From positions 83,930-147,929 of IMG/VR virus record IMGVR_UViG_3300042881_003883: 64,000 nucleotides of DNA; one strand, given 5' to 3'. The position numbers and the translations under genes are program-made. Source of the DNA: a virus (lineage: Duplodnaviria; Heunggongvirae; Uroviricota; Caudoviricetes). Shown in pieces: positions 1 to 64,000 of the stretch. Position 1 is the first letter of the stretch; each line of letters starts with the position of its first letter. The notes beneath the pieces were generated by a model. That model did no database searches and had not been told where the DNA came from. It worked only from the letters and a program-made list of their open reading frames with translations.

Positions 1-1
1 T

Positions 2-724
2 AACTATACAACTATTGCATCATCTATTGTATGTACTCAGCCACTTGGTTACAACTTCTTAGGGGGTAAGTTAACCGCAATGATGACTACGGTTCCGGAA
101 GTTAGGGAATTTTGGAAAAAGAAGTACGGACAAACTCTAATAGCAGTTGGTACAACTTCCCTTTATGGAATACATTCACAATACAATGGAATTCCTCACT
201 TTAAAACATTAGGTGAATCAGCTGGTAAAATTAGTTTAAAGCCGGATGATAAATTCTATGACCCTTGGCATCAATGGATTAAGGAAAATCGTGCAGAGTG
301 GTATCAAACTGCTATCACAAACGAACGAATCCGTAATGGGGCTAATATGGGTACTGGTGAAGGAGCTAGTGGACCTGTAAGTGGTATTAAACAAAAGATT
401 TTGGGACAGATATTCAAAGAATGTAACATTAAAGCAAATGAATATCATCATGGGTTTAAACGAGGTGTATATCTCGCTATGATTTATGAAAATGGACCTG
501 AGTTCCTACGTTCAGAAATTGAAGAATCTGAATTGGTAATGAAACCAAAGTTCGCTGAAGGATATGATTACATTAATAAGTGGTGGAAAAGACAGGCAAT
601 TAAGAGATATTCTAAGTTGCATGATGAAGGTAGATTAAAACCGGAACATTTATATTACATAGATGGTATTGGTGTAGAATGGGAAGATTTTAAGGCTCAG
701 AGATTGAGTGAAGTAGGTAGATAA
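2..724 (+). CDS. hypothetical protein, probably 5'-partial (the frame is open back to the window start; first in-window ATG is at 80)
   Basis: ORF 80..724; the same frame has no stop between positions 2 and 79, so the gene likely begins upstream of the window. No recognisable motifs. Confidence 0.45.
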   Translation, partial: NYTTIASSIVCTQPLGYNFLGGKLTAMMTTVPEVREFWKKKYGQTLIAVGTTSLYGIHSQYNGIPHFKTLGESAGKISLKPDDKFYDPWHQWIKENRAEWYQTAITNERIRNGANMGTGEGASGPVSGIKQKILGQIFKECNIKANEYHHGFKRGVYLAMIYENGPEFLRSEIEESELVMKPKFAEGYDYINKWWKRQAIKRYSKLHDEGRLKPEHLYYIDGIGVEWEDFKAQRLSEVGR

Positions 725-740
725 TAAATAAAAAAACAAA

Positions 741-1688
741 ATGGCATTTTTCGAACAAAGTATAGAAGAAAAAGTAGATAATTCATTGTGGGTTGAATCA
801 TATAGACCTACTCGATTAGATGATTATGTAGGTAACGAACACCTTAAAGCAAAGGTAGCGGGTTATTTAGAAACTGGTGATGTACCACATCTTTTATTGT
901 ATGGTAGAGCTGGTACGGGTAAAACTACATTAGCAAAATTGATTGTAAAATCAATTGAATGTGATTATATGATTATAAACGCATCATCTGAAAACAATGT
1001 GGAGACAGTTCGTAATAAAGTTACCAACTTTGCATCATCACAGGGTTTTAAGAAATGGAAGATTGTAATTTTGGATGAGTTTGATTATATGACTCAAAAT
1101 GCACAGGCAATTCTTCGTAACTTAATGGAAACGTTTAGTGGACATTGTAGATTCATTTTGACTTGTAATTATGTTGAGAAGGTAATTGACCCGATTCAAT
1201 CTCGTTGCCAAACTTTCCAAATTGTACCTCCAACTAAAAAAGATGTTGCAGTACAGGTTAGTAAAATCCTTAACAATGAAGGAGTAAAATTCGAAGTTAA
1301 AGATTTGGTACCAATTATTGATGCTGGGTATCCTGATATTCGTAAGATTATCAATACCTGTCAATTAAATTCAGTAAAAGGTGAGTTGAAAGTAGATACA
1401 AAAAATCTATTGGAAAACGATTACAAAATGAAAGTTTTGGATATTCTTAAATCAAAAGATGATAAGAGAAATAAGTATATGAATATGAGGCAAACAATTA
1501 TTGATAGTAGAGTTACTGACTTTACTGAATTGTTTACATTATTATATGATAAGGTAGATGAATACGCTCCATCTAACACAGCAAATGTTATTATTGCATT
1601 ATCACAAGGGCAAAGTAACCATTTCAATTCAATTGATAAGGAAATCCCAATGGCAGCGTGTTTAATTGAAATTTTAAATTTAGTATAA
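741..1688 (+). CDS. clamp-loader ATPase (RFC small subunit / T4 gp44-like AAA+)
   Basis: Walker A GRAGTGKTT, Walker B ILDEFD, sensor SRC motif (QSRCQTF); ~315 aa like RFC small subunits. Confidence 0.85.
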   Translation: MAFFEQSIEEKVDNSLWVESYRPTRLDDYVGNEHLKAKVAGYLETGDVPHLLLYGRAGTGKTTLAKLIVKSIECDYMIINASSENNVETVRNKVTNFASSQGFKKWKIVILDEFDYMTQNAQAILRNLMETFSGHCRFILTCNYVEKVIDPIQSRCQTFQIVPPTKKDVAVQVSKILNNEGVKFEVKDLVPIIDAGYPDIRKIINTCQLNSVKGELKVDTKNLLENDYKMKVLDILKSKDDKRNKYMNMRQTIIDSRVTDFTELFTLLYDKVDEYAPSNTANVIIALSQGQSNHFNSIDKEIPMAACLIEILNLV

Positions 1689-2002
1689 TGGCGAAAGTAT
1701 TAGGAATGAATAGTGGGAAACCACAAAAACCATCAGCTGAAGCGCAAGCTGGTGGACCAAAAATAGATATAGGTAAATCTAAACCAATCTTATGTGAAAA
1801 ATGTGGATACGATACATTTGTAACTGGTGGTAAGTTTAGAAAAATATCAAAGTTACTAACTGGAACACCACAAGATGTAGTTATCCCAATTGATATCTTT
1901 ATTTGTGGTAATTGTGGTGAAGTATGTGAGGAATTGATGCCACCTGAATTGAGAGTATTAGAACAATTAGATAAGCAAAATACAAACGAACAAACTAAGT
2001 AA
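1688..2002 (+). CDS. small zinc-ribbon protein (CxxC...CxxC)
   Basis: CEKCGYDTF...CGNCGEVC; start overlaps upstream stop by 1 nt (TAATG), suggesting co-translation with the clamp loader. Confidence 0.5.
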   Translation: MAKVLGMNSGKPQKPSAEAQAGGPKIDIGKSKPILCEKCGYDTFVTGGKFRKISKLLTGTPQDVVIPIDIFICGNCGEVCEELMPPELRVLEQLDKQNTNEQTK

Positions 2003-2451
2003 TGGCAGCTACCCTTTTTGACCATATTACACAAATAACCAATGTTCAAAACCCTAAGTATTGGGATACATTGGATGAGAGTGACCGTAAGACCTGGTCA
2101 AACTATATGGTACTCCGTTTTCTATCTATGAAATATGAGTGGGTAGAAACTATCGCTAGTGTTCAACCATATCTTCAGGAAGTACCACCTAAAGCAATGT
2201 ATTTGGCTTTAATTGATTTACTCCCAAAGGGTAGACATTTTATGAAATACATCAAACCAAAGGGTGCTGATAAGTATGAGGGATGGTTAATAGATTTGGT
2301 AGCTAAAAACTATGAAGTATCAAAGATAGAAGCAGAAGATTATCTAAAGATATTATATGCATCTCACACTGGTAAACAAAAAATTATTGAGTTGGCTGAA
2401 AACTATGGGACAGACCCAAAAGTGATAAAAAAACTAAAAATAAACGTATAA
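2002..2451 (+). CDS. hypothetical protein
   Basis: ORF with ATG start overlapping the upstream stop; no recognisable motifs. Confidence 0.5.
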   Translation: MAATLFDHITQITNVQNPKYWDTLDESDRKTWSNYMVLRFLSMKYEWVETIASVQPYLQEVPPKAMYLALIDLLPKGRHFMKYIKPKGADKYEGWLIDLVAKNYEVSKIEAEDYLKILYASHTGKQKIIELAENYGTDPKVIKKLKINV

Positions 2452-2463
2452 TAAATCAATTAA

Positions 2464-2497
2464 AGTTTGGAAAATCCAAACTTTTTTTGTATATTTG
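2464..2497 (+). promoter_or_regulatory. terminator hairpin (AGTTTGG-AAAAT-CCAAACT + T7) immediately followed by a TATATTTG -7 promoter box
   Basis: Perfect 7 bp stem, T-run, then TATATTTG at 2490-2497, 18 nt upstream of the ATG at 2516. Confidence 0.6.
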
Positions 2498-2515
2498 TAA
2501 TATAAAATTAAAGTT

Positions 2516-3382
2516 ATGGCAAAAGTAAGTTTTTCACAATTCTCAACATGGAGTTCATGTCCTCAACAATATAAGTTGAGATACATCGATAAGTTGGGTG
2601 AAAGTTCTGCCAATATTCATACACTCTTTGGAACCGCAATGCACGAAACAATCCAACATTTCCTTTCGGTTATGTATGGGGTTTCTAAAAAGCAAGCGGA
2701 ACTAATTGATACTGATAAGTTATTATTAGAATGGATGCGTAAAGAATATATCAAAGAAACTGAAAAACTTAGTTCGGGTGTAATATGTACCCAATTGGAG
2801 TTAGAAGAGTTCTATGGTGATGGTAGAAGAATCCTTGAGTGGTTCAAAAAGAAATTAGATAAGTTCTACACTAAAACTGGGTTTGAATTAGTTGGAATTG
2901 AAATTCCACTTAATGCACCTATTAAAGAAGGTGTATATCTTATTGGATTTATCGATATTGTAATGAGAGATTTATCAACTGGTGAAATTATCATCATTGA
3001 TTTAAAAACATCAACAATGGGATGGAATAAGTACCAAAAAGCTGATAAGTTAAAGAACGCTCAGATTATAATCTATAAAAAATATTATTCTGAATTATTT
3101 AATATTCCTTTGGATAAAATCAAAGTAGAGTATCAGATTATGAGAAGGAAAATGCCTGAAGAGGCTCCATTTCCAATTCCATATATGTCAAAACACATTC
3201 CTGCATCTGGAAAACCAACTGTAAATAAAGTATATGGTGAGTTTATGGAATTTGTGAATAGTGTATTTGATGATGAGGGTAAATTTAGAGATGTTCCATA
3301 TCCAAAAAACCCCGGAGAACGAAAAAAGAATTGTAAATTTTGTGAATTCGGCCAACGAGGTTTATGTGATGGGATTTCTTAA
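2516..3382 (+). CDS. PD-(D/E)XK nuclease, Cas4/RecB-like exonuclease with Fe-S cysteine cluster
   Basis: GFIDIVMRD...IIDLKTS (D-E-K core); one N-terminal Cys plus C-terminal CKFCEFGQRGLC triad, typical of Cas4/AddB-type nucleases. Confidence 0.75.
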   Translation: MAKVSFSQFSTWSSCPQQYKLRYIDKLGESSANIHTLFGTAMHETIQHFLSVMYGVSKKQAELIDTDKLLLEWMRKEYIKETEKLSSGVICTQLELEEFYGDGRRILEWFKKKLDKFYTKTGFELVGIEIPLNAPIKEGVYLIGFIDIVMRDLSTGEIIIIDLKTSTMGWNKYQKADKLKNAQIIIYKKYYSELFNIPLDKIKVEYQIMRRKMPEEAPFPIPYMSKHIPASGKPTVNKVYGEFMEFVNSVFDDEGKFRDVPYPKNPGERKKNCKFCEFGQRGLCDGIS

Positions 3383-3431
3383 CGAAAAATAAATATCCAT
3401 ATACTTATATATATAAATTAATATAAACAAT

Positions 3432-3629
3432 ATGGAAACCCAAACAAAATTAACAACTGTTAAGATTCTAAAGGGAGTATATTCGAATTTTAAAAGTGTA
3501 TCTTTTGAATCGGATGTTACCTTACAAAAATTAGTAAATAGAACTGTAGAGAGATATGTTACAGATGAAAAATTCAGAAACGAAATGAACGAATATCTGA
3601 AATTACAAATCTCTGGTTCTCAATTTTAA
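3432..3629 (+). CDS. hypothetical small protein
   Basis: 65 aa ORF in an otherwise non-coding gap. Confidence 0.4.
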   Translation: METQTKLTTVKILKGVYSNFKSVSFESDVTLQKLVNRTVERYVTDEKFRNEMNEYLKLQISGSQF

Positions 3630-3652
3630 AAAAAAAGTTATTTCAATAAGTT

Positions 3653-5044
3653 ATGAATAAAAAGAAAAAGATTTTATTGCTTTCTGATGATTTGCGAATG
3701 GCAAGTGGTATTGCCACTATGAGCAAAGCATTAGTAATGGGTACTGTTGACAAGTACGATTGGTTCCAAGTAGGAGCCGCAATTAATCACCCTGAGCAAG
3801 GTAAAGTATTGGATGTATCTGTTGATGTTGCCGCTCAAACTGGTGTAGCAGATGCTAGTGTTAAAATACTACCTTGGACTGGATATGGTGATGCTGGATT
3901 GGTTAGACAATTAATCAACGCTGAACAACCTGATGCTATATTACACTTTACCGACCCGAGATATTGGATTTGGTTATATGAGATGGAGCATGAGATTAGA
4001 CAAAATGTTCCAATTATGTTTTACGCTATTTGGGATGATTTACCAGACCCATTATATAATCGTAACTATTACGAAAGTTGTGATTGGATTGGATGCATTT
4101 CTCGTCAAACCTATGGTATCGTATCCCGTTTAACCGCATTAACGGACAAGCCAACTTGGAAACCTCATTCAGATTGGCAGGTATCCTATGTACCACATGG
4201 TATTAATTCAAAAGAATATTTCCCAACAGAAGTACCAGCCGAATTTCGTTCTGAGATATTAGGTGGTAAAGAATATGATTTTGTATTCTTTTGGTCAAAC
4301 CGAAATATTCGTAGAAAACAACCATCTGATGTTATTATGGCATTTAAACAATTTTGTGAGGAATTGGGTGAAGAAAAAGCATCTAAAGTTTGCTTAGTGA
4401 TGCACACACAACCTATCGATGAAAATGGTACCGATTTACCAACGGTTTATAGTACATTAGCACCAAATTGTAACGTTATATTTTCAGATAAACGTAGAAC
4501 TACAAATGAATTAAATTACCTATACAATATGGCTGATGTAACAATCAATATCGCTGGTAATGAGGGATTTGGATTAACAACCGCTGAATCTATAATGGCT
4601 GGTACCCCAATTATCGTAAACGTAACTGGTGGTTTGCAAGACCAATGTGGTTTTAGGTATAAAGATAGTGGAAAATTGGTTAATTCGGAAGATTATATCA
4701 AAATTGGTTCACTTCACAATTGGAGAGATTGGGAAGATAAATTAGAACCAGGACCTTGGGTTAGACCTGTATGGAGTAGAGCACAATCATTAACAGGTTC
4801 AGTTCCAACACCATATATTTGGGATGATAAAGTTGATATCTATGATGTTGCTAAAGCAATGATGGATATGTACAATACACCAAAAGAAACTCTTTTAGAG
4901 AATGGATTAAAGGGAAGAGAAGCTTTCATTGGTGAAATAGGATTAAGTTCAGAAAATATGTGTAAAACATTAGTTGATGGAATGGAAGGAACCTTTGAAA
5001 ATTGGAAACCTCGTAAATCATACGAACTATTTAAATTGAATTAA
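3653..5044 (+). CDS. glycosyltransferase, GT4-like (GT-B fold)
   Basis: C-terminal EX7E-type motif NEGFGLTTAESIMAGTPIIV. Confidence 0.7.
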   Translation: MNKKKKILLLSDDLRMASGIATMSKALVMGTVDKYDWFQVGAAINHPEQGKVLDVSVDVAAQTGVADASVKILPWTGYGDAGLVRQLINAEQPDAILHFTDPRYWIWLYEMEHEIRQNVPIMFYAIWDDLPDPLYNRNYYESCDWIGCISRQTYGIVSRLTALTDKPTWKPHSDWQVSYVPHGINSKEYFPTEVPAEFRSEILGGKEYDFVFFWSNRNIRRKQPSDVIMAFKQFCEELGEEKASKVCLVMHTQPIDENGTDLPTVYSTLAPNCNVIFSDKRRTTNELNYLYNMADVTINIAGNEGFGLTTAESIMAGTPIIVNVTGGLQDQCGFRYKDSGKLVNSEDYIKIGSLHNWRDWEDKLEPGPWVRPVWSRAQSLTGSVPTPYIWDDKVDIYDVAKAMMDMYNTPKETLLENGLKGREAFIGEIGLSSENMCKTLVDGMEGTFENWKPRKSYELFKLN

Positions 5045-5061
5045 GAAGAAAATAAAAAGTT

Positions 5062-6357
5062 ATGAATAAACCATTATTAGTATATCAAGCTCCAGTATTC
5101 ACTCGAAGTGGTTATGGTGACCATGCGAGAGATATCTTACGAAGCTTATTTGAAATGGATAAGTACGATGTTAAAGTTGTACCAACCAGATGGGGAAATA
5201 CTCCACAAAATCAAGTTGACCAAACAACTGAATTTGGTAAAAAGGTATTTGCAAATGTAATTACCGAATTGAACCGAAAGCCGGATATCTTTATGCAGAT
5301 GTCCGTTGCTAATGAATTTGAAGCAAAGGGTAATTTTAACATTGGTATTACTGCTGGTGTAGAAACTACTATTTTACCAAAGGAATTTATTGATGGTTCA
5401 AATAAAATGGATATGGTTATAGTACCATCTCAATTCACAAAGAATTTGATGTTAGGTACTGCATATCAAGAAAAAAATAATCAAACGGGGCAGATAGTAA
5501 ATGAGTTCAGAATTAGTAAACCAGTTGAAGTTTTGTTCGAAGGTGTAAATACTGAAATTTACTCAAACCCGGTCAACTCATTAACTGAGTTAGATAAATT
5601 AGAAACTGATTTTAATTTCTTATTTGTTGGGCATTGGTTAAAGGGAAATTTAGGGCAAGATAGGAAAGATGTAGGTATGGTTATTAAAACATTCGCTACA
5701 GTATTCAAATATCTACCTAAAGATAAAAGACCTGGTCTTATTATGAAAACCTCACATGCTGGATTTTCAGTAATGGATAGAGAAGCTACAAGAGATAAGA
5801 TTGATAATATATTAAAACCATTTGGTAAGGATGCACCTAAAGTATATCTTTTACATGGTGATTTAACTGATGATGAAATGGCATCATTATACCATCATCC
5901 AAAAGTTAAAGCAATGGTTTCATTTACTAAAGGTGAAGGATATGGTAGACCATTAGCTGAATTCACTATGACCGGTAAACCAATTGTTGTTTCTGGGTGG
6001 AGCGGACAAATGGATTTCTTACCAAAAGAACACACTATATTTTTAGAGGGTTCATTAACAAATATTGATGAATCCGCAGTTGATACATTTATATTAGCAA
6101 ATGCACAATGGTTTAGTGTAAACTACTCAGATGCGGCCAACAAATTATATAAGGTATTTAATGATTACGATGTACATTTAAAACAATCGGCTGGATTAAA
6201 ATCCAACACATTAAAGAATTTTACATTAGAAAAAATGCATGAAGTTTTTAAACAAATGATGGAAAGATATGAAAAGGGAATACCGCAGGTAAAACCATTC
6301 AACCTACCAAATTTAAACAAAAACAAAATGGAATTACCTAAACTAAATAAAGTATAA
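5062..6357 (+). CDS. glycosyltransferase, GT4-like (GT-B)
   Basis: TKGEGYGRPLAEFTMTGKPIVVS motif analogous to GT4 EX7E. Confidence 0.6.
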   Translation: MNKPLLVYQAPVFTRSGYGDHARDILRSLFEMDKYDVKVVPTRWGNTPQNQVDQTTEFGKKVFANVITELNRKPDIFMQMSVANEFEAKGNFNIGITAGVETTILPKEFIDGSNKMDMVIVPSQFTKNLMLGTAYQEKNNQTGQIVNEFRISKPVEVLFEGVNTEIYSNPVNSLTELDKLETDFNFLFVGHWLKGNLGQDRKDVGMVIKTFATVFKYLPKDKRPGLIMKTSHAGFSVMDREATRDKIDNILKPFGKDAPKVYLLHGDLTDDEMASLYHHPKVKAMVSFTKGEGYGRPLAEFTMTGKPIVVSGWSGQMDFLPKEHTIFLEGSLTNIDESAVDTFILANAQWFSVNYSDAANKLYKVFNDYDVHLKQSAGLKSNTLKNFTLEKMHEVFKQMMERYEKGIPQVKPFNLPNLNKNKMELPKLNKV

Positions 6358-6842
6358 TGGCAACTACTCCAAATCAGGCAATAAAGTATAAACCACTAAT
6401 ATTAGAAGAAAAACGTGTATCCCGTTCGGCTGTACAGCCGTATGGGGTATATCGTATATCTACTTACAAATATGCGGATGGTAATAAGGAATCCCTAAGT
6501 GGAGCCGATTCAACTATTATATTCGTAACGGGAATATATGAACAAAAGTTCTCAGCAATTAAATTATCATCAATTAAACCGGAAGATTTTTTCAAATGGT
6601 TTAAGAAATTGGAAGATAAAGCTAATAAAGTTTTAAATGAACAAAAAACTACAAATGTTGGATTATATGATATAGCAACTGTATATGATAGAGGTGGAGA
6701 ACGTATCTATAATAGTTACGTTAAAACTGGTATTGAATTAAAAAAGATTGAAAATCCATATCGTACATATAACAAAGATGGGATTCAATATATGAGTGAA
6801 GTATTTTTTAAGAAAAATGTATTAGAAGAATATTATGGTTAA
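6357..6842 (+). CDS. hypothetical protein (glycan locus)
   Basis: ORF tightly packed in operon; no recognisable motifs. Confidence 0.5.
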   Translation: MATTPNQAIKYKPLILEEKRVSRSAVQPYGVYRISTYKYADGNKESLSGADSTIIFVTGIYEQKFSAIKLSSIKPEDFFKWFKKLEDKANKVLNEQKTTNVGLYDIATVYDRGGERIYNSYVKTGIELKKIENPYRTYNKDGIQYMSEVFFKKNVLEEYYG

Positions 6843-7464
6843 TATAACATATGCAGTTACAGTTTGTAATGAAATTGAAGAGATTACAAAATTAATCAAT
6901 TTCATACATCCGAGAATTCAAAAAGAGGATGAGATTTTGATTCAATATGATTCAGATGGGGCTACTGAAGATGTGGTAAACTATCTAAGAATTATAGGTG
7001 AATTACATCAAAACATAAACATAATAAGTTTTCCACTTAATAAGGATTTTGCAAGTTTTAAAAACAACTTAAAGAATCATGCAAATGGTATCTTTATTTT
7101 CCAATTGGATGCAGATGAAATCCCATCGGAATTTTTGATTGAAAATATGCACGATTTAATCGAAGCTAACTTAGATATTGATTTATTCTTTGTACCAAGA
7201 GTTAATACCGTTGAAGGATTAACCGATGAACATATTAAAAAATGGGGATGGCAATTAAATCCAAATGGTTGGATTAACTGGCCTGATTTACAAACTAGAA
7301 TTTACCGAAGAACATCGGAGATTGAGTGGGATGGTAAAGTACATGAAAGAATCAAAGGTTATAATACATTAACTATCCTACCATTGCAAGAGGAATACGC
7401 TATCTATCACCCTAAAGGAATAGAAAGACAAGAAAAACAAAACGAATTGTACGATACTATATGA
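6835..7464 (+). CDS. glycosyltransferase family 2-like (GT-A)
   Basis: N-terminal YAVTVCNE (GT2 nucleotide-binding start) and DADE (DXD-like) motif. Confidence 0.6.
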   Translation: MVNITYAVTVCNEIEEITKLINFIHPRIQKEDEILIQYDSDGATEDVVNYLRIIGELHQNINIISFPLNKDFASFKNNLKNHANGIFIFQLDADEIPSEFLIENMHDLIEANLDIDLFFVPRVNTVEGLTDEHIKKWGWQLNPNGWINWPDLQTRIYRRTSEIEWDGKVHERIKGYNTLTILPLQEEYAIYHPKGIERQEKQNELYDTI

Positions 7465-8438
7465 GAATAGCATTTTTAACTGAAATGGGATTTAGTGGAA
7501 CTATCCCACCAACTCATAATAATATGAGAACTGAGTTTGCTTGGATGAACGCTCTTAATGCGGTTCACTATCCATTAGAAACTTATGATTCGGTTAAAAA
7601 CTATGATGTTGTATTTATCATATTTCCAAAAGGAAAAACCTATTTAAATTCTGAAGGTAGTACATTAGTAAATGGAGTAAATCCAGTATCTAAATATTTA
7701 CAACAACCAATAATACCAACTTTAAAAGAAAGTAATACTAAAGTATATTACATTCAAGAAGGACCACATTGGTGGTGGAATGATTATGAAGTTATAGACC
7801 AAATTCAGTTCTATAACTTTTTATCACTTACTGATGGTATATTTGCACACAATCTATCAGATTCTCAATATTATAGAGGATTATTCTGGAATAAAAAGGT
7901 AGAGATAATTCATTCACTTATGATAGAGGATTTCATCAAAGATATTCAACCTATTACTGAGGATAAAGTACTGATTGGTGGTAACTTCTCCCGATGGTAT
8001 GGTGGGTTTGAATCTTATATGGTAGCATCTGAATTTGGATTACCAATATGGGGACAAGAATCTCACTCAAAAAGAGTAAATGAAGGTGGTATTGGTAACC
8101 TATCCCACTTCCCAAGAATGAATTGGAACGATTGGATGGTAGAAGTATCTAAATTCAAATATGGTGTACATCTAATGCCAACGGTAGCAGCTGGTACATT
8201 CTCACTTAATTGTGCATATTTTGGGATACCTGTAATTGGTAATGAAAAGTTAGATACACAACGATTGCTACATCCAAACTTATCAGTAGATGTATCTGAT
8301 ATTGAATCAGCTATGTTAATGGTTGAGATGTTAAAAGACCCCATTTTCTACAAAAAGAAAAGTGAAGAAGCAAAAGATAATTACCAAACTTACTATACAA
8401 AAGAAGTTTGGTTAAAACAAATGATGAATAAAATATGA
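7461..8438 (+). CDS. hypothetical protein, possible glycosyltransferase
   Basis: Operonic (4 nt overlaps at both ends); weak GT-B C-terminal resemblance (GTFSLNCAYFGIPVIGNE). Confidence 0.5.
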   Translation: MRIAFLTEMGFSGTIPPTHNNMRTEFAWMNALNAVHYPLETYDSVKNYDVVFIIFPKGKTYLNSEGSTLVNGVNPVSKYLQQPIIPTLKESNTKVYYIQEGPHWWWNDYEVIDQIQFYNFLSLTDGIFAHNLSDSQYYRGLFWNKKVEIIHSLMIEDFIKDIQPITEDKVLIGGNFSRWYGGFESYMVASEFGLPIWGQESHSKRVNEGGIGNLSHFPRMNWNDWMVEVSKFKYGVHLMPTVAAGTFSLNCAYFGIPVIGNEKLDTQRLLHPNLSVDVSDIESAMLMVEMLKDPIFYKKKSEEAKDNYQTYYTKEVWLKQMMNKI

Positions 8439-9205
8439 TAACAGTTATATTAAATGGTTATAAGAGAGGCGAAAACCTCAACGAACAATTAGAAGCTCTA
8501 AGGAATCAAACGGTAAAGCCGGATGAGATTCTTTTATGGTATAATAATCCAGGTGATAACGATTTGTTGAATTATGATATTGGAACGGAAATTCCAGTTG
8601 CATATTGTAATTACAACTTTGGTGTATGGGCAAGATTCTACTTCGCAATGAACGCTAGAAATCCTTATGTTTGTGTATTTGATGATGATACAATCCCTGG
8701 CGAAAGATGGTTAGAAAATTGTATGGAAACTATGAAAACACATGAAGGTTTATTGGGTTCAGTTGGATTACTTTATCCAAACCCATTACCAGCGGAACAT
8801 TCATCTTATTACGAACACTACTTAAGATTCGGATGGCCGGAATTAGGTAACAATGAAAGAACTGTACAAGTTGATTTAGTTGGACATAGTTGGTTCTTTA
8901 AGAAAGAATGGTTATCTCATATGGTGAGAGAATTACCTGACCCAAAATACAATACCTGTGGTGAAGATATGCACTTTTCGTATATGTTACAAAAGTATGC
9001 AGGAATACCTACATTTGTACCGCCACATCCTAAAGATGATAAATCCCTATGGGGGAGTATCAAAGGAGCTGAATATGGTGGTGATGCTAACTCACTATGG
9101 GAATCAAACCAAGCTAGTGTAGAAGGTACACCATTTAAACAATTAATGAATCAATATTTTCACGAACAAAGAATTAAAGGTTGGAAATTAGTAAATGAAA
9201 AATAA
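8435..9205 (+). CDS. glycosyltransferase family 2-like
   Basis: ITVILNGYKRGENLNEQLEALRNQT...CVFDDDTIP (GT2 N-terminus plus DXD). Confidence 0.6.
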   Translation: MITVILNGYKRGENLNEQLEALRNQTVKPDEILLWYNNPGDNDLLNYDIGTEIPVAYCNYNFGVWARFYFAMNARNPYVCVFDDDTIPGERWLENCMETMKTHEGLLGSVGLLYPNPLPAEHSSYYEHYLRFGWPELGNNERTVQVDLVGHSWFFKKEWLSHMVRELPDPKYNTCGEDMHFSYMLQKYAGIPTFVPPHPKDDKSLWGSIKGAEYGGDANSLWESNQASVEGTPFKQLMNQYFHEQRIKGWKLVNEK

Positions 9206-10196
9206 TACAATATTACTCTGTTTTGGGACAAGACCCGAATGGTTAAAAATTAAACCATTGATTAAGATTATGGATAGAAGTGAATATAAACTTCTATTTA
9301 CAGGTCAACACCCTGATTTACTTCAAAATGTTAAAGTAGATTATAAAATTAATATAAACAATTCTGATAATAGATTGGATTCAATTATATCAGATTGTAT
9401 GTTACAATTCCCTAATGGGGAATTCAGTTCAGTATTAGTTCAAGGTGATACTGGTTCAGCATTTGGCTGTGCATTAGCAGCATTCAATAGACAGTTAAAG
9501 ATTTACTATTTGGAAGCTGGGTTAAGAAGTGGTGATTTACAACACCCATACCCTGAAGAGGGATATAGACAAATGATAGCAAGAATAGCAGATGTGAATC
9601 TTGCACCAACTCAATTATCGGCTAATAATCTAATAAAAGAAAAAGTACATGGTAAAATTCATGTAGTTGGAAACTCTGTATTGGATAATTTGGTAGATTT
9701 TGGTGACCCAACTTATGAAAACTTTGTACTGATTACTTTACATCGTAGAGAAAATCATTATTGGATGGATAAGTGGTTTACAGAACTTAATGATTTAGCA
9801 ATAGCTAATCCTGATTTGGAATTTATTTTACCAATTCATCCAAATCCAAATGTTCAAAAATGGAAACATCTATTAACCAGTGTTAATGTGGTTGAACCAA
9901 TGGAACATACTGATATGATTTTACATATTAAGAAATGTAGATTCATTATTTCGGATAGTGGTGGATTACAAGAAGAGGGCTCATTTTTTAATAAGCAAGT
10001 AATTGTATGTAGAACTACAACCGAAAGACCTGAAGGATTATATACAGGTCATTTACATTTATGTAAAAATCCAAATGATTTAAAAAAATTATTTGGAAAA
10101 GTTAATAATAATCCGTATATTAGTGAAAATTGTCCATATGGTGATGGTGATACTGCTATTAAAGTTTTAAATATATTAAGAGATGAAAAATTTTAG
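9195..10196 (+). CDS. wecB: UDP-N-acetylglucosamine 2-epimerase (non-hydrolysing, WecB/MnaA family)
   Basis: GDTGSAFGCALAAFNRQLKIYYLEAGLRS matches WecB GDTTT..ALAAF....HVEAGLRT; HPDLL... and HVVGN motifs. Confidence 0.8.
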   Translation: MKNNTILLCFGTRPEWLKIKPLIKIMDRSEYKLLFTGQHPDLLQNVKVDYKININNSDNRLDSIISDCMLQFPNGEFSSVLVQGDTGSAFGCALAAFNRQLKIYYLEAGLRSGDLQHPYPEEGYRQMIARIADVNLAPTQLSANNLIKEKVHGKIHVVGNSVLDNLVDFGDPTYENFVLITLHRRENHYWMDKWFTELNDLAIANPDLEFILPIHPNPNVQKWKHLLTSVNVVEPMEHTDMILHIKKCRFIISDSGGLQEEGSFFNKQVIVCRTTTERPEGLYTGHLHLCKNPNDLKKLFGKVNNNPYISENCPYGDGDTAIKVLNILRDEKF

Positions 10197-10959
10197 AGAA
10201 CACTTTTTTAAATTTAAATCCAAATTGGATAATAAAGAAAACTTCGCATTTTCACGTTATTCAGATGGTGAAATGTATATCTTACAAAATAAAGAATTAG
10301 TATTAGATAATGGGCTAATTCAGATTGGAAATGAAAAGCAAGGTGGTGTTTATCAGTCACCTGATTTCAAACACTTTGACCCAAAAGAACATTCATTTTA
10401 TCAACAGAAGTTAGTTGAATCACTTCAATACAAACAACACAATTATTACAAAGGAATTAGTTGTAGTTGTTGTGTAGGTAAGGAAGCATTTGATTGGCAG
10501 GTTGATTTAGCTGGTGGTGATGATGAATCACTAACTTGGGCTAATCTTTGGGTAAACGGAAACTATCCTATATTCATAACACATATTCTACCAATTTTTT
10601 ATAGTAGAGATTGTGTGTTTATTGGACATGAGGATGCTAACTTAAATAGATTACCATTTTTTGTGAAAGACTTTAGAGTGGGTTATAACGCAATGATTAA
10701 TGATTATGGAAAAATTGAAAATATTAAAGAGTGGATTAGAACAAATAATGTTAAAAACCACATATTCCTTTTTTCGGCTTCTACTTTTACCAATTTGGCA
10801 ATTGTGGAGTTGTTTAGAGATTACCCTGATAACACTTATGTTGATATTGGGACTTGTTTAACACCAATGATGGATATGCCAACTCATAGAGGGTATTTAC
10901 AATCATTTTGGAATTACCAAAACACACAAGATATTCAAAAGATTTGCATATGGAATTAG
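10183..10959 (+). CDS. hypothetical Cys-rich protein (glycan locus)
   Basis: ORF; CSCCVGKE cluster; no known family recognised. Confidence 0.5.
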   Translation: MKNFREHFFKFKSKLDNKENFAFSRYSDGEMYILQNKELVLDNGLIQIGNEKQGGVYQSPDFKHFDPKEHSFYQQKLVESLQYKQHNYYKGISCSCCVGKEAFDWQVDLAGGDDESLTWANLWVNGNYPIFITHILPIFYSRDCVFIGHEDANLNRLPFFVKDFRVGYNAMINDYGKIENIKEWIRTNNVKNHIFLFSASTFTNLAIVELFRDYPDNTYVDIGTCLTPMMDMPTHRGYLQSFWNYQNTQDIQKICIWN

Positions 10960-11333
10960 TAGAATGTACAAGCGGATATTGGGAATTTGTAAGAGTTCTT
11001 AGAAATGATAAAAGAGTATTGAGTGGATTTATCAAATCAACTCATATTACTGAAGAAATGCAGAATTCATATATGAAAACACATTCTCAGTTTTATCGTA
11101 TAGCATTGGTTAATGGTAAACCTGCTGGATACGTTGGTGTTATTGAAGATGATATCAGAGTATGTACACATCCTGATTTTCAAGGTTTGGGAGTTGGTAA
11201 GTTTATGATAAACCAATGTATGGTTACATGGCCTACCGCATTTGCAAAAGTAAAAATAGATAATGAAGCAAGTATGAAATTATTCGAAGCTTGTGGATTT
11301 ACAAAAAAATATTATATATTAACTAAAGATTAA
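10950..11333 (+). CDS. GNAT-family N-acetyltransferase
   Basis: QGLGVGKFMINQCM (motif A Q/RxxGxG/A). Track ORF starts at 10908, but the in-frame ATG at 10950 (MELVECTS) avoids a long overlap with the upstream gene. Confidence 0.6.
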   Translation: MELVECTSGYWEFVRVLRNDKRVLSGFIKSTHITEEMQNSYMKTHSQFYRIALVNGKPAGYVGVIEDDIRVCTHPDFQGLGVGKFMINQCMVTWPTAFAKVKIDNEASMKLFEACGFTKKYYILTKD

Positions 11334-11336
11334 ATT

Positions 11337-11963
11337 ATGTTACACAATCCATACAAAATTGTAAGAATGTTTGAAGAGGAAATCGCTAATTATACCGGCG
11401 CTCCTTACGCTATCTCAATTGATAGTTGTACAAACGCATTATTCCTTATTTGTAAATACAATGAGGTGAAGGAAGTTACAATCCCATCAAAAACGTATCT
11501 ATCAGTACCTCAATCGATTATACATGCTGGTGGTACAGTTATCTTCGATAAGAGAGCAGAAACAAACCATTGGAAGGGTTTATACCAATTCAAACCATAT
11601 CCTATCTACGATGCCGCAAAACGATTAACAAGCGGTATGTACATACCCGGAACTTATATGGGGTTATCATTCCACATTAAAAAGTTACTTCCAATTTGGA
11701 AAGGTGGTATGATTCTAACCGATAATGCTGATGCGGCTGATTGGTTTAAAAAAGCTCGTTATGAAGGTAGAAGTGAAAAATATTACAAAGAGGATGATAT
11801 TACATTCCATGGTTGGAATATGTATATGACTCCACAACAAGCAGCTCAAGGTTTGGCTATGTTTCAAAACTATCCAGAACATATGAGTGATTTAGGTGAA
11901 GATAATGGTTATAGAGATTTAACCGAATTTACTGTTTTCAAAAGCAATAAAGTTATAGAATAA
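11337..11963 (+). CDS. compact DegT/DnrJ/EryC1-like PLP-dependent sugar aminotransferase/dehydratase homolog
   Basis: Segment-by-segment match to DegT: FEEEIANYTGAPYAISIDSCTNALFLI; VTIPSKTYLSVPQSI; SFHIKK (PLP Lys); GGMILTDNADAADWFKKARYEGR. Only 208 aa (the family is normally ~370 aa). Confidence 0.6.
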   Translation: MLHNPYKIVRMFEEEIANYTGAPYAISIDSCTNALFLICKYNEVKEVTIPSKTYLSVPQSIIHAGGTVIFDKRAETNHWKGLYQFKPYPIYDAAKRLTSGMYIPGTYMGLSFHIKKLLPIWKGGMILTDNADAADWFKKARYEGRSEKYYKEDDITFHGWNMYMTPQQAAQGLAMFQNYPEHMSDLGEDNGYRDLTEFTVFKSNKVIE

Positions 11964-12628
11964 TGAAAGTAGAAAAATTAATTAGTAAAAATCAACCATC
12001 AAATTGGTTTAATCAAATAACAAAAGAATGTAGGGATGAATATCCAATTCATTTAGTTGACATAGATGCATCGGAAAAACTCGTTGATATGGGATGTAAT
12101 GTTGGTGGTTTTAGTGAAGCATGGAATTATCGCTTTCATAATATCTTAGCAATTGATGCAGCCTCATATAATGTTGAACAATATAAAAGTAGACATTCTC
12201 ATCAAATTTTACACAAAGCAGTATCATCTAAAGATGGTGAAATTGTAAAGTTAAAAAAATATATGGGTAACAATGATGATGATACTAATTCTGGAAACTT
12301 TTCAATAACAGGTTTTGTAAATGAACATAACAAACATGGATTTAGGGGTGATGAATATGAAGAGGTTGAAACTATTAGTTTAGAAACCATTTTAGAAATG
12401 GTTGGTACTATTGGTTTGTTGAAAATTGATATAGAAGGTGCTGAAGTGGATGTATTGTACCAAAAGGATTTATCAAAAGTAAATTACATAACTGGAGAAT
12501 TCCATAATTTTATTGGTAAAGAAAATCAATCAAAATTATTTGGATGGATTGGTAATACTCATACTGAAATATATTCTGTTGGTGATGGTGTTAGTTCTCA
12601 TTTTATAAAAATGTGGAAAAGAAAATAG
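11963..12628 (+). CDS. FkbM-family SAM-dependent methyltransferase
   Basis: MGCNVGGF (SAM motif I) and LLKIDIEGAEVDVL (FkbM signature). Confidence 0.7.
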   Translation: MKVEKLISKNQPSNWFNQITKECRDEYPIHLVDIDASEKLVDMGCNVGGFSEAWNYRFHNILAIDAASYNVEQYKSRHSHQILHKAVSSKDGEIVKLKKYMGNNDDDTNSGNFSITGFVNEHNKHGFRGDEYEEVETISLETILEMVGTIGLLKIDIEGAEVDVLYQKDLSKVNYITGEFHNFIGKENQSKLFGWIGNTHTEIYSVGDGVSSHFIKMWKRK

Positions 12629-12629
12629 T

Positions 12630-13355
12630 ATGAAAATAGCACTATGTTTACATGGTTTATTTGATTCAACAACTGATGGTAGTTCCAATGGTTATGATGG
12701 ATACAACCATATTAAAAAACACATTTTAGATATTACTGATACTGATGTGTTTATCCATAGTTGGGATATTGAAAAAGAGAGTGAAATCACTAAGTTATAT
12801 AATCCAACGTCAGCCATATTTGAAGCCCCAAAAGATTTTAATGAATTGGTAAATGGTAGAGGTTTAAATAATTTGAGTGGAACACCACGTTCACCTCAAA
12901 GTGTATTATCCCATCTTTATAGTGTAACTGAATCAATGAAGTTACCATATATAACTAATTCAGAATATGATATCATTATTAAAGCTCGTTTTGATTTGGG
13001 TAGAATAAATAGAGATACATCTGGACCAGGTAGAGGTAACCCATACCCAGTTCAATGTATTAATTTTCAAACTGAAATCGAATCTGATAAAATATATATG
13101 GCAGATTGGAATCATTTCAAAATGGGACCAGCGGATATGTGGTTTTATGGTACAATGGAAACTATGAAACCATTTACATCATTATATAATTCATTAGAGG
13201 AGCAAATGGAATTTAGAAGTCCATTTCACACATTTGCAGCTCAGATAGAAGGAAACCCTGGTGACCTTTCAAATTCCATAGCATTTTATAAATGGTGGAT
13301 GATACAAAATGGACTTTGGGAAAATAGAATAAATTTACAAACAATATGGGAATAG
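12630..13355 (+). CDS. hypothetical protein; paralog of the C-terminal domain of the 31724..33217 product
   Basis: KIALCLHG...DTDVFIHSWD...DIIIKARFD parallels KIALCFSG...DIDVYGSFWD...DIVIRARTD in the 31724 product. Confidence 0.5.
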   Translation: MKIALCLHGLFDSTTDGSSNGYDGYNHIKKHILDITDTDVFIHSWDIEKESEITKLYNPTSAIFEAPKDFNELVNGRGLNNLSGTPRSPQSVLSHLYSVTESMKLPYITNSEYDIIIKARFDLGRINRDTSGPGRGNPYPVQCINFQTEIESDKIYMADWNHFKMGPADMWFYGTMETMKPFTSLYNSLEEQMEFRSPFHTFAAQIEGNPGDLSNSIAFYKWWMIQNGLWENRINLQTIWE

Positions 13356-14044
13356 AATTACCAATAGTAGTGTACACTCACACCGATATGAAGGATGTAT
13401 GGCCAATGTTTTTTGGACAATTCAAAAAATATATCAATGGTTATAAAGTGTATGTGGCTGTTAATCAAATAGATACGCAAATACCATCGGATTATATCCA
13501 ATTGGTATATGATGATTCAAAATCATATACAGAGCGCTGGAGACAAATACTTCCACAAATTGAGGAAGATGTTATTATGTTTTTGCATGAGGATATGATA
13601 TTATTCGATACACCTAATTTTGAATTATTAGAAAAGTATTATGGTTATGTTAAAAGTGGAGTAGTTGAGAGTATTAAAATGATATTAGCAGGTGATTCAT
13701 TTCTTCCATCAACCATAGATAGTACATTAGTTACCAATCAATACGCAAAGTTTTCAATCCAACCAACACTAGTTAAAAAGGAAATATTTCAAAATTTAGT
13801 TAATACTATTGGTTCGTTAAATATTTGGCAATTTGAAGAAGCTATTATTTCATATGGTCGGGATTTTATGATACGAGTTGGTAGTGAGAAAAAAAGAGGT
13901 ATGTATCACTATGATAGTATTGTTTTCCCTTATATAGCAACTGCTATTAATAAAGGAAAATGGAATATGAGTGAATACCAAAAAGAATTGGATAAAATGT
14001 TTAATGAATATGGTGTAATGCCATTTGAAAGAGGAATAGTATGA
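13346..14044 (+). CDS. hypothetical protein (glycan locus)
   Basis: Operonic ORF. Confidence 0.5.
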   Translation: MGIELPIVVYTHTDMKDVWPMFFGQFKKYINGYKVYVAVNQIDTQIPSDYIQLVYDDSKSYTERWRQILPQIEEDVIMFLHEDMILFDTPNFELLEKYYGYVKSGVVESIKMILAGDSFLPSTIDSTLVTNQYAKFSIQPTLVKKEIFQNLVNTIGSLNIWQFEEAIISYGRDFMIRVGSEKKRGMYHYDSIVFPYIATAINKGKWNMSEYQKELDKMFNEYGVMPFERGIV

Positions 14045-15408
14045 TAAAATTAATAGTATTTGATTTAGATGGAGTTTTAGTAGAAGCTAAGAATATCCAC
14101 TTTGATGCACTAAATAATGCATTAGGACCTGAATATGAAATAAGTTGGGCTGAACACCTTTCAACTTATGATGGTTTGAAAACAAACCAAAAGTTGAATA
14201 TGTTGAGTGAACAAAAGGGATTACCAACTGAATTACATAAACAAGTATGGGATAAAAAACAAAAGTACACATTACAGATGTTAAAAGAGTTGAAACCAAA
14301 TCAAACTCTACAATCGGTAATGAATGCACTTTCTGAAGATGGATACAAATTAGCAGTTTGTTCTAATTCAATCAGAAAGACAGTTTTGACTGTACTTTCA
14401 AAATTGGGAATAATGGAGTTTATGGATTTAATTATCTCAAATGAAGATGTTAAGAATTCTAAACCACACCCTGAGATGTATTGGAAAGCAATTTCAATGA
14501 TGAGTTGTTTACCAGAAGAAACTCTAATTGTAGAGGATTCACCTTATGGGTTACTTGCGGCATCTCGTTCCAAATCTCATATTTTGAGAGTTAGAAATCC
14601 ACAAGAAGTAACCTATACGAACATATTTAAAAAATTAACTGAAATACAAATGGGTAAAATAGAAACAACACCTAAATGGGTAGATAAAAAGTTGAATGTA
14701 TTAATTCCAATGGCTGGTGCTGGAAGTAGATTCCAAACTGCTGGTTATACATTCCCAAAACCACTAATTGATGTAGAGGGTAAACCAATGATTCAAGTTG
14801 TGGTAGAAAATTTGAACATAGATGCAAATTACATATATGTAGTTCAGAAAGCACATAGAGAGCAATATAACTTAGATACCTTACTAAATTTAATTACACC
14901 TGGTTGTAAAGTAGTAGAAGTAGATACATTAACCGAAGGAGCTGCTTGTACGGCATTATTGGCTAAAGAATTTATTGATTCAGAGGCACCACTTTTCTTT
15001 GCAAATTCAGACCAATTTGTAGAATGGGATTCAAACGAATTCTTTTACAAAATGAATGAGAACGATTGTGATGGTGGAATACCAACATTTAAAGCAACTC
15101 ACCCAAAATGGAGTTTTGCTAAGTTAGATGATGATGGATTTGTAACCGAAGTACAAGAGAAAAACCCAATATCTGATTTGGCAACAATTGGTTTTTATTA
15201 TTGGAAACATGGTTCGGATTTTGTGAAATACGCTGAAGAGATGATTGAGCAAGATATTAGAGTGAATGGAGAATTCTATGTTTGTCCTGTTTATAACAAC
15301 GCAATTAAAGCTGGATTAAAGGTTAGAACATTCGATGTACCTAAAATGTGGGGATTGGGAACCCCTGAGGATTTAAAATATTATTTAGAAAATTATAAAA
15401 ATGATTAA
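14041..15408 (+). CDS. bifunctional HAD-superfamily phosphatase / sugar-phosphate nucleotidyltransferase fusion
   Basis: N-terminus VFDLDGVLVEA (HAD motif I DxDG), downstream SNS and K...EDS motifs; C-terminal half LIPMAGAGSRF...KPLIDVEGKPMI (nucleotidyltransferase G-x-G-x-R motif). Confidence 0.7.
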   Translation: MIKLIVFDLDGVLVEAKNIHFDALNNALGPEYEISWAEHLSTYDGLKTNQKLNMLSEQKGLPTELHKQVWDKKQKYTLQMLKELKPNQTLQSVMNALSEDGYKLAVCSNSIRKTVLTVLSKLGIMEFMDLIISNEDVKNSKPHPEMYWKAISMMSCLPEETLIVEDSPYGLLAASRSKSHILRVRNPQEVTYTNIFKKLTEIQMGKIETTPKWVDKKLNVLIPMAGAGSRFQTAGYTFPKPLIDVEGKPMIQVVVENLNIDANYIYVVQKAHREQYNLDTLLNLITPGCKVVEVDTLTEGAACTALLAKEFIDSEAPLFFANSDQFVEWDSNEFFYKMNENDCDGGIPTFKATHPKWSFAKLDDDGFVTEVQEKNPISDLATIGFYYWKHGSDFVKYAEEMIEQDIRVNGEFYVCPVYNNAIKAGLKVRTFDVPKMWGLGTPEDLKYYLENYKND

Positions 15409-16228
15409 AACAGCTACTATAATAACAACTCATAATCCTAAATTTCATCATGCATTTAATTTATTGGAATCCTATATAAAATATGTAGAGAAACCACATG
15501 ACTTATATTTTATTTTTACAAATGAAAATGAAATGTTTGATTTTAATTGGAAATCCGAATACAAATATATGGATAATTATAAACCATTAATATTGGATGA
15601 ATCATTGAGAGATAAAAAAAGTATTGTTAATGTTAAAAAAATGTTTGCATTACAATCTATAATTAACGATTATGATTATGTTGGTGTATATGATTGTGAA
15701 TCTGAATTTGTTAAAAATTGTAACTTAGATACCATATATGAAAATATTGCATCATATGATTATGTAAAGGCTAACGAATCTGAAATTGGAGGTAATATAA
15801 TAAAGTTAGCAGCAGGATATATGGGATTGGATACTAATGAAATATTAATAAATCAAACTAAAAATTATTCTCTATATTGGTGGTTTAGTGAAATACCTGT
15901 TTATAAAAAAGAATTGTTTATAGATTTCTATGATTGGTATAAATCATCTGAAAATTTAAATACATTACAATCAGAATATTATGCATTTGATTATTTGGTT
16001 TATATAATATGGTTAGTTTGTTTTAAAAATTTTAAAATCAAACATATTGAATTACCATTTAAATCCGAAATTTCAGCAGTTGAGGATTTTAGATTAACAC
16101 AAGAACAAAAGGATATTGTTAGTAATGAATTTCAATCGTATTGGTCTGTAAATGGTGTAAACCATAAAAAGTATGATAATATAAAATTAATAGTACATTC
16201 GGATAATGCTGGATATATAGATAAATAA
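15401..16228 (+). CDS. hypothetical protein (glycan locus)
   Basis: Operonic ORF, AT-rich. Confidence 0.5.
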   Translation: MIKTATIITTHNPKFHHAFNLLESYIKYVEKPHDLYFIFTNENEMFDFNWKSEYKYMDNYKPLILDESLRDKKSIVNVKKMFALQSIINDYDYVGVYDCESEFVKNCNLDTIYENIASYDYVKANESEIGGNIIKLAAGYMGLDTNEILINQTKNYSLYWWFSEIPVYKKELFIDFYDWYKSSENLNTLQSEYYAFDYLVYIIWLVCFKNFKIKHIELPFKSEISAVEDFRLTQEQKDIVSNEFQSYWSVNGVNHKKYDNIKLIVHSDNAGYIDK

Positions 16229-16238
16229 AAAAATAATA

Positions 16239-17477
16239 ATGACAAATTATCAAAGAGTTACCTTTATTATACCTTGTAGGAATAATTTAAGATTTTTACA
16301 ACAAGCCGTTTCATCAATTGAAGAACATTATGGTGATGGGCATGATATTGTGATAATGGATGATGCATCAACTGATGATAGTTGGGAATGGATTGAAAAA
16401 TATGGTTCGGATAAGAATCATATTTTAACTTATAGAAATGGTGGAAAAGATAGAGTTGGGCATACTGTTTTATACGATATAGGTATTCAATTAGCTAGAA
16501 CACCAATCGTAACAATATTACATTCAGATATGATTGTAACACCAAACTATGTTGGGAATATGTTGAAACACCTTAAACCAATGAGTGTAGTTTCAGCCAC
16601 TAGAATCGAACCACCATTGCATCCACCTGGTCCTGAAAAATATGTTAAGAATTTTGGAATGGATGTGGATGAGTTTACTGATGCCAAATCCAATTTCTTA
16701 AAATTTGTATATGAAGCTGAGTATCTAAATGAGGGTAAAGTTACTAATGGTATCTTTGCACCTTGGATGTTATATAAAGAAGATTTTGTATCTATTGGTG
16801 GGCATGATAAATTATTTGCACCTATGGAGTTGGAAGATTCTGATATATTTAATAGGTTCCATTTGAATGGGTACCAATTAATTCAGAGTAGAGATGCATT
16901 TGTATATCATATGACTTGTAGAGGTAGTAGATTTAAAGATGGTATCGAAATAGAAAAAGAGATACCACTACCAGATGGTACAATATGGTTCAAACCAAAA
17001 GACTCTGAAGAATATTTACAACTAAGAGCAACCAAATTTAGAGAGTGGTGGAGAAAGTGGCATACTGATGTTTTACATGATGATAATATGATGCCAATAG
17101 TTCCTAAAAGATATTCAACATCATTTATAATTGAAAATTGTAGACCACAACTACTTTCAATATTAGAACCCTGGTGTGATGATATCTATGTAGATTGTGA
17201 ATTTAACTCATATATTATGAATGAAGATTCTAAATCGGAATATATAATATCCGATAAAGTTCATTCAATTGGTAATGATGTTAAAAATAATGTACACATT
17301 AAATTTGATGCTAGTAAATTAACTAATCAACATTTTACTGAATTTATTAAAAAATTACCATTTATTATTGAACAAACTGGGCAATTGGGTACATTCAATT
17401 GGGATATATTTGAAATAAGTATTTTATCTTTAAATACAATTGACATGATTAAACCTCACTTTAAAAACGTATTTTAA
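16239..17477 (+). CDS. glycosyltransferase family 2 with extended C-terminal domain
   Basis: RVTFIIPCRNNLRFLQQAVSSI...IVIMDDASTDDS (classic GT2 N-terminus and DXD). Confidence 0.7.
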   Translation: MTNYQRVTFIIPCRNNLRFLQQAVSSIEEHYGDGHDIVIMDDASTDDSWEWIEKYGSDKNHILTYRNGGKDRVGHTVLYDIGIQLARTPIVTILHSDMIVTPNYVGNMLKHLKPMSVVSATRIEPPLHPPGPEKYVKNFGMDVDEFTDAKSNFLKFVYEAEYLNEGKVTNGIFAPWMLYKEDFVSIGGHDKLFAPMELEDSDIFNRFHLNGYQLIQSRDAFVYHMTCRGSRFKDGIEIEKEIPLPDGTIWFKPKDSEEYLQLRATKFREWWRKWHTDVLHDDNMMPIVPKRYSTSFIIENCRPQLLSILEPWCDDIYVDCEFNSYIMNEDSKSEYIISDKVHSIGNDVKNNVHIKFDASKLTNQHFTEFIKKLPFIIEQTGQLGTFNWDIFEISILSLNTIDMIKPHFKNVF

Positions 17478-18361
17478 TGAAAAAAAAGACATTAGTATGT
17501 ATCCATATAATGCCATCTGAAATAGAAATGTTTCAAAGGTTTATGGAACAATATAGAAAAGCATTATCGTATTGTAGAGAATATGATGTTACTATAAAAG
17601 CAACTTTGAATTTAAACCCAAAACTTACGGATTGGGAAAATAGTGAGTTAAAGCAAGATTACTTTATGAATATCTTCAATGCTCAGTTTCAATATAAAGA
17701 ATTGAAAAATATAAATCAAATTATATTAGATGAATCTATGTGGGGTACAACTCAACAAAAGAGAGAATCTATTAAAATTGATTACTTTGACCAATTTATA
17801 TTTTGTGATACGGATATTGTGATGCATGAACATCAGTTAATATACCAATTACAAGCAGCAGAAAGATTGGAGGGTATGTATATACTTTCACCATCAATTC
17901 CAAAGTGGTGGGATATGAGTTGGGATGGTTTAGTAAGTGATTCAATGAAAAATGCCGAAGCATTTAGTGAAGAAACTATGTTAGGTGCATTTACACAAAC
18001 TCCAACTAATATGCAACTTAAGAAGTTACCATATATTAAATTTGGATGTGGTATGCATACTCTATATTCTAAATCATTTTGGCAGTTTGTTGGAATACCT
18101 GAATCATTTGGTGGTTATGGACCCGAAGATACTTATGGTATGACAGCTGGTAGAATAGCATTAGAAGCTGGTTATGTAGTGAATCAATACGTTTTAGATG
18201 GATTATACATTACAGAAGATTATATAAATAGAGTTCCATCATTTGATGGTAAAATTAAAACTATTGACAAAAAATCTGAATTTTACAAAAACGCAGAAGC
18301 AATTGGTAGAGATGAATTGGTGGCATTTGTAGAAAGATTAAAACAAAAAAGTATCACTTAA
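17477..18361 (+). CDS. hypothetical protein, last gene of glycan operon
   Basis: ATG overlaps the upstream stop; CDTDIVMHE could be a DXD-like motif. Confidence 0.5.
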   Translation: MKKKTLVCIHIMPSEIEMFQRFMEQYRKALSYCREYDVTIKATLNLNPKLTDWENSELKQDYFMNIFNAQFQYKELKNINQIILDESMWGTTQQKRESIKIDYFDQFIFCDTDIVMHEHQLIYQLQAAERLEGMYILSPSIPKWWDMSWDGLVSDSMKNAEAFSEETMLGAFTQTPTNMQLKKLPYIKFGCGMHTLYSKSFWQFVGIPESFGGYGPEDTYGMTAGRIALEAGYVVNQYVLDGLYITEDYINRVPSFDGKIKTIDKKSEFYKNAEAIGRDELVAFVERLKQKSIT

Positions 18362-18432
18362 TCATTAATTTGATATTTATACCAAATACGTTTCAGAATT
18401 GGTTACATTAAATCTAATTAAGAAACAAAATT

Positions 18433-18666
18433 ATGGGATTTATCAAAGACATGTTTAAAGACAGTAACGAAATTAACGAAAAAAATGTAGTAGGATTTGC
18501 ATCATTCGCAGTAATGGTAATATTCGCATTAGCTGATATCGTAACTGGATTTTTAGGAAAAGACTTAATGGTTCAAGAATTCATTTATAATTCATTCGTA
18601 ATAATTACGTTGGGTTCATTTGGAATCGATGGATTACAAAAGTTTGCTGGAAAGAGAGAAGAGTAA
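18433..18666 (+). CDS. small two-TM membrane protein (holin-like topology)
   Basis: 77 aa, two hydrophobic helices (FASFAVMVIFALADIVTGFL; FVIITLGSFGIDGL), charged C-terminal tail KFAGKREE. Confidence 0.45.
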   Translation: MGFIKDMFKDSNEINEKNVVGFASFAVMVIFALADIVTGFLGKDLMVQEFIYNSFVIITLGSFGIDGLQKFAGKREE

Positions 18667-18673
18667 TAACATA

Positions 18674-18700
18674 AAGCCTCCCAATTGGGGGGCTTTTATT
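18674..18700 (+). terminator. rho-independent terminator
   Basis: AAGCCTCCC-AATT-GGGGGGCTT hairpin followed by TTTTATTG; closes the glycan operon. Confidence 0.7.
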
Positions 18701-18754
18701 GTTAAATAAAAATATCTTTATATTTATTGTAAATGATATAAAAAGGATTAAAGT

Positions 18755-19315
18755 ATGAAATCAGTTGAAAAATACATTGTAGAGAATTATGGGAAAAGAA
18801 CCGCATCAAAATTAATGAGTGAGGGTATTCCTAAATTATTTCTAAAAATTGAAGCAGTTAAGAAACAAATAGAAAAATTAACTGCAGAAAGAAAACAAAA
18901 ATTTGGTGGAGCATATGCTGCTAAAGTTAATAGTGAAACGGATGTAAATAAAAGAAATACATTGGTTAAACCAATTTTAGACATCACCAAAAAAATAAAT
19001 GCACTACACAAAAATCTTATCGATTTGTATGATATGGAGGAAAGATACATAAAGGATTTAGGTAAAGATGATGAATTGGTAGTTTCCGAAGATACGGATT
19101 TAGGTCATCAGGATGATGAACCGGGTATGTTAAGAGCTGATTTAAGTATTATCGAAAGATATGCTGAAGAATTAGGTGAGATGTTGGCTCAGTTTGATAG
19201 TACTGGTGAAGAAGTTGATTTTCCACATTGGTGGCAAGCTAAGATAGTTAATGCTAAAGAAGATATGATTGCGGCTAAACACTACTTAAGGTCAGAATTA
19301 GAAAAAAATAATTAA
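18755..19315 (+). CDS. hypothetical protein
   Basis: ORF, acidic C-terminus. Confidence 0.5.
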   Translation: MKSVEKYIVENYGKRTASKLMSEGIPKLFLKIEAVKKQIEKLTAERKQKFGGAYAAKVNSETDVNKRNTLVKPILDITKKINALHKNLIDLYDMEERYIKDLGKDDELVVSEDTDLGHQDDEPGMLRADLSIIERYAEELGEMLAQFDSTGEEVDFPHWWQAKIVNAKEDMIAAKHYLRSELEKNN

Positions 19316-19327
19316 AAATAACTAACA

Positions 19328-19645
19328 ATGCAATCAGAATCAATTTACGCAGTAATAATAACACTAATAACAGTATTAGGTTCAGCTGGAGCTTGGAGGT
19401 TTTATGAGAAAAAAGCCGAAAGACAGGAAAAGGAAGATGAATTTATTAAACATGATTGCTCTAAGAGAATTGATAGATTGGAACAATTGTTAGAAAGAAG
19501 TAGTCAAGAAAAAGATGAACTTAGGGATAAGATACTAAATCTTACTAGAGATTTGGCAGAATTAACTATTAAAGTTCAATATCTTGAAATGGAAAATAAA
19601 AAATTGTTAGAATTAAATACTCAATTTCTGAAACAAAGCTCCTAA
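19328..19645 (+). CDS. N-terminal TM anchor plus coiled-coil protein
   Basis: IYAVIITLITVLGSAGAW helix, then heptad-rich region (LEQLLERSSQEKDELRDKILNL...). Confidence 0.5.
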   Translation: MQSESIYAVIITLITVLGSAGAWRFYEKKAERQEKEDEFIKHDCSKRIDRLEQLLERSSQEKDELRDKILNLTRDLAELTIKVQYLEMENKKLLELNTQFLKQSS

Positions 19646-19706
19646 TTTATTAGGATATATCAGAAAAAAATTGTATATTTGTATGTTAACAATCAAACAA
19701 GAAAAT

Positions 19707-20237
19707 ATGATAGCAAGGAGTTTATTAGTGGAATCTAAGAAGTTAAGAATATTTGATTTTGATGATACATTAGTAAAAACAACATCATTTATATACATAA
19801 CGCATTCTAATGGAAAAAAATCAAAATTAACTCCAGGTCAATACGCTGTTTATAATGAAAAACCTGGTGATGAATTTGATTTTTCTGATTTTCAAAAAGT
19901 TCAGAATCCTCAAGAAATAAAAAAGATTACGAATGTACTTCGTAGAGTAATGGGTAGTAGTGGTGGAGATGGTGTTTACATCCTAACTGCAAGAGCAGCA
20001 TATCAACCTATTAAACAATATCTAAAGGATATTGGTATTAATTCTAATAAAATATTTGTAGTTGCATTAGCATCTAACAACCCGAAAGATAAAGCAGATT
20101 GGATAGAAGATAAAATCGATAACGAAGGTTATGATGATGTTTACTTTGCGGATGATTCTGAAAAGAATGTAGAGGCAACCAAAGCAATGTTAAGAGGTAA
20201 GGATGTTAGATGGAGAGTACAACATATAAAACATTAA
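19707..20237 (+). CDS. HAD-superfamily phosphatase (5'-nucleotidase-like)
   Basis: RIFDFDDTLVKT (DxDxT motif I). Track ORF begins with TTG at 19671 inside the TATATTTG box (19674-19681), so the ATG at 19707 is the more plausible start. Confidence 0.6.
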   Translation: MIARSLLVESKKLRIFDFDDTLVKTTSFIYITHSNGKKSKLTPGQYAVYNEKPGDEFDFSDFQKVQNPQEIKKITNVLRRVMGSSGGDGVYILTARAAYQPIKQYLKDIGINSNKIFVVALASNNPKDKADWIEDKIDNEGYDDVYFADDSEKNVEATKAMLRGKDVRWRVQHIKH

Positions 20238-20271
20238 AAAGATATATTTATAAGAATAACAAAGTACAACT

Positions 20272-20553
20272 ATGAAATTAAACTTTAAACTAAAAGGTAA
20301 TACATATTCAGCTGAATTTGGTGTACATCCCAACATTAAAGATGGTGGGATTGCTTGTATTGCAAAAACTTCAAAAGATTTGGATGTTTTACAAAATATA
20401 ATATCTGATTCAAATGAAGCATTAGTTATTCCAAAGGCATTACAAAGTTATTTGGAATCAAAATTAAAATTACCAATTGATATTGATTTTGATTATAAAG
20501 GTGCTGGATATGGGTTTAAAATAGATATGTACAGCTTATTAAAGAAATTATAG
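20272..20553 (+). CDS. hypothetical protein
   Basis: ORF. Confidence 0.45.
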   Translation: MKLNFKLKGNTYSAEFGVHPNIKDGGIACIAKTSKDLDVLQNIISDSNEALVIPKALQSYLESKLKLPIDIDFDYKGAGYGFKIDMYSLLKKL

Positions 20554-20559
20554 AAGATT

Positions 20560-21747
20560 ATGAAAAAATCAATAAAAGAGGGTTCGATGAGTGATGTAGA
20601 TTTGATGGCTAAAGAGGCATCATCATTTAAAGAATTCGTTAAGGAATTTTACAAAGAATTCAAAGACTTCCCTAAAAATAGAGATGCGATGAAATGGTTG
20701 GAAGATACCTATAAATCAGTTAGTGAAGGTACTGAATCTGATGAATTGGAAAGAGTGGCAGATGCACTTCCTCAAACTGTTGAAGAAATGATTAATGAAA
20801 TTTCTTTATCATCAGCTGGTGTTAGAGATTTTTTAAGAGCGTTGTATCGTAATAACAAAATACTAAAGAAATTAGGATTTTCTAATTTTAAAGGTGCAGT
20901 TGATTATATTAGAAGTAATGGTGGTCGTGATTGGGATGAGTTAAGAGATGAGGCTACTGGATTTGGATTGAAATTTGAATCAATAAACGAAGAAAAACCT
21001 GGTCTTTGGGCAAACATCCGAGCTAAAAGAGCGAGAGGTGAGAAACCTGCACATGGTAATTCTGATGCACATAAAGATGCAGTTAAAGCTGGTAAGAAAA
21101 TAAATAACGAAGACCATAGCGGAGACCCATCCGATAAATACGTTGTAAAACCTTGTAAAGACCCAATTGAAAAATGGGCTGTATGGGAAGGTGATATTAG
21201 AGTAAAGGGATTTGAAACACAACCTGAAGCTCAAGCATTCGCTGATATGAAAAACAAAGAGCAAGGGTTAACTGAAGTAGGTGATGTAATTGATACAATC
21301 ACTATGGATATACCATTGTTTATTAGAACATTGGAATTTGCAAGAGAAGATGCTAAAACTGATATGGATTTGCATGATTTTGCTGAAAGAGCTATTAAGC
21401 TTACAAAGGAAAAGGGTACAATCGATATGAGTTCATATAATGAATTGATTGGTGGTAGTTCTGTAAATGAAGGAGCCGGATGTGGTTGTGGTTGTGGGTG
21501 TGGTGGTTCTAAGTTAACAGAAAACACCGAACCAACTATTATAACCCAATTAAAGGATATAGTTAAGACTAGTTCAAATAAAGTTTTAGTAGACCCAAAG
21601 AGTGGTAAAAAAGTAAGAGTTGATTTGTACTCAGCATCAGCAATAACTAAAGTATATGATGCACTTAAGCAACAATCAAACAAAGATAAATTCGTAAGTA
21701 CTGGATTAATGGGTATGCAATCAATGGCATTTAAATTATTAAAGTAA
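20560..21747 (+). CDS. hypothetical protein with (Gly-Cys)n repeat
   Basis: GAGCGCGCGCGGS encoded by (GGTTGT)n-like microsatellite at 21478-21507. Confidence 0.55.
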   Translation: MKKSIKEGSMSDVDLMAKEASSFKEFVKEFYKEFKDFPKNRDAMKWLEDTYKSVSEGTESDELERVADALPQTVEEMINEISLSSAGVRDFLRALYRNNKILKKLGFSNFKGAVDYIRSNGGRDWDELRDEATGFGLKFESINEEKPGLWANIRAKRARGEKPAHGNSDAHKDAVKAGKKINNEDHSGDPSDKYVVKPCKDPIEKWAVWEGDIRVKGFETQPEAQAFADMKNKEQGLTEVGDVIDTITMDIPLFIRTLEFAREDAKTDMDLHDFAERAIKLTKEKGTIDMSSYNELIGGSSVNEGAGCGCGCGCGGSKLTENTEPTIITQLKDIVKTSSNKVLVDPKSGKKVRVDLYSASAITKVYDALKQQSNKDKFVSTGLMGMQSMAFKLLK

Positions 21748-22271
21748 TGAGCTCATCTAAATTAAAAACCATATTATCGGAAATAGAATGGAAGGGTATG
21801 AAAGTTGAGCTTGGAAAAGTTTATACATTTAAAGATATTCCACCATTCAAAACTCCACAACAAATCAGAGAAGAGGAAGAAGTAGTAACTCAACCTGATA
21901 ATGATAGAGAAATGGTAGTTGGTGTAGCTGAAATTGTTTCTATGGTAAGTGATACCGAAAATAGAAAAGAGATAGCTGCTAAAATGATGAAAAAGTTTGA
22001 TTATGAAAATGTAAAATATAATCCAACTGAATTTTTAAAACTAAGTGGAGTTACTGAAAGTATAGATGAGTTAGTTCAAATGTCAATACAAAATGTGGCA
22101 ACTGATTTAATTCCAAGAGATATAGTTAATGTAGTAACACCAGAATCTAAAGAAAGATATACATCATTTGTAAGAGATTTGGTGAGTACATTAAATATGT
22201 TTTATAAGAAACATGGGGTGGATAGAAGATTTACCGATAGTAATTTCAAATATACAAAATTTTCAAAATAA
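21747..22271 (+). CDS. hypothetical protein
   Basis: ORF; N-terminus MSSSKLKTILSE carries a weaker (I/L)xE motif. Confidence 0.5.
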   Translation: MSSSKLKTILSEIEWKGMKVELGKVYTFKDIPPFKTPQQIREEEEVVTQPDNDREMVVGVAEIVSMVSDTENRKEIAAKMMKKFDYENVKYNPTEFLKLSGVTESIDELVQMSIQNVATDLIPRDIVNVVTPESKERYTSFVRDLVSTLNMFYKKHGVDRRFTDSNFKYTKFSK

Positions 22272-22272
22272 T

Positions 22273-22548
22273 ATGATACGATTAAGTAAATTAATAAACG
22301 AAGCATCTGTTGTTGAATTAAGTGAATTAACTCCAATTCAACAAAAGCAAATTAAAGCATTCGAATCAATAATCGGTGGAAAGGCCGAAATGATTTGGGA
22401 TGGTATACATGGTTTTGTAGTTGCTATAAAATTACAAAATTATCATGGTGCATATCGATTTGATGTAGATACTATGAAAAAATTAATAGCAGCAAAAGTT
22501 CGTTGGGTTGAAGAAGATTTGGGTAAACGAGTTAGTATAGGATTTTAA
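22273..22548 (+). CDS. small protein with N-terminal MIRLSKLINE motif (CTS-like family)
   Basis: Track ORF 22213..22548 overlaps the upstream gene; ATG at 22273 sits 1 nt after the upstream stop and begins MIRLSKLINEAS, the family motif. Confidence 0.5.
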   Translation: MIRLSKLINEASVVELSELTPIQQKQIKAFESIIGGKAEMIWDGIHGFVVAIKLQNYHGAYRFDVDTMKKLIAAKVRWVEEDLGKRVSIGF

Positions 22549-22563
22549 TAACAAAATATAATT

Positions 22564-23544
22564 ATGATACAATTAAAACAATTGATAAATGAGGCTAGTG
22601 ATTTCACTGCTAAGAGTAAGGAAAGTGGAAAGTTAGTACACTTCAAATCAAAAGATTCTTATGATAAAGCTATTAAGGCTGGTTCACATGAGGACCCAAC
22701 TGCAAAAACATCAAAGGGTGGTGATGCTAAGTCTGGTGTGAATATCTTTAATACACCATCTAAAGATGAACCAAAATCGGATACACCCAAAGCAACTCCT
22801 GCTAGTTTAGCTGTTGATAAAGTTGTTTATAATACGAGAACTAAATCAGTTGGTATTGTAAGAATGGCAGATGAAAGAGGTGAAACAAAAACCGATGCAG
22901 ATGGTAATGTAAATACATCTGAATTAGAACCATACAACCCAACAAAGTATCCACATCAAAAAGATGCTAAAGTTGCACCATCTACTCAAAAAGAGGTAGA
23001 TAGTAGAGGTTTATGGAATCCATTTGCACCTGATAGTGATGAACCAAAAGCAGCTGAACCAAAAGCACCAAGAAAAGGTGACCCAACGGTAAATAAAGAA
23101 GTTAGAAAGATAGCTCAAAAGATGGGAATTTCATCTGATAAGATGGATAAAACTGAGTATCAAAAGAAAATGGCTCAAGCAGCAGTTGCGGCACTTACTG
23201 ATTCAAACTTCCATAGTGAAGCAAGAGAGTTAGTAGCAGCATTAGAAGGGAAACCTGAATTAGCAGAGAAGCCAGATTACCCCAACCCATCAGACCCTAA
23301 GTTCAGAGAAAAGATGGATGTAATCAGAGCTAAATATGATTCAGTATATAGTTCACCTGATGATGATGCACAAGATTTGGGGGTAGCCGCATCACAAGCA
23401 GCCGGATGGAGTGGAGATACCGCAATTGATGGAATTGCATTTGAATTAAGAATGAACGGATTTCATAAATTAGCAGATAAGATACAATCAGTAATTAAAG
23501 AAGGTAAAGTTAATAGAACTTCACTTAAGAACTTAATGAAATGA
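22564..23544 (+). CDS. Lys/Pro-rich protein with N-terminal MIQLKQLINE motif; paralog of the 44029..44886 product
   Basis: MIQLKQLINEASDFTAKSKESGKLVHFKSKDSYDKAIKAGSHEDP aligns with MIKLMDLLNEESFVAKSTKTGKVVNFGSRETRDAAIKSGDYEEP. Confidence 0.6.
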   Translation: MIQLKQLINEASDFTAKSKESGKLVHFKSKDSYDKAIKAGSHEDPTAKTSKGGDAKSGVNIFNTPSKDEPKSDTPKATPASLAVDKVVYNTRTKSVGIVRMADERGETKTDADGNVNTSELEPYNPTKYPHQKDAKVAPSTQKEVDSRGLWNPFAPDSDEPKAAEPKAPRKGDPTVNKEVRKIAQKMGISSDKMDKTEYQKKMAQAAVAALTDSNFHSEARELVAALEGKPELAEKPDYPNPSDPKFREKMDVIRAKYDSVYSSPDDDAQDLGVAASQAAGWSGDTAIDGIAFELRMNGFHKLADKIQSVIKEGKVNRTSLKNLMK

Positions 23545-24395
23545 TAAAATTAAATCAGTTAACTGAAAATAAAAACACCCAACCCAACTTAAATGAGGGG
23601 TTGGGTGATGCTATTTCTAAGATTAGGAATTTAGCAATAAGGATAGCTGATAAGAAAGCTGGAAATGCGGTAAAGCATCTTAACTTAGATAAAATTAGTA
23701 AAGATAAACCGGATACAAAGGCAGCAATGAATAAAGCTCAATCGGTTTTTTCAAAGCAAACTGGAATGAATGAGGATTTACGAAGTACAATTAATAAATT
23801 TTCAGTTAATGTAGGAAGTAAATCAGCATTGGGAGCAATTATATCAGCTGTATTAACTGCTGGTAGTTGGACTCAATACGCAACAGCATCATTTTCACAA
23901 TGGTATTATTCTGAAATCCAAAGATTAGCAGAACCTGAGGTAATGAAAATAATGGAAGATGTATATGGTGCACAAGCAGCTGAAGGTTCTTTATGGGCTA
24001 AGTTGGGAATGTACGCATTTTTTATATTTTTTATAATTGCAGTTGTAATGTTTGTATCTGCTAAAATAACACAAAATAGAAAAACCGAAAATACGATGAT
24101 AAAATTAACTGATTTGATGTCAGAATCAAACGAAACTTATTTCAAATCATTTACCGATGCGGCATCAGCTGCTAAAGCATACGCTATGAAAAAAGGGTAT
24201 GAAATTGATGAGAATGATTGGCAAACACAAATAGCAATGGGAGGTAAGTATTCTCGTTCAAGACCATCTATTGGTAAGACTAATTCATTTACTGTTGGAT
24301 TATTGAGAAATGGTAAACCCCAAAGAAAGGCACTACATATTTCAGTATATGGTATGGCTAGTGGAAACTTTGAATTAACTAATTATATTAATTGA
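23541..24395 (+). CDS. protein with N-terminal MIKLNQLTE motif, central TM segment and a second internal MIKLTDLMSE motif
   Basis: AFFIFFIIAVVMFVSA hydrophobic helix; internal ...ENTMIKLTDLMSESNE at about residue 178 (ATG at 24096). Confidence 0.6.
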   Translation: MIKLNQLTENKNTQPNLNEGLGDAISKIRNLAIRIADKKAGNAVKHLNLDKISKDKPDTKAAMNKAQSVFSKQTGMNEDLRSTINKFSVNVGSKSALGAIISAVLTAGSWTQYATASFSQWYYSEIQRLAEPEVMKIMEDVYGAQAAEGSLWAKLGMYAFFIFFIIAVVMFVSAKITQNRKTENTMIKLTDLMSESNETYFKSFTDAASAAKAYAMKKGYEIDENDWQTQIAMGGKYSRSRPSIGKTNSFTVGLLRNGKPQRKALHISVYGMASGNFELTNYIN

Positions 24396-24399
24396 TATA

Positions 24400-24666
24400 A
24401 TGAGTAAAGAAAAATCTTTGGTTACAGTTTATGTTAAAAATGGTGATATAAATAAAGCTCTTAAGATATTCAAAAACAAAACATTTGAATCAGGTCATCT
24501 TTTGGAGTTGAGAGATAGGAAGGAATTTACTAAACCAACTACTAAAAGGAGAAAGCAAATGAAAGATGCTATTCGTAGGCAAGAATTATTAACTATATTG
24601 GATAAAATATCCAATGGAGATACAACAATAAAGGTTCCGGAAAAGAAAGTTAAAAATAAAAAGTAA
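24400..24666 (+). CDS. rpsU: 30S ribosomal protein bS21 homolog (phage-encoded)
   Basis: 88 aa basic protein; RDRKEFTKPTTKRRKQMKDAIRRQ corresponds to the S21 R..E.YEKPSE.RKR...A signature. Confidence 0.75.
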   Translation: MSKEKSLVTVYVKNGDINKALKIFKNKTFESGHLLELRDRKEFTKPTTKRRKQMKDAIRRQELLTILDKISNGDTTIKVPEKKVKNKK

Positions 24667-24693
24667 TATCTCAAAAAGAGAATATTTATAGAT

Positions 24694-27204
24694 ATGGCAG
24701 CAAGTATAAAAATATCAGATTTAAGTCAGTTAGTATCAGGTTCCATAGTTGGTACAACTAAGATACCAGTTGTGGATGGTGGGACAACGTTATATGCACA
24801 GGCATCATCTATAAAAGCATACGTTAGTTCGGATTTAGCAACGGATGCTGAATTAGCATCGCAAATATCAGCGGTTAACTCCACCATTAGTGGATTAACA
24901 ACTGCTAATATCTCTGAGAACGCATCTTATAAATATTATACCGATGCTAGGGTAACTGATAGATTAAACGTACTTAATGTATTATCTGGTTCATCTACTT
25001 CATTGATTGTTTCTGATGGAAGTACAAACGTAACTGCTGTTGATAAAATTACATTTAATAATGCAACTGTTTTCAATGCTGGTAGTGGTGATGTGACTGT
25101 AACTGTACCATCTTCATTAACTGTTGGTAATGGTTCAGGAATACCTATTAGTAGTGTTGATACTATTACATTTCCAGGCGCAACAATTGCTGATAACACT
25201 AATGGTGATATAACTGTTACTATATCAGGTACAGCTACGAATATATCTGCATTAAATTCATTCACATCATCAGCAAATTCATCTATTAATTCAATTAATT
25301 CAACTACTGGTTCTATTAATTTAACTACTGGTTCTATTAATTCATTTACTGGTTCTATTAGAGGTGAGGTTAATAGTATTGAAGCATATACTTCATCATT
25401 AAAAGCAGCATCTATTGTATCATCATCACAACAAATAACTAATTTAGGTTTTTTAAGTAGTTCATTTGGTCTAATATCATCATCACAACAAATAAGTGAT
25501 TTTGGGTTTATAAGCGCATCTGGTGGTACAACAATTCCTCAGGGGACTGTTTCTGGTTCTCAACAAATAGTTGGTTTAGGATTTGTAACTACAAGTTCAT
25601 TAGCAACTGGGCCAAATTTCCATATAATATCACAATCTATAATAGCTACTGACCCTATTGATTCTAATTTATTATTATCATCGGTATATGTAGATAAAAC
25701 CAGAACAATAACATTTTCACAATTTTCAGCATCGTTAGATTCTAGGTTTGGAGCTGGTGGTGGTTCTGATTATATTTCAAATGTTACATTTGGTAATAAT
25801 AGATTAACATTTACTGGGGTTGGTTCAGCATTTAATGATTTTGTTCAATTTCCAAATGGATTGGTATCATCATCCGCACAATTAAATGGATTTGGATTCC
25901 TTACATCAACAGATGTTAATTCAACATACATAGTTAATAGATTACCAAGCGGAGTTATTAGTGGTTCAACTCAAATAACTAATTTAGGATTTGCAACAAC
26001 ATCATCTTTGATTGGTAATGGGTTTATATCATCATCCGCACAAATTACATTAACAAATTCTAACACTGGTGGATTTGATACATCCTATGTTGCTGAAAAT
26101 GTAAATTATAAATATTATACTGATGCTAGAGTTCAAAATGTACTAAATGGATTAACATTAGTATCTGGTTCATTCGGATTACCATCTGGTTCGGTTAGTT
26201 CATCATCTCAAATAGATTACCAACTAATATATAACAAACCAGTATTCTATACTGGTTCTAATAATGTTTTTATTACATCTGGCTCCTCTGGATATAGTAG
26301 TCCTTGGGTTATTATTGAGGTACTATCACCTACATTAACTCAATTTTCATCATTAGTATCATCGATTAGTAGTTCATTATTAACTAATGGTATAGTATCA
26401 TCATCAACACAAATATCCAATTTAGGATTTGTGAGTAACGGAAGTTTAGCAGGATTAAATAATTGGACGGGTTCAAGTGGTGGATTTGGGTTAACATCAT
26501 CATCATTAGCAAGTAGAATTGTTAATTTATCAAATGTAGTATTAACCGCATCTGCACAAATTGATTATGATTTTATTCAAAATACACCAACATTCGCACC
26601 TGGAGATGGTATTTTAATATCTCAAAGTTTAGAGAACGCAATTACTATAACAAATAACGCATCGGCACCTACGTGGAATAGTATAACATCAAAACCAAAT
26701 AATTTGGTATCATCATCATTACAAGTAGATGGATATAATTTATTTGCTAAGACTGGTTCTACAAATACATTCTATGGTAATCAAACTGTAAATGGTGAAG
26801 TTCAAACTACCGATTTAACTGTAACTGGTATTAGTGACTTTCAAGGAGCAGCTACCTTTGCTGGTACATCTACATTTAATAACCCTGTTATTAATGAAAT
26901 AACAGCCATATCAGTAAATGGATTTACGGCATCTTTAGATTTTAGTATAGGTAATTTATTTGAAATAAATTTAGACGGAAATGCTATAACACACATATCA
27001 GCTAGTAATATATCATTCGGTCAAACTGCAACGGTATTAATTACAACTGCTAATCAATCTACTGCATCATTTAGTTCAAACGTAAGACAACCATTTGGTT
27101 CATTCTACACCGCATCTTTGGTTGGTAGTATTGATATTATAACACTTACAAAATTCAATTCTACTGATGTTTATGTAACTTCGGTAAAAAATAATTTTGT
27201 ATAA
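24694..27204 (+). CDS. tail fiber / receptor-binding protein, Ser/Thr-rich with internal repeats
   Basis: 836 aa, ~30% Ser/Thr; repeated (S/G)S(S/T)QQI(T/S)xLGF peptide at least 7 times; duplicated ENxxYKYYTDARV module; 21-bp DNA tandem repeat around 25300-25365. Confidence 0.7.
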   Translation: MAASIKISDLSQLVSGSIVGTTKIPVVDGGTTLYAQASSIKAYVSSDLATDAELASQISAVNSTISGLTTANISENASYKYYTDARVTDRLNVLNVLSGSSTSLIVSDGSTNVTAVDKITFNNATVFNAGSGDVTVTVPSSLTVGNGSGIPISSVDTITFPGATIADNTNGDITVTISGTATNISALNSFTSSANSSINSINSTTGSINLTTGSINSFTGSIRGEVNSIEAYTSSLKAASIVSSSQQITNLGFLSSSFGLISSSQQISDFGFISASGGTTIPQGTVSGSQQIVGLGFVTTSSLATGPNFHIISQSIIATDPIDSNLLLSSVYVDKTRTITFSQFSASLDSRFGAGGGSDYISNVTFGNNRLTFTGVGSAFNDFVQFPNGLVSSSAQLNGFGFLTSTDVNSTYIVNRLPSGVISGSTQITNLGFATTSSLIGNGFISSSAQITLTNSNTGGFDTSYVAENVNYKYYTDARVQNVLNGLTLVSGSFGLPSGSVSSSSQIDYQLIYNKPVFYTGSNNVFITSGSSGYSSPWVIIEVLSPTLTQFSSLVSSISSSLLTNGIVSSSTQISNLGFVSNGSLAGLNNWTGSSGGFGLTSSSLASRIVNLSNVVLTASAQIDYDFIQNTPTFAPGDGILISQSLENAITITNNASAPTWNSITSKPNNLVSSSLQVDGYNLFAKTGSTNTFYGNQTVNGEVQTTDLTVTGISDFQGAATFAGTSTFNNPVINEITAISVNGFTASLDFSIGNLFEINLDGNAITHISASNISFGQTATVLITTANQSTASFSSNVRQPFGSFYTASLVGSIDIITLTKFNSTDVYVTSVKNNFV

Positions 27205-27219
27205 TCCAAATTAATTTCG

Positions 27220-27227
27220 TATATTTG
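27220..27227 (+). promoter_or_regulatory. Bacteroidetes-type -7 promoter box TATATTTG (AATTAATTTCGTATATTTG class)
   Basis: Same 19-mer context recurs at 48803-48821, 55252-55270 and 61736-61755. Confidence 0.55.
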
Positions 27228-27244
27228 TAAAATAAATAAAAGTT

Positions 27245-27715
27245 ATGTCAAAAGGTAGAATCTATTGGTTTACTGGTGAAGCTAGTAATAGTAGAGAATT
27301 GGGAAAAAGACTTCACACACTTCTCCAATCTGAAAAAAGAAATTGGAGAAGGGATGTATTTTACTTAGATAGTGAAGAGTTAAGAAAGATTACAAATAAT
27401 ACAGATTATACTGATTCTGGTACAATCAAACACATAAGACATTTACAAATGATTGCCCAATACCTACACACAACGGGTTGTGATGTAGTAGTATCTGATA
27501 TATCACCATATAAAGAGGTTAGAGAGGAGTTTAAACGTAGAATAGGTTTGACTAACTTTTCTGAATTTTATGTTCACAATTCAAAGCAACCATTGGATTA
27601 TTCCACATATGGTGCACCAACCGAAAACTTCATATCAGTTGATACATTCCGAAATAATTTTGAACTTTCATTTGGGAGTATAGTTAATTATCTAATAGAT
27701 AATCATAAATTATAA
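27245..27715 (+). CDS. APS-kinase (CysC)-like protein with degenerate P-loop
   Basis: IYWFTGEASNSRELG vs CysC VLWFTGLSGSGKST; FYLDSEELR vs YLLDGDNVR; DVVVSDISPYKEVREEFKRRIG vs [23 protein letters not shown]; Walker A Lys/Ser-Thr absent. Confidence 0.55.
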   Translation: MSKGRIYWFTGEASNSRELGKRLHTLLQSEKRNWRRDVFYLDSEELRKITNNTDYTDSGTIKHIRHLQMIAQYLHTTGCDVVVSDISPYKEVREEFKRRIGLTNFSEFYVHNSKQPLDYSTYGAPTENFISVDTFRNNFELSFGSIVNYLIDNHKL

Positions 27716-27767
27716 AAAATCAAATAACCTATATTTATATACATATAGTAGAAACTTAAAATAGTAT

Positions 27768-28340
27768 ATGAAAATGGAAGATGTTACAAATGAGGAACCA
27801 ATGTTCCCAAACTTTGACCCAACCAAAGATTTATCGAAAGCACCCAAACAACGAACTAAACGTGGGTTAGGTGCAAAACCTCTAATGGAATCTGAAATTA
27901 GAGATGTACAACAAAAAGCACGTTCCGCTATGGAAGCTGCTAGAATGTTGGGAGTATCATACAATACATATAAGAAATACGCAAGAGATTATGGTATCTT
28001 TGAAGATTTGAAGAATCCATTTGGACTTGGTATAACCAAAGGTTCATCTGATAAGGGTAGTACCCATGCATTGGATGATATCTTAGCTGGTATGTATCCC
28101 AATTACCCAATACATAAATTCAAAAAGAGATTATTGAATAATGGATATATGTTAGAAAAATGTAATAGTTGTGGATTTGAAGAAAAACGGGTAACCGATT
28201 TCAAGGTTCCATTAGTATTAGATTTTATTGATGGAGATAGATGCAACCACAAATATGAGAACCTTAGAATGCTATGTTTTAATTGCTCATTCCTTATAAA
28301 TGGGAACCTTACAGGTCCAAAAGCGGAGTACGAATATTAA
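27768..28340 (+). CDS. HNH endonuclease with N-terminal HTH-like region
   Basis: CNSCGF...CNHKYENLRMLCFNC (HNH Cys/His/Asn pattern). Confidence 0.7.
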   Translation: MKMEDVTNEEPMFPNFDPTKDLSKAPKQRTKRGLGAKPLMESEIRDVQQKARSAMEAARMLGVSYNTYKKYARDYGIFEDLKNPFGLGITKGSSDKGSTHALDDILAGMYPNYPIHKFKKRLLNNGYMLEKCNSCGFEEKRVTDFKVPLVLDFIDGDRCNHKYENLRMLCFNCSFLINGNLTGPKAEYEY

Positions 28341-28422
28341 TTTTAAAAAAAGTTTGGTAAATTCAGATTTTTTTCGTATCTTTACATAAATAAACAATAT
28401 ATATAAATATAAAACACAAATT

Positions 28423-28635
28423 ATGAACAAGTATTTTGAAGTTACAGTAGAAGTTGTAGTTGCCACTCTTAAGAATGGTAAAGACAAGAAGAACAAAGAA
28501 ATTTATTTAGTAGATGCACAATCGGTAACAGAAGCTGAAGCAAGAGTTGTAAAAGACTTTATGGATGCGGGTGTGGTTGTAGACTACAAAGTAAGTGGAG
28601 CAAGAGAAAGCAGAATTATCAGAGTTATTGAATAA
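28423..28635 (+). CDS. hypothetical small protein
   Basis: ORF. Confidence 0.45.
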   Translation: MNKYFEVTVEVVVATLKNGKDKKNKEIYLVDAQSVTEAEARVVKDFMDAGVVVDYKVSGARESRIIRVIE

Positions 28636-28898
28636 TGAAAGAACCTGAAGTTATTACCGAAGAGGTGAAAATAAAAGTTGCTAAGAGAGTAGCACCTGGA
28701 GACAGGTGGACTCCCTTAGACAACACTTCAGTCATACTTGAATCGTTGACCGATTTATTAGAGTATGTTTATCAGAAAAGAGGCAATACACAATTTTACA
28801 TGGATGCTAAGGATGGTTTCACTTACGTGATTGAAAAAGAACAAAAAGTAATAGAACCACAACCCGATAAAAAGTATTCATTGTATGGAGAGTATTAG
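28635..28898 (+). CDS. hypothetical small protein
   Basis: ORF, ATG overlaps upstream stop. Confidence 0.45.
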   Translation: MKEPEVITEEVKIKVAKRVAPGDRWTPLDNTSVILESLTDLLEYVYQKRGNTQFYMDAKDGFTYVIEKEQKVIEPQPDKKYSLYGEY

Positions 28899-29078
28899 AA
28901 CCTATTTTAAAAGATTATTATTAGGATTAGCAATAACATTTGTAACCATCTTATCAGATAAGAAACTACATGTAATAAACAAAGATATGGTTTCGGATTC
29001 AGTTGATGATGATTTTCATATGTTTATCTAATTTTGATAATATTTATATCAAAGTAAATTAATTTAAAAAAAAAAAGA

Positions 29079-29378
29079 ATGAACACAATTTTAATTATTA
29101 TTGGAGTATTAGCTGTAGCTATTGGTATCGTAATCTATTTACAAAAGACAGGTAAAATAGAAGATAAGGATGGAGATTTAATTCCAGACTCAATTGAAGA
29201 TACAGCAGCTAAAGTTAAAGAAGTAACTAAGCAAGTTAAGGTTAGAGCTAATAATATTGCTAAAGAATCTAAAGAAGTTGTTGCAGCGGTTAAGAAAGTT
29301 GCTAAAGAATCTAAAGATGTAATTGATGCAGTTAAAGGAACTTCTAAAGGAAAAAGAAAACCATCTACAAAAAAATAA
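29079..29378 (+). CDS. single-pass membrane protein with AKESKEV repeats
   Basis: N-terminal TM ILIIIGVLAVAIGIVIYL; repeated AKESK(E/D)V(V/I)(A/D)AVK. Confidence 0.5.
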   Translation: MNTILIIIGVLAVAIGIVIYLQKTGKIEDKDGDLIPDSIEDTAAKVKEVTKQVKVRANNIAKESKEVVAAVKKVAKESKDVIDAVKGTSKGKRKPSTKK

Positions 29379-29660
29379 ATGGATTATTTATTGATTTTTA
29401 GTATAATCGCAATTATATTCATATTAGGGATTTTTGTAATCATTAGAATGATGTATCAAACTAATGAATTGAAATATGAACTAAAATTGGCTAAAGTAAA
29501 TTGCCAAAAGGATTTGGATAGAATTGAAGATAAAATTAATCAATTGGTACATAAAGATAGTTCATACTATTTTAATGAAATCCAAAAATTAGAAAAGTTG
29601 CAAAACACTTTAGCTAAGTTGATTGATTCACAAGTCAATAAATTTGATTCACAAAAATAA
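29379..29660 (+). CDS. single-pass membrane protein with coiled coil
   Basis: N-terminal TM LLIFSIIAIIFILGIFVII; start codon directly abuts the upstream stop. Confidence 0.5.
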   Translation: MDYLLIFSIIAIIFILGIFVIIRMMYQTNELKYELKLAKVNCQKDLDRIEDKINQLVHKDSSYYFNEIQKLEKLQNTLAKLIDSQVNKFDSQK

Positions 29661-29841
29661 ATTTAAGTATTAGTTTATTATGAAGCAGAATAATTCACTT
29701 TCTTCAAACCATTGGGATAATGAGTTTGATGGAATGAAAAAGAAACTCGCAAATAAGAAAAAAACTGAATATAAAAGAAAAGAGAAGTATCGTAAGGATA
29801 GATTCTCAGATGATTACTAATCATTAGGTTATACTTGTTTA

Positions 29842-30591
29842 ATGGAAGATGTTACAATTTTAATTCAGGGTAAAATTACCCAAGAAACCTATAATTTCTA
29901 TGTTGAGGCCTATCCTCAATATCCAATTGTAATTTCAACTTGGTCTAATCATCAATTAGACCTTTCTTATTTTCCTAATAATTTAACAATAGTTCAATCT
30001 CATTTACCTGAAAAATCAGGTGACCAGAATATGAACTATCAATTCATATCTACGTTAAATGGACTTAGTAATGTTAAAACTAAATATGTAATAAAATTTA
30101 GAGGAGATGAGTATTTTTCAAATATAAATACCATTAGTGAATCTATAAAAAGTAACCCATCAAAGATATGGTCAGCACCTATATTTTTTAGACACCCATT
30201 ACATTTCAAATATCATATATCAGACCACATCATTGGTGGTACAATCGAATCTCTTAAATTTATGTATAGTGCAGCTAAGTATGCATTTGATAATGAATTG
30301 ATATTTCATGTAAAGGATGGGGTTAAACATAAATATTGGGAACCTGAAATCCATCTAACTCGTTCATTTTTAATGGCTAAGTATAAAACTGATTTGGTAA
30401 ATGAAACCCCAGCAGAAATAATGTTTGAAAATTTTGATATATTAAAATTGGATAAATTAAAACCATATAAAGTAATTGCAAATATATTTAAAACGCATTG
30501 GTATAGTGATTTTTCACCACATAATAATGAAAGTATAGAAAATATAAATGAATTATTTGATGAAATATTGCCTTATAACAAATGGAAATGA
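29842..30591 (+). CDS. hypothetical protein (satellite glycan-modification cluster)
   Basis: ORF. Confidence 0.5.
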   Translation: MEDVTILIQGKITQETYNFYVEAYPQYPIVISTWSNHQLDLSYFPNNLTIVQSHLPEKSGDQNMNYQFISTLNGLSNVKTKYVIKFRGDEYFSNINTISESIKSNPSKIWSAPIFFRHPLHFKYHISDHIIGGTIESLKFMYSAAKYAFDNELIFHVKDGVKHKYWEPEIHLTRSFLMAKYKTDLVNETPAEIMFENFDILKLDKLKPYKVIANIFKTHWYSDFSPHNNESIENINELFDEILPYNKWK

Positions 30592-31052
30592 TACTAATAT
30601 CACATAGGGGAAATTTAGAAGGTAAATTAACGGATGTTGAAAATAGACCTGATTATATAGATGAAGCACTTAATGCTGGATATGATGTTGAAATTGATGT
30701 GTGGATGATAGAAGGTGTTCTTTTATTAGGACATGATGAACCACAATATGGAATCTCACAACACTGGTTAAACGAAAGACATTCTAAGTTGTGGATACAT
30801 TGTAAAAATGTAGAAGCAATAGAGTGGTTTAATATGATTGGTGGATTCAATTACTTTTGGCATGAAGAAGATACAATGACATTAACATCACATGGTTATA
30901 TGTGGGTGTATCCAGGAAAACAACCTGTTAAAAATAGTATTGCAGTAATGCCTGAAATTCATAATGATGATATTTCAGAATGTAAAGGAGTTTGTTCGGA
31001 TTATATAAAAAATTACAAAGATGAAAAAAGTAGTAGCGGGGATTTGTATTAA
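30582..31052 (+). CDS. glycerophosphodiester phosphodiesterase (GDPD)-like
   Basis: ISHRGN...DVEIDVWMIEGVLLLGHDEP matches GDPD HRG...E.DV..T.DG..V..HD. Confidence 0.65.
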   Translation: MEMILISHRGNLEGKLTDVENRPDYIDEALNAGYDVEIDVWMIEGVLLLGHDEPQYGISQHWLNERHSKLWIHCKNVEAIEWFNMIGGFNYFWHEEDTMTLTSHGYMWVYPGKQPVKNSIAVMPEIHNDDISECKGVCSDYIKNYKDEKSSSGDLY

Positions 31053-31407
31053 GTATATTGATAACACACCATATGTGTTATTAGGATTGAAACCTGATGG
31101 GCATTGGGAATTTCCTGGTGGAAAGGTGGAAGTTGGTGAAATTGATAAACAAGCTCTTGAAAGGGAGTGGATAGAGGAATTAGATGCAATTGTTAAAGTT
31201 GGTGAATTTTATACCAGCGTACAAGAACATCCATATGATGTTTGGTTCTATAATGTAGAACTTACCAAAGATGATAATGATGGTAGTGGAGCAAAAGCAA
31301 AAGAACATATTGATGTAACTTGGTTTGATATTTCTAATTTGGATTCAATTCCAATGGCATCTACAAACTATATAGTTGCTAACTTATTAATGCAAGATTA
31401 TTTATAA
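31021..31407 (+). CDS. NUDIX hydrolase
   Basis: Nudix box GGKVEVGEIDKQALEREWIEELD (Gx5Ex7REUxEExGU). Confidence 0.7.
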   Translation: MKKVVAGICIKYIDNTPYVLLGLKPDGHWEFPGGKVEVGEIDKQALEREWIEELDAIVKVGEFYTSVQEHPYDVWFYNVELTKDDNDGSGAKAKEHIDVTWFDISNLDSIPMASTNYIVANLLMQDYL

Positions 31408-31727
31408 TGAAAGTAGATAAATTAAATGATTTTTTTAAAGGATGGGTAGTTGGAAACTTCAACCCATCTCTTTTCAAAACGAACGATTTTGAGGTAGCTG
31501 TTAAGGAATATAAAACAGGGGATTATGAAGTAGCCCATTATCACAAAGTTGCAACTGAAATAACAATTATAACACAAGGATTGGTTCGTATGAATGGTAC
31601 TGTTTATACAAAGGGTGATGTAATTACAATCGAACCCGGTGAATCTACTGATTTTAAAGTTTTAGATAATACAACAACAACAGTTATTAAATTCCCTTGT
31701 GTAGAGGGTGATAAATATTTACTATGA
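31407..31727 (+). CDS. cupin-domain protein
   Basis: Small beta-barrel-like protein with HYH metal motif region (VAHYHKVATEITII). Confidence 0.5.
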   Translation: MKVDKLNDFFKGWVVGNFNPSLFKTNDFEVAVKEYKTGDYEVAHYHKVATEITIITQGLVRMNGTVYTKGDVITIEPGESTDFKVLDNTTTTVIKFPCVEGDKYLL

Positions 31728-33217
31728 TAAATTACGTTTACATAAAAATACCAGCATCCGATTTTGGGTTATTTGAAAATTTATTTCATGGCAAAAGAGC
31801 CAATGAATACAAAATACATTCAGCAGGACATAGTTGGAACTATCCTACTAAAATAAAAGGTTGGCAAGATTGGGATTACCCACAACAAACACCTAATATA
31901 TTTAGAGATGTAGCTACATTTAAGTTAAGTCCAAATGATGTATTTATTACAACTATTAGAAATCCATTTAATATTTTGGTAGATTATTATAAAGAAAACT
32001 GGGCTAATCTAAAGACTCATTATAATCTAGCTGATATAAATTCAGTTGATGATTTCCAAAAATTTGTGGATATCTATCTAAATAAATCTATTGTATTTCA
32101 TGCACCCGCATTTCGTAACTCAATGTTTTCACAATTAAAGGATATCAATGGTAATTGGTTATTTGATGATAATAGTATTATAATAAGGAGTGAATATATT
32201 AATGAGGATTTAGCTAAATTCTCAGAAACAATAAATTTACCAATATCGCTTGAATTCACACAACCAAAGGTTGATAACGTTATAACATATAGAGATGACC
32301 AAATTGAGAGATTAACAAAATTATGGAAATCTGACTTGGATTATTTCGGATATTCATTTAATAAATCAGAAATGAACACAAAAAAACAAACTAACAGTTT
32401 ACATAAGCCAAAGATAGCATTGTGTTTCTCTGGTGAAATAAGAGATTTAGATAGAACTAAGGAGTATTGGGGTGAATTGATTAAGAAGTATGACATTGAT
32501 GTATATGGTTCATTCTGGGACACTTATAATACTGAATGTGGTGATACTATTGAAAACTTTCATAGGATATACAATGTTAAGAAGGTGGAGGTTGAAAATT
32601 ATAATTCATTTAATGAATCTACCTTATCTATTCTAAGAATTGGTATTGAACCACCAACTTCATTATTGTATTTTTTAAGAGATTCCTGTGTGAACTTTGG
32701 TACAATGAGTATGTGGTACAAAATTTGGAGAGCAAATTTATTAACAAAGGATTTGGGTATTGATTATGATATTGTAATAAGAGCTAGAACTGATACTTAT
32801 TTTGATGATAATTTAGATATATCCATTAATGATATGTTAAATTTACCACATGGTAGGGTTAGGTTAAATAATCACGATAAATCGGAGGGTATATCGGACC
32901 TATTTGCATATGGTTCACCAAAGATGATGGATTATTATTCAACGTGCTATTTTTTCATAATGAATTATTTAACTGAAGGGTATTATTTGGTTCCACATGA
33001 GCATATGTTGCATATTCATATGAACAAAATAAACGTTCCAATTAGATTTATGGTTAATAACATAACAATCACAAGAACATCCAGAGGAACTGAGGATGAA
33101 GTATATTGTAATGGTGTTGATATAAATGAAGAGATTTTACAATCGGATTTTATGGAACTGGAACCACAAAAAGATTTATTCTACAAAGCAAATATTAAAG
33201 AAAAATTCAAAATATGA
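31724..33217 (+). CDS. two-domain protein: sulfotransferase-like N-terminal region plus C-terminal domain paralogous to the 12630..13355 product
   Basis: ITTIRNPFNILVDYY resembles the sulfotransferase 3'-PB motif RNPxD..Y; C-terminal KIALCFSG...DIDVYGSFWD...DIVIRARTD paralogy. Confidence 0.5.
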   Translation: MINYVYIKIPASDFGLFENLFHGKRANEYKIHSAGHSWNYPTKIKGWQDWDYPQQTPNIFRDVATFKLSPNDVFITTIRNPFNILVDYYKENWANLKTHYNLADINSVDDFQKFVDIYLNKSIVFHAPAFRNSMFSQLKDINGNWLFDDNSIIIRSEYINEDLAKFSETINLPISLEFTQPKVDNVITYRDDQIERLTKLWKSDLDYFGYSFNKSEMNTKKQTNSLHKPKIALCFSGEIRDLDRTKEYWGELIKKYDIDVYGSFWDTYNTECGDTIENFHRIYNVKKVEVENYNSFNESTLSILRIGIEPPTSLLYFLRDSCVNFGTMSMWYKIWRANLLTKDLGIDYDIVIRARTDTYFDDNLDISINDMLNLPHGRVRLNNHDKSEGISDLFAYGSPKMMDYYSTCYFFIMNYLTEGYYLVPHEHMLHIHMNKINVPIRFMVNNITITRTSRGTEDEVYCNGVDINEEILQSDFMELEPQKDLFYKANIKEKFKI

Positions 33218-33900
33218 AAAAGTTTATTTTTATAACCATTTCCGTAGTATTACTACCAATATTTGGATATTCTCAAACCAAATTGGACTCACTTGATTTT
33301 GATAAGTACATACATTCAATTACAGGTAGGTTTTCAACTAAATACCATTCAACCATTGATACCACCAGAGGTGATGTATTAGTAAGGACTGTAGAGTATG
33401 ATACACATGATGAAGCGACTCTAATCTATACTCAGCAAGGTGAACTAATTGAGGGTAAGTACTATCCATATAGACAACGTATATACGCAATATACCAAAT
33501 TGATGATTATTACATTGGTTTAAACATATTCTCAATACCAAATGAAGTTGATTTTTGGAATGTACTAACTGATACCAAAGTTGCGTCTGGTAAGTTTAAT
33601 TTAGATGATATAACATTTAAAGTTGATACCAACAAACTAAAGGCACTTGCCATCTATGACCTACCATATAAAGTGGGGTGTGATATAAAGATATACAAAG
33701 ATAACTTAGGGGCATTTAGAGGTAGTACCAATGAATCGGATTGTAAAGGCTCATTTAAGGGAGCAACCTACACTACAACTGAGTTTGTAATATACCAACA
33801 CGAAGTTATTAGTTGGGAGAGGGGTTGGGATGATTCTGGAACTCAAATATGGGGGCCAAAAACAGGTCCATATATCTACTCAAAAGTTGCAAATCACTAA
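33214..33900 (+). CDS. secreted protein (signal peptide)
   Basis: N-terminus MKKFIFITISVVLLPIFGYSQ, a typical Bacteroidetes signal peptide. Confidence 0.55.
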   Translation: MKKFIFITISVVLLPIFGYSQTKLDSLDFDKYIHSITGRFSTKYHSTIDTTRGDVLVRTVEYDTHDEATLIYTQQGELIEGKYYPYRQRIYAIYQIDDYYIGLNIFSIPNEVDFWNVLTDTKVASGKFNLDDITFKVDTNKLKALAIYDLPYKVGCDIKIYKDNLGAFRGSTNESDCKGSFKGATYTTTEFVIYQHEVISWERGWDDSGTQIWGPKTGPYIYSKVANH

Positions 33901-33947
33901 TTTTTCAAATATCTTATATTTAAACCCATATAAATAAAAACATTATT

Positions 33948-34106
33948 ATGGATATAAGTGAAAGAATTCAAGATATTATTGATGGTTTAGAGGAGGCAAT
34001 ATCATATGAAGAGTGGAAACAGGTAGAGGATGCTAGAAAAGAGTTATTATTTCTATTAGCAGACTTAGATTCAGATTTTCCATCTACATTTGAGGAAGAT
34101 TTTTAA
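33948..34106 (+). CDS. small acidic hypothetical protein (52 aa)
   Basis: ATG-initiated ORF in the 530 bp gap; not in supplied track. Confidence 0.3.
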   Translation: MDISERIQDIIDGLEEAISYEEWKQVEDARKELLFLLADLDSDFPSTFEEDF

Positions 34107-34127
34107 GAAAATCGTAAGATTTTTAAG

Positions 34128-34204
34128 AAAACCCTTGTTTATATCAAATATTATTCGTATATTAGACAGGTAATTGAGAGAGTAATTAATCAAACCCCTA
34201 ATAT
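34128..34204 (+). promoter_or_regulatory. repeated promoter-leader cassette, copy B
   Basis: cTTGTTTATATCAaatATTATTCGTATATTAGACAGGTAATTGAGAGAGTAATTAATCAAACCCCTAAtat then ATG. Confidence 0.6.
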
Positions 34205-34345
34205 ATGAAACCAAAAAACACCCTTCCAACCCACAGACGATTGTTAATCGAGTCGATGGAACTACTTTTTAGTGGTAAAAAAACCAAAGCTAAAAAGACA
34301 CTAAAACAAGCCAAATTAGAGATTGATAAATTTTATCAAAAATAA
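34205..34345 (+). CDS. small basic hypothetical protein (46 aa)
   Basis: ORF immediately after cassette copy B; not in supplied track. Confidence 0.35.
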   Translation: MKPKNTLPTHRRLLIESMELLFSGKKTKAKKTLKQAKLEIDKFYQK

Positions 34346-34351
34346 CTTCAA

Positions 34352-34429
34352 TTTTATTTGGATATCTCAGGTATTTGTCGTATATTTGAGTATAAGATTA
34401 AGAGATAAATTAATTAAAACCCTAAAAAT
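34352..34429 (+). promoter_or_regulatory. repeated promoter-leader cassette, copy A
   Basis: ...TTCGTATATTTGAGTATAAGATTAAGAGATAAATTAATTAAAACCCTAAAAAT then ATG 34430. Confidence 0.6.
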
Positions 34430-36547
34430 ATGAGTAAATTTAAAAAGTACGGAAATTCTTCTTATTGGTTAAAGGACTGGGAAGATGATGACATCATTGT
34501 TAATCAAATGAATGATGTGGAACGTAAATCACATGACCTTTACAAATTAGCCGCTTCTAAACGAGCTATCTCCAACTTCGTTAATATCGTTACCAACGAT
34601 TCAATTCCTGTTAAATTTAGTACACGTGGTGATTCCTATACCGATGGTAAGACTGTGGTAATTGGTTCACAAATCGTAGACCCTAAGGATTTTGATGTGG
34701 CTGTTGGATTAGCATTGCACGAAGGTTCTCACATTAAACTTTCAGATTTTAAAACATTAGGTGATATTTACAATTTGGTTCCATCTCATATTAAAGATGG
34801 GGCAATCAAAAAAGGTATTACTAATCCAATTTCAACTATCAAAGATATTTGGAATGTGGTTGAGGACCGTAGAATTGATTACTACGTTTTTACCTCCGCT
34901 CCGGGTTATAGAGATTACTATCGTTCAATGTACGATAAATACTTTAATGACCCATTAATTGATAAGGGATTAACTTCAGATGAATATACTGAATCAACAA
35001 TTGATTCTTATATGTTCCGAATCATTAACATTCACAACAAAAATACAAACCTTAACGCTTTACCGGGTTTCACCGAAATCTATAAAACAATTGGTTTAGG
35101 TACTATTAACCGATTGAAATCTACCTTAGATACATTTAATGTGGCTATGGAAGTTTTTCAAATTATTCTAAATAACTTACCATCATTATCTGATGGTGAA
35201 GGTGAGGGTACTGGTGGACAGGGTGATTCTGAAGAAAATCAAAATCAAAATGGAAATGGTAATGGTAGTTCAAATGAATCACGTGAAATGAGTGATTCTG
35301 AATTTGATGATTTAATGGATTCATTGGATGGTTCATCTCCAATGACGGGTGATATGGATAGTAAACCAACTGGTGGTTCTTCTATGGAAATTGAAATGCC
35401 TGAAGGTGTTGAGCGTGGTGAAGCAACTGAATCAACTGAAGGTGGTAAGGAATCAAATAAATTAACTCTTAGTGATAACCAAAAAAACCTCCTTAAAAAG
35501 AAAATTCAAAAGCAGAAAGAGTTTATGAGAGGTGAAATTCGTAAAAAATCTATCACTCGAACTGAAGCAAATAATGTTAACGCAATTGAGGAAAGTGGTT
35601 CAGAAATTACTTCAGTTGGTGCTGGTGTTAATGATGGTTGGGGTAACTCTCGAAAGGGTACAACTTGTATAGTAGTTAAGAAACTTACCAAATCATTATT
35701 TGAAAATCAAATGTTCCCAATGACTGATAACAATTGGTACAAACCTGAAGAGACTGGATTGATTAAAATGCATTATGAGACTGAAGTTCAAAATGGAATT
35801 CGAATTGGAACTATATTAGGAAAGAAACTTCAGGTTAGAGGTGAGGACCGTTCTACGGTGTTCAATCGCCAAAAGAATGGTAGTATTGATAAACGAATGA
35901 TTTCATCATTAGGATTTGGTAATGAAAATGTGTTCCAATATATGGAAACCGATTCTTACAAAAAAGCTAACCTACATATCTCAATTGATGCTAGTGGTTC
36001 AATGGGTGGTTCTAAATGGGTTAATACCTTAACCAATGTGGTTGCACTTTGTAAAGCAGTTGATATGATTCAAAACCTATCAATTCAGGTTTCATTCAGA
36101 ACTACACATGGTAATTCACCATATGTGGTTATGGCTTACGATTCTCGTATTGATAAGTTCTCAAAGGTAAAACAAATGTTTCCGGCACTTAGAGCTGGTG
36201 GTACTACTCCTGAGGGATTATGTTTTGAGGCAATTATGAAGAATTTCTTAGGTTCTAATAACGATATGGATTCTTACTTCCTAAACATCTCAGATGGTGA
36301 ACCTTACTTTGAAGGTGGTTCTTTCCGATATAGTGGTGAACCGGCATTCGAACACACTCGTAAAATGGTTAAACAAATCGAAGGAATGGGAATTAAAACT
36401 CTTTCTTACTTTGTAGATGAGTGGTCAAATACAACCGAACCATCTCGAGGATTTAAGAAGATGTATGGTAAGGGAGCTAAGAAAATCGATGTAACAAATG
36501 TGGCTCAAATAACTAAAACAATAAATGAGTTGTTCTTAACAAAATAA
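34430..36547 (+). CDS. CobT-like von Willebrand factor A (VWA) domain protein
   Basis: C-terminal MIDAS DASGSMGG; acidic low-complexity linker GEGEGTGGQGDSEENQNQNGNGNGSS; paired with the CobS-like AAA downstream. Confidence 0.75.
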   Translation: MSKFKKYGNSSYWLKDWEDDDIIVNQMNDVERKSHDLYKLAASKRAISNFVNIVTNDSIPVKFSTRGDSYTDGKTVVIGSQIVDPKDFDVAVGLALHEGSHIKLSDFKTLGDIYNLVPSHIKDGAIKKGITNPISTIKDIWNVVEDRRIDYYVFTSAPGYRDYYRSMYDKYFNDPLIDKGLTSDEYTESTIDSYMFRIINIHNKNTNLNALPGFTEIYKTIGLGTINRLKSTLDTFNVAMEVFQIILNNLPSLSDGEGEGTGGQGDSEENQNQNGNGNGSSNESREMSDSEFDDLMDSLDGSSPMTGDMDSKPTGGSSMEIEMPEGVERGEATESTEGGKESNKLTLSDNQKNLLKKKIQKQKEFMRGEIRKKSITRTEANNVNAIEESGSEITSVGAGVNDGWGNSRKGTTCIVVKKLTKSLFENQMFPMTDNNWYKPEETGLIKMHYETEVQNGIRIGTILGKKLQVRGEDRSTVFNRQKNGSIDKRMISSLGFGNENVFQYMETDSYKKANLHISIDASGSMGGSKWVNTLTNVVALCKAVDMIQNLSIQVSFRTTHGNSPYVVMAYDSRIDKFSKVKQMFPALRAGGTTPEGLCFEAIMKNFLGSNNDMDSYFLNISDGEPYFEGGSFRYSGEPAFEHTRKMVKQIEGMGIKTLSYFVDEWSNTTEPSRGFKKMYGKGAKKIDVTNVAQITKTINELFLTK

Positions 36548-36574
36548 TTCAAATTGTTAATAACTTTATTGAAA

Positions 36575-36669
36575 ATAATTAGAAAAAGGCTTGTTTATCT
36601 CAAGTCTTTTTTGTATATTTGAGTATAAGATTGATAGATAGATTAAATCACTTAAAAAACCCCTAAATT
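36575..36669 (+). promoter_or_regulatory. repeated promoter-leader cassette, copy C (with hairpin AGGCTTGTTTATCTCAAGTCT + T6)
   Basis: GAAAATAATTAGAAAAAGGCTTGTTTATCTCAAG...TATATTTGAGTATAAGATT...AAAAAACCCCTAAATT then ATG 36670. Confidence 0.6.
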
Positions 36670-36894
36670 ATGGCTAAAAGTAAAAAAACGATTGAAGTTA
36701 GTACTATGTTGGATTGGGCTAATGAACAACTAAAACGAACCGATGAGTTCGCTACAGTGGCATTTAAGGCTGGCATTGCCACCACCATTGAAAGAATCCT
36801 ATTCAATACCAATAATTACAAAGGATTTGGGTTTATAGACAACGCAGATTCGGATACTGGTACATTAGGTTATTATAGTCGATTTTATTATTAA
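36670..36894 (+). CDS. small hypothetical protein between CobT- and CobS-like genes
   Basis: 74 aa ORF with its own cassette copy. Confidence 0.45.
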   Translation: MAKSKKTIEVSTMLDWANEQLKRTDEFATVAFKAGIATTIERILFNTNNYKGFGFIDNADSDTGTLGYYSRFYY

Positions 36895-36904
36895 AAAAAG
36901 CAAA

Positions 36905-36999
36905 AATAATTGGCAAAAAGCTTGTTTATATCAGAAATTGTTCGTATATTAGACAGGTAATTGAGAGAGTAATTAATTAAAACCCTAAAATAAATAAAA
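36905..36999 (+). promoter_or_regulatory. repeated promoter-leader cassette, copy D
   Basis: AAAATAATTGGCAAAAAGCTTGTTTATATCAGAAATTGTTCGTATATTAGACAGGTAATTGAGAGAGTAATTAATTAAAACCCTAAAAT. Confidence 0.6.
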
Positions 37000-38208
37000 A
37001 TGAAAGATTTAAAAATTGGATTCGTAGGAAATGAGGTTTACAAAGTAGAAGCTTTTGGTAACTCATTTAAGTTAATTGACACTAAAGGTCAAAAAGTTGG
37101 TACAATGGGTATCGGAACCGGTACTCGTAAAGATGCATTTGAGCAGGGATTGGCTCTTCAGGCATTCGTTCAAAAGAATGGTAAGAAGGTTTTCCGAAAA
37201 GTGGGAATGGAAGTTTATAATAACTTAGTTTCCCCAATGAATACCGATAATGGTGGTGTTCAATTTGAAGATAAAGGTGACCATAACGCAATCAAAGATT
37301 TCATTCACAATAGTTCAATTGATTTGAAACCAATTGAATTGGTGATGACACCTCTAAAGTGGAAATACTTAGTTCGTTCAGCTGTTAGAGCTAAAAACAT
37401 TATGATGACTGGACCTGCTGGTTGTGGTAAAACAATGGCAGCTAAAGCATTGGTTAAAGCACTTGACCGACCTGATTTCTACTTCAACTTAGGAGCAACG
37501 CAAGACCCTCGTGCTACTTTGATTGGTAATACTCACTTTGATAAAAACAAAGGAACTTTCTTCGCTGAATCGGCATTCGTTAAAGCAATTAAAACTCCAA
37601 ACGCTGTGATTCTATTAGATGAGTTGAGTAGAGCTCACCCTGATGCTTGGAACATTTTGATGACCGTTTTAGATGGTGGACAACGTTACTTACGTTTGGA
37701 TGAGGCTGAAGGTTCACCAATTGTTAAAGTGGCTGAAGGTGTTACCTTTATCGCTACCGCTAACATAGGTTCTGAATATACTTCGACTAGGGTAATCGAT
37801 AGGGCTATCTTAGACCGTTTCGTAACTATCGAAATGGATGTTCTAAATGATGAGCAGGAATTTGGATTGTTAAAGTTTATGTTCCCTGAGGTTAATGATT
37901 ATGATTTGAAAGCAATCGCTGAAATCGCTCACCACACTCGAACTCAATCGATGAGTGATTCTGGTAAAGTTACCGCTATGGTATCGACGAGAGCTAGTGT
38001 TGAAATGGCTGGATTAATTTATGATGGATTCGATTTATTCGAATCAGCTGAAATTTCAATCTTCCCATTCTTCTCTAATGATGGTGGTGTAGATTCTGAA
38101 AGAACTTATGTGAAACAACTGGTTCAAAAATATGTTAAAGATACATCAGCAGAAGCTCTTTTTACCGAACAAAAAGAAGAGTTAGTAGATGAAATCCCAA
38201 TGTTCTAA
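37000..38208 (+). CDS. CobS-like / MoxR-type AAA+ ATPase
   Basis: Walker A GPAGCGKT; Walker B ILLDELSRAHPDAWNILMTVLDGG; ~400 aa. Confidence 0.8.
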   Translation: MKDLKIGFVGNEVYKVEAFGNSFKLIDTKGQKVGTMGIGTGTRKDAFEQGLALQAFVQKNGKKVFRKVGMEVYNNLVSPMNTDNGGVQFEDKGDHNAIKDFIHNSSIDLKPIELVMTPLKWKYLVRSAVRAKNIMMTGPAGCGKTMAAKALVKALDRPDFYFNLGATQDPRATLIGNTHFDKNKGTFFAESAFVKAIKTPNAVILLDELSRAHPDAWNILMTVLDGGQRYLRLDEAEGSPIVKVAEGVTFIATANIGSEYTSTRVIDRAILDRFVTIEMDVLNDEQEFGLLKFMFPEVNDYDLKAIAEIAHHTRTQSMSDSGKVTAMVSTRASVEMAGLIYDGFDLFESAEISIFPFFSNDGGVDSERTYVKQLVQKYVKDTSAEALFTEQKEELVDEIPMF

Positions 38209-38230
38209 GGTTAATCAATTATAAATGAGA

Positions 38231-38247
38231 TGGGGGGTAATACCCCC
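38231..38247 (+). other. GC-rich hairpin (GGGGGGT-AAT-ACCCCCC) after the CobS-like stop
   Basis: Perfect 7 bp G/C stem; no T-run follows, so function as a terminator is uncertain. Confidence 0.4.
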
Positions 38248-38280
38248 CTGAATCTCTAAATTCAAAAAAAAAGATTAACT

Positions 38281-38616
38281 ATGAAAATACTCCAAACAAT
38301 AGATTGGAAAATGCGAAAGTTCAATTTAAATATAAAATTACTTAATATATACATCAACGGACCTTATGAACAATGGGGTGTTGAAATTCTGAAAATAACA
38401 AAGGGATTGCATTCTTATTATTTATTTAAATTTTTATGTTTCTTACCAAATTACACAAACCGATTTAGATTTAGATGGGAGGGTGATTTGTTCTTTTTAA
38501 GGAATACTTTAGCAAAGCAATTGGATGAGTTGCAAGACCACAAAGTATGGTCACCTCGAACATTCAATAAATTCCACAAAATAAAATACAATGTATTAAA
38601 ATTCATATTACGATGA
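38281..38616 (+). CDS. doubtful ORF (Phe/Trp/Leu-rich; may be non-coding leader)
   Basis: ATG ORF in a 400 bp gap; atypical composition; contains direct repeat GATTTAGATTTAGAT. Confidence 0.25.
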   Translation: MKILQTIDWKMRKFNLNIKLLNIYINGPYEQWGVEILKITKGLHSYYLFKFLCFLPNYTNRFRFRWEGDLFFLRNTLAKQLDELQDHKVWSPRTFNKFHKIKYNVLKFILR

Positions 38617-39707
38617 AATTAGAAACGATTTACAAAAAAACTAAGACAGGTGCAACTCAAGAGTGGACAATTGAAGTATCCGATAATAAATACAGAACTC
38701 ATAGTGGACAATGTGGTGGAGTAATTACCACAAACACATGGACAGTTGTGTATGGTAAAAATGAAGGTAAAGCAAATGGTACTACTGATAACGAACAAGC
38801 TCTTAAAGAAGCAATAGCTAAGAGAACTAAAAAGTTAGAGAGTGGTTATTTTGAAAGTATTAATAACATTGATACTAAACAATACTTTGAACCTATGTTG
38901 GCGGCCAAGTGGGAAGATTACAAAGATAAAATTGAATACCCAATATTCTCTCAACCAAAATTAGATGGTATCCGATGTATCCTTACCAAAGATGGTATGT
39001 TTAGTAGGAATGGTAAACCAATTGTATCAGCACCTCACATTTTTGAATCAATGAAATATTTGTTTGATGAGAATCCAAATCTAATATTTGATGGAGAATT
39101 GTACGCTGATAAGTTCGCTAATGATTTCAATAAGATTGTATCGTTGGTGAAAAAAACAAAGCCAACTCCATCTGATTTAGAGGAATGTAAAAAAGTAATC
39201 AAATACCATATCTATGATTTCCCATCACATGGTGGTGAATTTGTTGAAAGATTCAAAGCATTGTATGGTGTTAAGTTACCATCTACTTGTGAGTTTGTAA
39301 CAACCCACCCTGTTAGGGATGAGGCTGGTGTTATGGATTTGTATGGTAAATATGTTGAGCAGGGTTATGAGGGGCAAATGCTTCGTACTGGTGGACTTTA
39401 TGAGAATAAACGAAGTAAGTACCTTTTGAAGCATAAATCCTTTGTAGATGAGGAATATACGATTTTAGATATATGTGAAGGTGAGGGTAACCGAACCGGC
39501 ACTTGTGGATATATGGTATTTAATACCAAAGATGGAAAGCGATTCAAATCAAATGTAAAGGGGACATTTGCTGAAACAGCTGAGATTTTAGAAAACAAAG
39601 ATTCCTTGATAGGTAAAGAAGCAACTGTTAAGTACTTTAACCTAACACCGGATGGAATTCCCCGATTTCCTTATGTTATAAAAATAAATAGAAATGAGTA
39701 TGAGTAA
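38613..39707 (+). CDS. lig: ATP-dependent DNA ligase
   Basis: Motif I KLDGIR, motif III FDGELY, motif IV EGQMLR, motif V LLKHK. Confidence 0.85.
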   Translation: MKLETIYKKTKTGATQEWTIEVSDNKYRTHSGQCGGVITTNTWTVVYGKNEGKANGTTDNEQALKEAIAKRTKKLESGYFESINNIDTKQYFEPMLAAKWEDYKDKIEYPIFSQPKLDGIRCILTKDGMFSRNGKPIVSAPHIFESMKYLFDENPNLIFDGELYADKFANDFNKIVSLVKKTKPTPSDLEECKKVIKYHIYDFPSHGGEFVERFKALYGVKLPSTCEFVTTHPVRDEAGVMDLYGKYVEQGYEGQMLRTGGLYENKRSKYLLKHKSFVDEEYTILDICEGEGNRTGTCGYMVFNTKDGKRFKSNVKGTFAETAEILENKDSLIGKEATVKYFNLTPDGIPRFPYVIKINRNEYE

Positions 39708-39860
39708 AGACACCAAAGATTGGATGGAAAAGTTAGTAAAGAACTATCGAATTCCATTGGAAGAGGACAAATCCAAAAAACAAGAACCAAAGAAACTATT
39801 GAAAGAATCACAATTAAAAAAGATTTTGGAAAGAAATTAGGTTATTTGAATTATTTTTTG

Positions 39861-39868
39861 TATATTTG
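39861..39868 (+). promoter_or_regulatory. -7 promoter box TATATTTG
   Basis: TTATTTTTTGTATATTTG context shared with 2483-2497 and 19665-19681. Confidence 0.5.
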
Positions 39869-39914
39869 AAATATGAATTACTATAATATACAAGCATTCG
39901 TAAAAAAGATAAAG

Positions 39915-40178
39915 ATGAAAACATTCAAAGATTTAGAATTTAAACCACATACTGCCGGAATGGGAGGTGTGATGAGTCGTATCATATTTGAAAATGGATA
40001 TGGTGCTAGTGTAGTTAAGACCCCATATACCTATGGTGGTGATAGGGGAAAATATGAATTAGCAGTATTAGGTACTGATGGTGATTTGACATATGATACT
40101 CCAATTACAGATGATGTTATTGGGTATTTATCAGAAACAGAAGTTACTGATATATTAGAACAAATCCAAAAATTGTAA
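39915..40178 (+). CDS. hypothetical protein (track start 39873 lies only 4 nt after the promoter box, so the ATG at 39915 is more plausible)
   Basis: ORF; start position uncertain. Confidence 0.45.
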   Translation: MKTFKDLEFKPHTAGMGGVMSRIIFENGYGASVVKTPYTYGGDRGKYELAVLGTDGDLTYDTPITDDVIGYLSETEVTDILEQIQKL

Positions 40179-40179
40179 T

Positions 40180-40641
40180 ATGGCATATAATAAATTCCGT
40201 TGGTACACATCTAAACTTAGAAAGAAGCCACTACCAAAATCAGCTCCATTACTCCGAAGGATTCAAAATGGTGATTTTGAAGTTTCACCTTATTTTGATG
40301 AGGCAAAGTATAATAGAGAACTTGCGATTGAAGCTTATGAATTGACTAAAAAGAATGCACTTATTTCAGACCCAGCTCAATTAGAGATGGAGGCATTGTA
40401 TGCTGGTAGAATTAAAAGAGTAAAAGCTCTTAAGTTAGATGAAGTAGGTAATACTGATGAGAATAAACGATTGCGAGAATTACAAAGAGCATTAGCCGAA
40501 GAATTCGAAAAGGATTTATGGGAGAAGGCTATGGAAAGAAAGCGGGGTAAGGGTACTACTGAAGATTTATATTGGTGGTATAAAAAACAATGTAAGCTTG
40601 GTTACACTAAATCAGAATTACAAATTAGAGGAATCATATGA
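40180..40641 (+). CDS. hypothetical basic protein
   Basis: ORF. Confidence 0.5.
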   Translation: MAYNKFRWYTSKLRKKPLPKSAPLLRRIQNGDFEVSPYFDEAKYNRELAIEAYELTKKNALISDPAQLEMEALYAGRIKRVKALKLDEVGNTDENKRLRELQRALAEEFEKDLWEKAMERKRGKGTTEDLYWWYKKQCKLGYTKSELQIRGII

Positions 40642-40825
40642 AAGAAGCATACTTTAAAGTACTAAATACAATTAAAACTGCACAATACGCTGCAATGGCA
40701 AATGGAAGTGTGAAAAAATTAATAAATAATTTTAGTAATATGTATGATGACAAGGATTTAATTGAATCTTTGGATACTATTTATAATGAAAAACTAAAAG
40801 AATATCAACTATAATACTTATTGAT

Positions 40826-41101
40826 ATGGAAATGATTAAAAGCAGATACGGATTAGAGAGAGTTATCGAAAAATTAGATACCAATAGACTTAGGATTACT
40901 GGGGAATCTCAATTTCAAAGAACATCAACAAATGATTCCGGTGAAACGGTAATGTTTGACTTTGAAGGTGGACCGGTATTATCGGTAGGAGGAGTACTTA
41001 ATTTTCAAAAATCAAAATGGATTATAACATCAATCACACCAATTGATTCAAAGTACGAAGGATTGGTAGAATGCATTGTAGGGGTTAAATTATCTTATTA
41101 G
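40826..41101 (+). CDS. hypothetical small protein
   Basis: ORF. Confidence 0.4.
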   Translation: MEMIKSRYGLERVIEKLDTNRLRITGESQFQRTSTNDSGETVMFDFEGGPVLSVGGVLNFQKSKWIITSITPIDSKYEGLVECIVGVKLSY

Positions 41102-41112
41102 GAGAATAGATT

Positions 41113-41307
41113 ATGTTTGGTTTACTATCAGAGGCAGAAGTACAAGACCCACTTATCACTAAAAAGATATTGGAATCACTTACAGCGGCCCAAAACAAAA
41201 TGTTGAACGATGGTAGACTTCTAATCAACCCTATAACAGGGGATACAATAGTACCCATTCGGGTATCACAAAATCAAATAGCAAAAATTGTAATTAATAT
41301 ATTTTAA
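41113..41307 (+). CDS. hypothetical small protein
   Basis: ORF. Confidence 0.4.
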   Translation: MFGLLSEAEVQDPLITKKILESLTAAQNKMLNDGRLLINPITGDTIVPIRVSQNQIAKIVINIF

Positions 41308-41556
41308 GATGGAAATCAAATATCCAACTTTTAAGTATTTTAATGAAGAGTGGAATAACGAACCCCACACCGATGATGAGTATGGAGATACGCATGTAGA
41401 TGGTGTAGATGAAATTTAGTTATTGGGATTAAGGGGATACCTCCTTTTCATCGATTCGGTGGGGGGTGAGTCGCAACCTTAATTTTTTTGATAGTTTTGT
41501 TATATTTATACTTATATTTGAATATTACATTTAGCTATCCTTACACTTATTACTAT

Positions 41557-41775
41557 ATGAATAACTCCGCACATCCGAATCCACAACGTAGTAGATTAGA
41601 AAGATTTATATACGAAATACAAAGCCGCTTGGGAATACAACCAAAATGGGAAAGGGATTTACTTCAAACCGATGAGAAGTTAAAGACGTATAAGGAGTTT
41701 AAGGATAAGGGGATATGTAGTACATTGTATTACTTAAGAATAAATTTTTTAAAAGGATGGACAATAAAATTATAG
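41557..41775 (+). CDS. small ORF upstream of a possible -1 frameshift site
   Basis: Track ORF begins with TTG at 41488 inside the AT-rich promoter-like TTATATTTG; first ATG is at 41557. T_TTT_TTA heptamer near the 3' end. Confidence 0.3.
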   Translation: MNNSAHPNPQRSRLERFIYEIQSRLGIQPKWERDLLQTDEKLKTYKEFKDKGICSTLYYLRINFLKGWTIKL

Positions 41776-41966
41776 AGTTAATCAACAAATACCCAAACGA
41801 TGCTGAGTTGGGAAATGTTATCCGTAGAGCGTATTGGAGAGAATCCACAACTGGGGAGAAAATCTTTGAATCCCCGGATAAGGGAAAAACGATATACTCC
41901 CGTCAAAGTGGTGAAACCGAACGAACTTTAGTAGATAGGCAGATGGAGATACCATATGAGGGATAA
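41757..41966 (+). CDS. small ORF in the -1 frame relative to 41557..41775
   Basis: Overlaps the upstream ORF by 19 nt. Confidence 0.35.
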   Translation: MDNKIIELINKYPNDAELGNVIRRAYWRESTTGEKIFESPDKGKTIYSRQSGETERTLVDRQMEIPYEG

Positions 41967-42094
41967 ACTAAAAAGGTTTTGGAAGAGGTTAGTATCTCTT
42001 ACATTAGAAGCTGGGGAAGGGATATGGGAAGCAACCAAAAATGGAAATTATCCATATTTATAGGGGAGTTAAGTAACAACCCAATTTCGAGTCT

Positions 42095-42865
42095 ATGTAC
42101 AAAGTAAGAGGATATCAAAAACCGGAGGATTCGTTCCACACTATTGGAGAGTGGGAACGTATCTCTAAGCGTTTTTTAGACCTACAAAAGGGTGGTTCCG
42201 ATACTAGGGGTGGGGTTTTACCTACGGACCCGAAGATGATGGAACTTATAGATACTTATTTTGGATATCAACTATGGGTTGAAACCGATTTGTATGGGGA
42301 TTTGACCAAGAAAAACGTTTTAGACTTTATTGAAGATTTTGTAAACCATAGGATATGGGGAATCAGAGATGAGTTTGGGGATTATATAAAGAACATAAAC
42401 AATGATAGGATTGCGTTCTTTAATAGTAGAGGAGCAATTGAACCTTATATTCTATTGGATAAATCGTTTACTAAGGATACTTATGGTAACGTAGGTTCTG
42501 AGGTGGTAACGTACCATTGGACATCTGAGGAGGGATTCAGAAACCTTGCAGATAGTATCCGAAGTGGGTATAGTTTTTCTATATCAACGTTTACTACCCA
42601 AGCAAAGGAGTTCTTTAGACCGGAGAGTAATATATTGGTAAAGATAAGAGGAGAGTTAGTAGCCGCATTTAAATCAGATGTAAAATCATTTGCAACTGAT
42701 AGAGGAAATCGGGCAGCTAACTTATTCCGTTTTTCATACCCGGATAATGAGAATAATCTATGTACGGATTTAGTGAATTGTACTGAGAACAAAACCTCAC
42801 TTTGGAACGAAATAATTGTAAAACCAATATCTATATTAGATTATAAGCAAATTAAAAAGTATTAA
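42095..42865 (+). CDS. hypothetical protein in GC-elevated island
   Basis: Local GC ~45-52% vs ~31% genome; AGG/GGG/CCG codons enriched. Confidence 0.5.
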   Translation: MYKVRGYQKPEDSFHTIGEWERISKRFLDLQKGGSDTRGGVLPTDPKMMELIDTYFGYQLWVETDLYGDLTKKNVLDFIEDFVNHRIWGIRDEFGDYIKNINNDRIAFFNSRGAIEPYILLDKSFTKDTYGNVGSEVVTYHWTSEEGFRNLADSIRSGYSFSISTFTTQAKEFFRPESNILVKIRGELVAAFKSDVKSFATDRGNRAANLFRFSYPDNENNLCTDLVNCTENKTSLWNEIIVKPISILDYKQIKKY

Positions 42866-42866
42866 T

Positions 42867-43280
42867 ATGATAAGTTTAAAAGAAATTATCTATGAAGTAC
42901 TAAATGAGGTTGTGATAAGTGTATCGGATTTAGATGATACATTAGAACAATATAGAAAAGATACCAATTGGACAGATTGGTATATGAGTGGAGGATGTTA
43001 TACATTTGCTGATGGTCTGAATAAGTATTTAGGAAATAGAGGTAAGTATGTAGCTATAATAGAACCGGAAACGAAAGCGATGGTTCACGTTTGTGTTTTG
43101 TATGGTGGGAAGTATTGTGATTATAACGGATGTAGAAGTAAAAACGATATACTATCCGATATCACTATAAATGGAACTCCGATATGGAAAACCATAAACC
43201 GGTCACAAATATCATCGGAACATAATTTTGATAATAGTGAAGTAACCTCAATAGTAAAGAATTTAAATAAAATAAGATAA
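42867..43280 (+). CDS. Cys-rich protein with N-terminal MISLKEIIYE motif (CTS-like family)
   Basis: First ~20 nt nearly identical to the start of the 43280 gene. Confidence 0.55.
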   Translation: MISLKEIIYEVLNEVVISVSDLDDTLEQYRKDTNWTDWYMSGGCYTFADGLNKYLGNRGKYVAIIEPETKAMVHVCVLYGGKYCDYNGCRSKNDILSDITINGTPIWKTINRSQISSEHNFDNSEVTSIVKNLNKIR

Positions 43281-44032
43281 TGATAAGTTTAAAGGAAATA
43301 ATTAAAGGGATTCTAAGTGAGGGTGTTGATGACCCGGGAATCTTAAAATGTGTATTTATGGCAGGAGGACCTGGAAGTGGGAAATCATTTACTGCTAAAG
43401 AGATATTTGGAGTGGGTAAATCTGCATTTTCATCGGTATCTGCTGGTGGATTGAAATTAGTAAATTCTGATACTGCATTTGAGAAGGGTCTTAAAGATAA
43501 TGGTATTGATATGAAGGAGTTGGGTAACATTGAAAAGAATGACCCGGAACTTTGGGATTTAATCACTAAGGGAGATAATTCAATTAGAGGAAAAGCAAAA
43601 GCGATTACCGATAAACAAAGAGCTTTTTATGAAGCTGGTAGATTGGGTATGATTATCGATGGAACCGGAGATGAGGTATCTAAGATTAAAAAGAAAATGG
43701 AACATGCTGAATCATTAGGATATGATTGTTCAATGGTGTTTGTAAATACATCATTGGAAGTAGCATTGGAAAGAAATAAAAACCGAGATAGAGTTCTATC
43801 GGATGAGTTGGTAACCAAAATTTGGAAAGATTGTCAAAATAACTTAGGAGCATTCCAAGGTATGTTTAGTGGTAACTTTGTAATTGTAGATAATACCGTT
43901 TACAAACCGGTAAATAGACCAGTACAACAAGCAGTAGATGCGTTCTTAAGAAAACCACTTTATAATCCAATTGGAAAAAAATGGGTAGCAACTGCTAGAA
44001 TATTAAAAAAATCTAATCTGATTAAGAAATGA
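43280..44032 (+). CDS. P-loop kinase (PNK/zeta-toxin/AAA_33-like) with N-terminal MISLKEIIKGILSE motif
   Basis: Walker A GGPGSGKS; IIDGTGDE...VFVNTSLEVALERNKNR resembles the PNK/zeta-type kinase core. Confidence 0.6.
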   Translation: MISLKEIIKGILSEGVDDPGILKCVFMAGGPGSGKSFTAKEIFGVGKSAFSSVSAGGLKLVNSDTAFEKGLKDNGIDMKELGNIEKNDPELWDLITKGDNSIRGKAKAITDKQRAFYEAGRLGMIIDGTGDEVSKIKKKMEHAESLGYDCSMVFVNTSLEVALERNKNRDRVLSDELVTKIWKDCQNNLGAFQGMFSGNFVIVDNTVYKPVNRPVQQAVDAFLRKPLYNPIGKKWVATARILKKSNLIKK

Positions 44033-44886
44033 TAAAATTAATGGACTTGTTGAACGAAGAAAGCTTCGTAGCAAAATCAACAAAAACGGGTAAGGTAGTA
44101 AACTTTGGTTCAAGAGAAACCAGAGATGCTGCAATTAAATCCGGCGATTATGAAGAACCTGAAAAGGGAGATGCTGGTGCACCTCCTAAACCTAAAGTAA
44201 ATATATTTGATAAACCAGCTGATAAGAAAGCTGGAGGAGAAACTCCAAAAGCGGCCGAAGAACCTACAAAGGAACCGGCTGAGAAAACCGATTACGAAAA
44301 GGGATTGGCTGCTAAGGCTAAGGAAGCAGTTGGTAGAATTAGTGATAAAATCAAAGGATGGGCCAAAGAAGAAAAAGAATTCTTTAAATCTGATTCACAT
44401 AAAGGAGGTTCTAAGGAAAGAAGAAGTTGGGGACACGCAATTTCAGATAAAGCTAAAGGAGCTTGGGAAGCTGTTAAAAAGGGCGCTAAAGGTGAAGTAG
44501 AAGAATTCAAAACTGCAGGTGGTGCAGTTAAATCACTATTTAAAGGTGAAGAGATGAATGACCACCAAAAGAAGGCTTTAAAAGCAGTAGCTATTAAAGT
44601 TGTAACAACTGCTCTATTTGGAGCTGCAACCGGTGGATTAGCACACGGAGCTGCTGCATTCGGTCAACACGTTGCTATGGAGTTTATTCCTCACGTAGTA
44701 GGTGAAACGATTTTAAAAGGAGTAGGTAAAGCGGCAATATTTGCTGGAGATGAAGAAGAGAATGAAGATGTATATATGGAGAAATTCGCTCAGATGATTG
44801 CTGAGAAATTGGCTAACGAACCAATACCGGCTGAGTTGATGGAGAAATTCGTAGATTCATATAATGAAAAGAAACTAGCAAAATAA
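44029..44886 (+). CDS. Lys-rich protein with Gly/Ala-rich hydrophobic segment and N-terminal MIKLMDLLNE motif; paralog of the 22564 product
   Basis: N-terminal 45 aa align with the 22564 product; TTALFGAATGGLAHGAAAFG glycine-zipper-like helix. Confidence 0.6.
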   Translation: MIKLMDLLNEESFVAKSTKTGKVVNFGSRETRDAAIKSGDYEEPEKGDAGAPPKPKVNIFDKPADKKAGGETPKAAEEPTKEPAEKTDYEKGLAAKAKEAVGRISDKIKGWAKEEKEFFKSDSHKGGSKERRSWGHAISDKAKGAWEAVKKGAKGEVEEFKTAGGAVKSLFKGEEMNDHQKKALKAVAIKVVTTALFGAATGGLAHGAAAFGQHVAMEFIPHVVGETILKGVGKAAIFAGDEEENEDVYMEKFAQMIAEKLANEPIPAELMEKFVDSYNEKKLAK

Positions 44887-44889
44887 GAA

Positions 44890-45489
44890 ATGAAAAGATT
44901 AAGTTTATTTATCCCATTTATTTTAATATTATTTTCATTTACAGGTGATTCTCACCGACATGAAGTTAAGGTAAAAACCCCAATATTTGAAGTACTATAT
45001 TCAGAGGTATTCGAACAACCACTTTGGTTAACATATGAATCAACTAATAGAGCTACAAATGTGAATAGAGGTTCTATGGATTTTTATACTGAAAAGGATG
45101 TACATACATCAGATGCTAATGATTATCGTACAAATGTATATGATAAGGGTCACTTAGCACCAGCAGCTACATTTTCTGATAATATAGAAAATTTAAAACA
45201 AACGTTTTCATATTTGAATTGTGCACTACAAGACCAATATATGAATAGAGGTGAGTGGAGAATGTTAGAAGAGCAGGAAAGAAAATGGGATGATACCGAA
45301 AAACTAAAAGTTAAAGTTGAGTTGGTATTTGGAAAAGGACATAAAGTCCTACCAACCGGAGGACATGTTCCAACATCAATGGTTAAACATATCTATTTTT
45401 CAAAACAAAAGAAGTGGAAATGTTTTGATTTTCCTAATTCAAAACCAACTAAAGGTTGGGAAGGGCATGAAGTTAAACATATTCACTAA
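44890..45489 (+). CDS. secreted non-specific DNA/RNA endonuclease (Serratia-NUC / DRGH family)
   Basis: Signal peptide MKRLSLFIPFILILFSF; active-site-like DKGHLAPAA (DRGH motif variant), N..Q downstream. Confidence 0.7.
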   Translation: MKRLSLFIPFILILFSFTGDSHRHEVKVKTPIFEVLYSEVFEQPLWLTYESTNRATNVNRGSMDFYTEKDVHTSDANDYRTNVYDKGHLAPAATFSDNIENLKQTFSYLNCALQDQYMNRGEWRMLEEQERKWDDTEKLKVKVELVFGKGHKVLPTGGHVPTSMVKHIYFSKQKKWKCFDFPNSKPTKGWEGHEVKHIH

Positions 45490-45549
45490 AAAAATAGCGA
45501 AAACAAAAAAGATATATATTTATAATAAGAAAACAAAAAAAGATTTATT

Positions 45550-45999
45550 ATGGCATTAACATACGAATGGAAATTAACGGGTTTAAAAAAGCAAGATACT
45601 GCTGATTTAACTGATTTAGTAATTGGAACCCAATGGAAATTAATTGGTACTAATGAAAATGGTACTGAAGGTACATTTAGTGGAGCAACTCCATTGGATA
45701 TTCCTGATGCTGATGAGGCGGGATTTATTCCTTATGAGCAACTTACTGAAGAAGTTGTATTAGGTTGGATTCAAAATATAGTATCTGGTAGTGCACCAAC
45801 TAATTATATGGCTCACATCAATGAACAAATCTTAAAGCAAATCAACCAAAAAGAATACGCTATTAAAGAAGTTGGTGAAACTGATTTACCTTGGTCACCT
45901 ACATCTGGAAGTGTGACTCCGGCTGGTCCGATGGAACCTGCACCAACAGCAGCTCCAACAACTGAAACTACAACTGAAGTTGTGGTTGATGGTGAATAA
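45550..45999 (+). CDS. hypothetical protein with Pro/Thr/Ala-rich C-terminus
   Basis: ORF; acidic. Confidence 0.5.
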   Translation: MALTYEWKLTGLKKQDTADLTDLVIGTQWKLIGTNENGTEGTFSGATPLDIPDADEAGFIPYEQLTEEVVLGWIQNIVSGSAPTNYMAHINEQILKQINQKEYAIKEVGETDLPWSPTSGSVTPAGPMEPAPTAAPTTETTTEVVVDGE

Positions 46000-46026
46000 T
46001 ATCACCTAATAAAAAATAATTAAAGA

Positions 46027-46062
46027 AAAGCTTGGATATACCAAGCTTTTTTTGTATCTTTG
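46027..46062 (+). promoter_or_regulatory. terminator hairpin (AAGCTTGG-ATATA-CCAAGCTT + T6) followed by -7 box TATCTTTG
   Basis: Perfect 8 bp palindromic stem containing HindIII-like AAGCTT; box at 46055-46062. Confidence 0.6.
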
Positions 46063-46081
46063 TGTTTATAAAATATGTTAT

Positions 46082-47407
46082 ATGTTTACACCCTTTTCAG
46101 TATTAGATACTAGAACAAAGGAATGGAAGCAAAGAAAGGAATATTGGATTACTAATTATGGTATCCAATCTGAATTAGGTAGAGAGGATACTCAATCCAA
46201 AACTATCTTTTGGGATACACCCAATTCAGTTTCCGTATTTGACCCAGTACTTTGTGAATTGATGTACGATTGGTTCTCACCCAAAGGTGGAATGGTATTA
46301 GACCCATTCGCTGGTGGTAGTGTGAGAGGTATCGTATGTGAAGAGATGAACCGAAGATACGTTGGAATTGATTTATCCAAATCACAAGTAAAAGCCAACA
46401 AAGAGCAATCAAAAAAACCCTTATGGATTAATGGTGATTCGAATGAGGAATTGGACAAGGTAGCCGATGAATCATTTGATTTTGTATTTACATGCCCACC
46501 TTACTACGATTTGGAGATTTATACTGATGATGTGAATGATATTTCCAATATGGATGTGGATTCATTTGATAAAGTATATGAATCAATACTCCTAAAATCA
46601 GTTCAAAAACTAAAAGATAACCGATTCTTTGGGATTGTAGTATCTGAAGTTAGAGAACCATCCGTAACTGGTAAGTATTCTAAAGGTAGATATAGAGGTT
46701 TGGTTCGTAAAACCATAGATATGTTGGAATCAGCTGGAATGGAATTCTATAATGATATGATTCTATTCAATTCTCAACACCAAGCTTCACGAGTTGGTAA
46801 AACTTACTTTGATAGAAATCGTAAAATACCATCAGTTCATCAAAACATTCTAATTTTTGTAAAAGGAAACCCTGATATCGCAACTATTGAGATTGAAGGT
46901 GGTGAACCTATGTGTAAAGTAGATGGGAAGGAATACCTATCATTTAGACATGCGGCAATTGATGTGGATGCAGATAAGTTAGTTGCATCTGAAGTAGAGA
47001 GAAGATGTAGAAGTACTAAATCATCTTACAAAGAGTGGCAAATCATTGGTGAAGAAACCAACCCACATATAAAATACGAAGTAGATGGAGTTCCGTTTGA
47101 GAACCCAAAACAAATAGCAGATTTAATTGGTGGAGATTTCACCGAACAAATTGCTAGAAATTATATTGAATCAAACAATCCCAAATATAGACATTGGAAA
47201 CGGGTGGATAGTAATGATATTACCTATGGTGAAATGATGGATATGTGGGATAATAATATTAGATTAGAAATACCAGTTATAAGTTGTGATGGAATTGAAT
47301 TCTATTCAATGGAAGATGCTGGTAACCATTTTGGTATCTCATCTGAAAGAGTAAGACAGAAACTAAAATCGGATAAACATTCCGATTGGATTTATTTAGA
47401 CAATTAA
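46082..47407 (+). CDS. DNA methyltransferase (beta-class N6A/N4C) with ~190 aa C-terminal extension
   Basis: Motif I DPFAGGSVRG precedes motif IV TCPPYY (beta permutation). Track start 46052 lies inside the promoter box; ATG at 46082 preferred. Confidence 0.75.
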   Translation: MFTPFSVLDTRTKEWKQRKEYWITNYGIQSELGREDTQSKTIFWDTPNSVSVFDPVLCELMYDWFSPKGGMVLDPFAGGSVRGIVCEEMNRRYVGIDLSKSQVKANKEQSKKPLWINGDSNEELDKVADESFDFVFTCPPYYDLEIYTDDVNDISNMDVDSFDKVYESILLKSVQKLKDNRFFGIVVSEVREPSVTGKYSKGRYRGLVRKTIDMLESAGMEFYNDMILFNSQHQASRVGKTYFDRNRKIPSVHQNILIFVKGNPDIATIEIEGGEPMCKVDGKEYLSFRHAAIDVDADKLVASEVERRCRSTKSSYKEWQIIGEETNPHIKYEVDGVPFENPKQIADLIGGDFTEQIARNYIESNNPKYRHWKRVDSNDITYGEMMDMWDNNIRLEIPVISCDGIEFYSMEDAGNHFGISSERVRQKLKSDKHSDWIYLDN

Positions 47408-47411
47408 AATT

Positions 47412-48263
47412 ATGAAAGTATTAGTAACAGGCGGGAACGGCTTCATCGGTTCAAACTTAATTAAACGATTACTATCCGAAGGACATCATGTAGTTTCATT
47501 GGATGACCTTTCAACTGGATTGAAGGAGTATGAAATTGAAGGATGTAATTATGTGTATGGTGATATAGAACATTTGATGTATTGGAAAGGTGATAACTTT
47601 GATTTATGTTACCATCTTGCTGCACTAAGTAGAATCCAACCATCATTTGATGACCCAATGGAAACATTTAGGGTAAATGCGGGTGGTACACAAATGGTAG
47701 CTGAATGGGCTAAAGAAAATAATGTAAAGGTAGTTTACGCAGGTTCATCATCTCGTTGGTGTAACCCTCAAACTTCACCATACGCAACTGATAAGAAGAT
47801 TGGTGAGGATATCTTAAAGATGTACAAAACTGCTTATGGTTGTGATTTTGAAATTTGTAGATTCTATAATGTCTATGGTCCAAATGAATTAGTAGATGGT
47901 AAATGGGCAGCTGTAATTGGAATTTGGAGATATCAACTTCAAAATGGATTACCATTTACAATAGTTGGTGATGGTGACCAACGCAGAGATTTCACTCACG
48001 TTGAAGATATTGTTGATGGATTGTATAGAGTTGGTATGGGTTCAGAAAAGCATGATGATGCTTGGGAATTGGGAACTGGTGTTAACTATTCTATAAATGA
48101 AATTTATGATATGATGGTAGAAAGATTTGGTGAAATCCAAAAAGTACATATCCCAGACCAAGCTGGAAATTATCGTTCAACTTTAAGAGAAAACTATGAT
48201 ACTTTAAATCGATTAGGTTGGAGTCCATCTGATAAATTACATTCATACATACAATCCCTATGA
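47412..48263 (+). CDS. NAD-dependent epimerase/dehydratase (short-chain SDR, sugar-nucleotide type)
   Basis: VLVTGGNGFIGSNL Rossmann motif; YATDK (YxxxK). Confidence 0.7.
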   Translation: MKVLVTGGNGFIGSNLIKRLLSEGHHVVSLDDLSTGLKEYEIEGCNYVYGDIEHLMYWKGDNFDLCYHLAALSRIQPSFDDPMETFRVNAGGTQMVAEWAKENNVKVVYAGSSSRWCNPQTSPYATDKKIGEDILKMYKTAYGCDFEICRFYNVYGPNELVDGKWAAVIGIWRYQLQNGLPFTIVGDGDQRRDFTHVEDIVDGLYRVGMGSEKHDDAWELGTGVNYSINEIYDMMVERFGEIQKVHIPDQAGNYRSTLRENYDTLNRLGWSPSDKLHSYIQSL

Positions 48264-48808
48264 GTAAAATAGTAAATCTATTTGGAGGACCTGGTATTGG
48301 GAAATCATCCATTGCCAATGGTCTTACATATAAGTTAAAAAAGAAACACATAAGTTGTGATAATCCATATGAGTTTCCAAAAGTATTGGCATGGGATGAG
48401 AATCATTCTGCTATCAAAGACCAATTGTATGTACTTGCAAACCAACATAGGGGAATTGTTAAGAGTTATGGGAAGGTTGACTATATTATATTGGATTCAC
48501 CAATTGTATTATCATTGGTATATAAATCAGTATATAAAGGTACTGAGTACCCAGCAACGCTGTATGGTGATTCATTTGATAAAATGGTGTTAGACATTCA
48601 TAATCAATATGATACGCTTAATATCGTTCTAAAACGTTCTGAGGGTGGGTATAATGAAAAGGAAAGGTACCAATCATTGAATGAATCCAAAATGCTGGAT
48701 TTGGAGATAGAAAATACCCTAATTAAACACCATATTCCATTTATTTATGTAGATGTTAACGATGATACTTTAAAAAACATACTAAAATATTTGGATATTC
48801 CAAATTAA
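48260..48808 (+). CDS. P-loop NTPase / nucleotide kinase-like
   Basis: Walker A GGPGIGKSS; ~180 aa, dNK/dNMP-kinase-like size. Confidence 0.55.
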   Translation: MSKIVNLFGGPGIGKSSIANGLTYKLKKKHISCDNPYEFPKVLAWDENHSAIKDQLYVLANQHRGIVKSYGKVDYIILDSPIVLSLVYKSVYKGTEYPATLYGDSFDKMVLDIHNQYDTLNIVLKRSEGGYNEKERYQSLNESKMLDLEIENTLIKHHIPFIYVDVNDDTLKNILKYLDIPN

Positions 48809-48813
48809 TTTCG

Positions 48814-48821
48814 TATATTTG
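48814..48821 (+). promoter_or_regulatory. -7 promoter box TATATTTG (AATTAATTTCGTATATTTG class)
   Basis: 30 nt upstream of ATG 48851. Confidence 0.55.
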
Positions 48822-48850
48822 ATTATTAATAACTTAAAACTCTAAAATAT

Positions 48851-49195
48851 ATGGCAGCAAGGAAACAAAATCAGTTTAAGTATGGTATCGAAATCACCAA
48901 ACCTTGGTCAAAAGAAATGTATGACCATAATGATAAGGTAGCTGAAATTGTTAAACAAAACATTGAAAAAGCACTATTTGAAATCTTTAAAGATGGTGAT
49001 GAAAAATCACTTCGTGAAATATCAAAATCGGTATGTGCACATGGATTCGGTGATGGGTATTCATTTGAGGATATCTATAATGAAACTATGAATGATTTGG
49101 ATATGGCTCAAAACTATTGGTTGAATGATATCTATGATGATATTGTTTCAGATGGATTTGCACCTAAGTTGGATGTATTTTTTATTGGTTATTAA
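48851..49195 (+). CDS. hypothetical acidic protein
   Basis: ORF. Confidence 0.5.
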   Translation: MAARKQNQFKYGIEITKPWSKEMYDHNDKVAEIVKQNIEKALFEIFKDGDEKSLREISKSVCAHGFGDGYSFEDIYNETMNDLDMAQNYWLNDIYDDIVSDGFAPKLDVFFIGY

Positions 49196-49196
49196 T

Positions 49197-49403
49197 ATGG
49201 TAAGTAAATTAAAAGAAGAGTGGTCTGTTGACCCACAACTTAAACATTGGAATGGTAAAAGTTCAGTTCAAGATGATAAATGTGGATGTTCTACACCCAC
49301 ATTAGTTGAACTTTGGGAGCATGATAGTTGTGTAAGGGGTAGAATTGATACCATCGTATGTACAAATTGTAATAAGATTAACTCATTTAATATCGTAAGA
49401 TAA
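49197..49403 (+). CDS. small Cys-rich zinc-ribbon-like protein
   Basis: CGCS...C..G...CTNCNK; track ORF 49125 overlaps the upstream gene, ATG 49197 preferred. Confidence 0.45.
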   Translation: MVSKLKEEWSVDPQLKHWNGKSSVQDDKCGCSTPTLVELWEHDSCVRGRIDTIVCTNCNKINSFNIVR

Positions 49404-49414
49404 AAAATTAAATT

Positions 49415-49825
49415 ATGAAAAAAAGAATTTACTTAGATGATGTAAGAACTCCAGTAGATAAAGAATCTTGGGTAGTTGTTAGAAACTATGAACAATTTAT
49501 TGATACAGTTACTTACATTGGATTGGAAAATATTGACTTGATTTCATTGGACCACGATTTAGGAGATACTGCAATGGCAGAGTGGCATAAGAATGTATAT
49601 CACAATTATGAATTAAACTATGATAATATTAAGGAAAAGACTGGAATGGATTGCACTAAATGGTTGGTTAATCAATGGTTGGACGGACATGCTGTTGTTG
49701 ATGTTGTAATACATTCAGCAAACGCAATTGGTTCAGCAAATATGATGGGATACATTAACAATTATAGACACGTTAGTAGATTACCACAAAATTGTGTAAG
49801 AGTACAAATAGAACATACAGTATAA
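49415..49825 (+). CDS. hypothetical protein with YLDDVRTP...SLDHDLG motif
   Basis: ORF; conserved-looking acidic motif, family not recognised. Confidence 0.5.
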   Translation: MKKRIYLDDVRTPVDKESWVVVRNYEQFIDTVTYIGLENIDLISLDHDLGDTAMAEWHKNVYHNYELNYDNIKEKTGMDCTKWLVNQWLDGHAVVDVVIHSANAIGSANMMGYINNYRHVSRLPQNCVRVQIEHTV

Positions 49826-49828
49826 AAT

Positions 49829-50083
49829 ATGAAAACAATTTATAAATATCCGGTAACTTCACAAGACTGCACTTTAAAATTACCTAAAGGTGCTGAAATC
49901 CTAACAGTTAAATTGCATGGTGAATTTCCATGTCTTTGGGCCGTAGTAAATCCTAAAGAGAAAGTAGAAGAAAGACACATTTGCATTGTGGGTACTGGTT
50001 GGGATATTGATGAAGGTATGAAATATATTGAAACATACATTGATGGATACTTTGTATGGCACGTATTTGAATTAATAAAATAA
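49829..50083 (+). CDS. hypothetical small protein
   Basis: ORF. Confidence 0.45.
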   Translation: MKTIYKYPVTSQDCTLKLPKGAEILTVKLHGEFPCLWAVVNPKEKVEERHICIVGTGWDIDEGMKYIETYIDGYFVWHVFELIK

Positions 50084-50086
50084 ATT

Positions 50087-50746
50087 ATGAAAGTAGGATT
50101 TGCAGATAGTTTTGGAGATAGCTTAAAAACTCTGATTAGACATGAAAGTTGGTGGTATAAAACTTACGAAGTAGTTCGTTATAAGATACCGGTATTTTTT
50201 AAAAACATTTATAGATTCCGTAAAATGTTATGGAACCATAGATGGTATGATTACCGATTCACATTAGAGGCATTACAAACTTCATTAGAAATAATGGAAG
50301 CAAAGATGCATGATGGTATAGAGGTTAGAGAATCACGTGATAAGAAGATTGCCAAAATGCAAAGAGCAATCCAAATTCTTAAAAACATTAACGATGATAA
50401 ATACATCGATATGGCTGAAGGGGAATTGGGGGTTCTTTATATGAGAGATTGGCAATTTGAAGAAACTGGTGAAACTACTGATAATCCATTTGGAGAAAAT
50501 AATGAAAAACTTTATGTATTAGTAGATAATGAAACTCCATCAGAAAAGAAACACAATCGTAAAGTTTTTGATAGAGCTAGAAAGTTAGAAGCGCAAGAGT
50601 GGAAAGAACTTTGGAAAATCTTCGAAGGACAGGATATAAATGGATATAAAAAATTCAAAACTACAAAATCAGCTGAAGAAATGTTAAAAACTGATACATG
50701 GAACGAATGGTTTGATGGTTCGGATATGAGGGGCTGGTGGGATTAA
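50087..50746 (+). CDS. hypothetical protein (Trp-rich)
   Basis: ORF. Confidence 0.5.
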   Translation: MKVGFADSFGDSLKTLIRHESWWYKTYEVVRYKIPVFFKNIYRFRKMLWNHRWYDYRFTLEALQTSLEIMEAKMHDGIEVRESRDKKIAKMQRAIQILKNINDDKYIDMAEGELGVLYMRDWQFEETGETTDNPFGENNEKLYVLVDNETPSEKKHNRKVFDRARKLEAQEWKELWKIFEGQDINGYKKFKTTKSAEEMLKTDTWNEWFDGSDMRGWWD

Positions 50747-50756
50747 AAATTAGAAT

Positions 50757-51038
50757 ATGGCAATAAGTGCAACAAACCAACCTCGTAAATTTGAACGTAT
50801 CTATAAAGATGATGATGGTTGTATATCTATTTGGAAGTATGATTTAGATAGAACTACAAATGGACCTGTTTCTGTTGAGATTAAATATCCAGCTGGTTGG
50901 GATAAAGCATATAAAGATGCACAAAAGCAGGCAGCATTAGAGAAAAAAGGTAAGTTGGGTGAGTTACATGATGCGTTCGCTAAGTTGGATGAAAAACGTA
51001 AAAGAGAAAAAGCTAAACAAACACCAAATAAAAAATAA
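50757..51038 (+). CDS. hypothetical protein
   Basis: ORF. Confidence 0.45.
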   Translation: MAISATNQPRKFERIYKDDDGCISIWKYDLDRTTNGPVSVEIKYPAGWDKAYKDAQKQAALEKKGKLGELHDAFAKLDEKRKREKAKQTPNKK

Positions 51039-51041
51039 ACT

Positions 51042-51302
51042 ATGAGTTATAATAGAGAAAAAATTAATGAGGTAAACCCAGACGCATATATATGGGATGA
51101 TATGGATGAAGCTATTGTTGGAATTTCCGATAGTGGTAGAGTTATATATGATATCTATAAAATGGAATGCTTAGTTTATGATGAGAATAAAGAAAATATG
51201 ACATTTGAGGAAGCTGTTGAGTGGGTTGAGTTTAACGTACTATCAGCATACTTAGGTGATTTTACTCCAATTCATATTTGGACAATACCAACAAAAGAAT
51301 AG
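51042..51302 (+). CDS. hypothetical acidic protein
   Basis: ORF. Confidence 0.45.
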   Translation: MSYNREKINEVNPDAYIWDDMDEAIVGISDSGRVIYDIYKMECLVYDENKENMTFEEAVEWVEFNVLSAYLGDFTPIHIWTIPTKE

Positions 51303-51308
51303 AAAGAT

Positions 51309-52412
51309 ATGAATAAAATAGATAAACAATATCAGGATTTACTTCAAACCATTTTAGATTATGGTATTGATAAGAAAGATAGAACTGGTACTGGCACAAA
51401 GTCAATATTTGGTTATACTATCAGACACAATATGAAAGATGGATTTCCACTTCTAACAACTAAGAAGATGCCATTTAAAACTATTGTAACTGAATTACTA
51501 TGGTTTTTGAAGGGTGATACTAATATTAAGTATTTGGTTGATAATGGTTGTAACATTTGGAATGGTGATGCCTATAAAAACTACGTTGATACTGTTGATA
51601 AGATGTGGTTAAAATCTGACATTGGGGATTTAGATGATATGATTTATGACAGACTACTACTTGTTGTAGGGGATGAAATAAGACTTTTGACTCAAGAAGA
51701 ATTTATATATACAATTAAATTAGATGATGAGTTTGCTAGTAGATACGGTGAATTAGGACCAATTTATGGTAAGCAATGGAGGAAGTGGGCACATGAAGCG
51801 GGTGAGATTAACAAAGGTGGTGTAGACCAAATACAAAACCTAATCAATGACCTTAAAACAAATCCAGACTCAAGACGATTAATGGTTAATGCTTGGAATG
51901 TAGGTGAATTAGACCAAATGGTTCTTCCACCTTGTCATTATGGATTTCAAGTTTATACGAGAGAGTTGAGCCATGAAGAGAGAATAGGTGTATGTTTAGG
52001 TCAAAGACCAGAATCTAAGTTTGCAGCTCATGTTGATACAAATGAGATATTAATGAACGATTGGGGTATTCCAACTCGAGCAATCTCATTAATGTGGAAT
52101 CAACGCTCAGTAGATACATTCTTAGGTTTACCATTCAACATAGCATCTTATGGATTGTTATTAGAAATCATTGCTAAAGAAGTAAATATGATACCTGATG
52201 AATTGATTGGAAATTTAGGTGATACACATTTGTATTTAAATCACATTGAACAAGCAAAAGAACAAATTAGTAGAAAACCATTTGAGTTACCTACGCTAAA
52301 ATTCAATCCTTGTCCTATAACAGGAATAGATATAGAATACCAAAGTATTGCGCAATTTGAAATTGAAAATTATCAATCACATCCAGCAATCAAAGCACCA
52401 TTATCAAATTAA
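51309..52412 (+). CDS. thyA: thymidylate synthase (ThyA family) with ~50-60 aa insertions
   Basis: RTGTGTKSIFG, LLWFLKGDTN, GELGPIYGKQWRKW, DSRRLMVNAWN, LPPCHYGFQVY (catalytic Cys); 367 aa, longer than the usual ~265-316. Confidence 0.85.
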   Translation: MNKIDKQYQDLLQTILDYGIDKKDRTGTGTKSIFGYTIRHNMKDGFPLLTTKKMPFKTIVTELLWFLKGDTNIKYLVDNGCNIWNGDAYKNYVDTVDKMWLKSDIGDLDDMIYDRLLLVVGDEIRLLTQEEFIYTIKLDDEFASRYGELGPIYGKQWRKWAHEAGEINKGGVDQIQNLINDLKTNPDSRRLMVNAWNVGELDQMVLPPCHYGFQVYTRELSHEERIGVCLGQRPESKFAAHVDTNEILMNDWGIPTRAISLMWNQRSVDTFLGLPFNIASYGLLLEIIAKEVNMIPDELIGNLGDTHLYLNHIEQAKEQISRKPFELPTLKFNPCPITGIDIEYQSIAQFEIENYQSHPAIKAPLSN

Positions 52413-52417
52413 AAATT

Positions 52418-52978
52418 ATGAAATCAAATTTAACAGAAAAATTATTATCAATCTGCGGAGATGCAGATAAAACTTATGGATACTTCGATAGTGAATTTAT
52501 TATTAAATTAACTGAAGAACAACGTATTCAAGTAGAATCAGAATTAATCAAGTCTTTAGGATTTGATAAGATAGTATGGATGGACCTACCAGCTGGTTTG
52601 ACTGAAGATGGAGAAAAGGCAGTTGTTATGAAAACTCACAAAATGTCAGATGTTGAAGAACCACCTTATATGGGTAAAGTAGGGTATGTTTACACTATAA
52701 TGTTTACTCCAAAAATGTATGACCCGATGGAAATATATAAACCAGTAAAAGATGGTTGTGTTTTTGGTCCTATTGTATATAATCCAGAAACATTCGAACC
52801 TACACAAAGTATCACGTTAACTTGGTCACCTGAATTTGCACAAGATTTTCCAACTAACAACAATGAGGAGATGCTGAAACAAAGTTTAATAGAGCGTTTA
52901 GAAAAAGTATTAGATAATCCTGAAGAATATAGACCAAATGGATTTATAGGATGTTTACTAAGATACGCTGCAGTATAA
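52418..52978 (+). CDS. hypothetical protein
   Basis: ORF. Confidence 0.5.
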   Translation: MKSNLTEKLLSICGDADKTYGYFDSEFIIKLTEEQRIQVESELIKSLGFDKIVWMDLPAGLTEDGEKAVVMKTHKMSDVEEPPYMGKVGYVYTIMFTPKMYDPMEIYKPVKDGCVFGPIVYNPETFEPTQSITLTWSPEFAQDFPTNNNEEMLKQSLIERLEKVLDNPEEYRPNGFIGCLLRYAAV

Positions 52979-53005
52979 TTAAAACCAACAATTAAAGCAT
53001 AAATA

Positions 53006-53152
53006 ATGATTATATTTAAAATTATTGGAATTTGTACGATAGTTAATTTTTTATTTATCGCTTACCATATGTGGAAAGCACCTGAGATGGATGAACAAAC
53101 GGGTAGAATTATAAAAGAAGGTAAAAAACTATCCGATATTTTTAAAAAATAA
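53006..53152 (+). CDS. small single-TM protein (48 aa)
   Basis: IIFKIIGICTIVNFLFIAY helix; not in supplied track. Confidence 0.3.
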   Translation: MIIFKIIGICTIVNFLFIAYHMWKAPEMDEQTGRIIKEGKKLSDIFKK

Positions 53153-53158
53153 ATTAAA

Positions 53159-53401
53159 ATGACAATTCATATATCGGTATATGATTTAGAATCCAAAGTT
53201 CGTAAATTATATTTAGAAGATAAAATACAAAGCTTAGGAATAGATTATCAGCCAAACTCAATTACTGGTTGGTATGATGGTAACGAAATTGAAGTATTTA
53301 ACTTTAATAGGGTATGTAGAATGGATAACAGATGGAGTGGTTATGTATTACATAAAAACAAAACAGAAATAATAATTGAAATTACAAACTTATGGAAATA
53401 A
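53159..53401 (+). CDS. hypothetical small protein
   Basis: ORF. Confidence 0.45.
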   Translation: MTIHISVYDLESKVRKLYLEDKIQSLGIDYQPNSITGWYDGNEIEVFNFNRVCRMDNRWSGYVLHKNKTEIIIEITNLWK

Positions 53402-53607
53402 ACGATGGACACTATTTGGAATTAATGGATAGACTTCATGTAGTATGTTGTACAATTGATGAACATATATTAAATCATCCACTTACGGAAGTTAATCCGG
53501 ATATACAAACAAAAATTGAAAAAGCATTGGAATTATTATACGATGCATACCAAGACGCTGGGAATTTAGATTCCCAACTTGATGATGGTAAATTAAATAA
53601 CAAATAA
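53392..53607 (+). CDS. hypothetical small acidic protein
   Basis: ORF. Confidence 0.45.
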   Translation: MEINDGHYLELMDRLHVVCCTIDEHILNHPLTEVNPDIQTKIEKALELLYDAYQDAGNLDSQLDDGKLNNK

Positions 53608-53617
53608 AAACAAAATT

Positions 53618-53788
53618 ATGAGAAAATTTTATAGAAGTAGTAAGAACAAATTCCTAAGTGGTATTTGTGGTGGTTTGGGTTACCACACTAAAGTAGACCC
53701 AATTTTATGGAGAGCGTTATTAGTTGTCTTAGGACCGGCAGCAGTAATACCATATATAGTTTTAACATTTTTAACTGAAGATAAATAA
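53618..53788 (+). CDS. PspC-domain small membrane protein
   Basis: RSSKNKFLSGICGGLGYHTKVDPILWRALLVVL matches the PspC-domain R...DK.I.GVCGGIA.Y...DP..VR consensus; not in supplied track. Confidence 0.55.
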   Translation: MRKFYRSSKNKFLSGICGGLGYHTKVDPILWRALLVVLGPAAVIPYIVLTFLTEDK

Positions 53789-53789
53789 T

Positions 53790-54302
53790 ATGTTACCTTT
53801 AAAAGAAGCAACTGCTGAAAAGCACAAATTGGCTGAAAGAATGCCATTCAACGGATTGATGTTTAGTGGTAGATTAACCGCATCTCAATATGGTGAGTAT
53901 CTTAAATCACAATTAGCAATCTTTTCAACATTGGAAAACAACTTTGAATTTCCAAATGAGGGATTAAAGAGAGTATCAGCTGTAAGTGAGGATTTGGGAT
54001 ACTTAGGTGTATCAGATGTTTCACCTGATTCAGCAACCGAATCATATATTCAATATCTAAAAGGATTAACACAAGATGAGGCAAATGCTCATATCTATCT
54101 TAACTACTTAGCAATTATGTTTGGTGGACAGATGATGAAAGAGAAAACACCCGGTCAAGGTAAAATGTATGATTTTGAAAATATGATGGAATGTGCTGGT
54201 TCAATCAGAGCTATTCAAAAAGATGAATGGGCAGATGAGGTAAATGCAGGATTTGATTTTATGATTGAAATCTTTAAAGAATTAGAAAAATGTACGATTT
54301 AG
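53790..54302 (+). CDS. heme oxygenase (compact HO family)
   Basis: LKEATAEKHKLAE vs HO-1 LKEATKEVHTQAE (proximal His); HIYLNYLAIMFGGQMMKEK vs HAYTRYLGDLSGGQVLKKI; IEIFKELEK vs IQLFEELQ. Confidence 0.8.
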   Translation: MLPLKEATAEKHKLAERMPFNGLMFSGRLTASQYGEYLKSQLAIFSTLENNFEFPNEGLKRVSAVSEDLGYLGVSDVSPDSATESYIQYLKGLTQDEANAHIYLNYLAIMFGGQMMKEKTPGQGKMYDFENMMECAGSIRAIQKDEWADEVNAGFDFMIEIFKELEKCTI

Positions 54303-54931
54303 TAGAACGTATAACATATCATAGTGAGAAGTTTAAAAACCTCATCGAATCAATCGATGGGGTTAAAGAACTCCATACTGATGATTATGGTTGGGAGAAC
54401 TACCGATACGAATCACCAATTTTCAGATTAGCTCACGTAGAGAGATACTTTGTAGGTTCACTTGCAGTTTGTCACATCACTTGTTTCCCACATAAGAACT
54501 CAAAAGCACCAATCTTTGGATTTGATGTAGTTGGTGGTACTAATAGTGGAAAGATAAGTGGAGCATTTATAGATTGTTCCCCAGTCCTTTATGATGAAGA
54601 TTGGCATAATACTGAATGGAACACCGATAGAAAGTTACCTTATTGGGCATCGGTATTTTCGGAACAATTCATAGCAGTAAGACCTACTGAAGATGAATAT
54701 GAGAAAATATTTGAAACTGCTTGGGGGGTATTTCAACGATATATTGAACAATTAAGAAGTGAAGTAGATATTACATCCGATTCAAATGAGTTGAGAATTA
54801 TTATAGAAAACCAAAACATATATTGTAGACACCAAGCTGATAATCCTCGTACATTTGGTGCATTGAAAACGGAAATTGGAGAAGAGAGGGCTACCTACTT
54901 TATGCAAAAAGTACTATTTCCAGAAATATAA
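54290..54931 (+). CDS. ferredoxin-dependent bilin reductase (FDBR; PcyA/PebS/PcyX-like)
   Basis: FRLAHVERYFVGSLAVCHITCFPHKNSKAPIFGFDVVGG matches FDBR core RRAHVE...VLHCV.FP....P.FG.D.VGG; 12 nt overlap with the heme oxygenase gene. Confidence 0.7.
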   Translation: MYDLVERITYHSEKFKNLIESIDGVKELHTDDYGWENYRYESPIFRLAHVERYFVGSLAVCHITCFPHKNSKAPIFGFDVVGGTNSGKISGAFIDCSPVLYDEDWHNTEWNTDRKLPYWASVFSEQFIAVRPTEDEYEKIFETAWGVFQRYIEQLRSEVDITSDSNELRIIIENQNIYCRHQADNPRTFGALKTEIGEERATYFMQKVLFPEI

Positions 54932-54936
54932 AAATA

Positions 54937-55251
54937 TTGAAAACCAAAAAACTATATCTTAACAACGATTCCATATTAAAATGGGTAGAATTAAATAGGG
55001 ATACAATCAACCAATTATTGTATGAGAATGTATTTGATTTCGCAAAATCTGACAAAATGTCATTTTCAATCATGCGAATCTACTCATTTGATGACAAAGA
55101 TTCAAATGGTATGGATATTGTAACTAATCTATTGATTACAAAAGAAGAGTTGTATGATACAGTTGAAAAATTGTTAAAGGCATATGAGGGTGATGAATAT
55201 TACGAAAGATGTGCAGAATTACTAAAACTTAAAAATAGTTTGGTAGATTAA
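54937..55251 (+). CDS. hypothetical protein
   Basis: ORF. Confidence 0.45.
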   Translation: MKTKKLYLNNDSILKWVELNRDTINQLLYENVFDFAKSDKMSFSIMRIYSFDDKDSNGMDIVTNLLITKEELYDTVEKLLKAYEGDEYYERCAELLKLKNSLVD

Positions 55252-55262
55252 AATATTTTTCG

Positions 55263-55270
55263 TATATTTG
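55263..55270 (+). promoter_or_regulatory. -7 promoter box TATATTTG
   Basis: TTTTCGTATATTTG, 22 nt upstream of ATG 55293. Confidence 0.55.
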
Positions 55271-55292
55271 TAGAAATATAAAATTAACGCAT

Positions 55293-55553
55293 ATGAGAGC
55301 ATTGGAGGGAGGAAGATTTTCGGTAAATGAATTTTTTGAAGCATTTGGAAATATGCCTAAAGATAATGATTTACATCGAATAACTCAAACATTCATCAAA
55401 GCTTACCATAGGAATGGTACAGACCCATTCGAATTGGTTAAGGGGTTTGGTATTGATTGGGTGGAACTTCTTATGAAATATAATGAACAAGTTGAAGAGT
55501 ACGAATTATGTGCTATCTTCAGAGATTTAATAAATGATTATAAAAACAAATAA
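55293..55553 (+). CDS. hypothetical protein
   Basis: ORF. Confidence 0.45.
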   Translation: MRALEGGRFSVNEFFEAFGNMPKDNDLHRITQTFIKAYHRNGTDPFELVKGFGIDWVELLMKYNEQVEEYELCAIFRDLINDYKNK

Positions 55554-55558
55554 AGATT

Positions 55559-55855
55559 ATGGCAGAAAATGTAGGAAAACCATTAGGAGATAGAGTTCTC
55601 TTAAAATTAGAAGATACTTCAGATAAAAAATCATCTGGTGGTATCATCTTAAATCAATCAACTCAAACAGTTGTGGAAGCAGTTGTAATTGCAGTTAGTG
55701 ATGGATACCCATCACAAGGTGGTGAGTGGATTAAATTATCAGTAAATGAAGGTGATAAAGTATTAATATCAAATGGAACTCCTGGTGAGAAAATTAAGTT
55801 AGGTGGGGTTAGTTATAACCTTGTTAGAGATTCGGATTTATTAATGAAATTATAA
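55559..55855 (+). CDS. groES: co-chaperonin GroES
   Basis: 98 aa; KPLGDRVLLK...SSGGIIL mobile-loop region typical of Cpn10. Confidence 0.85.
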   Translation: MAENVGKPLGDRVLLKLEDTSDKKSSGGIILNQSTQTVVEAVVIAVSDGYPSQGGEWIKLSVNEGDKVLISNGTPGEKIKLGGVSYNLVRDSDLLMKL

Positions 55856-57463
<1,608 letters not shown>

Positions 57464-57514
57464 TACTTATATAGGAATCCTGTCGTAATTTAAAGTGACT
57501 GGACCTAACAAGAA

Positions 57515-57545
57515 CCCCAACCCCGTAAGGTTGGGGATTTTTTGT
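57515..57545 (+). terminator. rho-independent terminator after groEL
   Basis: CCCCAACC-CCGTAA-GGTTGGGG hairpin plus ATTTTTTGTG. Confidence 0.75.
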
Positions 57546-57577
57546 GCCATTGATTATCAACACGTTATAAAAAAGTT

Positions 57578-57673
57578 GAAAAATAATTGGCAAAAGGCTT
57601 GTTTATATCAGGAATTATTCGTAGGTTTACATAGTAATAAGAGATGATAATTAAACCCCTAAAATTAAAAATT
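57578..57673 (+). promoter_or_regulatory. repeated promoter-leader cassette, copy E
   Basis: GAAAAATAATTGGCAAAAGGCTTGTTTATATCAGGAATTATTCGTAGGTTTACATAGTAATAAGAGATGATAATTAAACCCCTAAAATTAAAAATT. Confidence 0.6.
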
Positions 57674-58015
57674 ATGAACAAAGAGAAATTTAACGAAGTA
57701 TTTGAGAAAAAAGTTGGCTATGATTCAGAGAACAAAAAGTTCTTAATTAGGGTATATCCATCCCTTATCAAAGTAATTAATAATAATCCAAAACCAAAGT
57801 GGGTGGATGTTATTGAGGATATGTTAGGATATAAGAGTAGCGGATATTATTCATCAATCCGTAGATGTTTAAAAGAGATTGATGTATGTACCTATGATAA
57901 AAGTGTAGGTCATTTTGTTAAAGGTTCAAATTGGGATAGGTTCGTATCTAATGAAAATTGGAATTGGTTTATTTGTAAAACAGGTAGTTGTGAACGTTCA
58001 TTTGTTAAAAAATAA
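57674..58015 (+). CDS. hypothetical Cys-containing protein
   Basis: Track start 57644 is an ATG created by a 2-nt insertion inside the conserved leader; ATG 57674 matches the leader-ATG spacing of other copies. Confidence 0.5.
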   Translation: MNKEKFNEVFEKKVGYDSENKKFLIRVYPSLIKVINNNPKPKWVDVIEDMLGYKSSGYYSSIRRCLKEIDVCTYDKSVGHFVKGSNWDRFVSNENWNWFICKTGSCERSFVKK

Positions 58016-58023
58016 TTACGAAA

Positions 58024-58098
58024 TGTCTTGTTTATATCAGGAATTATTCGTATGTTTACAGAGTAATAAGAGATAATTAAACCCCTAAAACTAATAAA
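58024..58098 (+). promoter_or_regulatory. repeated promoter-leader cassette, copy F
   Basis: GTCTTGTTTATATCAGGAATTATTCGTATGTTTACAGAGTAATAAGAGATAATTAAACCCCTAAAACTAATAAA. Confidence 0.6.
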
Positions 58099-58407
58099 AT
58101 GAAAACAAAATTCGAAATCTGGTTAGAAAATGTTAATACTGAGTTAGAAACTGAGTGGAACAATACCTTTACTCACAAAGCTTGGACTCCAATATTACCC
58201 AATAAAGGTAGTAAATTTATTAAAATGATGCATGGAACCACTGTTTGGGGGTTCGTATCAATGGTTGATGGTGAACACTTAGGAGCTCCAATCAAAAAAG
58301 GTGATTTAATGAAACCTGCTAGTTGGAGAGCCGCTGCTAAACATAGTAGAGGTAATATCTTTGATGGAACTGCTAAATATGGTATGTACGGACCTAAATA
58401 CCTATAA
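58099..58407 (+). CDS. hypothetical protein
   Basis: ORF after cassette F. Confidence 0.5.
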   Translation: MKTKFEIWLENVNTELETEWNNTFTHKAWTPILPNKGSKFIKMMHGTTVWGFVSMVDGEHLGAPIKKGDLMKPASWRAAAKHSRGNIFDGTAKYGMYGPKYL

Positions 58408-58408
58408 T

Positions 58409-58801
58409 ATGAACCAATTCCCTAACAATTTTCAAAAAGTTGTTAATTTTCTTAAAAACCAATCAATATCAGTTGAACTATCAAATAGTACCTGTTACAT
58501 TGGTAATTCTGATAATGCTAAAATTTACATTCATAGGAGATATAATCTAAATAAAAACGGATTGTATGCACTTTTACATGAAGCTGGTCACTTTTTACAA
58601 CCACATGGTAAGTATAGTGCTAACCACTATAAAAATGTTGATGATTGTGAACAACCTACCAAATTCAATATGTATCAGTTTATGAATGAAGTTGATGCAT
58701 GGGATAGGGGGTTAAATCTGGCTAATGAATTGGGTATTTTCATTAACAAAGAAGAATGGGGTAAGGAAAGGGAAATTGCATTGTTAACCTATTACGTTTA
58801 A
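58409..58801 (+). CDS. small HExxH zinc-metallopeptidase-like protein
   Basis: LLHEAGHFLQPHG (HExxH). Track start 58361 (TTG) overlaps the upstream gene; ATG 58409 is preferred. Confidence 0.5.
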   Translation: MNQFPNNFQKVVNFLKNQSISVELSNSTCYIGNSDNAKIYIHRRYNLNKNGLYALLHEAGHFLQPHGKYSANHYKNVDDCEQPTKFNMYQFMNEVDAWDRGLNLANELGIFINKEEWGKEREIALLTYYV

Positions 58802-58805
58802 ATCT

Positions 58806-59306
58806 ATGAGAGAGTATATTTTAAGTTATTTACCACAGGTTGTTGAGGAAGCTAATAACAGATTCAAAATTTTCAAATCTGTTGTGGATTATGGTTCCCT
58901 ATCTACTAAGTTGAAATCGGAACTGATATCCAATATGTTAGAAGCATCATTTTCTAAGGTGGTTCCTGAGGTAATATCCCCATTTTCCGATGGTGAACCT
59001 GACCTTTATGTGAAAGGTACCGCATTGGAGATTAAAACCGCTAAAACTACCCATATTTGGAGGGGTGGTGAGTTTTCTAAGAGGGAATCGGACTACCTAT
59101 TGGTATCCTACGATGATTCTGGGGCTGACCTTAAGTGGTTCTTTATACACACCTATCTAATGGAATCCGATTGGAAATCATCAGGAAGCGATTCCTATTA
59201 CGCTACAACGATAGATTTAAACTATGTGATGGAAACCAAAGAATATCAGATTCTTATGGGTAAAATTCAGAAAAAAAGGGTTAAAAATCACTTAATTTGT
59301 TGTTAA
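58806..59306 (+). CDS. hypothetical protein
   Basis: ORF. Confidence 0.5.
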   Translation: MREYILSYLPQVVEEANNRFKIFKSVVDYGSLSTKLKSELISNMLEASFSKVVPEVISPFSDGEPDLYVKGTALEIKTAKTTHIWRGGEFSKRESDYLLVSYDDSGADLKWFFIHTYLMESDWKSSGSDSYYATTIDLNYVMETKEYQILMGKIQKKRVKNHLICC

Positions 59307-59310
59307 AAAT

Positions 59311-59358
59311 TTGGAAATACCAAATATTATTCGTATATTAGACATATAATTAAGAGAT
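59311..59358 (+). promoter_or_regulatory. repeated promoter-leader cassette, truncated copy G
   Basis: CAAATATTATTCGTATATTAGACATATAATTAAGAGAT then ATG 59359. Confidence 0.5.
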
Positions 59359-59772
59359 ATGATATTAACTAAGGAGTTGGAAAAGTTTATTAATAGTAAG
59401 TTAAAAAAGGTTGCTAAACACTATGGATATAGTAATTTTCAATCAACTTTACCTTATTTGGAAATTATAAAATCGGATGAAATTTGGGCCGATGATGATT
59501 TGGAATTTTATGGTTCAACTACAAAGTCAAAATCTGAAGAGGATAAAGAATTGAAAGGTTGGTATGAGAGTATGGATAATACACTTACTATTGTAATTGA
59601 TAATGTAAAAAATAGGAGAGATTTGGTAAGGACAATCATTCACGAATATCAACATTATTTACAATCACCCTGTTGGATGAGTAGGTATTATAATATGGGT
59701 TATGAATATTCAAACCACCCATATGAAGTTGCAGCATACGCTGAGGAAAATAACTATAAAATGTTTATGTAA
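59359..59772 (+). CDS. small HExxH metallopeptidase-like protein (SprT/WLM-like)
   Basis: IIHEYQHYLQS (HExxH) and downstream conserved aromatic-rich segment. Confidence 0.5.
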   Translation: MILTKELEKFINSKLKKVAKHYGYSNFQSTLPYLEIIKSDEIWADDDLEFYGSTTKSKSEEDKELKGWYESMDNTLTIVIDNVKNRRDLVRTIIHEYQHYLQSPCWMSRYYNMGYEYSNHPYEVAAYAEENNYKMFM

Positions 59773-59773
59773 T

Positions 59774-59968
59774 ATGATACAAAAATTAATACAAAAGATT
59801 GAATCAAAGATTCTAACAAAGTTATTCATGCGTTGGGTGGATAAAGAATGGGATTTGGAATTATTGCAAATGACCGGAGGTATGATTTCAGCTAGAGAAA
59901 CTGAAATTAAATCATTAATTGACATGGCCACTCGTAAAGAGGTTTATGGATTTAAAAGATACGATTAA
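59774..59968 (+). CDS. hypothetical small protein
   Basis: ATG 2 nt after the upstream stop; track ORF 59702 overlaps the upstream gene. Confidence 0.45.
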   Translation: MIQKLIQKIESKILTKLFMRWVDKEWDLELLQMTGGMISARETEIKSLIDMATRKEVYGFKRYD

Positions 59969-60177
59969 TGTTTTACAATAGACAATTTATCCATATGGGT
60001 AATGAGATGTTTGTTGTAAAACGAACATTTAAAGGAGAAAAGTTTGAGAAGGTAATGCAGAAATTCACATCAAAAGAAATATGTGAAGCTTACCATTGTG
60101 AAAAAATACTAAAAGGTAAGGATGGGCTGTTTTATTTATGTGATAAAGTAGATGATGCCCAAGTTATTAACAAATAA
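59968..60177 (+). CDS. hypothetical small protein
   Basis: ORF. Confidence 0.45.
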   Translation: MFYNRQFIHMGNEMFVVKRTFKGEKFEKVMQKFTSKEICEAYHCEKILKGKDGLFYLCDKVDDAQVINK

Positions 60178-60195
60178 ATGTTGATAACTTTTTTG

Positions 60196-60288
60196 AAAAT
60201 AATTGAAAAAAGGCTTGTAGGTCTCAATTATTTTACTTATATTTGGTTATAAGATTAAGAGATAATTAAACCCCTAAAATTGAAAAAT
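60196..60288 (+). promoter_or_regulatory. repeated promoter-leader cassette, copy H
   Basis: GAAAATAATTGAAAAAAGGCTTGTAGGTCTCAATTATTTTACTTATATTTGGTTATAAGATTAAGAGATAATTAAACCCCTAAAATTGAAAAAT. Confidence 0.6.
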
Positions 60289-60576
60289 ATGAAAAGTAAA
60301 GTAATCACATTAAGTACGGAACCATTAGAATCAACTGTTCGTTATAAGAATTGTGTAATAGTTCCTGCTGGAAATGAGAAGTTTCCATCATTAGTTGAAA
60401 TTGAAAAAGCACCAGTTCGATTAGGTGTTAAAGGTAAAAAGTTCATTAACGCTATGAAGGCTCAATTAACCATTGATGCTATCGGAGCTGAGTTGATGAT
60501 TGGTGGTGGAGTTAAGAAAGTTAAAGAGGAGTTAGATAGTATTGGATTCATAATGGCGCAAGATGCAGCTTTTTAA
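60289..60576 (+). CDS. hypothetical protein
   Basis: Track start 60280 is a TTG inside the leader; ATG 60289 preferred. Confidence 0.5.
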   Translation: MKSKVITLSTEPLESTVRYKNCVIVPAGNEKFPSLVEIEKAPVRLGVKGKKFINAMKAQLTIDAIGAELMIGGGVKKVKEELDSIGFIMAQDAAF

Positions 60577-60907
60577 TCCCGAAAACGAACTAACCCAAAC
60601 CCAACTTGATGAGTTGGCTAAGGAAAACTTCGATTCCTTTTTACAATATTTGGATGAGAAGGCAGCCTATTTAAAACAATTCACTAAACCATTAGGTCAA
60701 TATCACACAAAGAACTTTGCCTCTTTATCCAAAGGTGGTGAATTAACTGATAAGGAATTGAAGAGAGCTAAAGAAATTGGAAAAGAAGGTGATGATGAGA
60801 TAGCTCGTAGGATAGCTGAAGCAGCTGAGAAATTAGGAGATGACCCTAAGTATAGGGATGAAGGTATTAAAAACTTAAAAACCAACCGCAGACAGTGGTT
60901 CGATTAA
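60563..60907 (+). CDS. hypothetical protein
   Basis: ORF. Confidence 0.5.
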   Translation: MQLFNPENELTQTQLDELAKENFDSFLQYLDEKAAYLKQFTKPLGQYHTKNFASLSKGGELTDKELKRAKEIGKEGDDEIARRIAEAAEKLGDDPKYRDEGIKNLKTNRRQWFD

Positions 60908-60908
60908 T

Positions 60909-61097
60909 ATGAGTATGACTTGGCAATATAGAGAAATGGGAAGTAGGAATAAAAAGACTGGAAAGTTATCCTACTATAATGTTACAGTAACCGATTGGAA
61001 AATTACCAATTGTGAATGTTCAGCTCGTTCATTCAATAGATACACACCATGTAAACATATGAAATCAATACATCAGAAATTAGGACACTCCTTATAA
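60909..61097 (+). CDS. SWIM-type zinc-finger small protein
   Basis: CECSARSFNRYTPCKHM (CxCxnCxH). Confidence 0.5.
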   Translation: MSMTWQYREMGSRNKKTGKLSYYNVTVTDWKITNCECSARSFNRYTPCKHMKSIHQKLGHSL

Positions 61098-61107
61098 TAA
61101 AATTTAA

Positions 61108-61335
61108 ATGAAAGCAAAATTACAATTCAATTTACCCGATGATGAACATGAATTCCAAATGGCAATTCAGGGGGCATCAATGCACTCAGTACTTTGGGAA
61201 ATGGACCAATGGTTACGAGCACAATACAAATATATGTCAGATGCTGAATATAGTGAGGATGCTTACAAAGCATATGAAACGGCTAGAAGTAAACTCAACG
61301 AATTTATGAACGATGAAAATATAAGTTTCGATTAA
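61108..61335 (+). CDS. hypothetical small protein
   Basis: ORF. Confidence 0.45.
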   Translation: MKAKLQFNLPDDEHEFQMAIQGASMHSVLWEMDQWLRAQYKYMSDAEYSEDAYKAYETARSKLNEFMNDENISFD

Positions 61336-61724
61336 TGGAAATGCAACTAATATCAACCCATCCAATTAAGAAAGCTGATTTGGGGTTTCATGCAAATCTA
61401 TTTGGTGGCAAACTTTTAGCATGGATTGATGCTGCTGGTGCCGCTATGGCAATGGAAGTATGTGATACACCCAGAATAGTGACTGTAAAAATTGATGAGT
61501 GTTTATTTAAAAGACCCGCTAAAGAAGGGCAACTTCTAAAAATATATGGAAGAGTAAAGGAGATAGGGAATACTTCTTTAACTCTAATGTTAGAAGCTAG
61601 AGCACATAATGTATATTCGGGTCAGCAAACCATAATCCTATCAACTAACATTAAATTTGTAAGGATTGATGAAAGCAACGAACCCATTCCTATTTCAGAT
61701 AGAGTTAAATTAAAATATAAATAA
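61335..61724 (+). CDS. acyl-CoA thioesterase (hotdog fold, YciA/4HBT-like)
   Basis: HANLFGGKLLAWIDAAGAAMAMEV, typical hotdog thioesterase N-terminal region. Confidence 0.7.
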   Translation: MEMQLISTHPIKKADLGFHANLFGGKLLAWIDAAGAAMAMEVCDTPRIVTVKIDECLFKRPAKEGQLLKIYGRVKEIGNTSLTLMLEARAHNVYSGQQTIILSTNIKFVRIDESNEPIPISDRVKLKYK

Positions 61725-61747
61725 TTAGGATATATCGAATTAATTTC

Positions 61748-61755
61748 GTATATTT
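61748..61755 (+). promoter_or_regulatory. -7 promoter box TATATTTG
   Basis: AATTAATTTCGTATATTTG; 20 nt upstream of ATG 61776. Confidence 0.55.
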
Positions 61756-61775
61756 GTATAAATAAAAATAAAATT

Positions 61776-62117
61776 ATGAATAAGTTAAAGCAATACCAAA
61801 AACAAATCGTTACCTTTATTACAATATTTTTATTGGTAACATATGGAATCTTTCCAGCACTAACAGCAGCTAATACCCTTTTAAACATCGTAGGATTTGT
61901 GGGTTTAGTATTATTATCATTCTGGGGTTTATTGGAATTAAAAGAGTTAATAACATCAAATGAAGGTGGACTGGTTGATAAAGAGGAATTAAAGGAAGCT
62001 GCTAAGATGGCCGCTAAACCTAAAACAAAACGTAAACCAAAGGTAACTAAATCGGAACATCCGTTACCACCACACAGTACAACTGTGAAAACATCTAAAC
62101 CAAAACCAACAAAATAA
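61776..62117 (+). CDS. two-TM membrane protein with Lys/Pro-rich C-terminal tail
   Basis: Hydrophobic helices IVTFITIFLLVTYGIFPAL and IVGFVGLVLLSFWGLL; precedes the SPFH gene. Confidence 0.55.
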   Translation: MNKLKQYQKQIVTFITIFLLVTYGIFPALTAANTLLNIVGFVGLVLLSFWGLLELKELITSNEGGLVDKEELKEAAKMAAKPKTKRKPKVTKSEHPLPPHSTTVKTSKPKPTK

Positions 62118-62118
62118 T

Positions 62119-63051
62119 ATGGCAAGTTATGACAGATGGGGTAATAGATTATCACCAGAACAAGAACAATTAATAGAACAAGAAAAATTAAATAAACAAT
62201 TAAAAATTAAACAAATGGTAAAGAGAATTTTAATCGGAGTAGGAGTATTTATTGGATTAGCAGTATTATCACAATCGTGTGAAAGAATTGATGCTGGGCA
62301 CGTTGGTGTAAAAGTTAATCAGTATGGTGATAACAAAGGAGTTGATGATGTAACGGCAGTTACTGGTATGGTATTTTACAATCCAATCACAACTAAGGTG
62401 TATGAGTTTCCAACATTCATTCAGCACAAAGAGTATAAGAAAACTGAAGATGTTGACAATTCATTTATTGTAAACTCAAAAGATGGTTCTGAATTTTCAG
62501 TATCACCAATTATGAACTATTCAGTACAAAGGGATAAAGTTCCGGCAATCTTCGCTAAGTATCGTAGACCATTGGAAGATATTGAAGAAGGTTTCTTAAA
62601 AACGGCAGTGTATGATGCATTCCGTTTGGCAACCAATAAATATACGGCTGATGAGTTGATTAGTAATAGAGCAATATTCGAAATTGAAGTTCGTAGATTG
62701 TTAGATGCTCAGTTATTAAAAGAGGGATTTGTTATCAATCAATTCACATCTAACTTAATATATCCTGAAACATTCAAACGTTCAATTGAAGCTAAGAACA
62801 ACGCAGTTCAATCAGCACTGAGAGCAGAGAATGAAGTTAAAACCGCAGAAGCACAGGCAAAAATCAAAGTAGCAACCGCAAATGGTAACGCTCAGGCAAT
62901 GTTAACCGCAGCAAAAGCTGAAGCTGAAGCAAATAGAATGAAGCAAGTTACATTAACACCATTGTTATTACAATTAGAGTGGATTAACAAATGGGATGGT
63001 AAGTTACCTGTTTATGGAACAGCACCTCAATTGTACAAAGGAATGAACTAA
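62119..63051 (+). CDS. SPFH/band-7 (prohibitin/HflC-like) membrane protein
   Basis: N-terminal TM, then SPFH core ...VGVKVNQYG...; coiled-coil Ala/Glu-rich C-terminus. Confidence 0.75.
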   Translation: MASYDRWGNRLSPEQEQLIEQEKLNKQLKIKQMVKRILIGVGVFIGLAVLSQSCERIDAGHVGVKVNQYGDNKGVDDVTAVTGMVFYNPITTKVYEFPTFIQHKEYKKTEDVDNSFIVNSKDGSEFSVSPIMNYSVQRDKVPAIFAKYRRPLEDIEEGFLKTAVYDAFRLATNKYTADELISNRAIFEIEVRRLLDAQLLKEGFVINQFTSNLIYPETFKRSIEAKNNAVQSALRAENEVKTAEAQAKIKVATANGNAQAMLTAAKAEAEANRMKQVTLTPLLLQLEWINKWDGKLPVYGTAPQLYKGMN

Positions 63052-63146
63052 CATCGTTATATTCATAAAACAAAGAAATCTCATATTTATACTAAACATA
63101 TAATATGGGATTTTTTGTTTTTAGTATAATCAATTTATAAGTAAAT

Positions 63147-63680
63147 ATGACAATACCAGCATCAGGACAAATAGCAATGTCTGCAATTAATACAGAATTA
63201 GGACGTTCAGCCACTGCTCAAATATCATTGGATGCAGCAGAGAATGGAACATATGCTACTATTAATGTAAACAGCACTTTTAGACCAAATGGAGCCAACC
63301 CAGCAGCAATGTCAGAGTGGCGTAAATATAACCATTCAGCTTTACCACTTGTTACATCACAAAATATATATTGGGAACACTTTAGAGGGGGGCCAACTGG
63401 AGGGGGCATGCGAATATACAAAAATGGTTCAATTGTAGTTAATAATCCAGCTGCTCTACCACAGGTAAAAATTGGAAATTTCACCGCTAATCCATCTGAT
63501 GTTATTCTGGTACAGGTTTTTGAAGCCTTAAAAACCCCCGATTATTGTGAAATTGTTGTAACTTCTGACAATTTTAATTATGTCGATTTCCAGTATGATT
63601 CCGACATGTCGCTTACTTTCACTGTACAAGTACCAGATGGTGATTATTTGATACAGACAAGACAAGACCCATTCATTTAA
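63147..63680 (+). CDS. hypothetical protein (possibly structural)
   Basis: ORF. Confidence 0.5.
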   Translation: MTIPASGQIAMSAINTELGRSATAQISLDAAENGTYATINVNSTFRPNGANPAAMSEWRKYNHSALPLVTSQNIYWEHFRGGPTGGGMRIYKNGSIVVNNPAALPQVKIGNFTANPSDVILVQVFEALKTPDYCEIVVTSDNFNYVDFQYDSDMSLTFTVQVPDGDYLIQTRQDPFI

Positions 63681-63692
63681 ACTAAGTAAAAA

Positions 63693-64000
63693 ATGATAAA
63701 TAAACAATTATTATTAGATAATCAAATTGAGGGTGTACTTGGTAAATCATTAACATCAGTTATAGAAAAAAATGGATACAAAATACAAATGAATAATGAT
63801 TTTAATTATTTAGAATTAATAAATCCAGATGGTAAACTATTATTAGATGATGTACCAAATTATATTACGGAATATTCACCTGAATTATTAGATAAGGAAT
63901 TTACTTCAATCTTAATTGGTGGATTAGGACTTGGTGTAATACCATTCGTGGTGCAGGATTTTTGCACCACTATTGATGTAATTGAAATTAATACTGATAT
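63693..64000 (+). CDS. 3'-partial ORF with Rossmann/SAM-methyltransferase-like motif
   Basis: ILIGGLGLGVIPFVVQDFCTTIDVIEI resembles MTase/spermidine-synthase motif I (GxGxG ... acidic residue at strand end); runs off the window end. Confidence 0.4.
   Translation, partial: MINKQLLLDNQIEGVLGKSLTSVIEKNGYKIQMNNDFNYLELINPDGKLLLDDVPNYITEYSPELLDKEFTSILIGGLGLGVIPFVVQDFCTTIDVIEINTD

What the first reader, a model, noticed from the sequence alone, without database searches (positions are those of the whole stretch)
57578..60288. Second array of the same promoter-leader cassette (copies E-H) driving small unknown genes, including two HExxH mini-proteins
Copies precede the ATGs at 57674, 58099, 59359 (truncated copy) and 60289. 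The -7 region varies (TAGGTTTA, TATGTTTA, TATATTAG, TATATTTG) while the leader AATTAAACCCCTAAAA is nearly invariant. Selection therefore seems to act on the transcribed leader rather than on the promoter box. In copy E a 2-nt insertion creates an upstream ATG inside the leader, so the annotated ORF start at 57644 is probably artefactual. The genes served are mostly small ORFs of unknown function, like accessory cassettes. The eight copies together define a phage-specific regulon linking the CobT/CobS-like module at 34-38 kb with this block.
Basis: seen in the sequence. Interest (0 to 1): 0.7.

Follow-up and report, generated by a model that had tools for sequence, protein, structure and literature searches.

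The report
Shuffling promoter-leader cassettes of a jumbo phage
The four repeats are real copies of a roughly 100-base "promoter plus mRNA leader" cassette that this large uncultured phage, probably of Bacteroidota, places in front of small swappable accessory genes. The cassette's conserved C-rich leader motif sits where related phages of other hosts carry a ribosome-binding (Shine-Dalgarno) site.

Summary
Copies E, F and H are full cassettes and G is a short-leader version. A profile built only from other contigs finds seven full copies in the window (E 1e-13 to 7e-10), all on the + strand.

Each cassette has these parts in order:
- an A/T-rich upstream stretch;
- a Bacteroidota-type -33 TTG, a 20-nt spacer and a -7 TAnnTTnn box;
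- an unstructured leader with two linear modules, GTAAT..GAGAG just after the promoter and AATTAAA(A/C)CCCTAAAA 6-14 nt before the ATG.

Related uncultured 200-290 kb phages keep the cassette at orthologous genes (CobT, CobS). Against an 84-90% identical marine relative, leader D is 47/47 identical while its promoter spacer is 74% identical. ORFs A and C between cassettes are replaced by unrelated ORFs there.

In relatives whose hosts use Shine-Dalgarno sites, a leader with the same layout and alignable promoter and module 1 carries AAGGAG roughly where this phage has the C-tract.

Best reading: mobile promoter-plus-leader cassettes like the PeSL elements of T4-type phages, with a start-associated leader motif acting on the mRNA. 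The motif's mechanism is inferred, not shown.

"Leader rather than promoter" is overstated, and the insertion in E is 3 nt, not 2. This is a new variant of a known kind, of moderate interest.

The parts
57515..57545 (+). Intrinsic terminator of the GroES/GroEL operon, just upstream of cassette E
   Evidence: 8-9 bp G+C-rich stem followed by a T-run. It isolates the E-H block from upstream transcription.
57576..57673 (+). Cassette E. A/T-rich upstream part; -33 TTG 57599-57601; -7 box TAGGTTTA 57622-57629; leader 57630-57673 with module 1 GTAATAAGAGAT 57634-57645, in-frame upstream ATG 57644-57646, and C-tract core 57649-57664.
   Evidence: nhmmer E = 1.5e-11; leader MFE -0.24 kcal/mol, z = +0.95.
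57674..58015 (+). Gene E, 113 aa (123 aa if started at 57644). No known family and no homologue in the fetched relatives.
58003..58098 (+). Cassette F. -33 TTG 58028-58030; -7 box TATGTTTA 58051-58058; leader 58059-58098; module 1 58063-58074; C-tract core 58075-58090.
   Evidence: nhmmer E = 6.2e-11; leader MFE 0 kcal/mol.
58099..59306 (+). Operon served by F: gene F 58099-58407 (102 aa, weak DUF7717 / phrog_5014), HExxH protein 58409-58801 (130 aa), ORF 58806-59306 (166 aa).
   Evidence: F has a homologue behind a cassette in L008. The HExxH protein has a homologue behind a short-leader cassette next to CobS in L047 and L048.
59305..59358 (+). Cassette G, the short-leader form. -33 TTG 59311-59313; -7 box TATATTAG 59334-59341; leader 59342-59358 holds module 1 only (ATAATTAAGAGAT) and has no C-tract.
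   Evidence: nhmmer E = 1.8e-5 over the promoter and module 1. The same short leader precedes the G homologue in L125, so the form is conserved and not a recent accident.
59359..60177 (+). Operon served by G: HExxH protein 59359-59772 (137 aa), ORFs 59774-59968 and 59968-60177.
   Evidence: Homologues lie in the same order in L125.
60189..60288 (+). Cassette H. -33 TTG 60215-60217; -7 box TATATTTG 60238-60245; leader 60246-60288; module 1 60249-60263; C-tract core 60264-60279.
   Evidence: nhmmer E = 8.2e-12; leader MFE 0 kcal/mol.
60289..61724 (+). Operon served by H: gene H 60289-60576 (95 aa), then 60563-60907, 60909-61097, 61108-61335 and a 4HBT thioesterase 61335-61724.
34114..34204 (+). 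Cassette A (ATG 34205, 46-aa ORF). Same sub-lineage as D and G.
   Evidence: ORF A is replaced by an unrelated ORF in L229.
34334..34429 (+). Cassette B, driving the CobT-like vWA gene 34430-36547.
   Evidence: In L229 the module 1 part is of the other sub-lineage, while module 2 through the ATG is 21/21 identical.
36566..36669 (+). Cassette C (ATG 36670, 74-aa ORF), with an A-run/stem/T-run hairpin 36582-36612 lying across the -33 box and spacer.
   Evidence: (hairpin -11.7 kcal/mol, z = -4.4). ORF C is replaced in L229.
36901..36999 (+). Cassette D, driving the CobS-like AAA+ gene 37000-38208.
   Evidence: Leader 47/47 and -7 box 8/8 identical to L229.
48772..48850 (+). Degenerate ninth copy (leader AACTTAAAACTCTAAAATAT; ATG 48851).
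   Evidence: (E = 4.5e-5).
33887..33947 (+). Weak tenth copy (TATCTTAT, then ATTTAAACCCATATAAA; ATG 33948).
   Evidence: The 47 nt upstream of the ATG are 95.7% identical to L229.

Best explanation
E-H are four members of a family of roughly 100-nt regulatory cassettes. The window holds 7 full copies, 1 short-leader copy and 2 degenerate copies.

The window comes from a ~270-kb uncultured jumbo phage. Its promoters and its lack of Shine-Dalgarno (SD) sites indicate a Bacteroidota host.

Each cassette is a host sigma-A-type promoter followed by a short, G-poor, unstructured 5' leader:
- Promoter: A/T-rich upstream region, -33 TTG, 20-nt spacer, -7 TAnnTTnn.
- Module 1: GTAAT(N)GAGAG-like, directly after the transcription start region.
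- Module 2: a start-proximal C-tract, UUAAA(A/C)CCCUAAAA, ending 6-14 nt before the AUG. Module 2 is missing in copy G.

The cassettes start transcription of small operons of accessory genes. Because they are long conserved repeats in one orientation, they also serve as homology patches. Recombination between them swaps the ORFs in between, in the manner of the PeSL cassettes of T4-type phages.

The C-tract most likely acts in the mRNA as part of the translation-initiation region. It would mark this subset of promoter-proximal cistrons either for a trans-acting factor or for efficient SD-independent ribosome loading.

Shown: the promoter consensus, cassette homology and conservation, cassette-bounded ORF replacement, lack of RNA structure, and the SD-like position of the motif. 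Inferred: that the promoters fire early from host RNA polymerase, and that the C-tract works at the RNA or translation level.
For: 1. The promoter matches the published Bacteroidetes -33/-7 consensus TTTG/TAnnTTTG (PMC6847099). Only 6% of window genes have an SD-like sequence. The best bacterial GroEL match is a flavobacterium at 64%. An isolated Flavobacterium phage has the same type of promoter with a hairpin.
2. A profile built from other contigs recovers all copies, on the + strand only.
3. ACCCC, CCCCT and AACCCC are the most enriched k-mers in the 35 nt upstream of genes with an upstream gap of at least 50 nt. They occur in 32 of 908 such genes and in 0 of 1171 genes inside operons.
4. 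The motif is kept before orthologous CobT, small-ORF and CobS genes in relatives, while the sequence around it changes and hairpins are inserted upstream of it. The distance from motif to ATG has sd 5.0; the distance from -7 box to motif has sd 9.5.
5. Against L229, leader D is 47/47 identical and module 2 of B is 21/21 identical. The D spacer is 74% identical and coding DNA is 83-92.5% identical.
6. In SD-using relatives (45% of genes with an SD) the leader has the same layout: a sigma-70-like TTGACT-N17 promoter, the same ATGAGAG module, and AAGGAG near the ATG, where Bacteroidota-type relatives have AAACCC(C/T). About half of the C-tracts end 3-8 nt from the ATG, close to the SD peak at 6-8 nt.
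7. Shuffling is visible. ORFs A and C are replaced in L229, with homology breaking inside the cassettes. The CobT leader is a mosaic of two cassette sub-lineages. E, F and the two ORFs after F are absent from L125, which has other ORFs behind cassettes. The homologue of the 58409-58801 HExxH gene sits behind a cassette next to CobS in L047. Metagenome copies share one leader and gene but have different -33/spacer halves.
8. The window leaders fold no better than shuffles and there is no Rfam match.
Against: - No expression data exist, so transcription start sites, timing and use of the leader in mRNA are inferred.
- The C-tract is not required for translation in this phage. Eight promoters of the same scaffold, and copy G, do without it.
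- No trans-acting factor was identified.
- In E, F, H and D the C-tract ends 13-14 nt from the ATG, farther than an SD would be.
- All genes are on one strand, so strand specificity cannot separate an RNA site from a DNA site.
- Leaders without the motif are also highly conserved against L229. Part of the conservation may therefore be a general constraint on leaders, or gene conversion.
- PeSL-like terminator hairpins are strong only in copy C and three other promoters. They are weak in E, G and H.
- In the joint alignment of CobS leaders the 3' half is mostly gaps and no column is conserved there, so the match between C-tract and SD is one of approximate position, not of aligned residues.
Confidence: 0.6

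Rival explanations
1. The C-tract is a DNA operator. A phage or host DNA-binding protein binds the asymmetric site downstream of the promoter and blocks or modulates transcription, like the stoperators of Cluster A mycobacteriophages. This would give the cassette genes a common temporal switch.
For: The motif is asymmetric, has one orientation, and is always downstream of a promoter. Its distance from the promoter is flexible, as a roadblock would allow. It defines a subset of promoters.
Against: Its position tracks the ATG more closely than the promoter (sd 5.0 against 9.5). Hairpin insertions fall between the promoter and the motif, not between the motif and the ATG. It occupies roughly the place an SD holds in relatives' leaders of the same layout. 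No repressor candidate was seen in the proteins scanned.
Confidence: 0.15
2. The leader motif has no function of its own. It is carried along because whole cassettes are copied and homogenised by recombination (concerted evolution), and the promoter is the only functional part.
For: Three sub-lineages are spread over both arrays, and the CobT leader is a mosaic, which shows frequent exchange. Leaders without the motif are also conserved.
Against: The C-tract persists at orthologous CobT and CobS genes in relatives down to 71% CobS identity, where the rest of the leader is no longer alignable. CCCC is rare in this genome, which is 13% C. The enrichment is specific to promoter-proximal start sites: 32 of 908 against 0 of 1171.
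Confidence: 0.1
3. The motif is, or overlaps, a second promoter read by a phage-modified or phage-encoded transcription machinery (middle or late class). The genes would then be transcribed twice, with a very short leader in the second mode.
For: Many phages place short conserved motifs just upstream of genes as late promoters. The sequence after the C-tract is TAAAAT-like. This rests on general knowledge and was not tested here.
Against: The motif was never found before a gene without the host-type promoter 16-45 nt upstream. It is absent inside operons. No sigma factor or RNA polymerase gene is present among the window proteins scanned.
Confidence: 0.07
4. The leader is a structured RNA element, such as a riboswitch, attenuator, or nut/put-like antitermination site.
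For: Some relatives carry a 5-9 bp G+C-rich hairpin with compensatory changes between the two linear modules. This arrangement of a linear box, a hairpin and a second linear box recalls lambda nut.
Against: The window copies have no hairpin. Their MFE is 0 to -4.1 kcal/mol with z = -0.5 to +1.3. There is no Rfam hit even at E up to 1. Seven or more copies each sit directly before an ORF, and there are no terminators inside the block to read through.
Confidence: 0.03

Closest known systems
PeSL (promoter-early stem-loop) mobile regulatory cassettes of T4-type phages RB49/phi1 (Arbiol et al. 2010, PMC2839356)
   Same: Both are roughly 100-bp repeated units with an A/T-rich upstream part, a consensus host promoter and the start region of the next gene. 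Both are concentrated before small orphan ORFs in hyperplastic regions. In both, ORF insertions, deletions and replacements between close relatives are bounded by the cassettes. Some units carry a stem-loop between or over the promoter boxes: copy C and the promoters at 2467, 28354 and 46032.
   Different: They are analogous, not homologous. Here the promoter is the Bacteroidota -33/-7 type and not sigma-70. Most copies of this finding (E, G, H) lack a convincing stem-loop. The conserved part extends through a leader with two linear modules, and there is a C-tract in place of an SD. Mini-circles were not tested.
Start-Associated Sequences (SAS/ESAS) of Cluster K mycobacteriophages (Pope et al. 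2011, PMC3203893)
   Same: Both are asymmetric motifs of about 13-16 nt, in one orientation, a few nucleotides upstream of the start codons of a subset of non-structural genes. Both are conserved across related phages even before non-homologous genes. The function is unknown and is suspected to lie in translation initiation.
   Different: SAS contains the SD core AGGAG and lies 3-7 bp from the start. Here the motif is C-rich, cannot pair with the anti-SD, lies 6-14 nt from the start in the window, and is always coupled to a promoter.
Stoperators of Cluster A mycobacteriophages (cited in PMC3203893)
   Same: Many asymmetric sites of similar length, oriented with transcription, in short intergenic regions.
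   Different: Stoperators are bound by the repressor of temperate phages and are not tied to start codons or promoters. No repressor is known here, and the motif's position tracks the ATG.
T4 RegA translational operators and other phage post-transcriptional controls (review PMC3014915, found in the literature search but not read; the description rests on my own knowledge)
   Same: A linear, unstructured, A/U-rich site in the initiation region of several early mRNAs, which would allow joint translational control.
   Different: RegA sites overlap the AUG and have a loose consensus. No RegA-like protein was identified here.
Bacteroidetes primary promoter and SD-less, A-rich initiation regions (Baez et al. 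2019, PMC6847099)
   Same: The -33 TTG / -7 TAnnTTTG promoter; A-rich, unstructured leaders without an SD; A at position -3 in most copies.
   Different: Host initiation regions are not reported to carry a conserved C-tract. Copy E also has an extra AUG in the leader, which that paper reports to be under-represented around Bacteroidetes start codons.

Membership tests
PeSL-type mobile regulatory cassette | Consensus promoter of the host primary sigma factor, with an A/T-rich upstream region | tested here: met
   TTG-N20-TAnnTTnn with AAAATAATT upstream in all 8 copies. It matches the Bacteroidetes consensus (PMC6847099) and not sigma-70: sigma-70-like sites are not above chance.
PeSL-type mobile regulatory cassette | Adjacent stable stem-loop that can terminate upstream transcription | tested here: inconclusive
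   The hairpin is strong in C (-11.7 kcal/mol, z = -4.4) and in promoters 2467, 28354 and 46032. F is borderline (-7.1, z = -1.95). E, G and H are weak, at -2.3 to -4.2.
PeSL-type mobile regulatory cassette | Preferentially upstream of small orphan ORFs in variable regions | tested here: met
   E, the 58806-59306 ORF and ORF C have no homologues in about 130 related loci, and most served genes have no Pfam or PHROG function. CobT and CobS are exceptions, being conserved genes.
PeSL-type mobile regulatory cassette | Replacements and indels between close relatives are bounded by cassettes | tested here: met
   This is shown in the window versus L229 for ORFs A and C and for the CobT leader mosaic. 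It is shown less directly for E-H by comparison with L125, L008 and L047.
PeSL-type mobile regulatory cassette | Formation of excised mini-circles during infection | not testable with these tools
   This needs inverse PCR or long reads from infected cells.
Start-associated sequence (SAS-like) | Conserved asymmetric motif in one orientation immediately upstream of start codons of a subset of genes | tested here: met
   The C-tract ends 6-14 nt before the ATG in the window and 1-20 nt in most relatives. It occurs on the + strand only and only at some genes.
Start-associated sequence (SAS-like) | The motif includes the Shine-Dalgarno core and can pair with the 16S rRNA 3' end | tested here: not met
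   The motif is C-rich and has no GGAG. Only 5-6% of genes in this lineage have SD-like sequences.
Stoperator-like DNA operator | Bound by a phage repressor on double-stranded DNA; sites also occur away from promoters and start codons | tested here: inconclusive
   No motif was found away from a promoter-ATG context. Binding cannot be tested here.
Known structured RNA family (Rfam) | Match to a covariance model, or a stable conserved fold | tested here: not met
   No Rfam match at gathering score or at E up to 1. The leaders fold no better than shuffles.
Lambda nut / HK022 put antitermination site | Promoter-proximal transcribed box plus hairpin that lets RNA polymerase read through downstream terminators | tested here: not met
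   The window copies have no hairpin. There are no terminators within the E-H block. The copy number is much higher than is usual for nut sites.

The most novel reading that the evidence does not exclude
In phages of Bacteroidota, whose ribosomes do not use Shine-Dalgarno pairing, the C-tract UUAAA(A/C)CCCUAAAA may be a phage-specific substitute for the SD. It would be a start-site signal read by the ribosome or by a phage-supplied factor, giving a chosen set of early mRNAs privileged or switchable translation. Possible readers are ribosomal protein bS1, the bS21/bS18/bS6 pocket that normally holds the C-rich anti-SD tail, or a phage-encoded factor. The basis is that, in a cassette that is otherwise of the same layout and conserved across phages of different host phyla, the C-tract sits near the start codon in the place an SD holds in the relatives.
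Probability: 0.15. Interest if true: 0.8.

Novelty: new variant of a known kind. Interest (0 to 1): 0.5.

Why it matters
Repeated promoter cassettes that drive and shuffle accessory genes are known from T4-type coliphages. Finding the same logic in an abundant, uncultured ~270-kb phage lineage of Bacteroidota suggests it is a general way for large phages to build and rebuild accessory-gene regions. Exact proteins of this phage occur in more than 200 blocks of the public assembly collection.

The more interesting part is the leader. The same cassette architecture appears in relatives that infect SD-using hosts and in relatives that infect SD-less hosts. The promoter boxes and the element near the start codon differ between the two groups to match the host.

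This gives a concrete, mutable candidate for asking how start sites are chosen, and possibly taken over by phages, in a phylum that initiates translation without SD pairing. It also gives a sequence signature for annotating transcription units and true start codons in these metagenomic phages.

Tried and rejected
- RNA structure. All eight window leaders fold no better than shuffles. Rfam finds nothing at gathering score or at E up to 1. There are no tRNA or tmRNA genes. A structured RNA is rejected for the window copies; hairpins exist only in some relatives.
- An antisense partner for the leader. The only candidate is the + strand at 41076-41091, with 2 mismatches in 16. It lies inside a coding region and is a single hit at chance level. 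It was not pursued.
- A generic ribosome-binding motif. Rejected because the motif is absent from genes inside operons, 0 of 1171, and from 8 other promoters.
- Cultured relatives. DNA and CobS-protein searches of GenBank phages gave only distant hits, and the cassette itself gave no hit. Flavobacterium phage immuto has similar hairpin promoters but no C-tract leaders in the 25 kb examined.
- Function of the served genes. Pfam, PHROGs and PDB sequence searches gave nothing reliable for E, the two HExxH proteins, the 58806-59306 ORF or H. The two HExxH proteins are not related to each other. A single-sequence AlphaFold model of the 137-aa protein was poor (pLDDT 57.5) and Foldseek gave no match at E of 0.001 or better. 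"Metallopeptidase" therefore remains a guess from the motif alone.
- Host inference from GroEL. The top hit is a flavobacterium at 64%, but other phyla follow closely. This is only weak support beside the promoter type and the lack of SD sites.
- Strain-level rearrangements of the E-H block. Contigs that carry exactly these proteins all have the same gene order, and a 96% identical strain fragment (L251) is collinear. Shuffling within E-H is seen only at greater distance (L125, L008, L047).
- Pairing of the C-tract with 16S rRNA outside the anti-SD. Not tested, because no host rRNA was at hand and short matches would not be decisive.

Full report
OBSERVATION.
- E: -33 TTG at 57599, -7 box TAGGTTTA at 57622-57629, ATG at 57674.
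- F: TTG at 58028, TATGTTTA at 58051-58058, ATG at 58099.
- G: TTG at 59311, TATATTAG at 59334-59341, ATG at 59359.
- H: TTG at 60215, TATATTTG at 60238-60245, ATG at 60289.

AATTAAACCCCTAAAA is exact in E, F and H and absent from G. With up to 3 mismatches the window has 13 matches against 2.9 expected, and none of 100 shuffles reaches 13.

As an independent test I built an nhmmer profile from 95 distinct cassettes of other contigs, leaving out fragments identical to the window. It finds D, A, H, E, F, C and B over its full length at E = 1.6e-13 to 7e-10. G scores 1.8e-5 and a degenerate ninth copy at 48772-48848 scores 4.5e-5. Eight further promoters match only the promoter part. Nothing is found on the minus strand.

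One detail is wrong in the finding: E differs from F and H by a 3-nt insertion (AAGAGATGATAATT against AAGAGATAATT), not 2 nt. Both HExxH motifs exist, but the two proteins are unrelated beyond that motif.

ANATOMY. Each cassette reads, from 5' to 3':
- an A/T-rich stretch (GAAAATAATT...AAAAGGC);
- TTG, exactly 20 nt of spacer, and TAnnTTnn;
- 17-48 nt of leader, then the ATG.

The leader has two linear modules. Module 1 (GTAATTGAGAGAG, GTAATAAGAGAT or ATAAGATTAAGAGAT) begins 3-5 nt after the -7 box. Module 2 is the C-tract core AATTAAA(A/C)CCCTAAAA. The C-run ends 6-7 nt before the ATG in A, B and C, and 13-14 nt before it in D, E, F and H. G has module 1 only, with the ATG directly after it.

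By the sequence around the -7 box there are three sub-lineages: A/D/G, B/C/H and E/F. The first two each have members in both arrays; E/F is confined to the E-H array.

Between sub-lineages the identities are: TTG 100%, spacer 69%, -7 box 73%, leader core 84%. The chance level is 29%.

WHAT GENOME THIS IS.
- All called genes are on the + strand and G+C is 32%.
- The window is about 47.8-111.8 kb of a 270,754-bp metagenome contig. The exact proteins recur in more than 200 blocks of the public collection.
- It is a non-structural region. It holds a clamp loader, an exonuclease, glycosyltransferases, a CobT-like vWA gene, a CobS-like AAA+ gene, a DNA ligase, thymidylate synthase, heme oxygenase, a bilin reductase and GroES/GroEL.
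- The promoter matches the published Bacteroidetes -33/-7 consensus (PMC6847099). Sigma-70-like sites are not above chance.
- Only 6% of genes have an SD-like sequence.
- The best bacterial GroEL match is a flavobacterium at 64%.
- No cultured close relative exists in GenBank phages.

RELATIVES. Three searches brought in related sequence. A pattern scan of viral contigs found the full cassette in two other phage contigs. CobS and GroEL protein searches brought in 86 related loci from uncultured phages of up to 290 kb. A metagenome pattern scan returned 23 matches that carry a promoter; six of the loci are fragments 96-100% identical to the window, and the rest are distinct cassettes from freshwater and marine samples. 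Five results follow.

1. ACCCC, CCCCT and AACCCC are the most enriched words in the 35 nt before genes with an upstream gap of at least 50 nt. They occur in 32 of 908 such genes and in 0 of 1171 genes inside operons.

2. CobT, the small ORF after it and CobS keep the promoter, module 1 and an AAACC(C/T)-type tract in relatives down to 71% CobS identity, although the rest of the leader is no longer alignable.
   - The motif stays near the ATG (sd 5.0 nt), while its distance from the -7 box varies more (sd 9.5 nt).
   - Part of that variation arises because about a dozen relatives carry a 5-9 bp G+C-rich hairpin between the modules. The stems differ and pair through compensatory changes (UGGGGA/UCCCCA, UGGGAG/CUCCCA, AGUGGG/CCCACU, GUGAG/CUCAC), and one has a G.U pair.

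3. The marine relative L229 is 84-90% identical over about 12.9 kb.
   - Against it, leader D is 47/47 and its -7 box 8/8 identical. Module 2 of B through the ATG is 21/21 identical.
   - For comparison, the D spacer is 74% identical, CobS coding DNA 92.5% and CobT 91%.
   - Leaders of two promoters without the C-tract are just as conserved (17/17 and 36/38). Leader conservation is therefore general and not special to the motif.

4. Shuffling is visible.
   - ORFs A and C are replaced by unrelated small ORFs in L229. Homology ends inside one cassette and resumes at the next.
   - The CobT leader in L229 has module 1 of the other sub-lineage but the same module 2, so there was a crossover between the modules.
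   - In L125, E, F, the first HExxH gene and the 58806-59306 ORF are missing. Other ORFs sit behind cassettes there. G and its short leader, the two ORFs after it, H and its followers are kept.
   - F has a homologue behind a cassette in L008.
   - The first HExxH gene has a homologue behind a short-leader cassette right after CobS in L047 and L048.
   - Several metagenome copies share one leader and gene but differ in the -33/spacer half.

5. The more distant relatives (L070-L124) use SD sites in 45% of genes, against 5-6% in the window and its close relatives.
   - Their CobS gene is preceded by a leader of the same layout. It has a sigma-70-like TTGACT-N17-TAnnnT promoter at the same place, the same TTCGTA and ATGAGAG(AG) elements, and AAGGAG near the ATG. 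In the joint alignment the promoter and module 1 align, but the 3' half of the leader is mostly gaps.
   - SD cores end 6-8 nt from the ATG. About half of the C-tracts end 3-8 nt away, and a second group ends 11-20 nt away.
   - The C-tract is thus roughly the positional counterpart of the SD in a cassette whose promoter boxes have also changed to suit the host.

STRUCTURE. The eight leaders have MFE of 0 to -4.1 kcal/mol and z-scores of -0.5 to +1.3. E, F and H fold worse than most or all shuffles. Rfam finds nothing. The leader is a G-poor single strand. This fits what is known of Bacteroidetes initiation regions, which are A-rich and unstructured (PMC6847099).

A different structure does exist at the DNA/RNA level in some promoters. 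An A-run, stem and T-run lies across the -33 box and spacer in copy C (-11.7 kcal/mol) and in the promoters at 2467, 28354 and 46032. It is a terminator and a promoter in one unit. It is weak in E, G and H. The block itself is insulated upstream by the GroEL terminator at 57515-57545 and has no internal terminators.

MECHANISM.

Shown:
- The repeats are homologous host-type promoters with a conserved leader.
- They precede small operons of one gene (E), three genes (F), three genes (G) and five genes (H).
- Across relatives they mark the borders of ORF replacement.

Inferred:
- Host RNA polymerase fires them, probably early.
- Their length and single orientation make them substrates for homologous recombination that moves accessory ORFs, as shown experimentally for PeSLs (PMC2839356).
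- The C-tract acts in the mRNA at the initiation region.

I favour the RNA-level reading for four reasons. The motif follows the ATG more than the promoter. Insertions fall upstream of it. It sits roughly in the SD slot of a leader that shares its layout. It lies in a deliberately unstructured stretch.

Whether it is an intrinsic enhancer or the site of a trans-acting factor cannot be decided here. Because eight sister promoters and copy G work without it, I lean to a discriminating signal for regulating a subset of genes rather than a requirement for translation.

The rivals are a DNA operator of the stoperator kind, pure hitch-hiking through concerted evolution, a second phage-specific promoter, and a structured RNA. 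They are listed separately with their evidence.

THE START OF GENE E. The ATG at 57644 is in frame and adds 10 residues. The JGI record calls the long form and an ENA record calls the short form. By analogy with F and H, 57674 is the cassette's usual start. But G, its homologue in L125, and the homologue of the first HExxH gene in L047 all start at an ATG placed exactly after module 1, where E's extra ATG lies. Baez et al. report that AUG is under-represented around Bacteroidetes start codons, which makes an extra AUG in the leader notable. Both starts may be used, so I cannot call 57644 an artefact.

COMPARISON AND NOVELTY. In function and architecture the closest known things are PeSL cassettes and, for the C-tract, the start-associated sequences of Cluster K mycobacteriophages (PMC3203893).

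The cassettes meet the PeSL criteria of promoter, orphan-ORF association and cassette-bounded replacement. The stem-loop criterion is met only by some copies, and the cassettes are analogous, not homologous, to PeSLs. The C-tract meets the SAS criteria of asymmetry, orientation and proximity to the start, but fails the SD-core criterion.

I found no description of this cassette or motif in the literature searches or in cultured phages. It is therefore a new variant of a known kind.

Repeated promoter cassettes before accessory genes would not surprise a phage biologist. The host-matched swap of an SD for a conserved C-tract in an SD-less phylum is the part worth an experiment.

Noticed in passing
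window 53790-54931: Heme oxygenase (53790-54302) and a ferredoxin-dependent bilin reductase (54290-54931) overlap as a pair. This pair is typical of cyanophages, but here it is in a phage with Bacteroidota-type promoters and no SD sites.
   Followed up: no
window 2456-2497, 28342-28385, 36582-36612, 46020-46062: In these promoters an A-run, a 9-13 bp stem and a T-run lie across the -33 box and spacer (MFE -7.5 to -15.4 kcal/mol). This makes a terminator and a promoter in one unit. An isolated Flavobacterium phage, immuto, has the same arrangement.
   Followed up: partly
window 39826-39875: A strong promoter has its ATG (39873) only 4 nt after the -7 box, which would give a leaderless or nearly leaderless mRNA.
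   Followed up: no
window 41076-41091, + strand: TTGTAGGGGTTAAATT is complementary to the leader core with 2 mismatches in 16. It lies at the end of ORF 40826-41101. It is a single hit at chance level but the only candidate anti-leader sequence.
   Followed up: partly
window 46082-47407 and 27768-28340: A DNA methyltransferase is fused to an I-TevI-type DNA-binding domain, and there is a separate HNH endonuclease. These may be homing-type elements in the same plastic genome.
   Followed up: no
window 24694-27204: An 836-aa ORF with several internal DNA repeat families (21-nt tandem units at 25276-25359 and dispersed 40-47-nt repeats) has no PHROG match.
   Followed up: no
window 42856-42913 and 43269-43326: Two neighbouring genes (42867-43280 and 43280-44032) begin with the same roughly 58-nt sequence, 72% identical. 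This suggests a local duplication of a 5' end (family D18).
   Followed up: no
window 49415-49825: A small protein matches the cREC_REC (cyclic-phosphate processing receiver) domain at E = 1.4e-21.
   Followed up: no
L070-L124 (for example L113 about 9920-9995, L096 about 9920-10000): Distant relatives of this phage lineage use SD sites and sigma-70-like TTGACT promoters, yet keep the TTCGTA and ATGAGAG elements of the cassette. One phage lineage therefore seems to span hosts with different transcription and translation signals.
   Followed up: partly
window 57644-57676; 13-14 nt C-tract-to-ATG spacers at 57660-57673, 58086-58098, 60275-60288 and 36986-36999: The spacing from the C-tract to the ATG falls into two groups about 7 nt apart: 6-7 nt in A, B and C, and 13-14 nt in D, E, F and H. 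The longer spacers look like two (T)AAAA(A)TT-like units in tandem.
   Followed up: no
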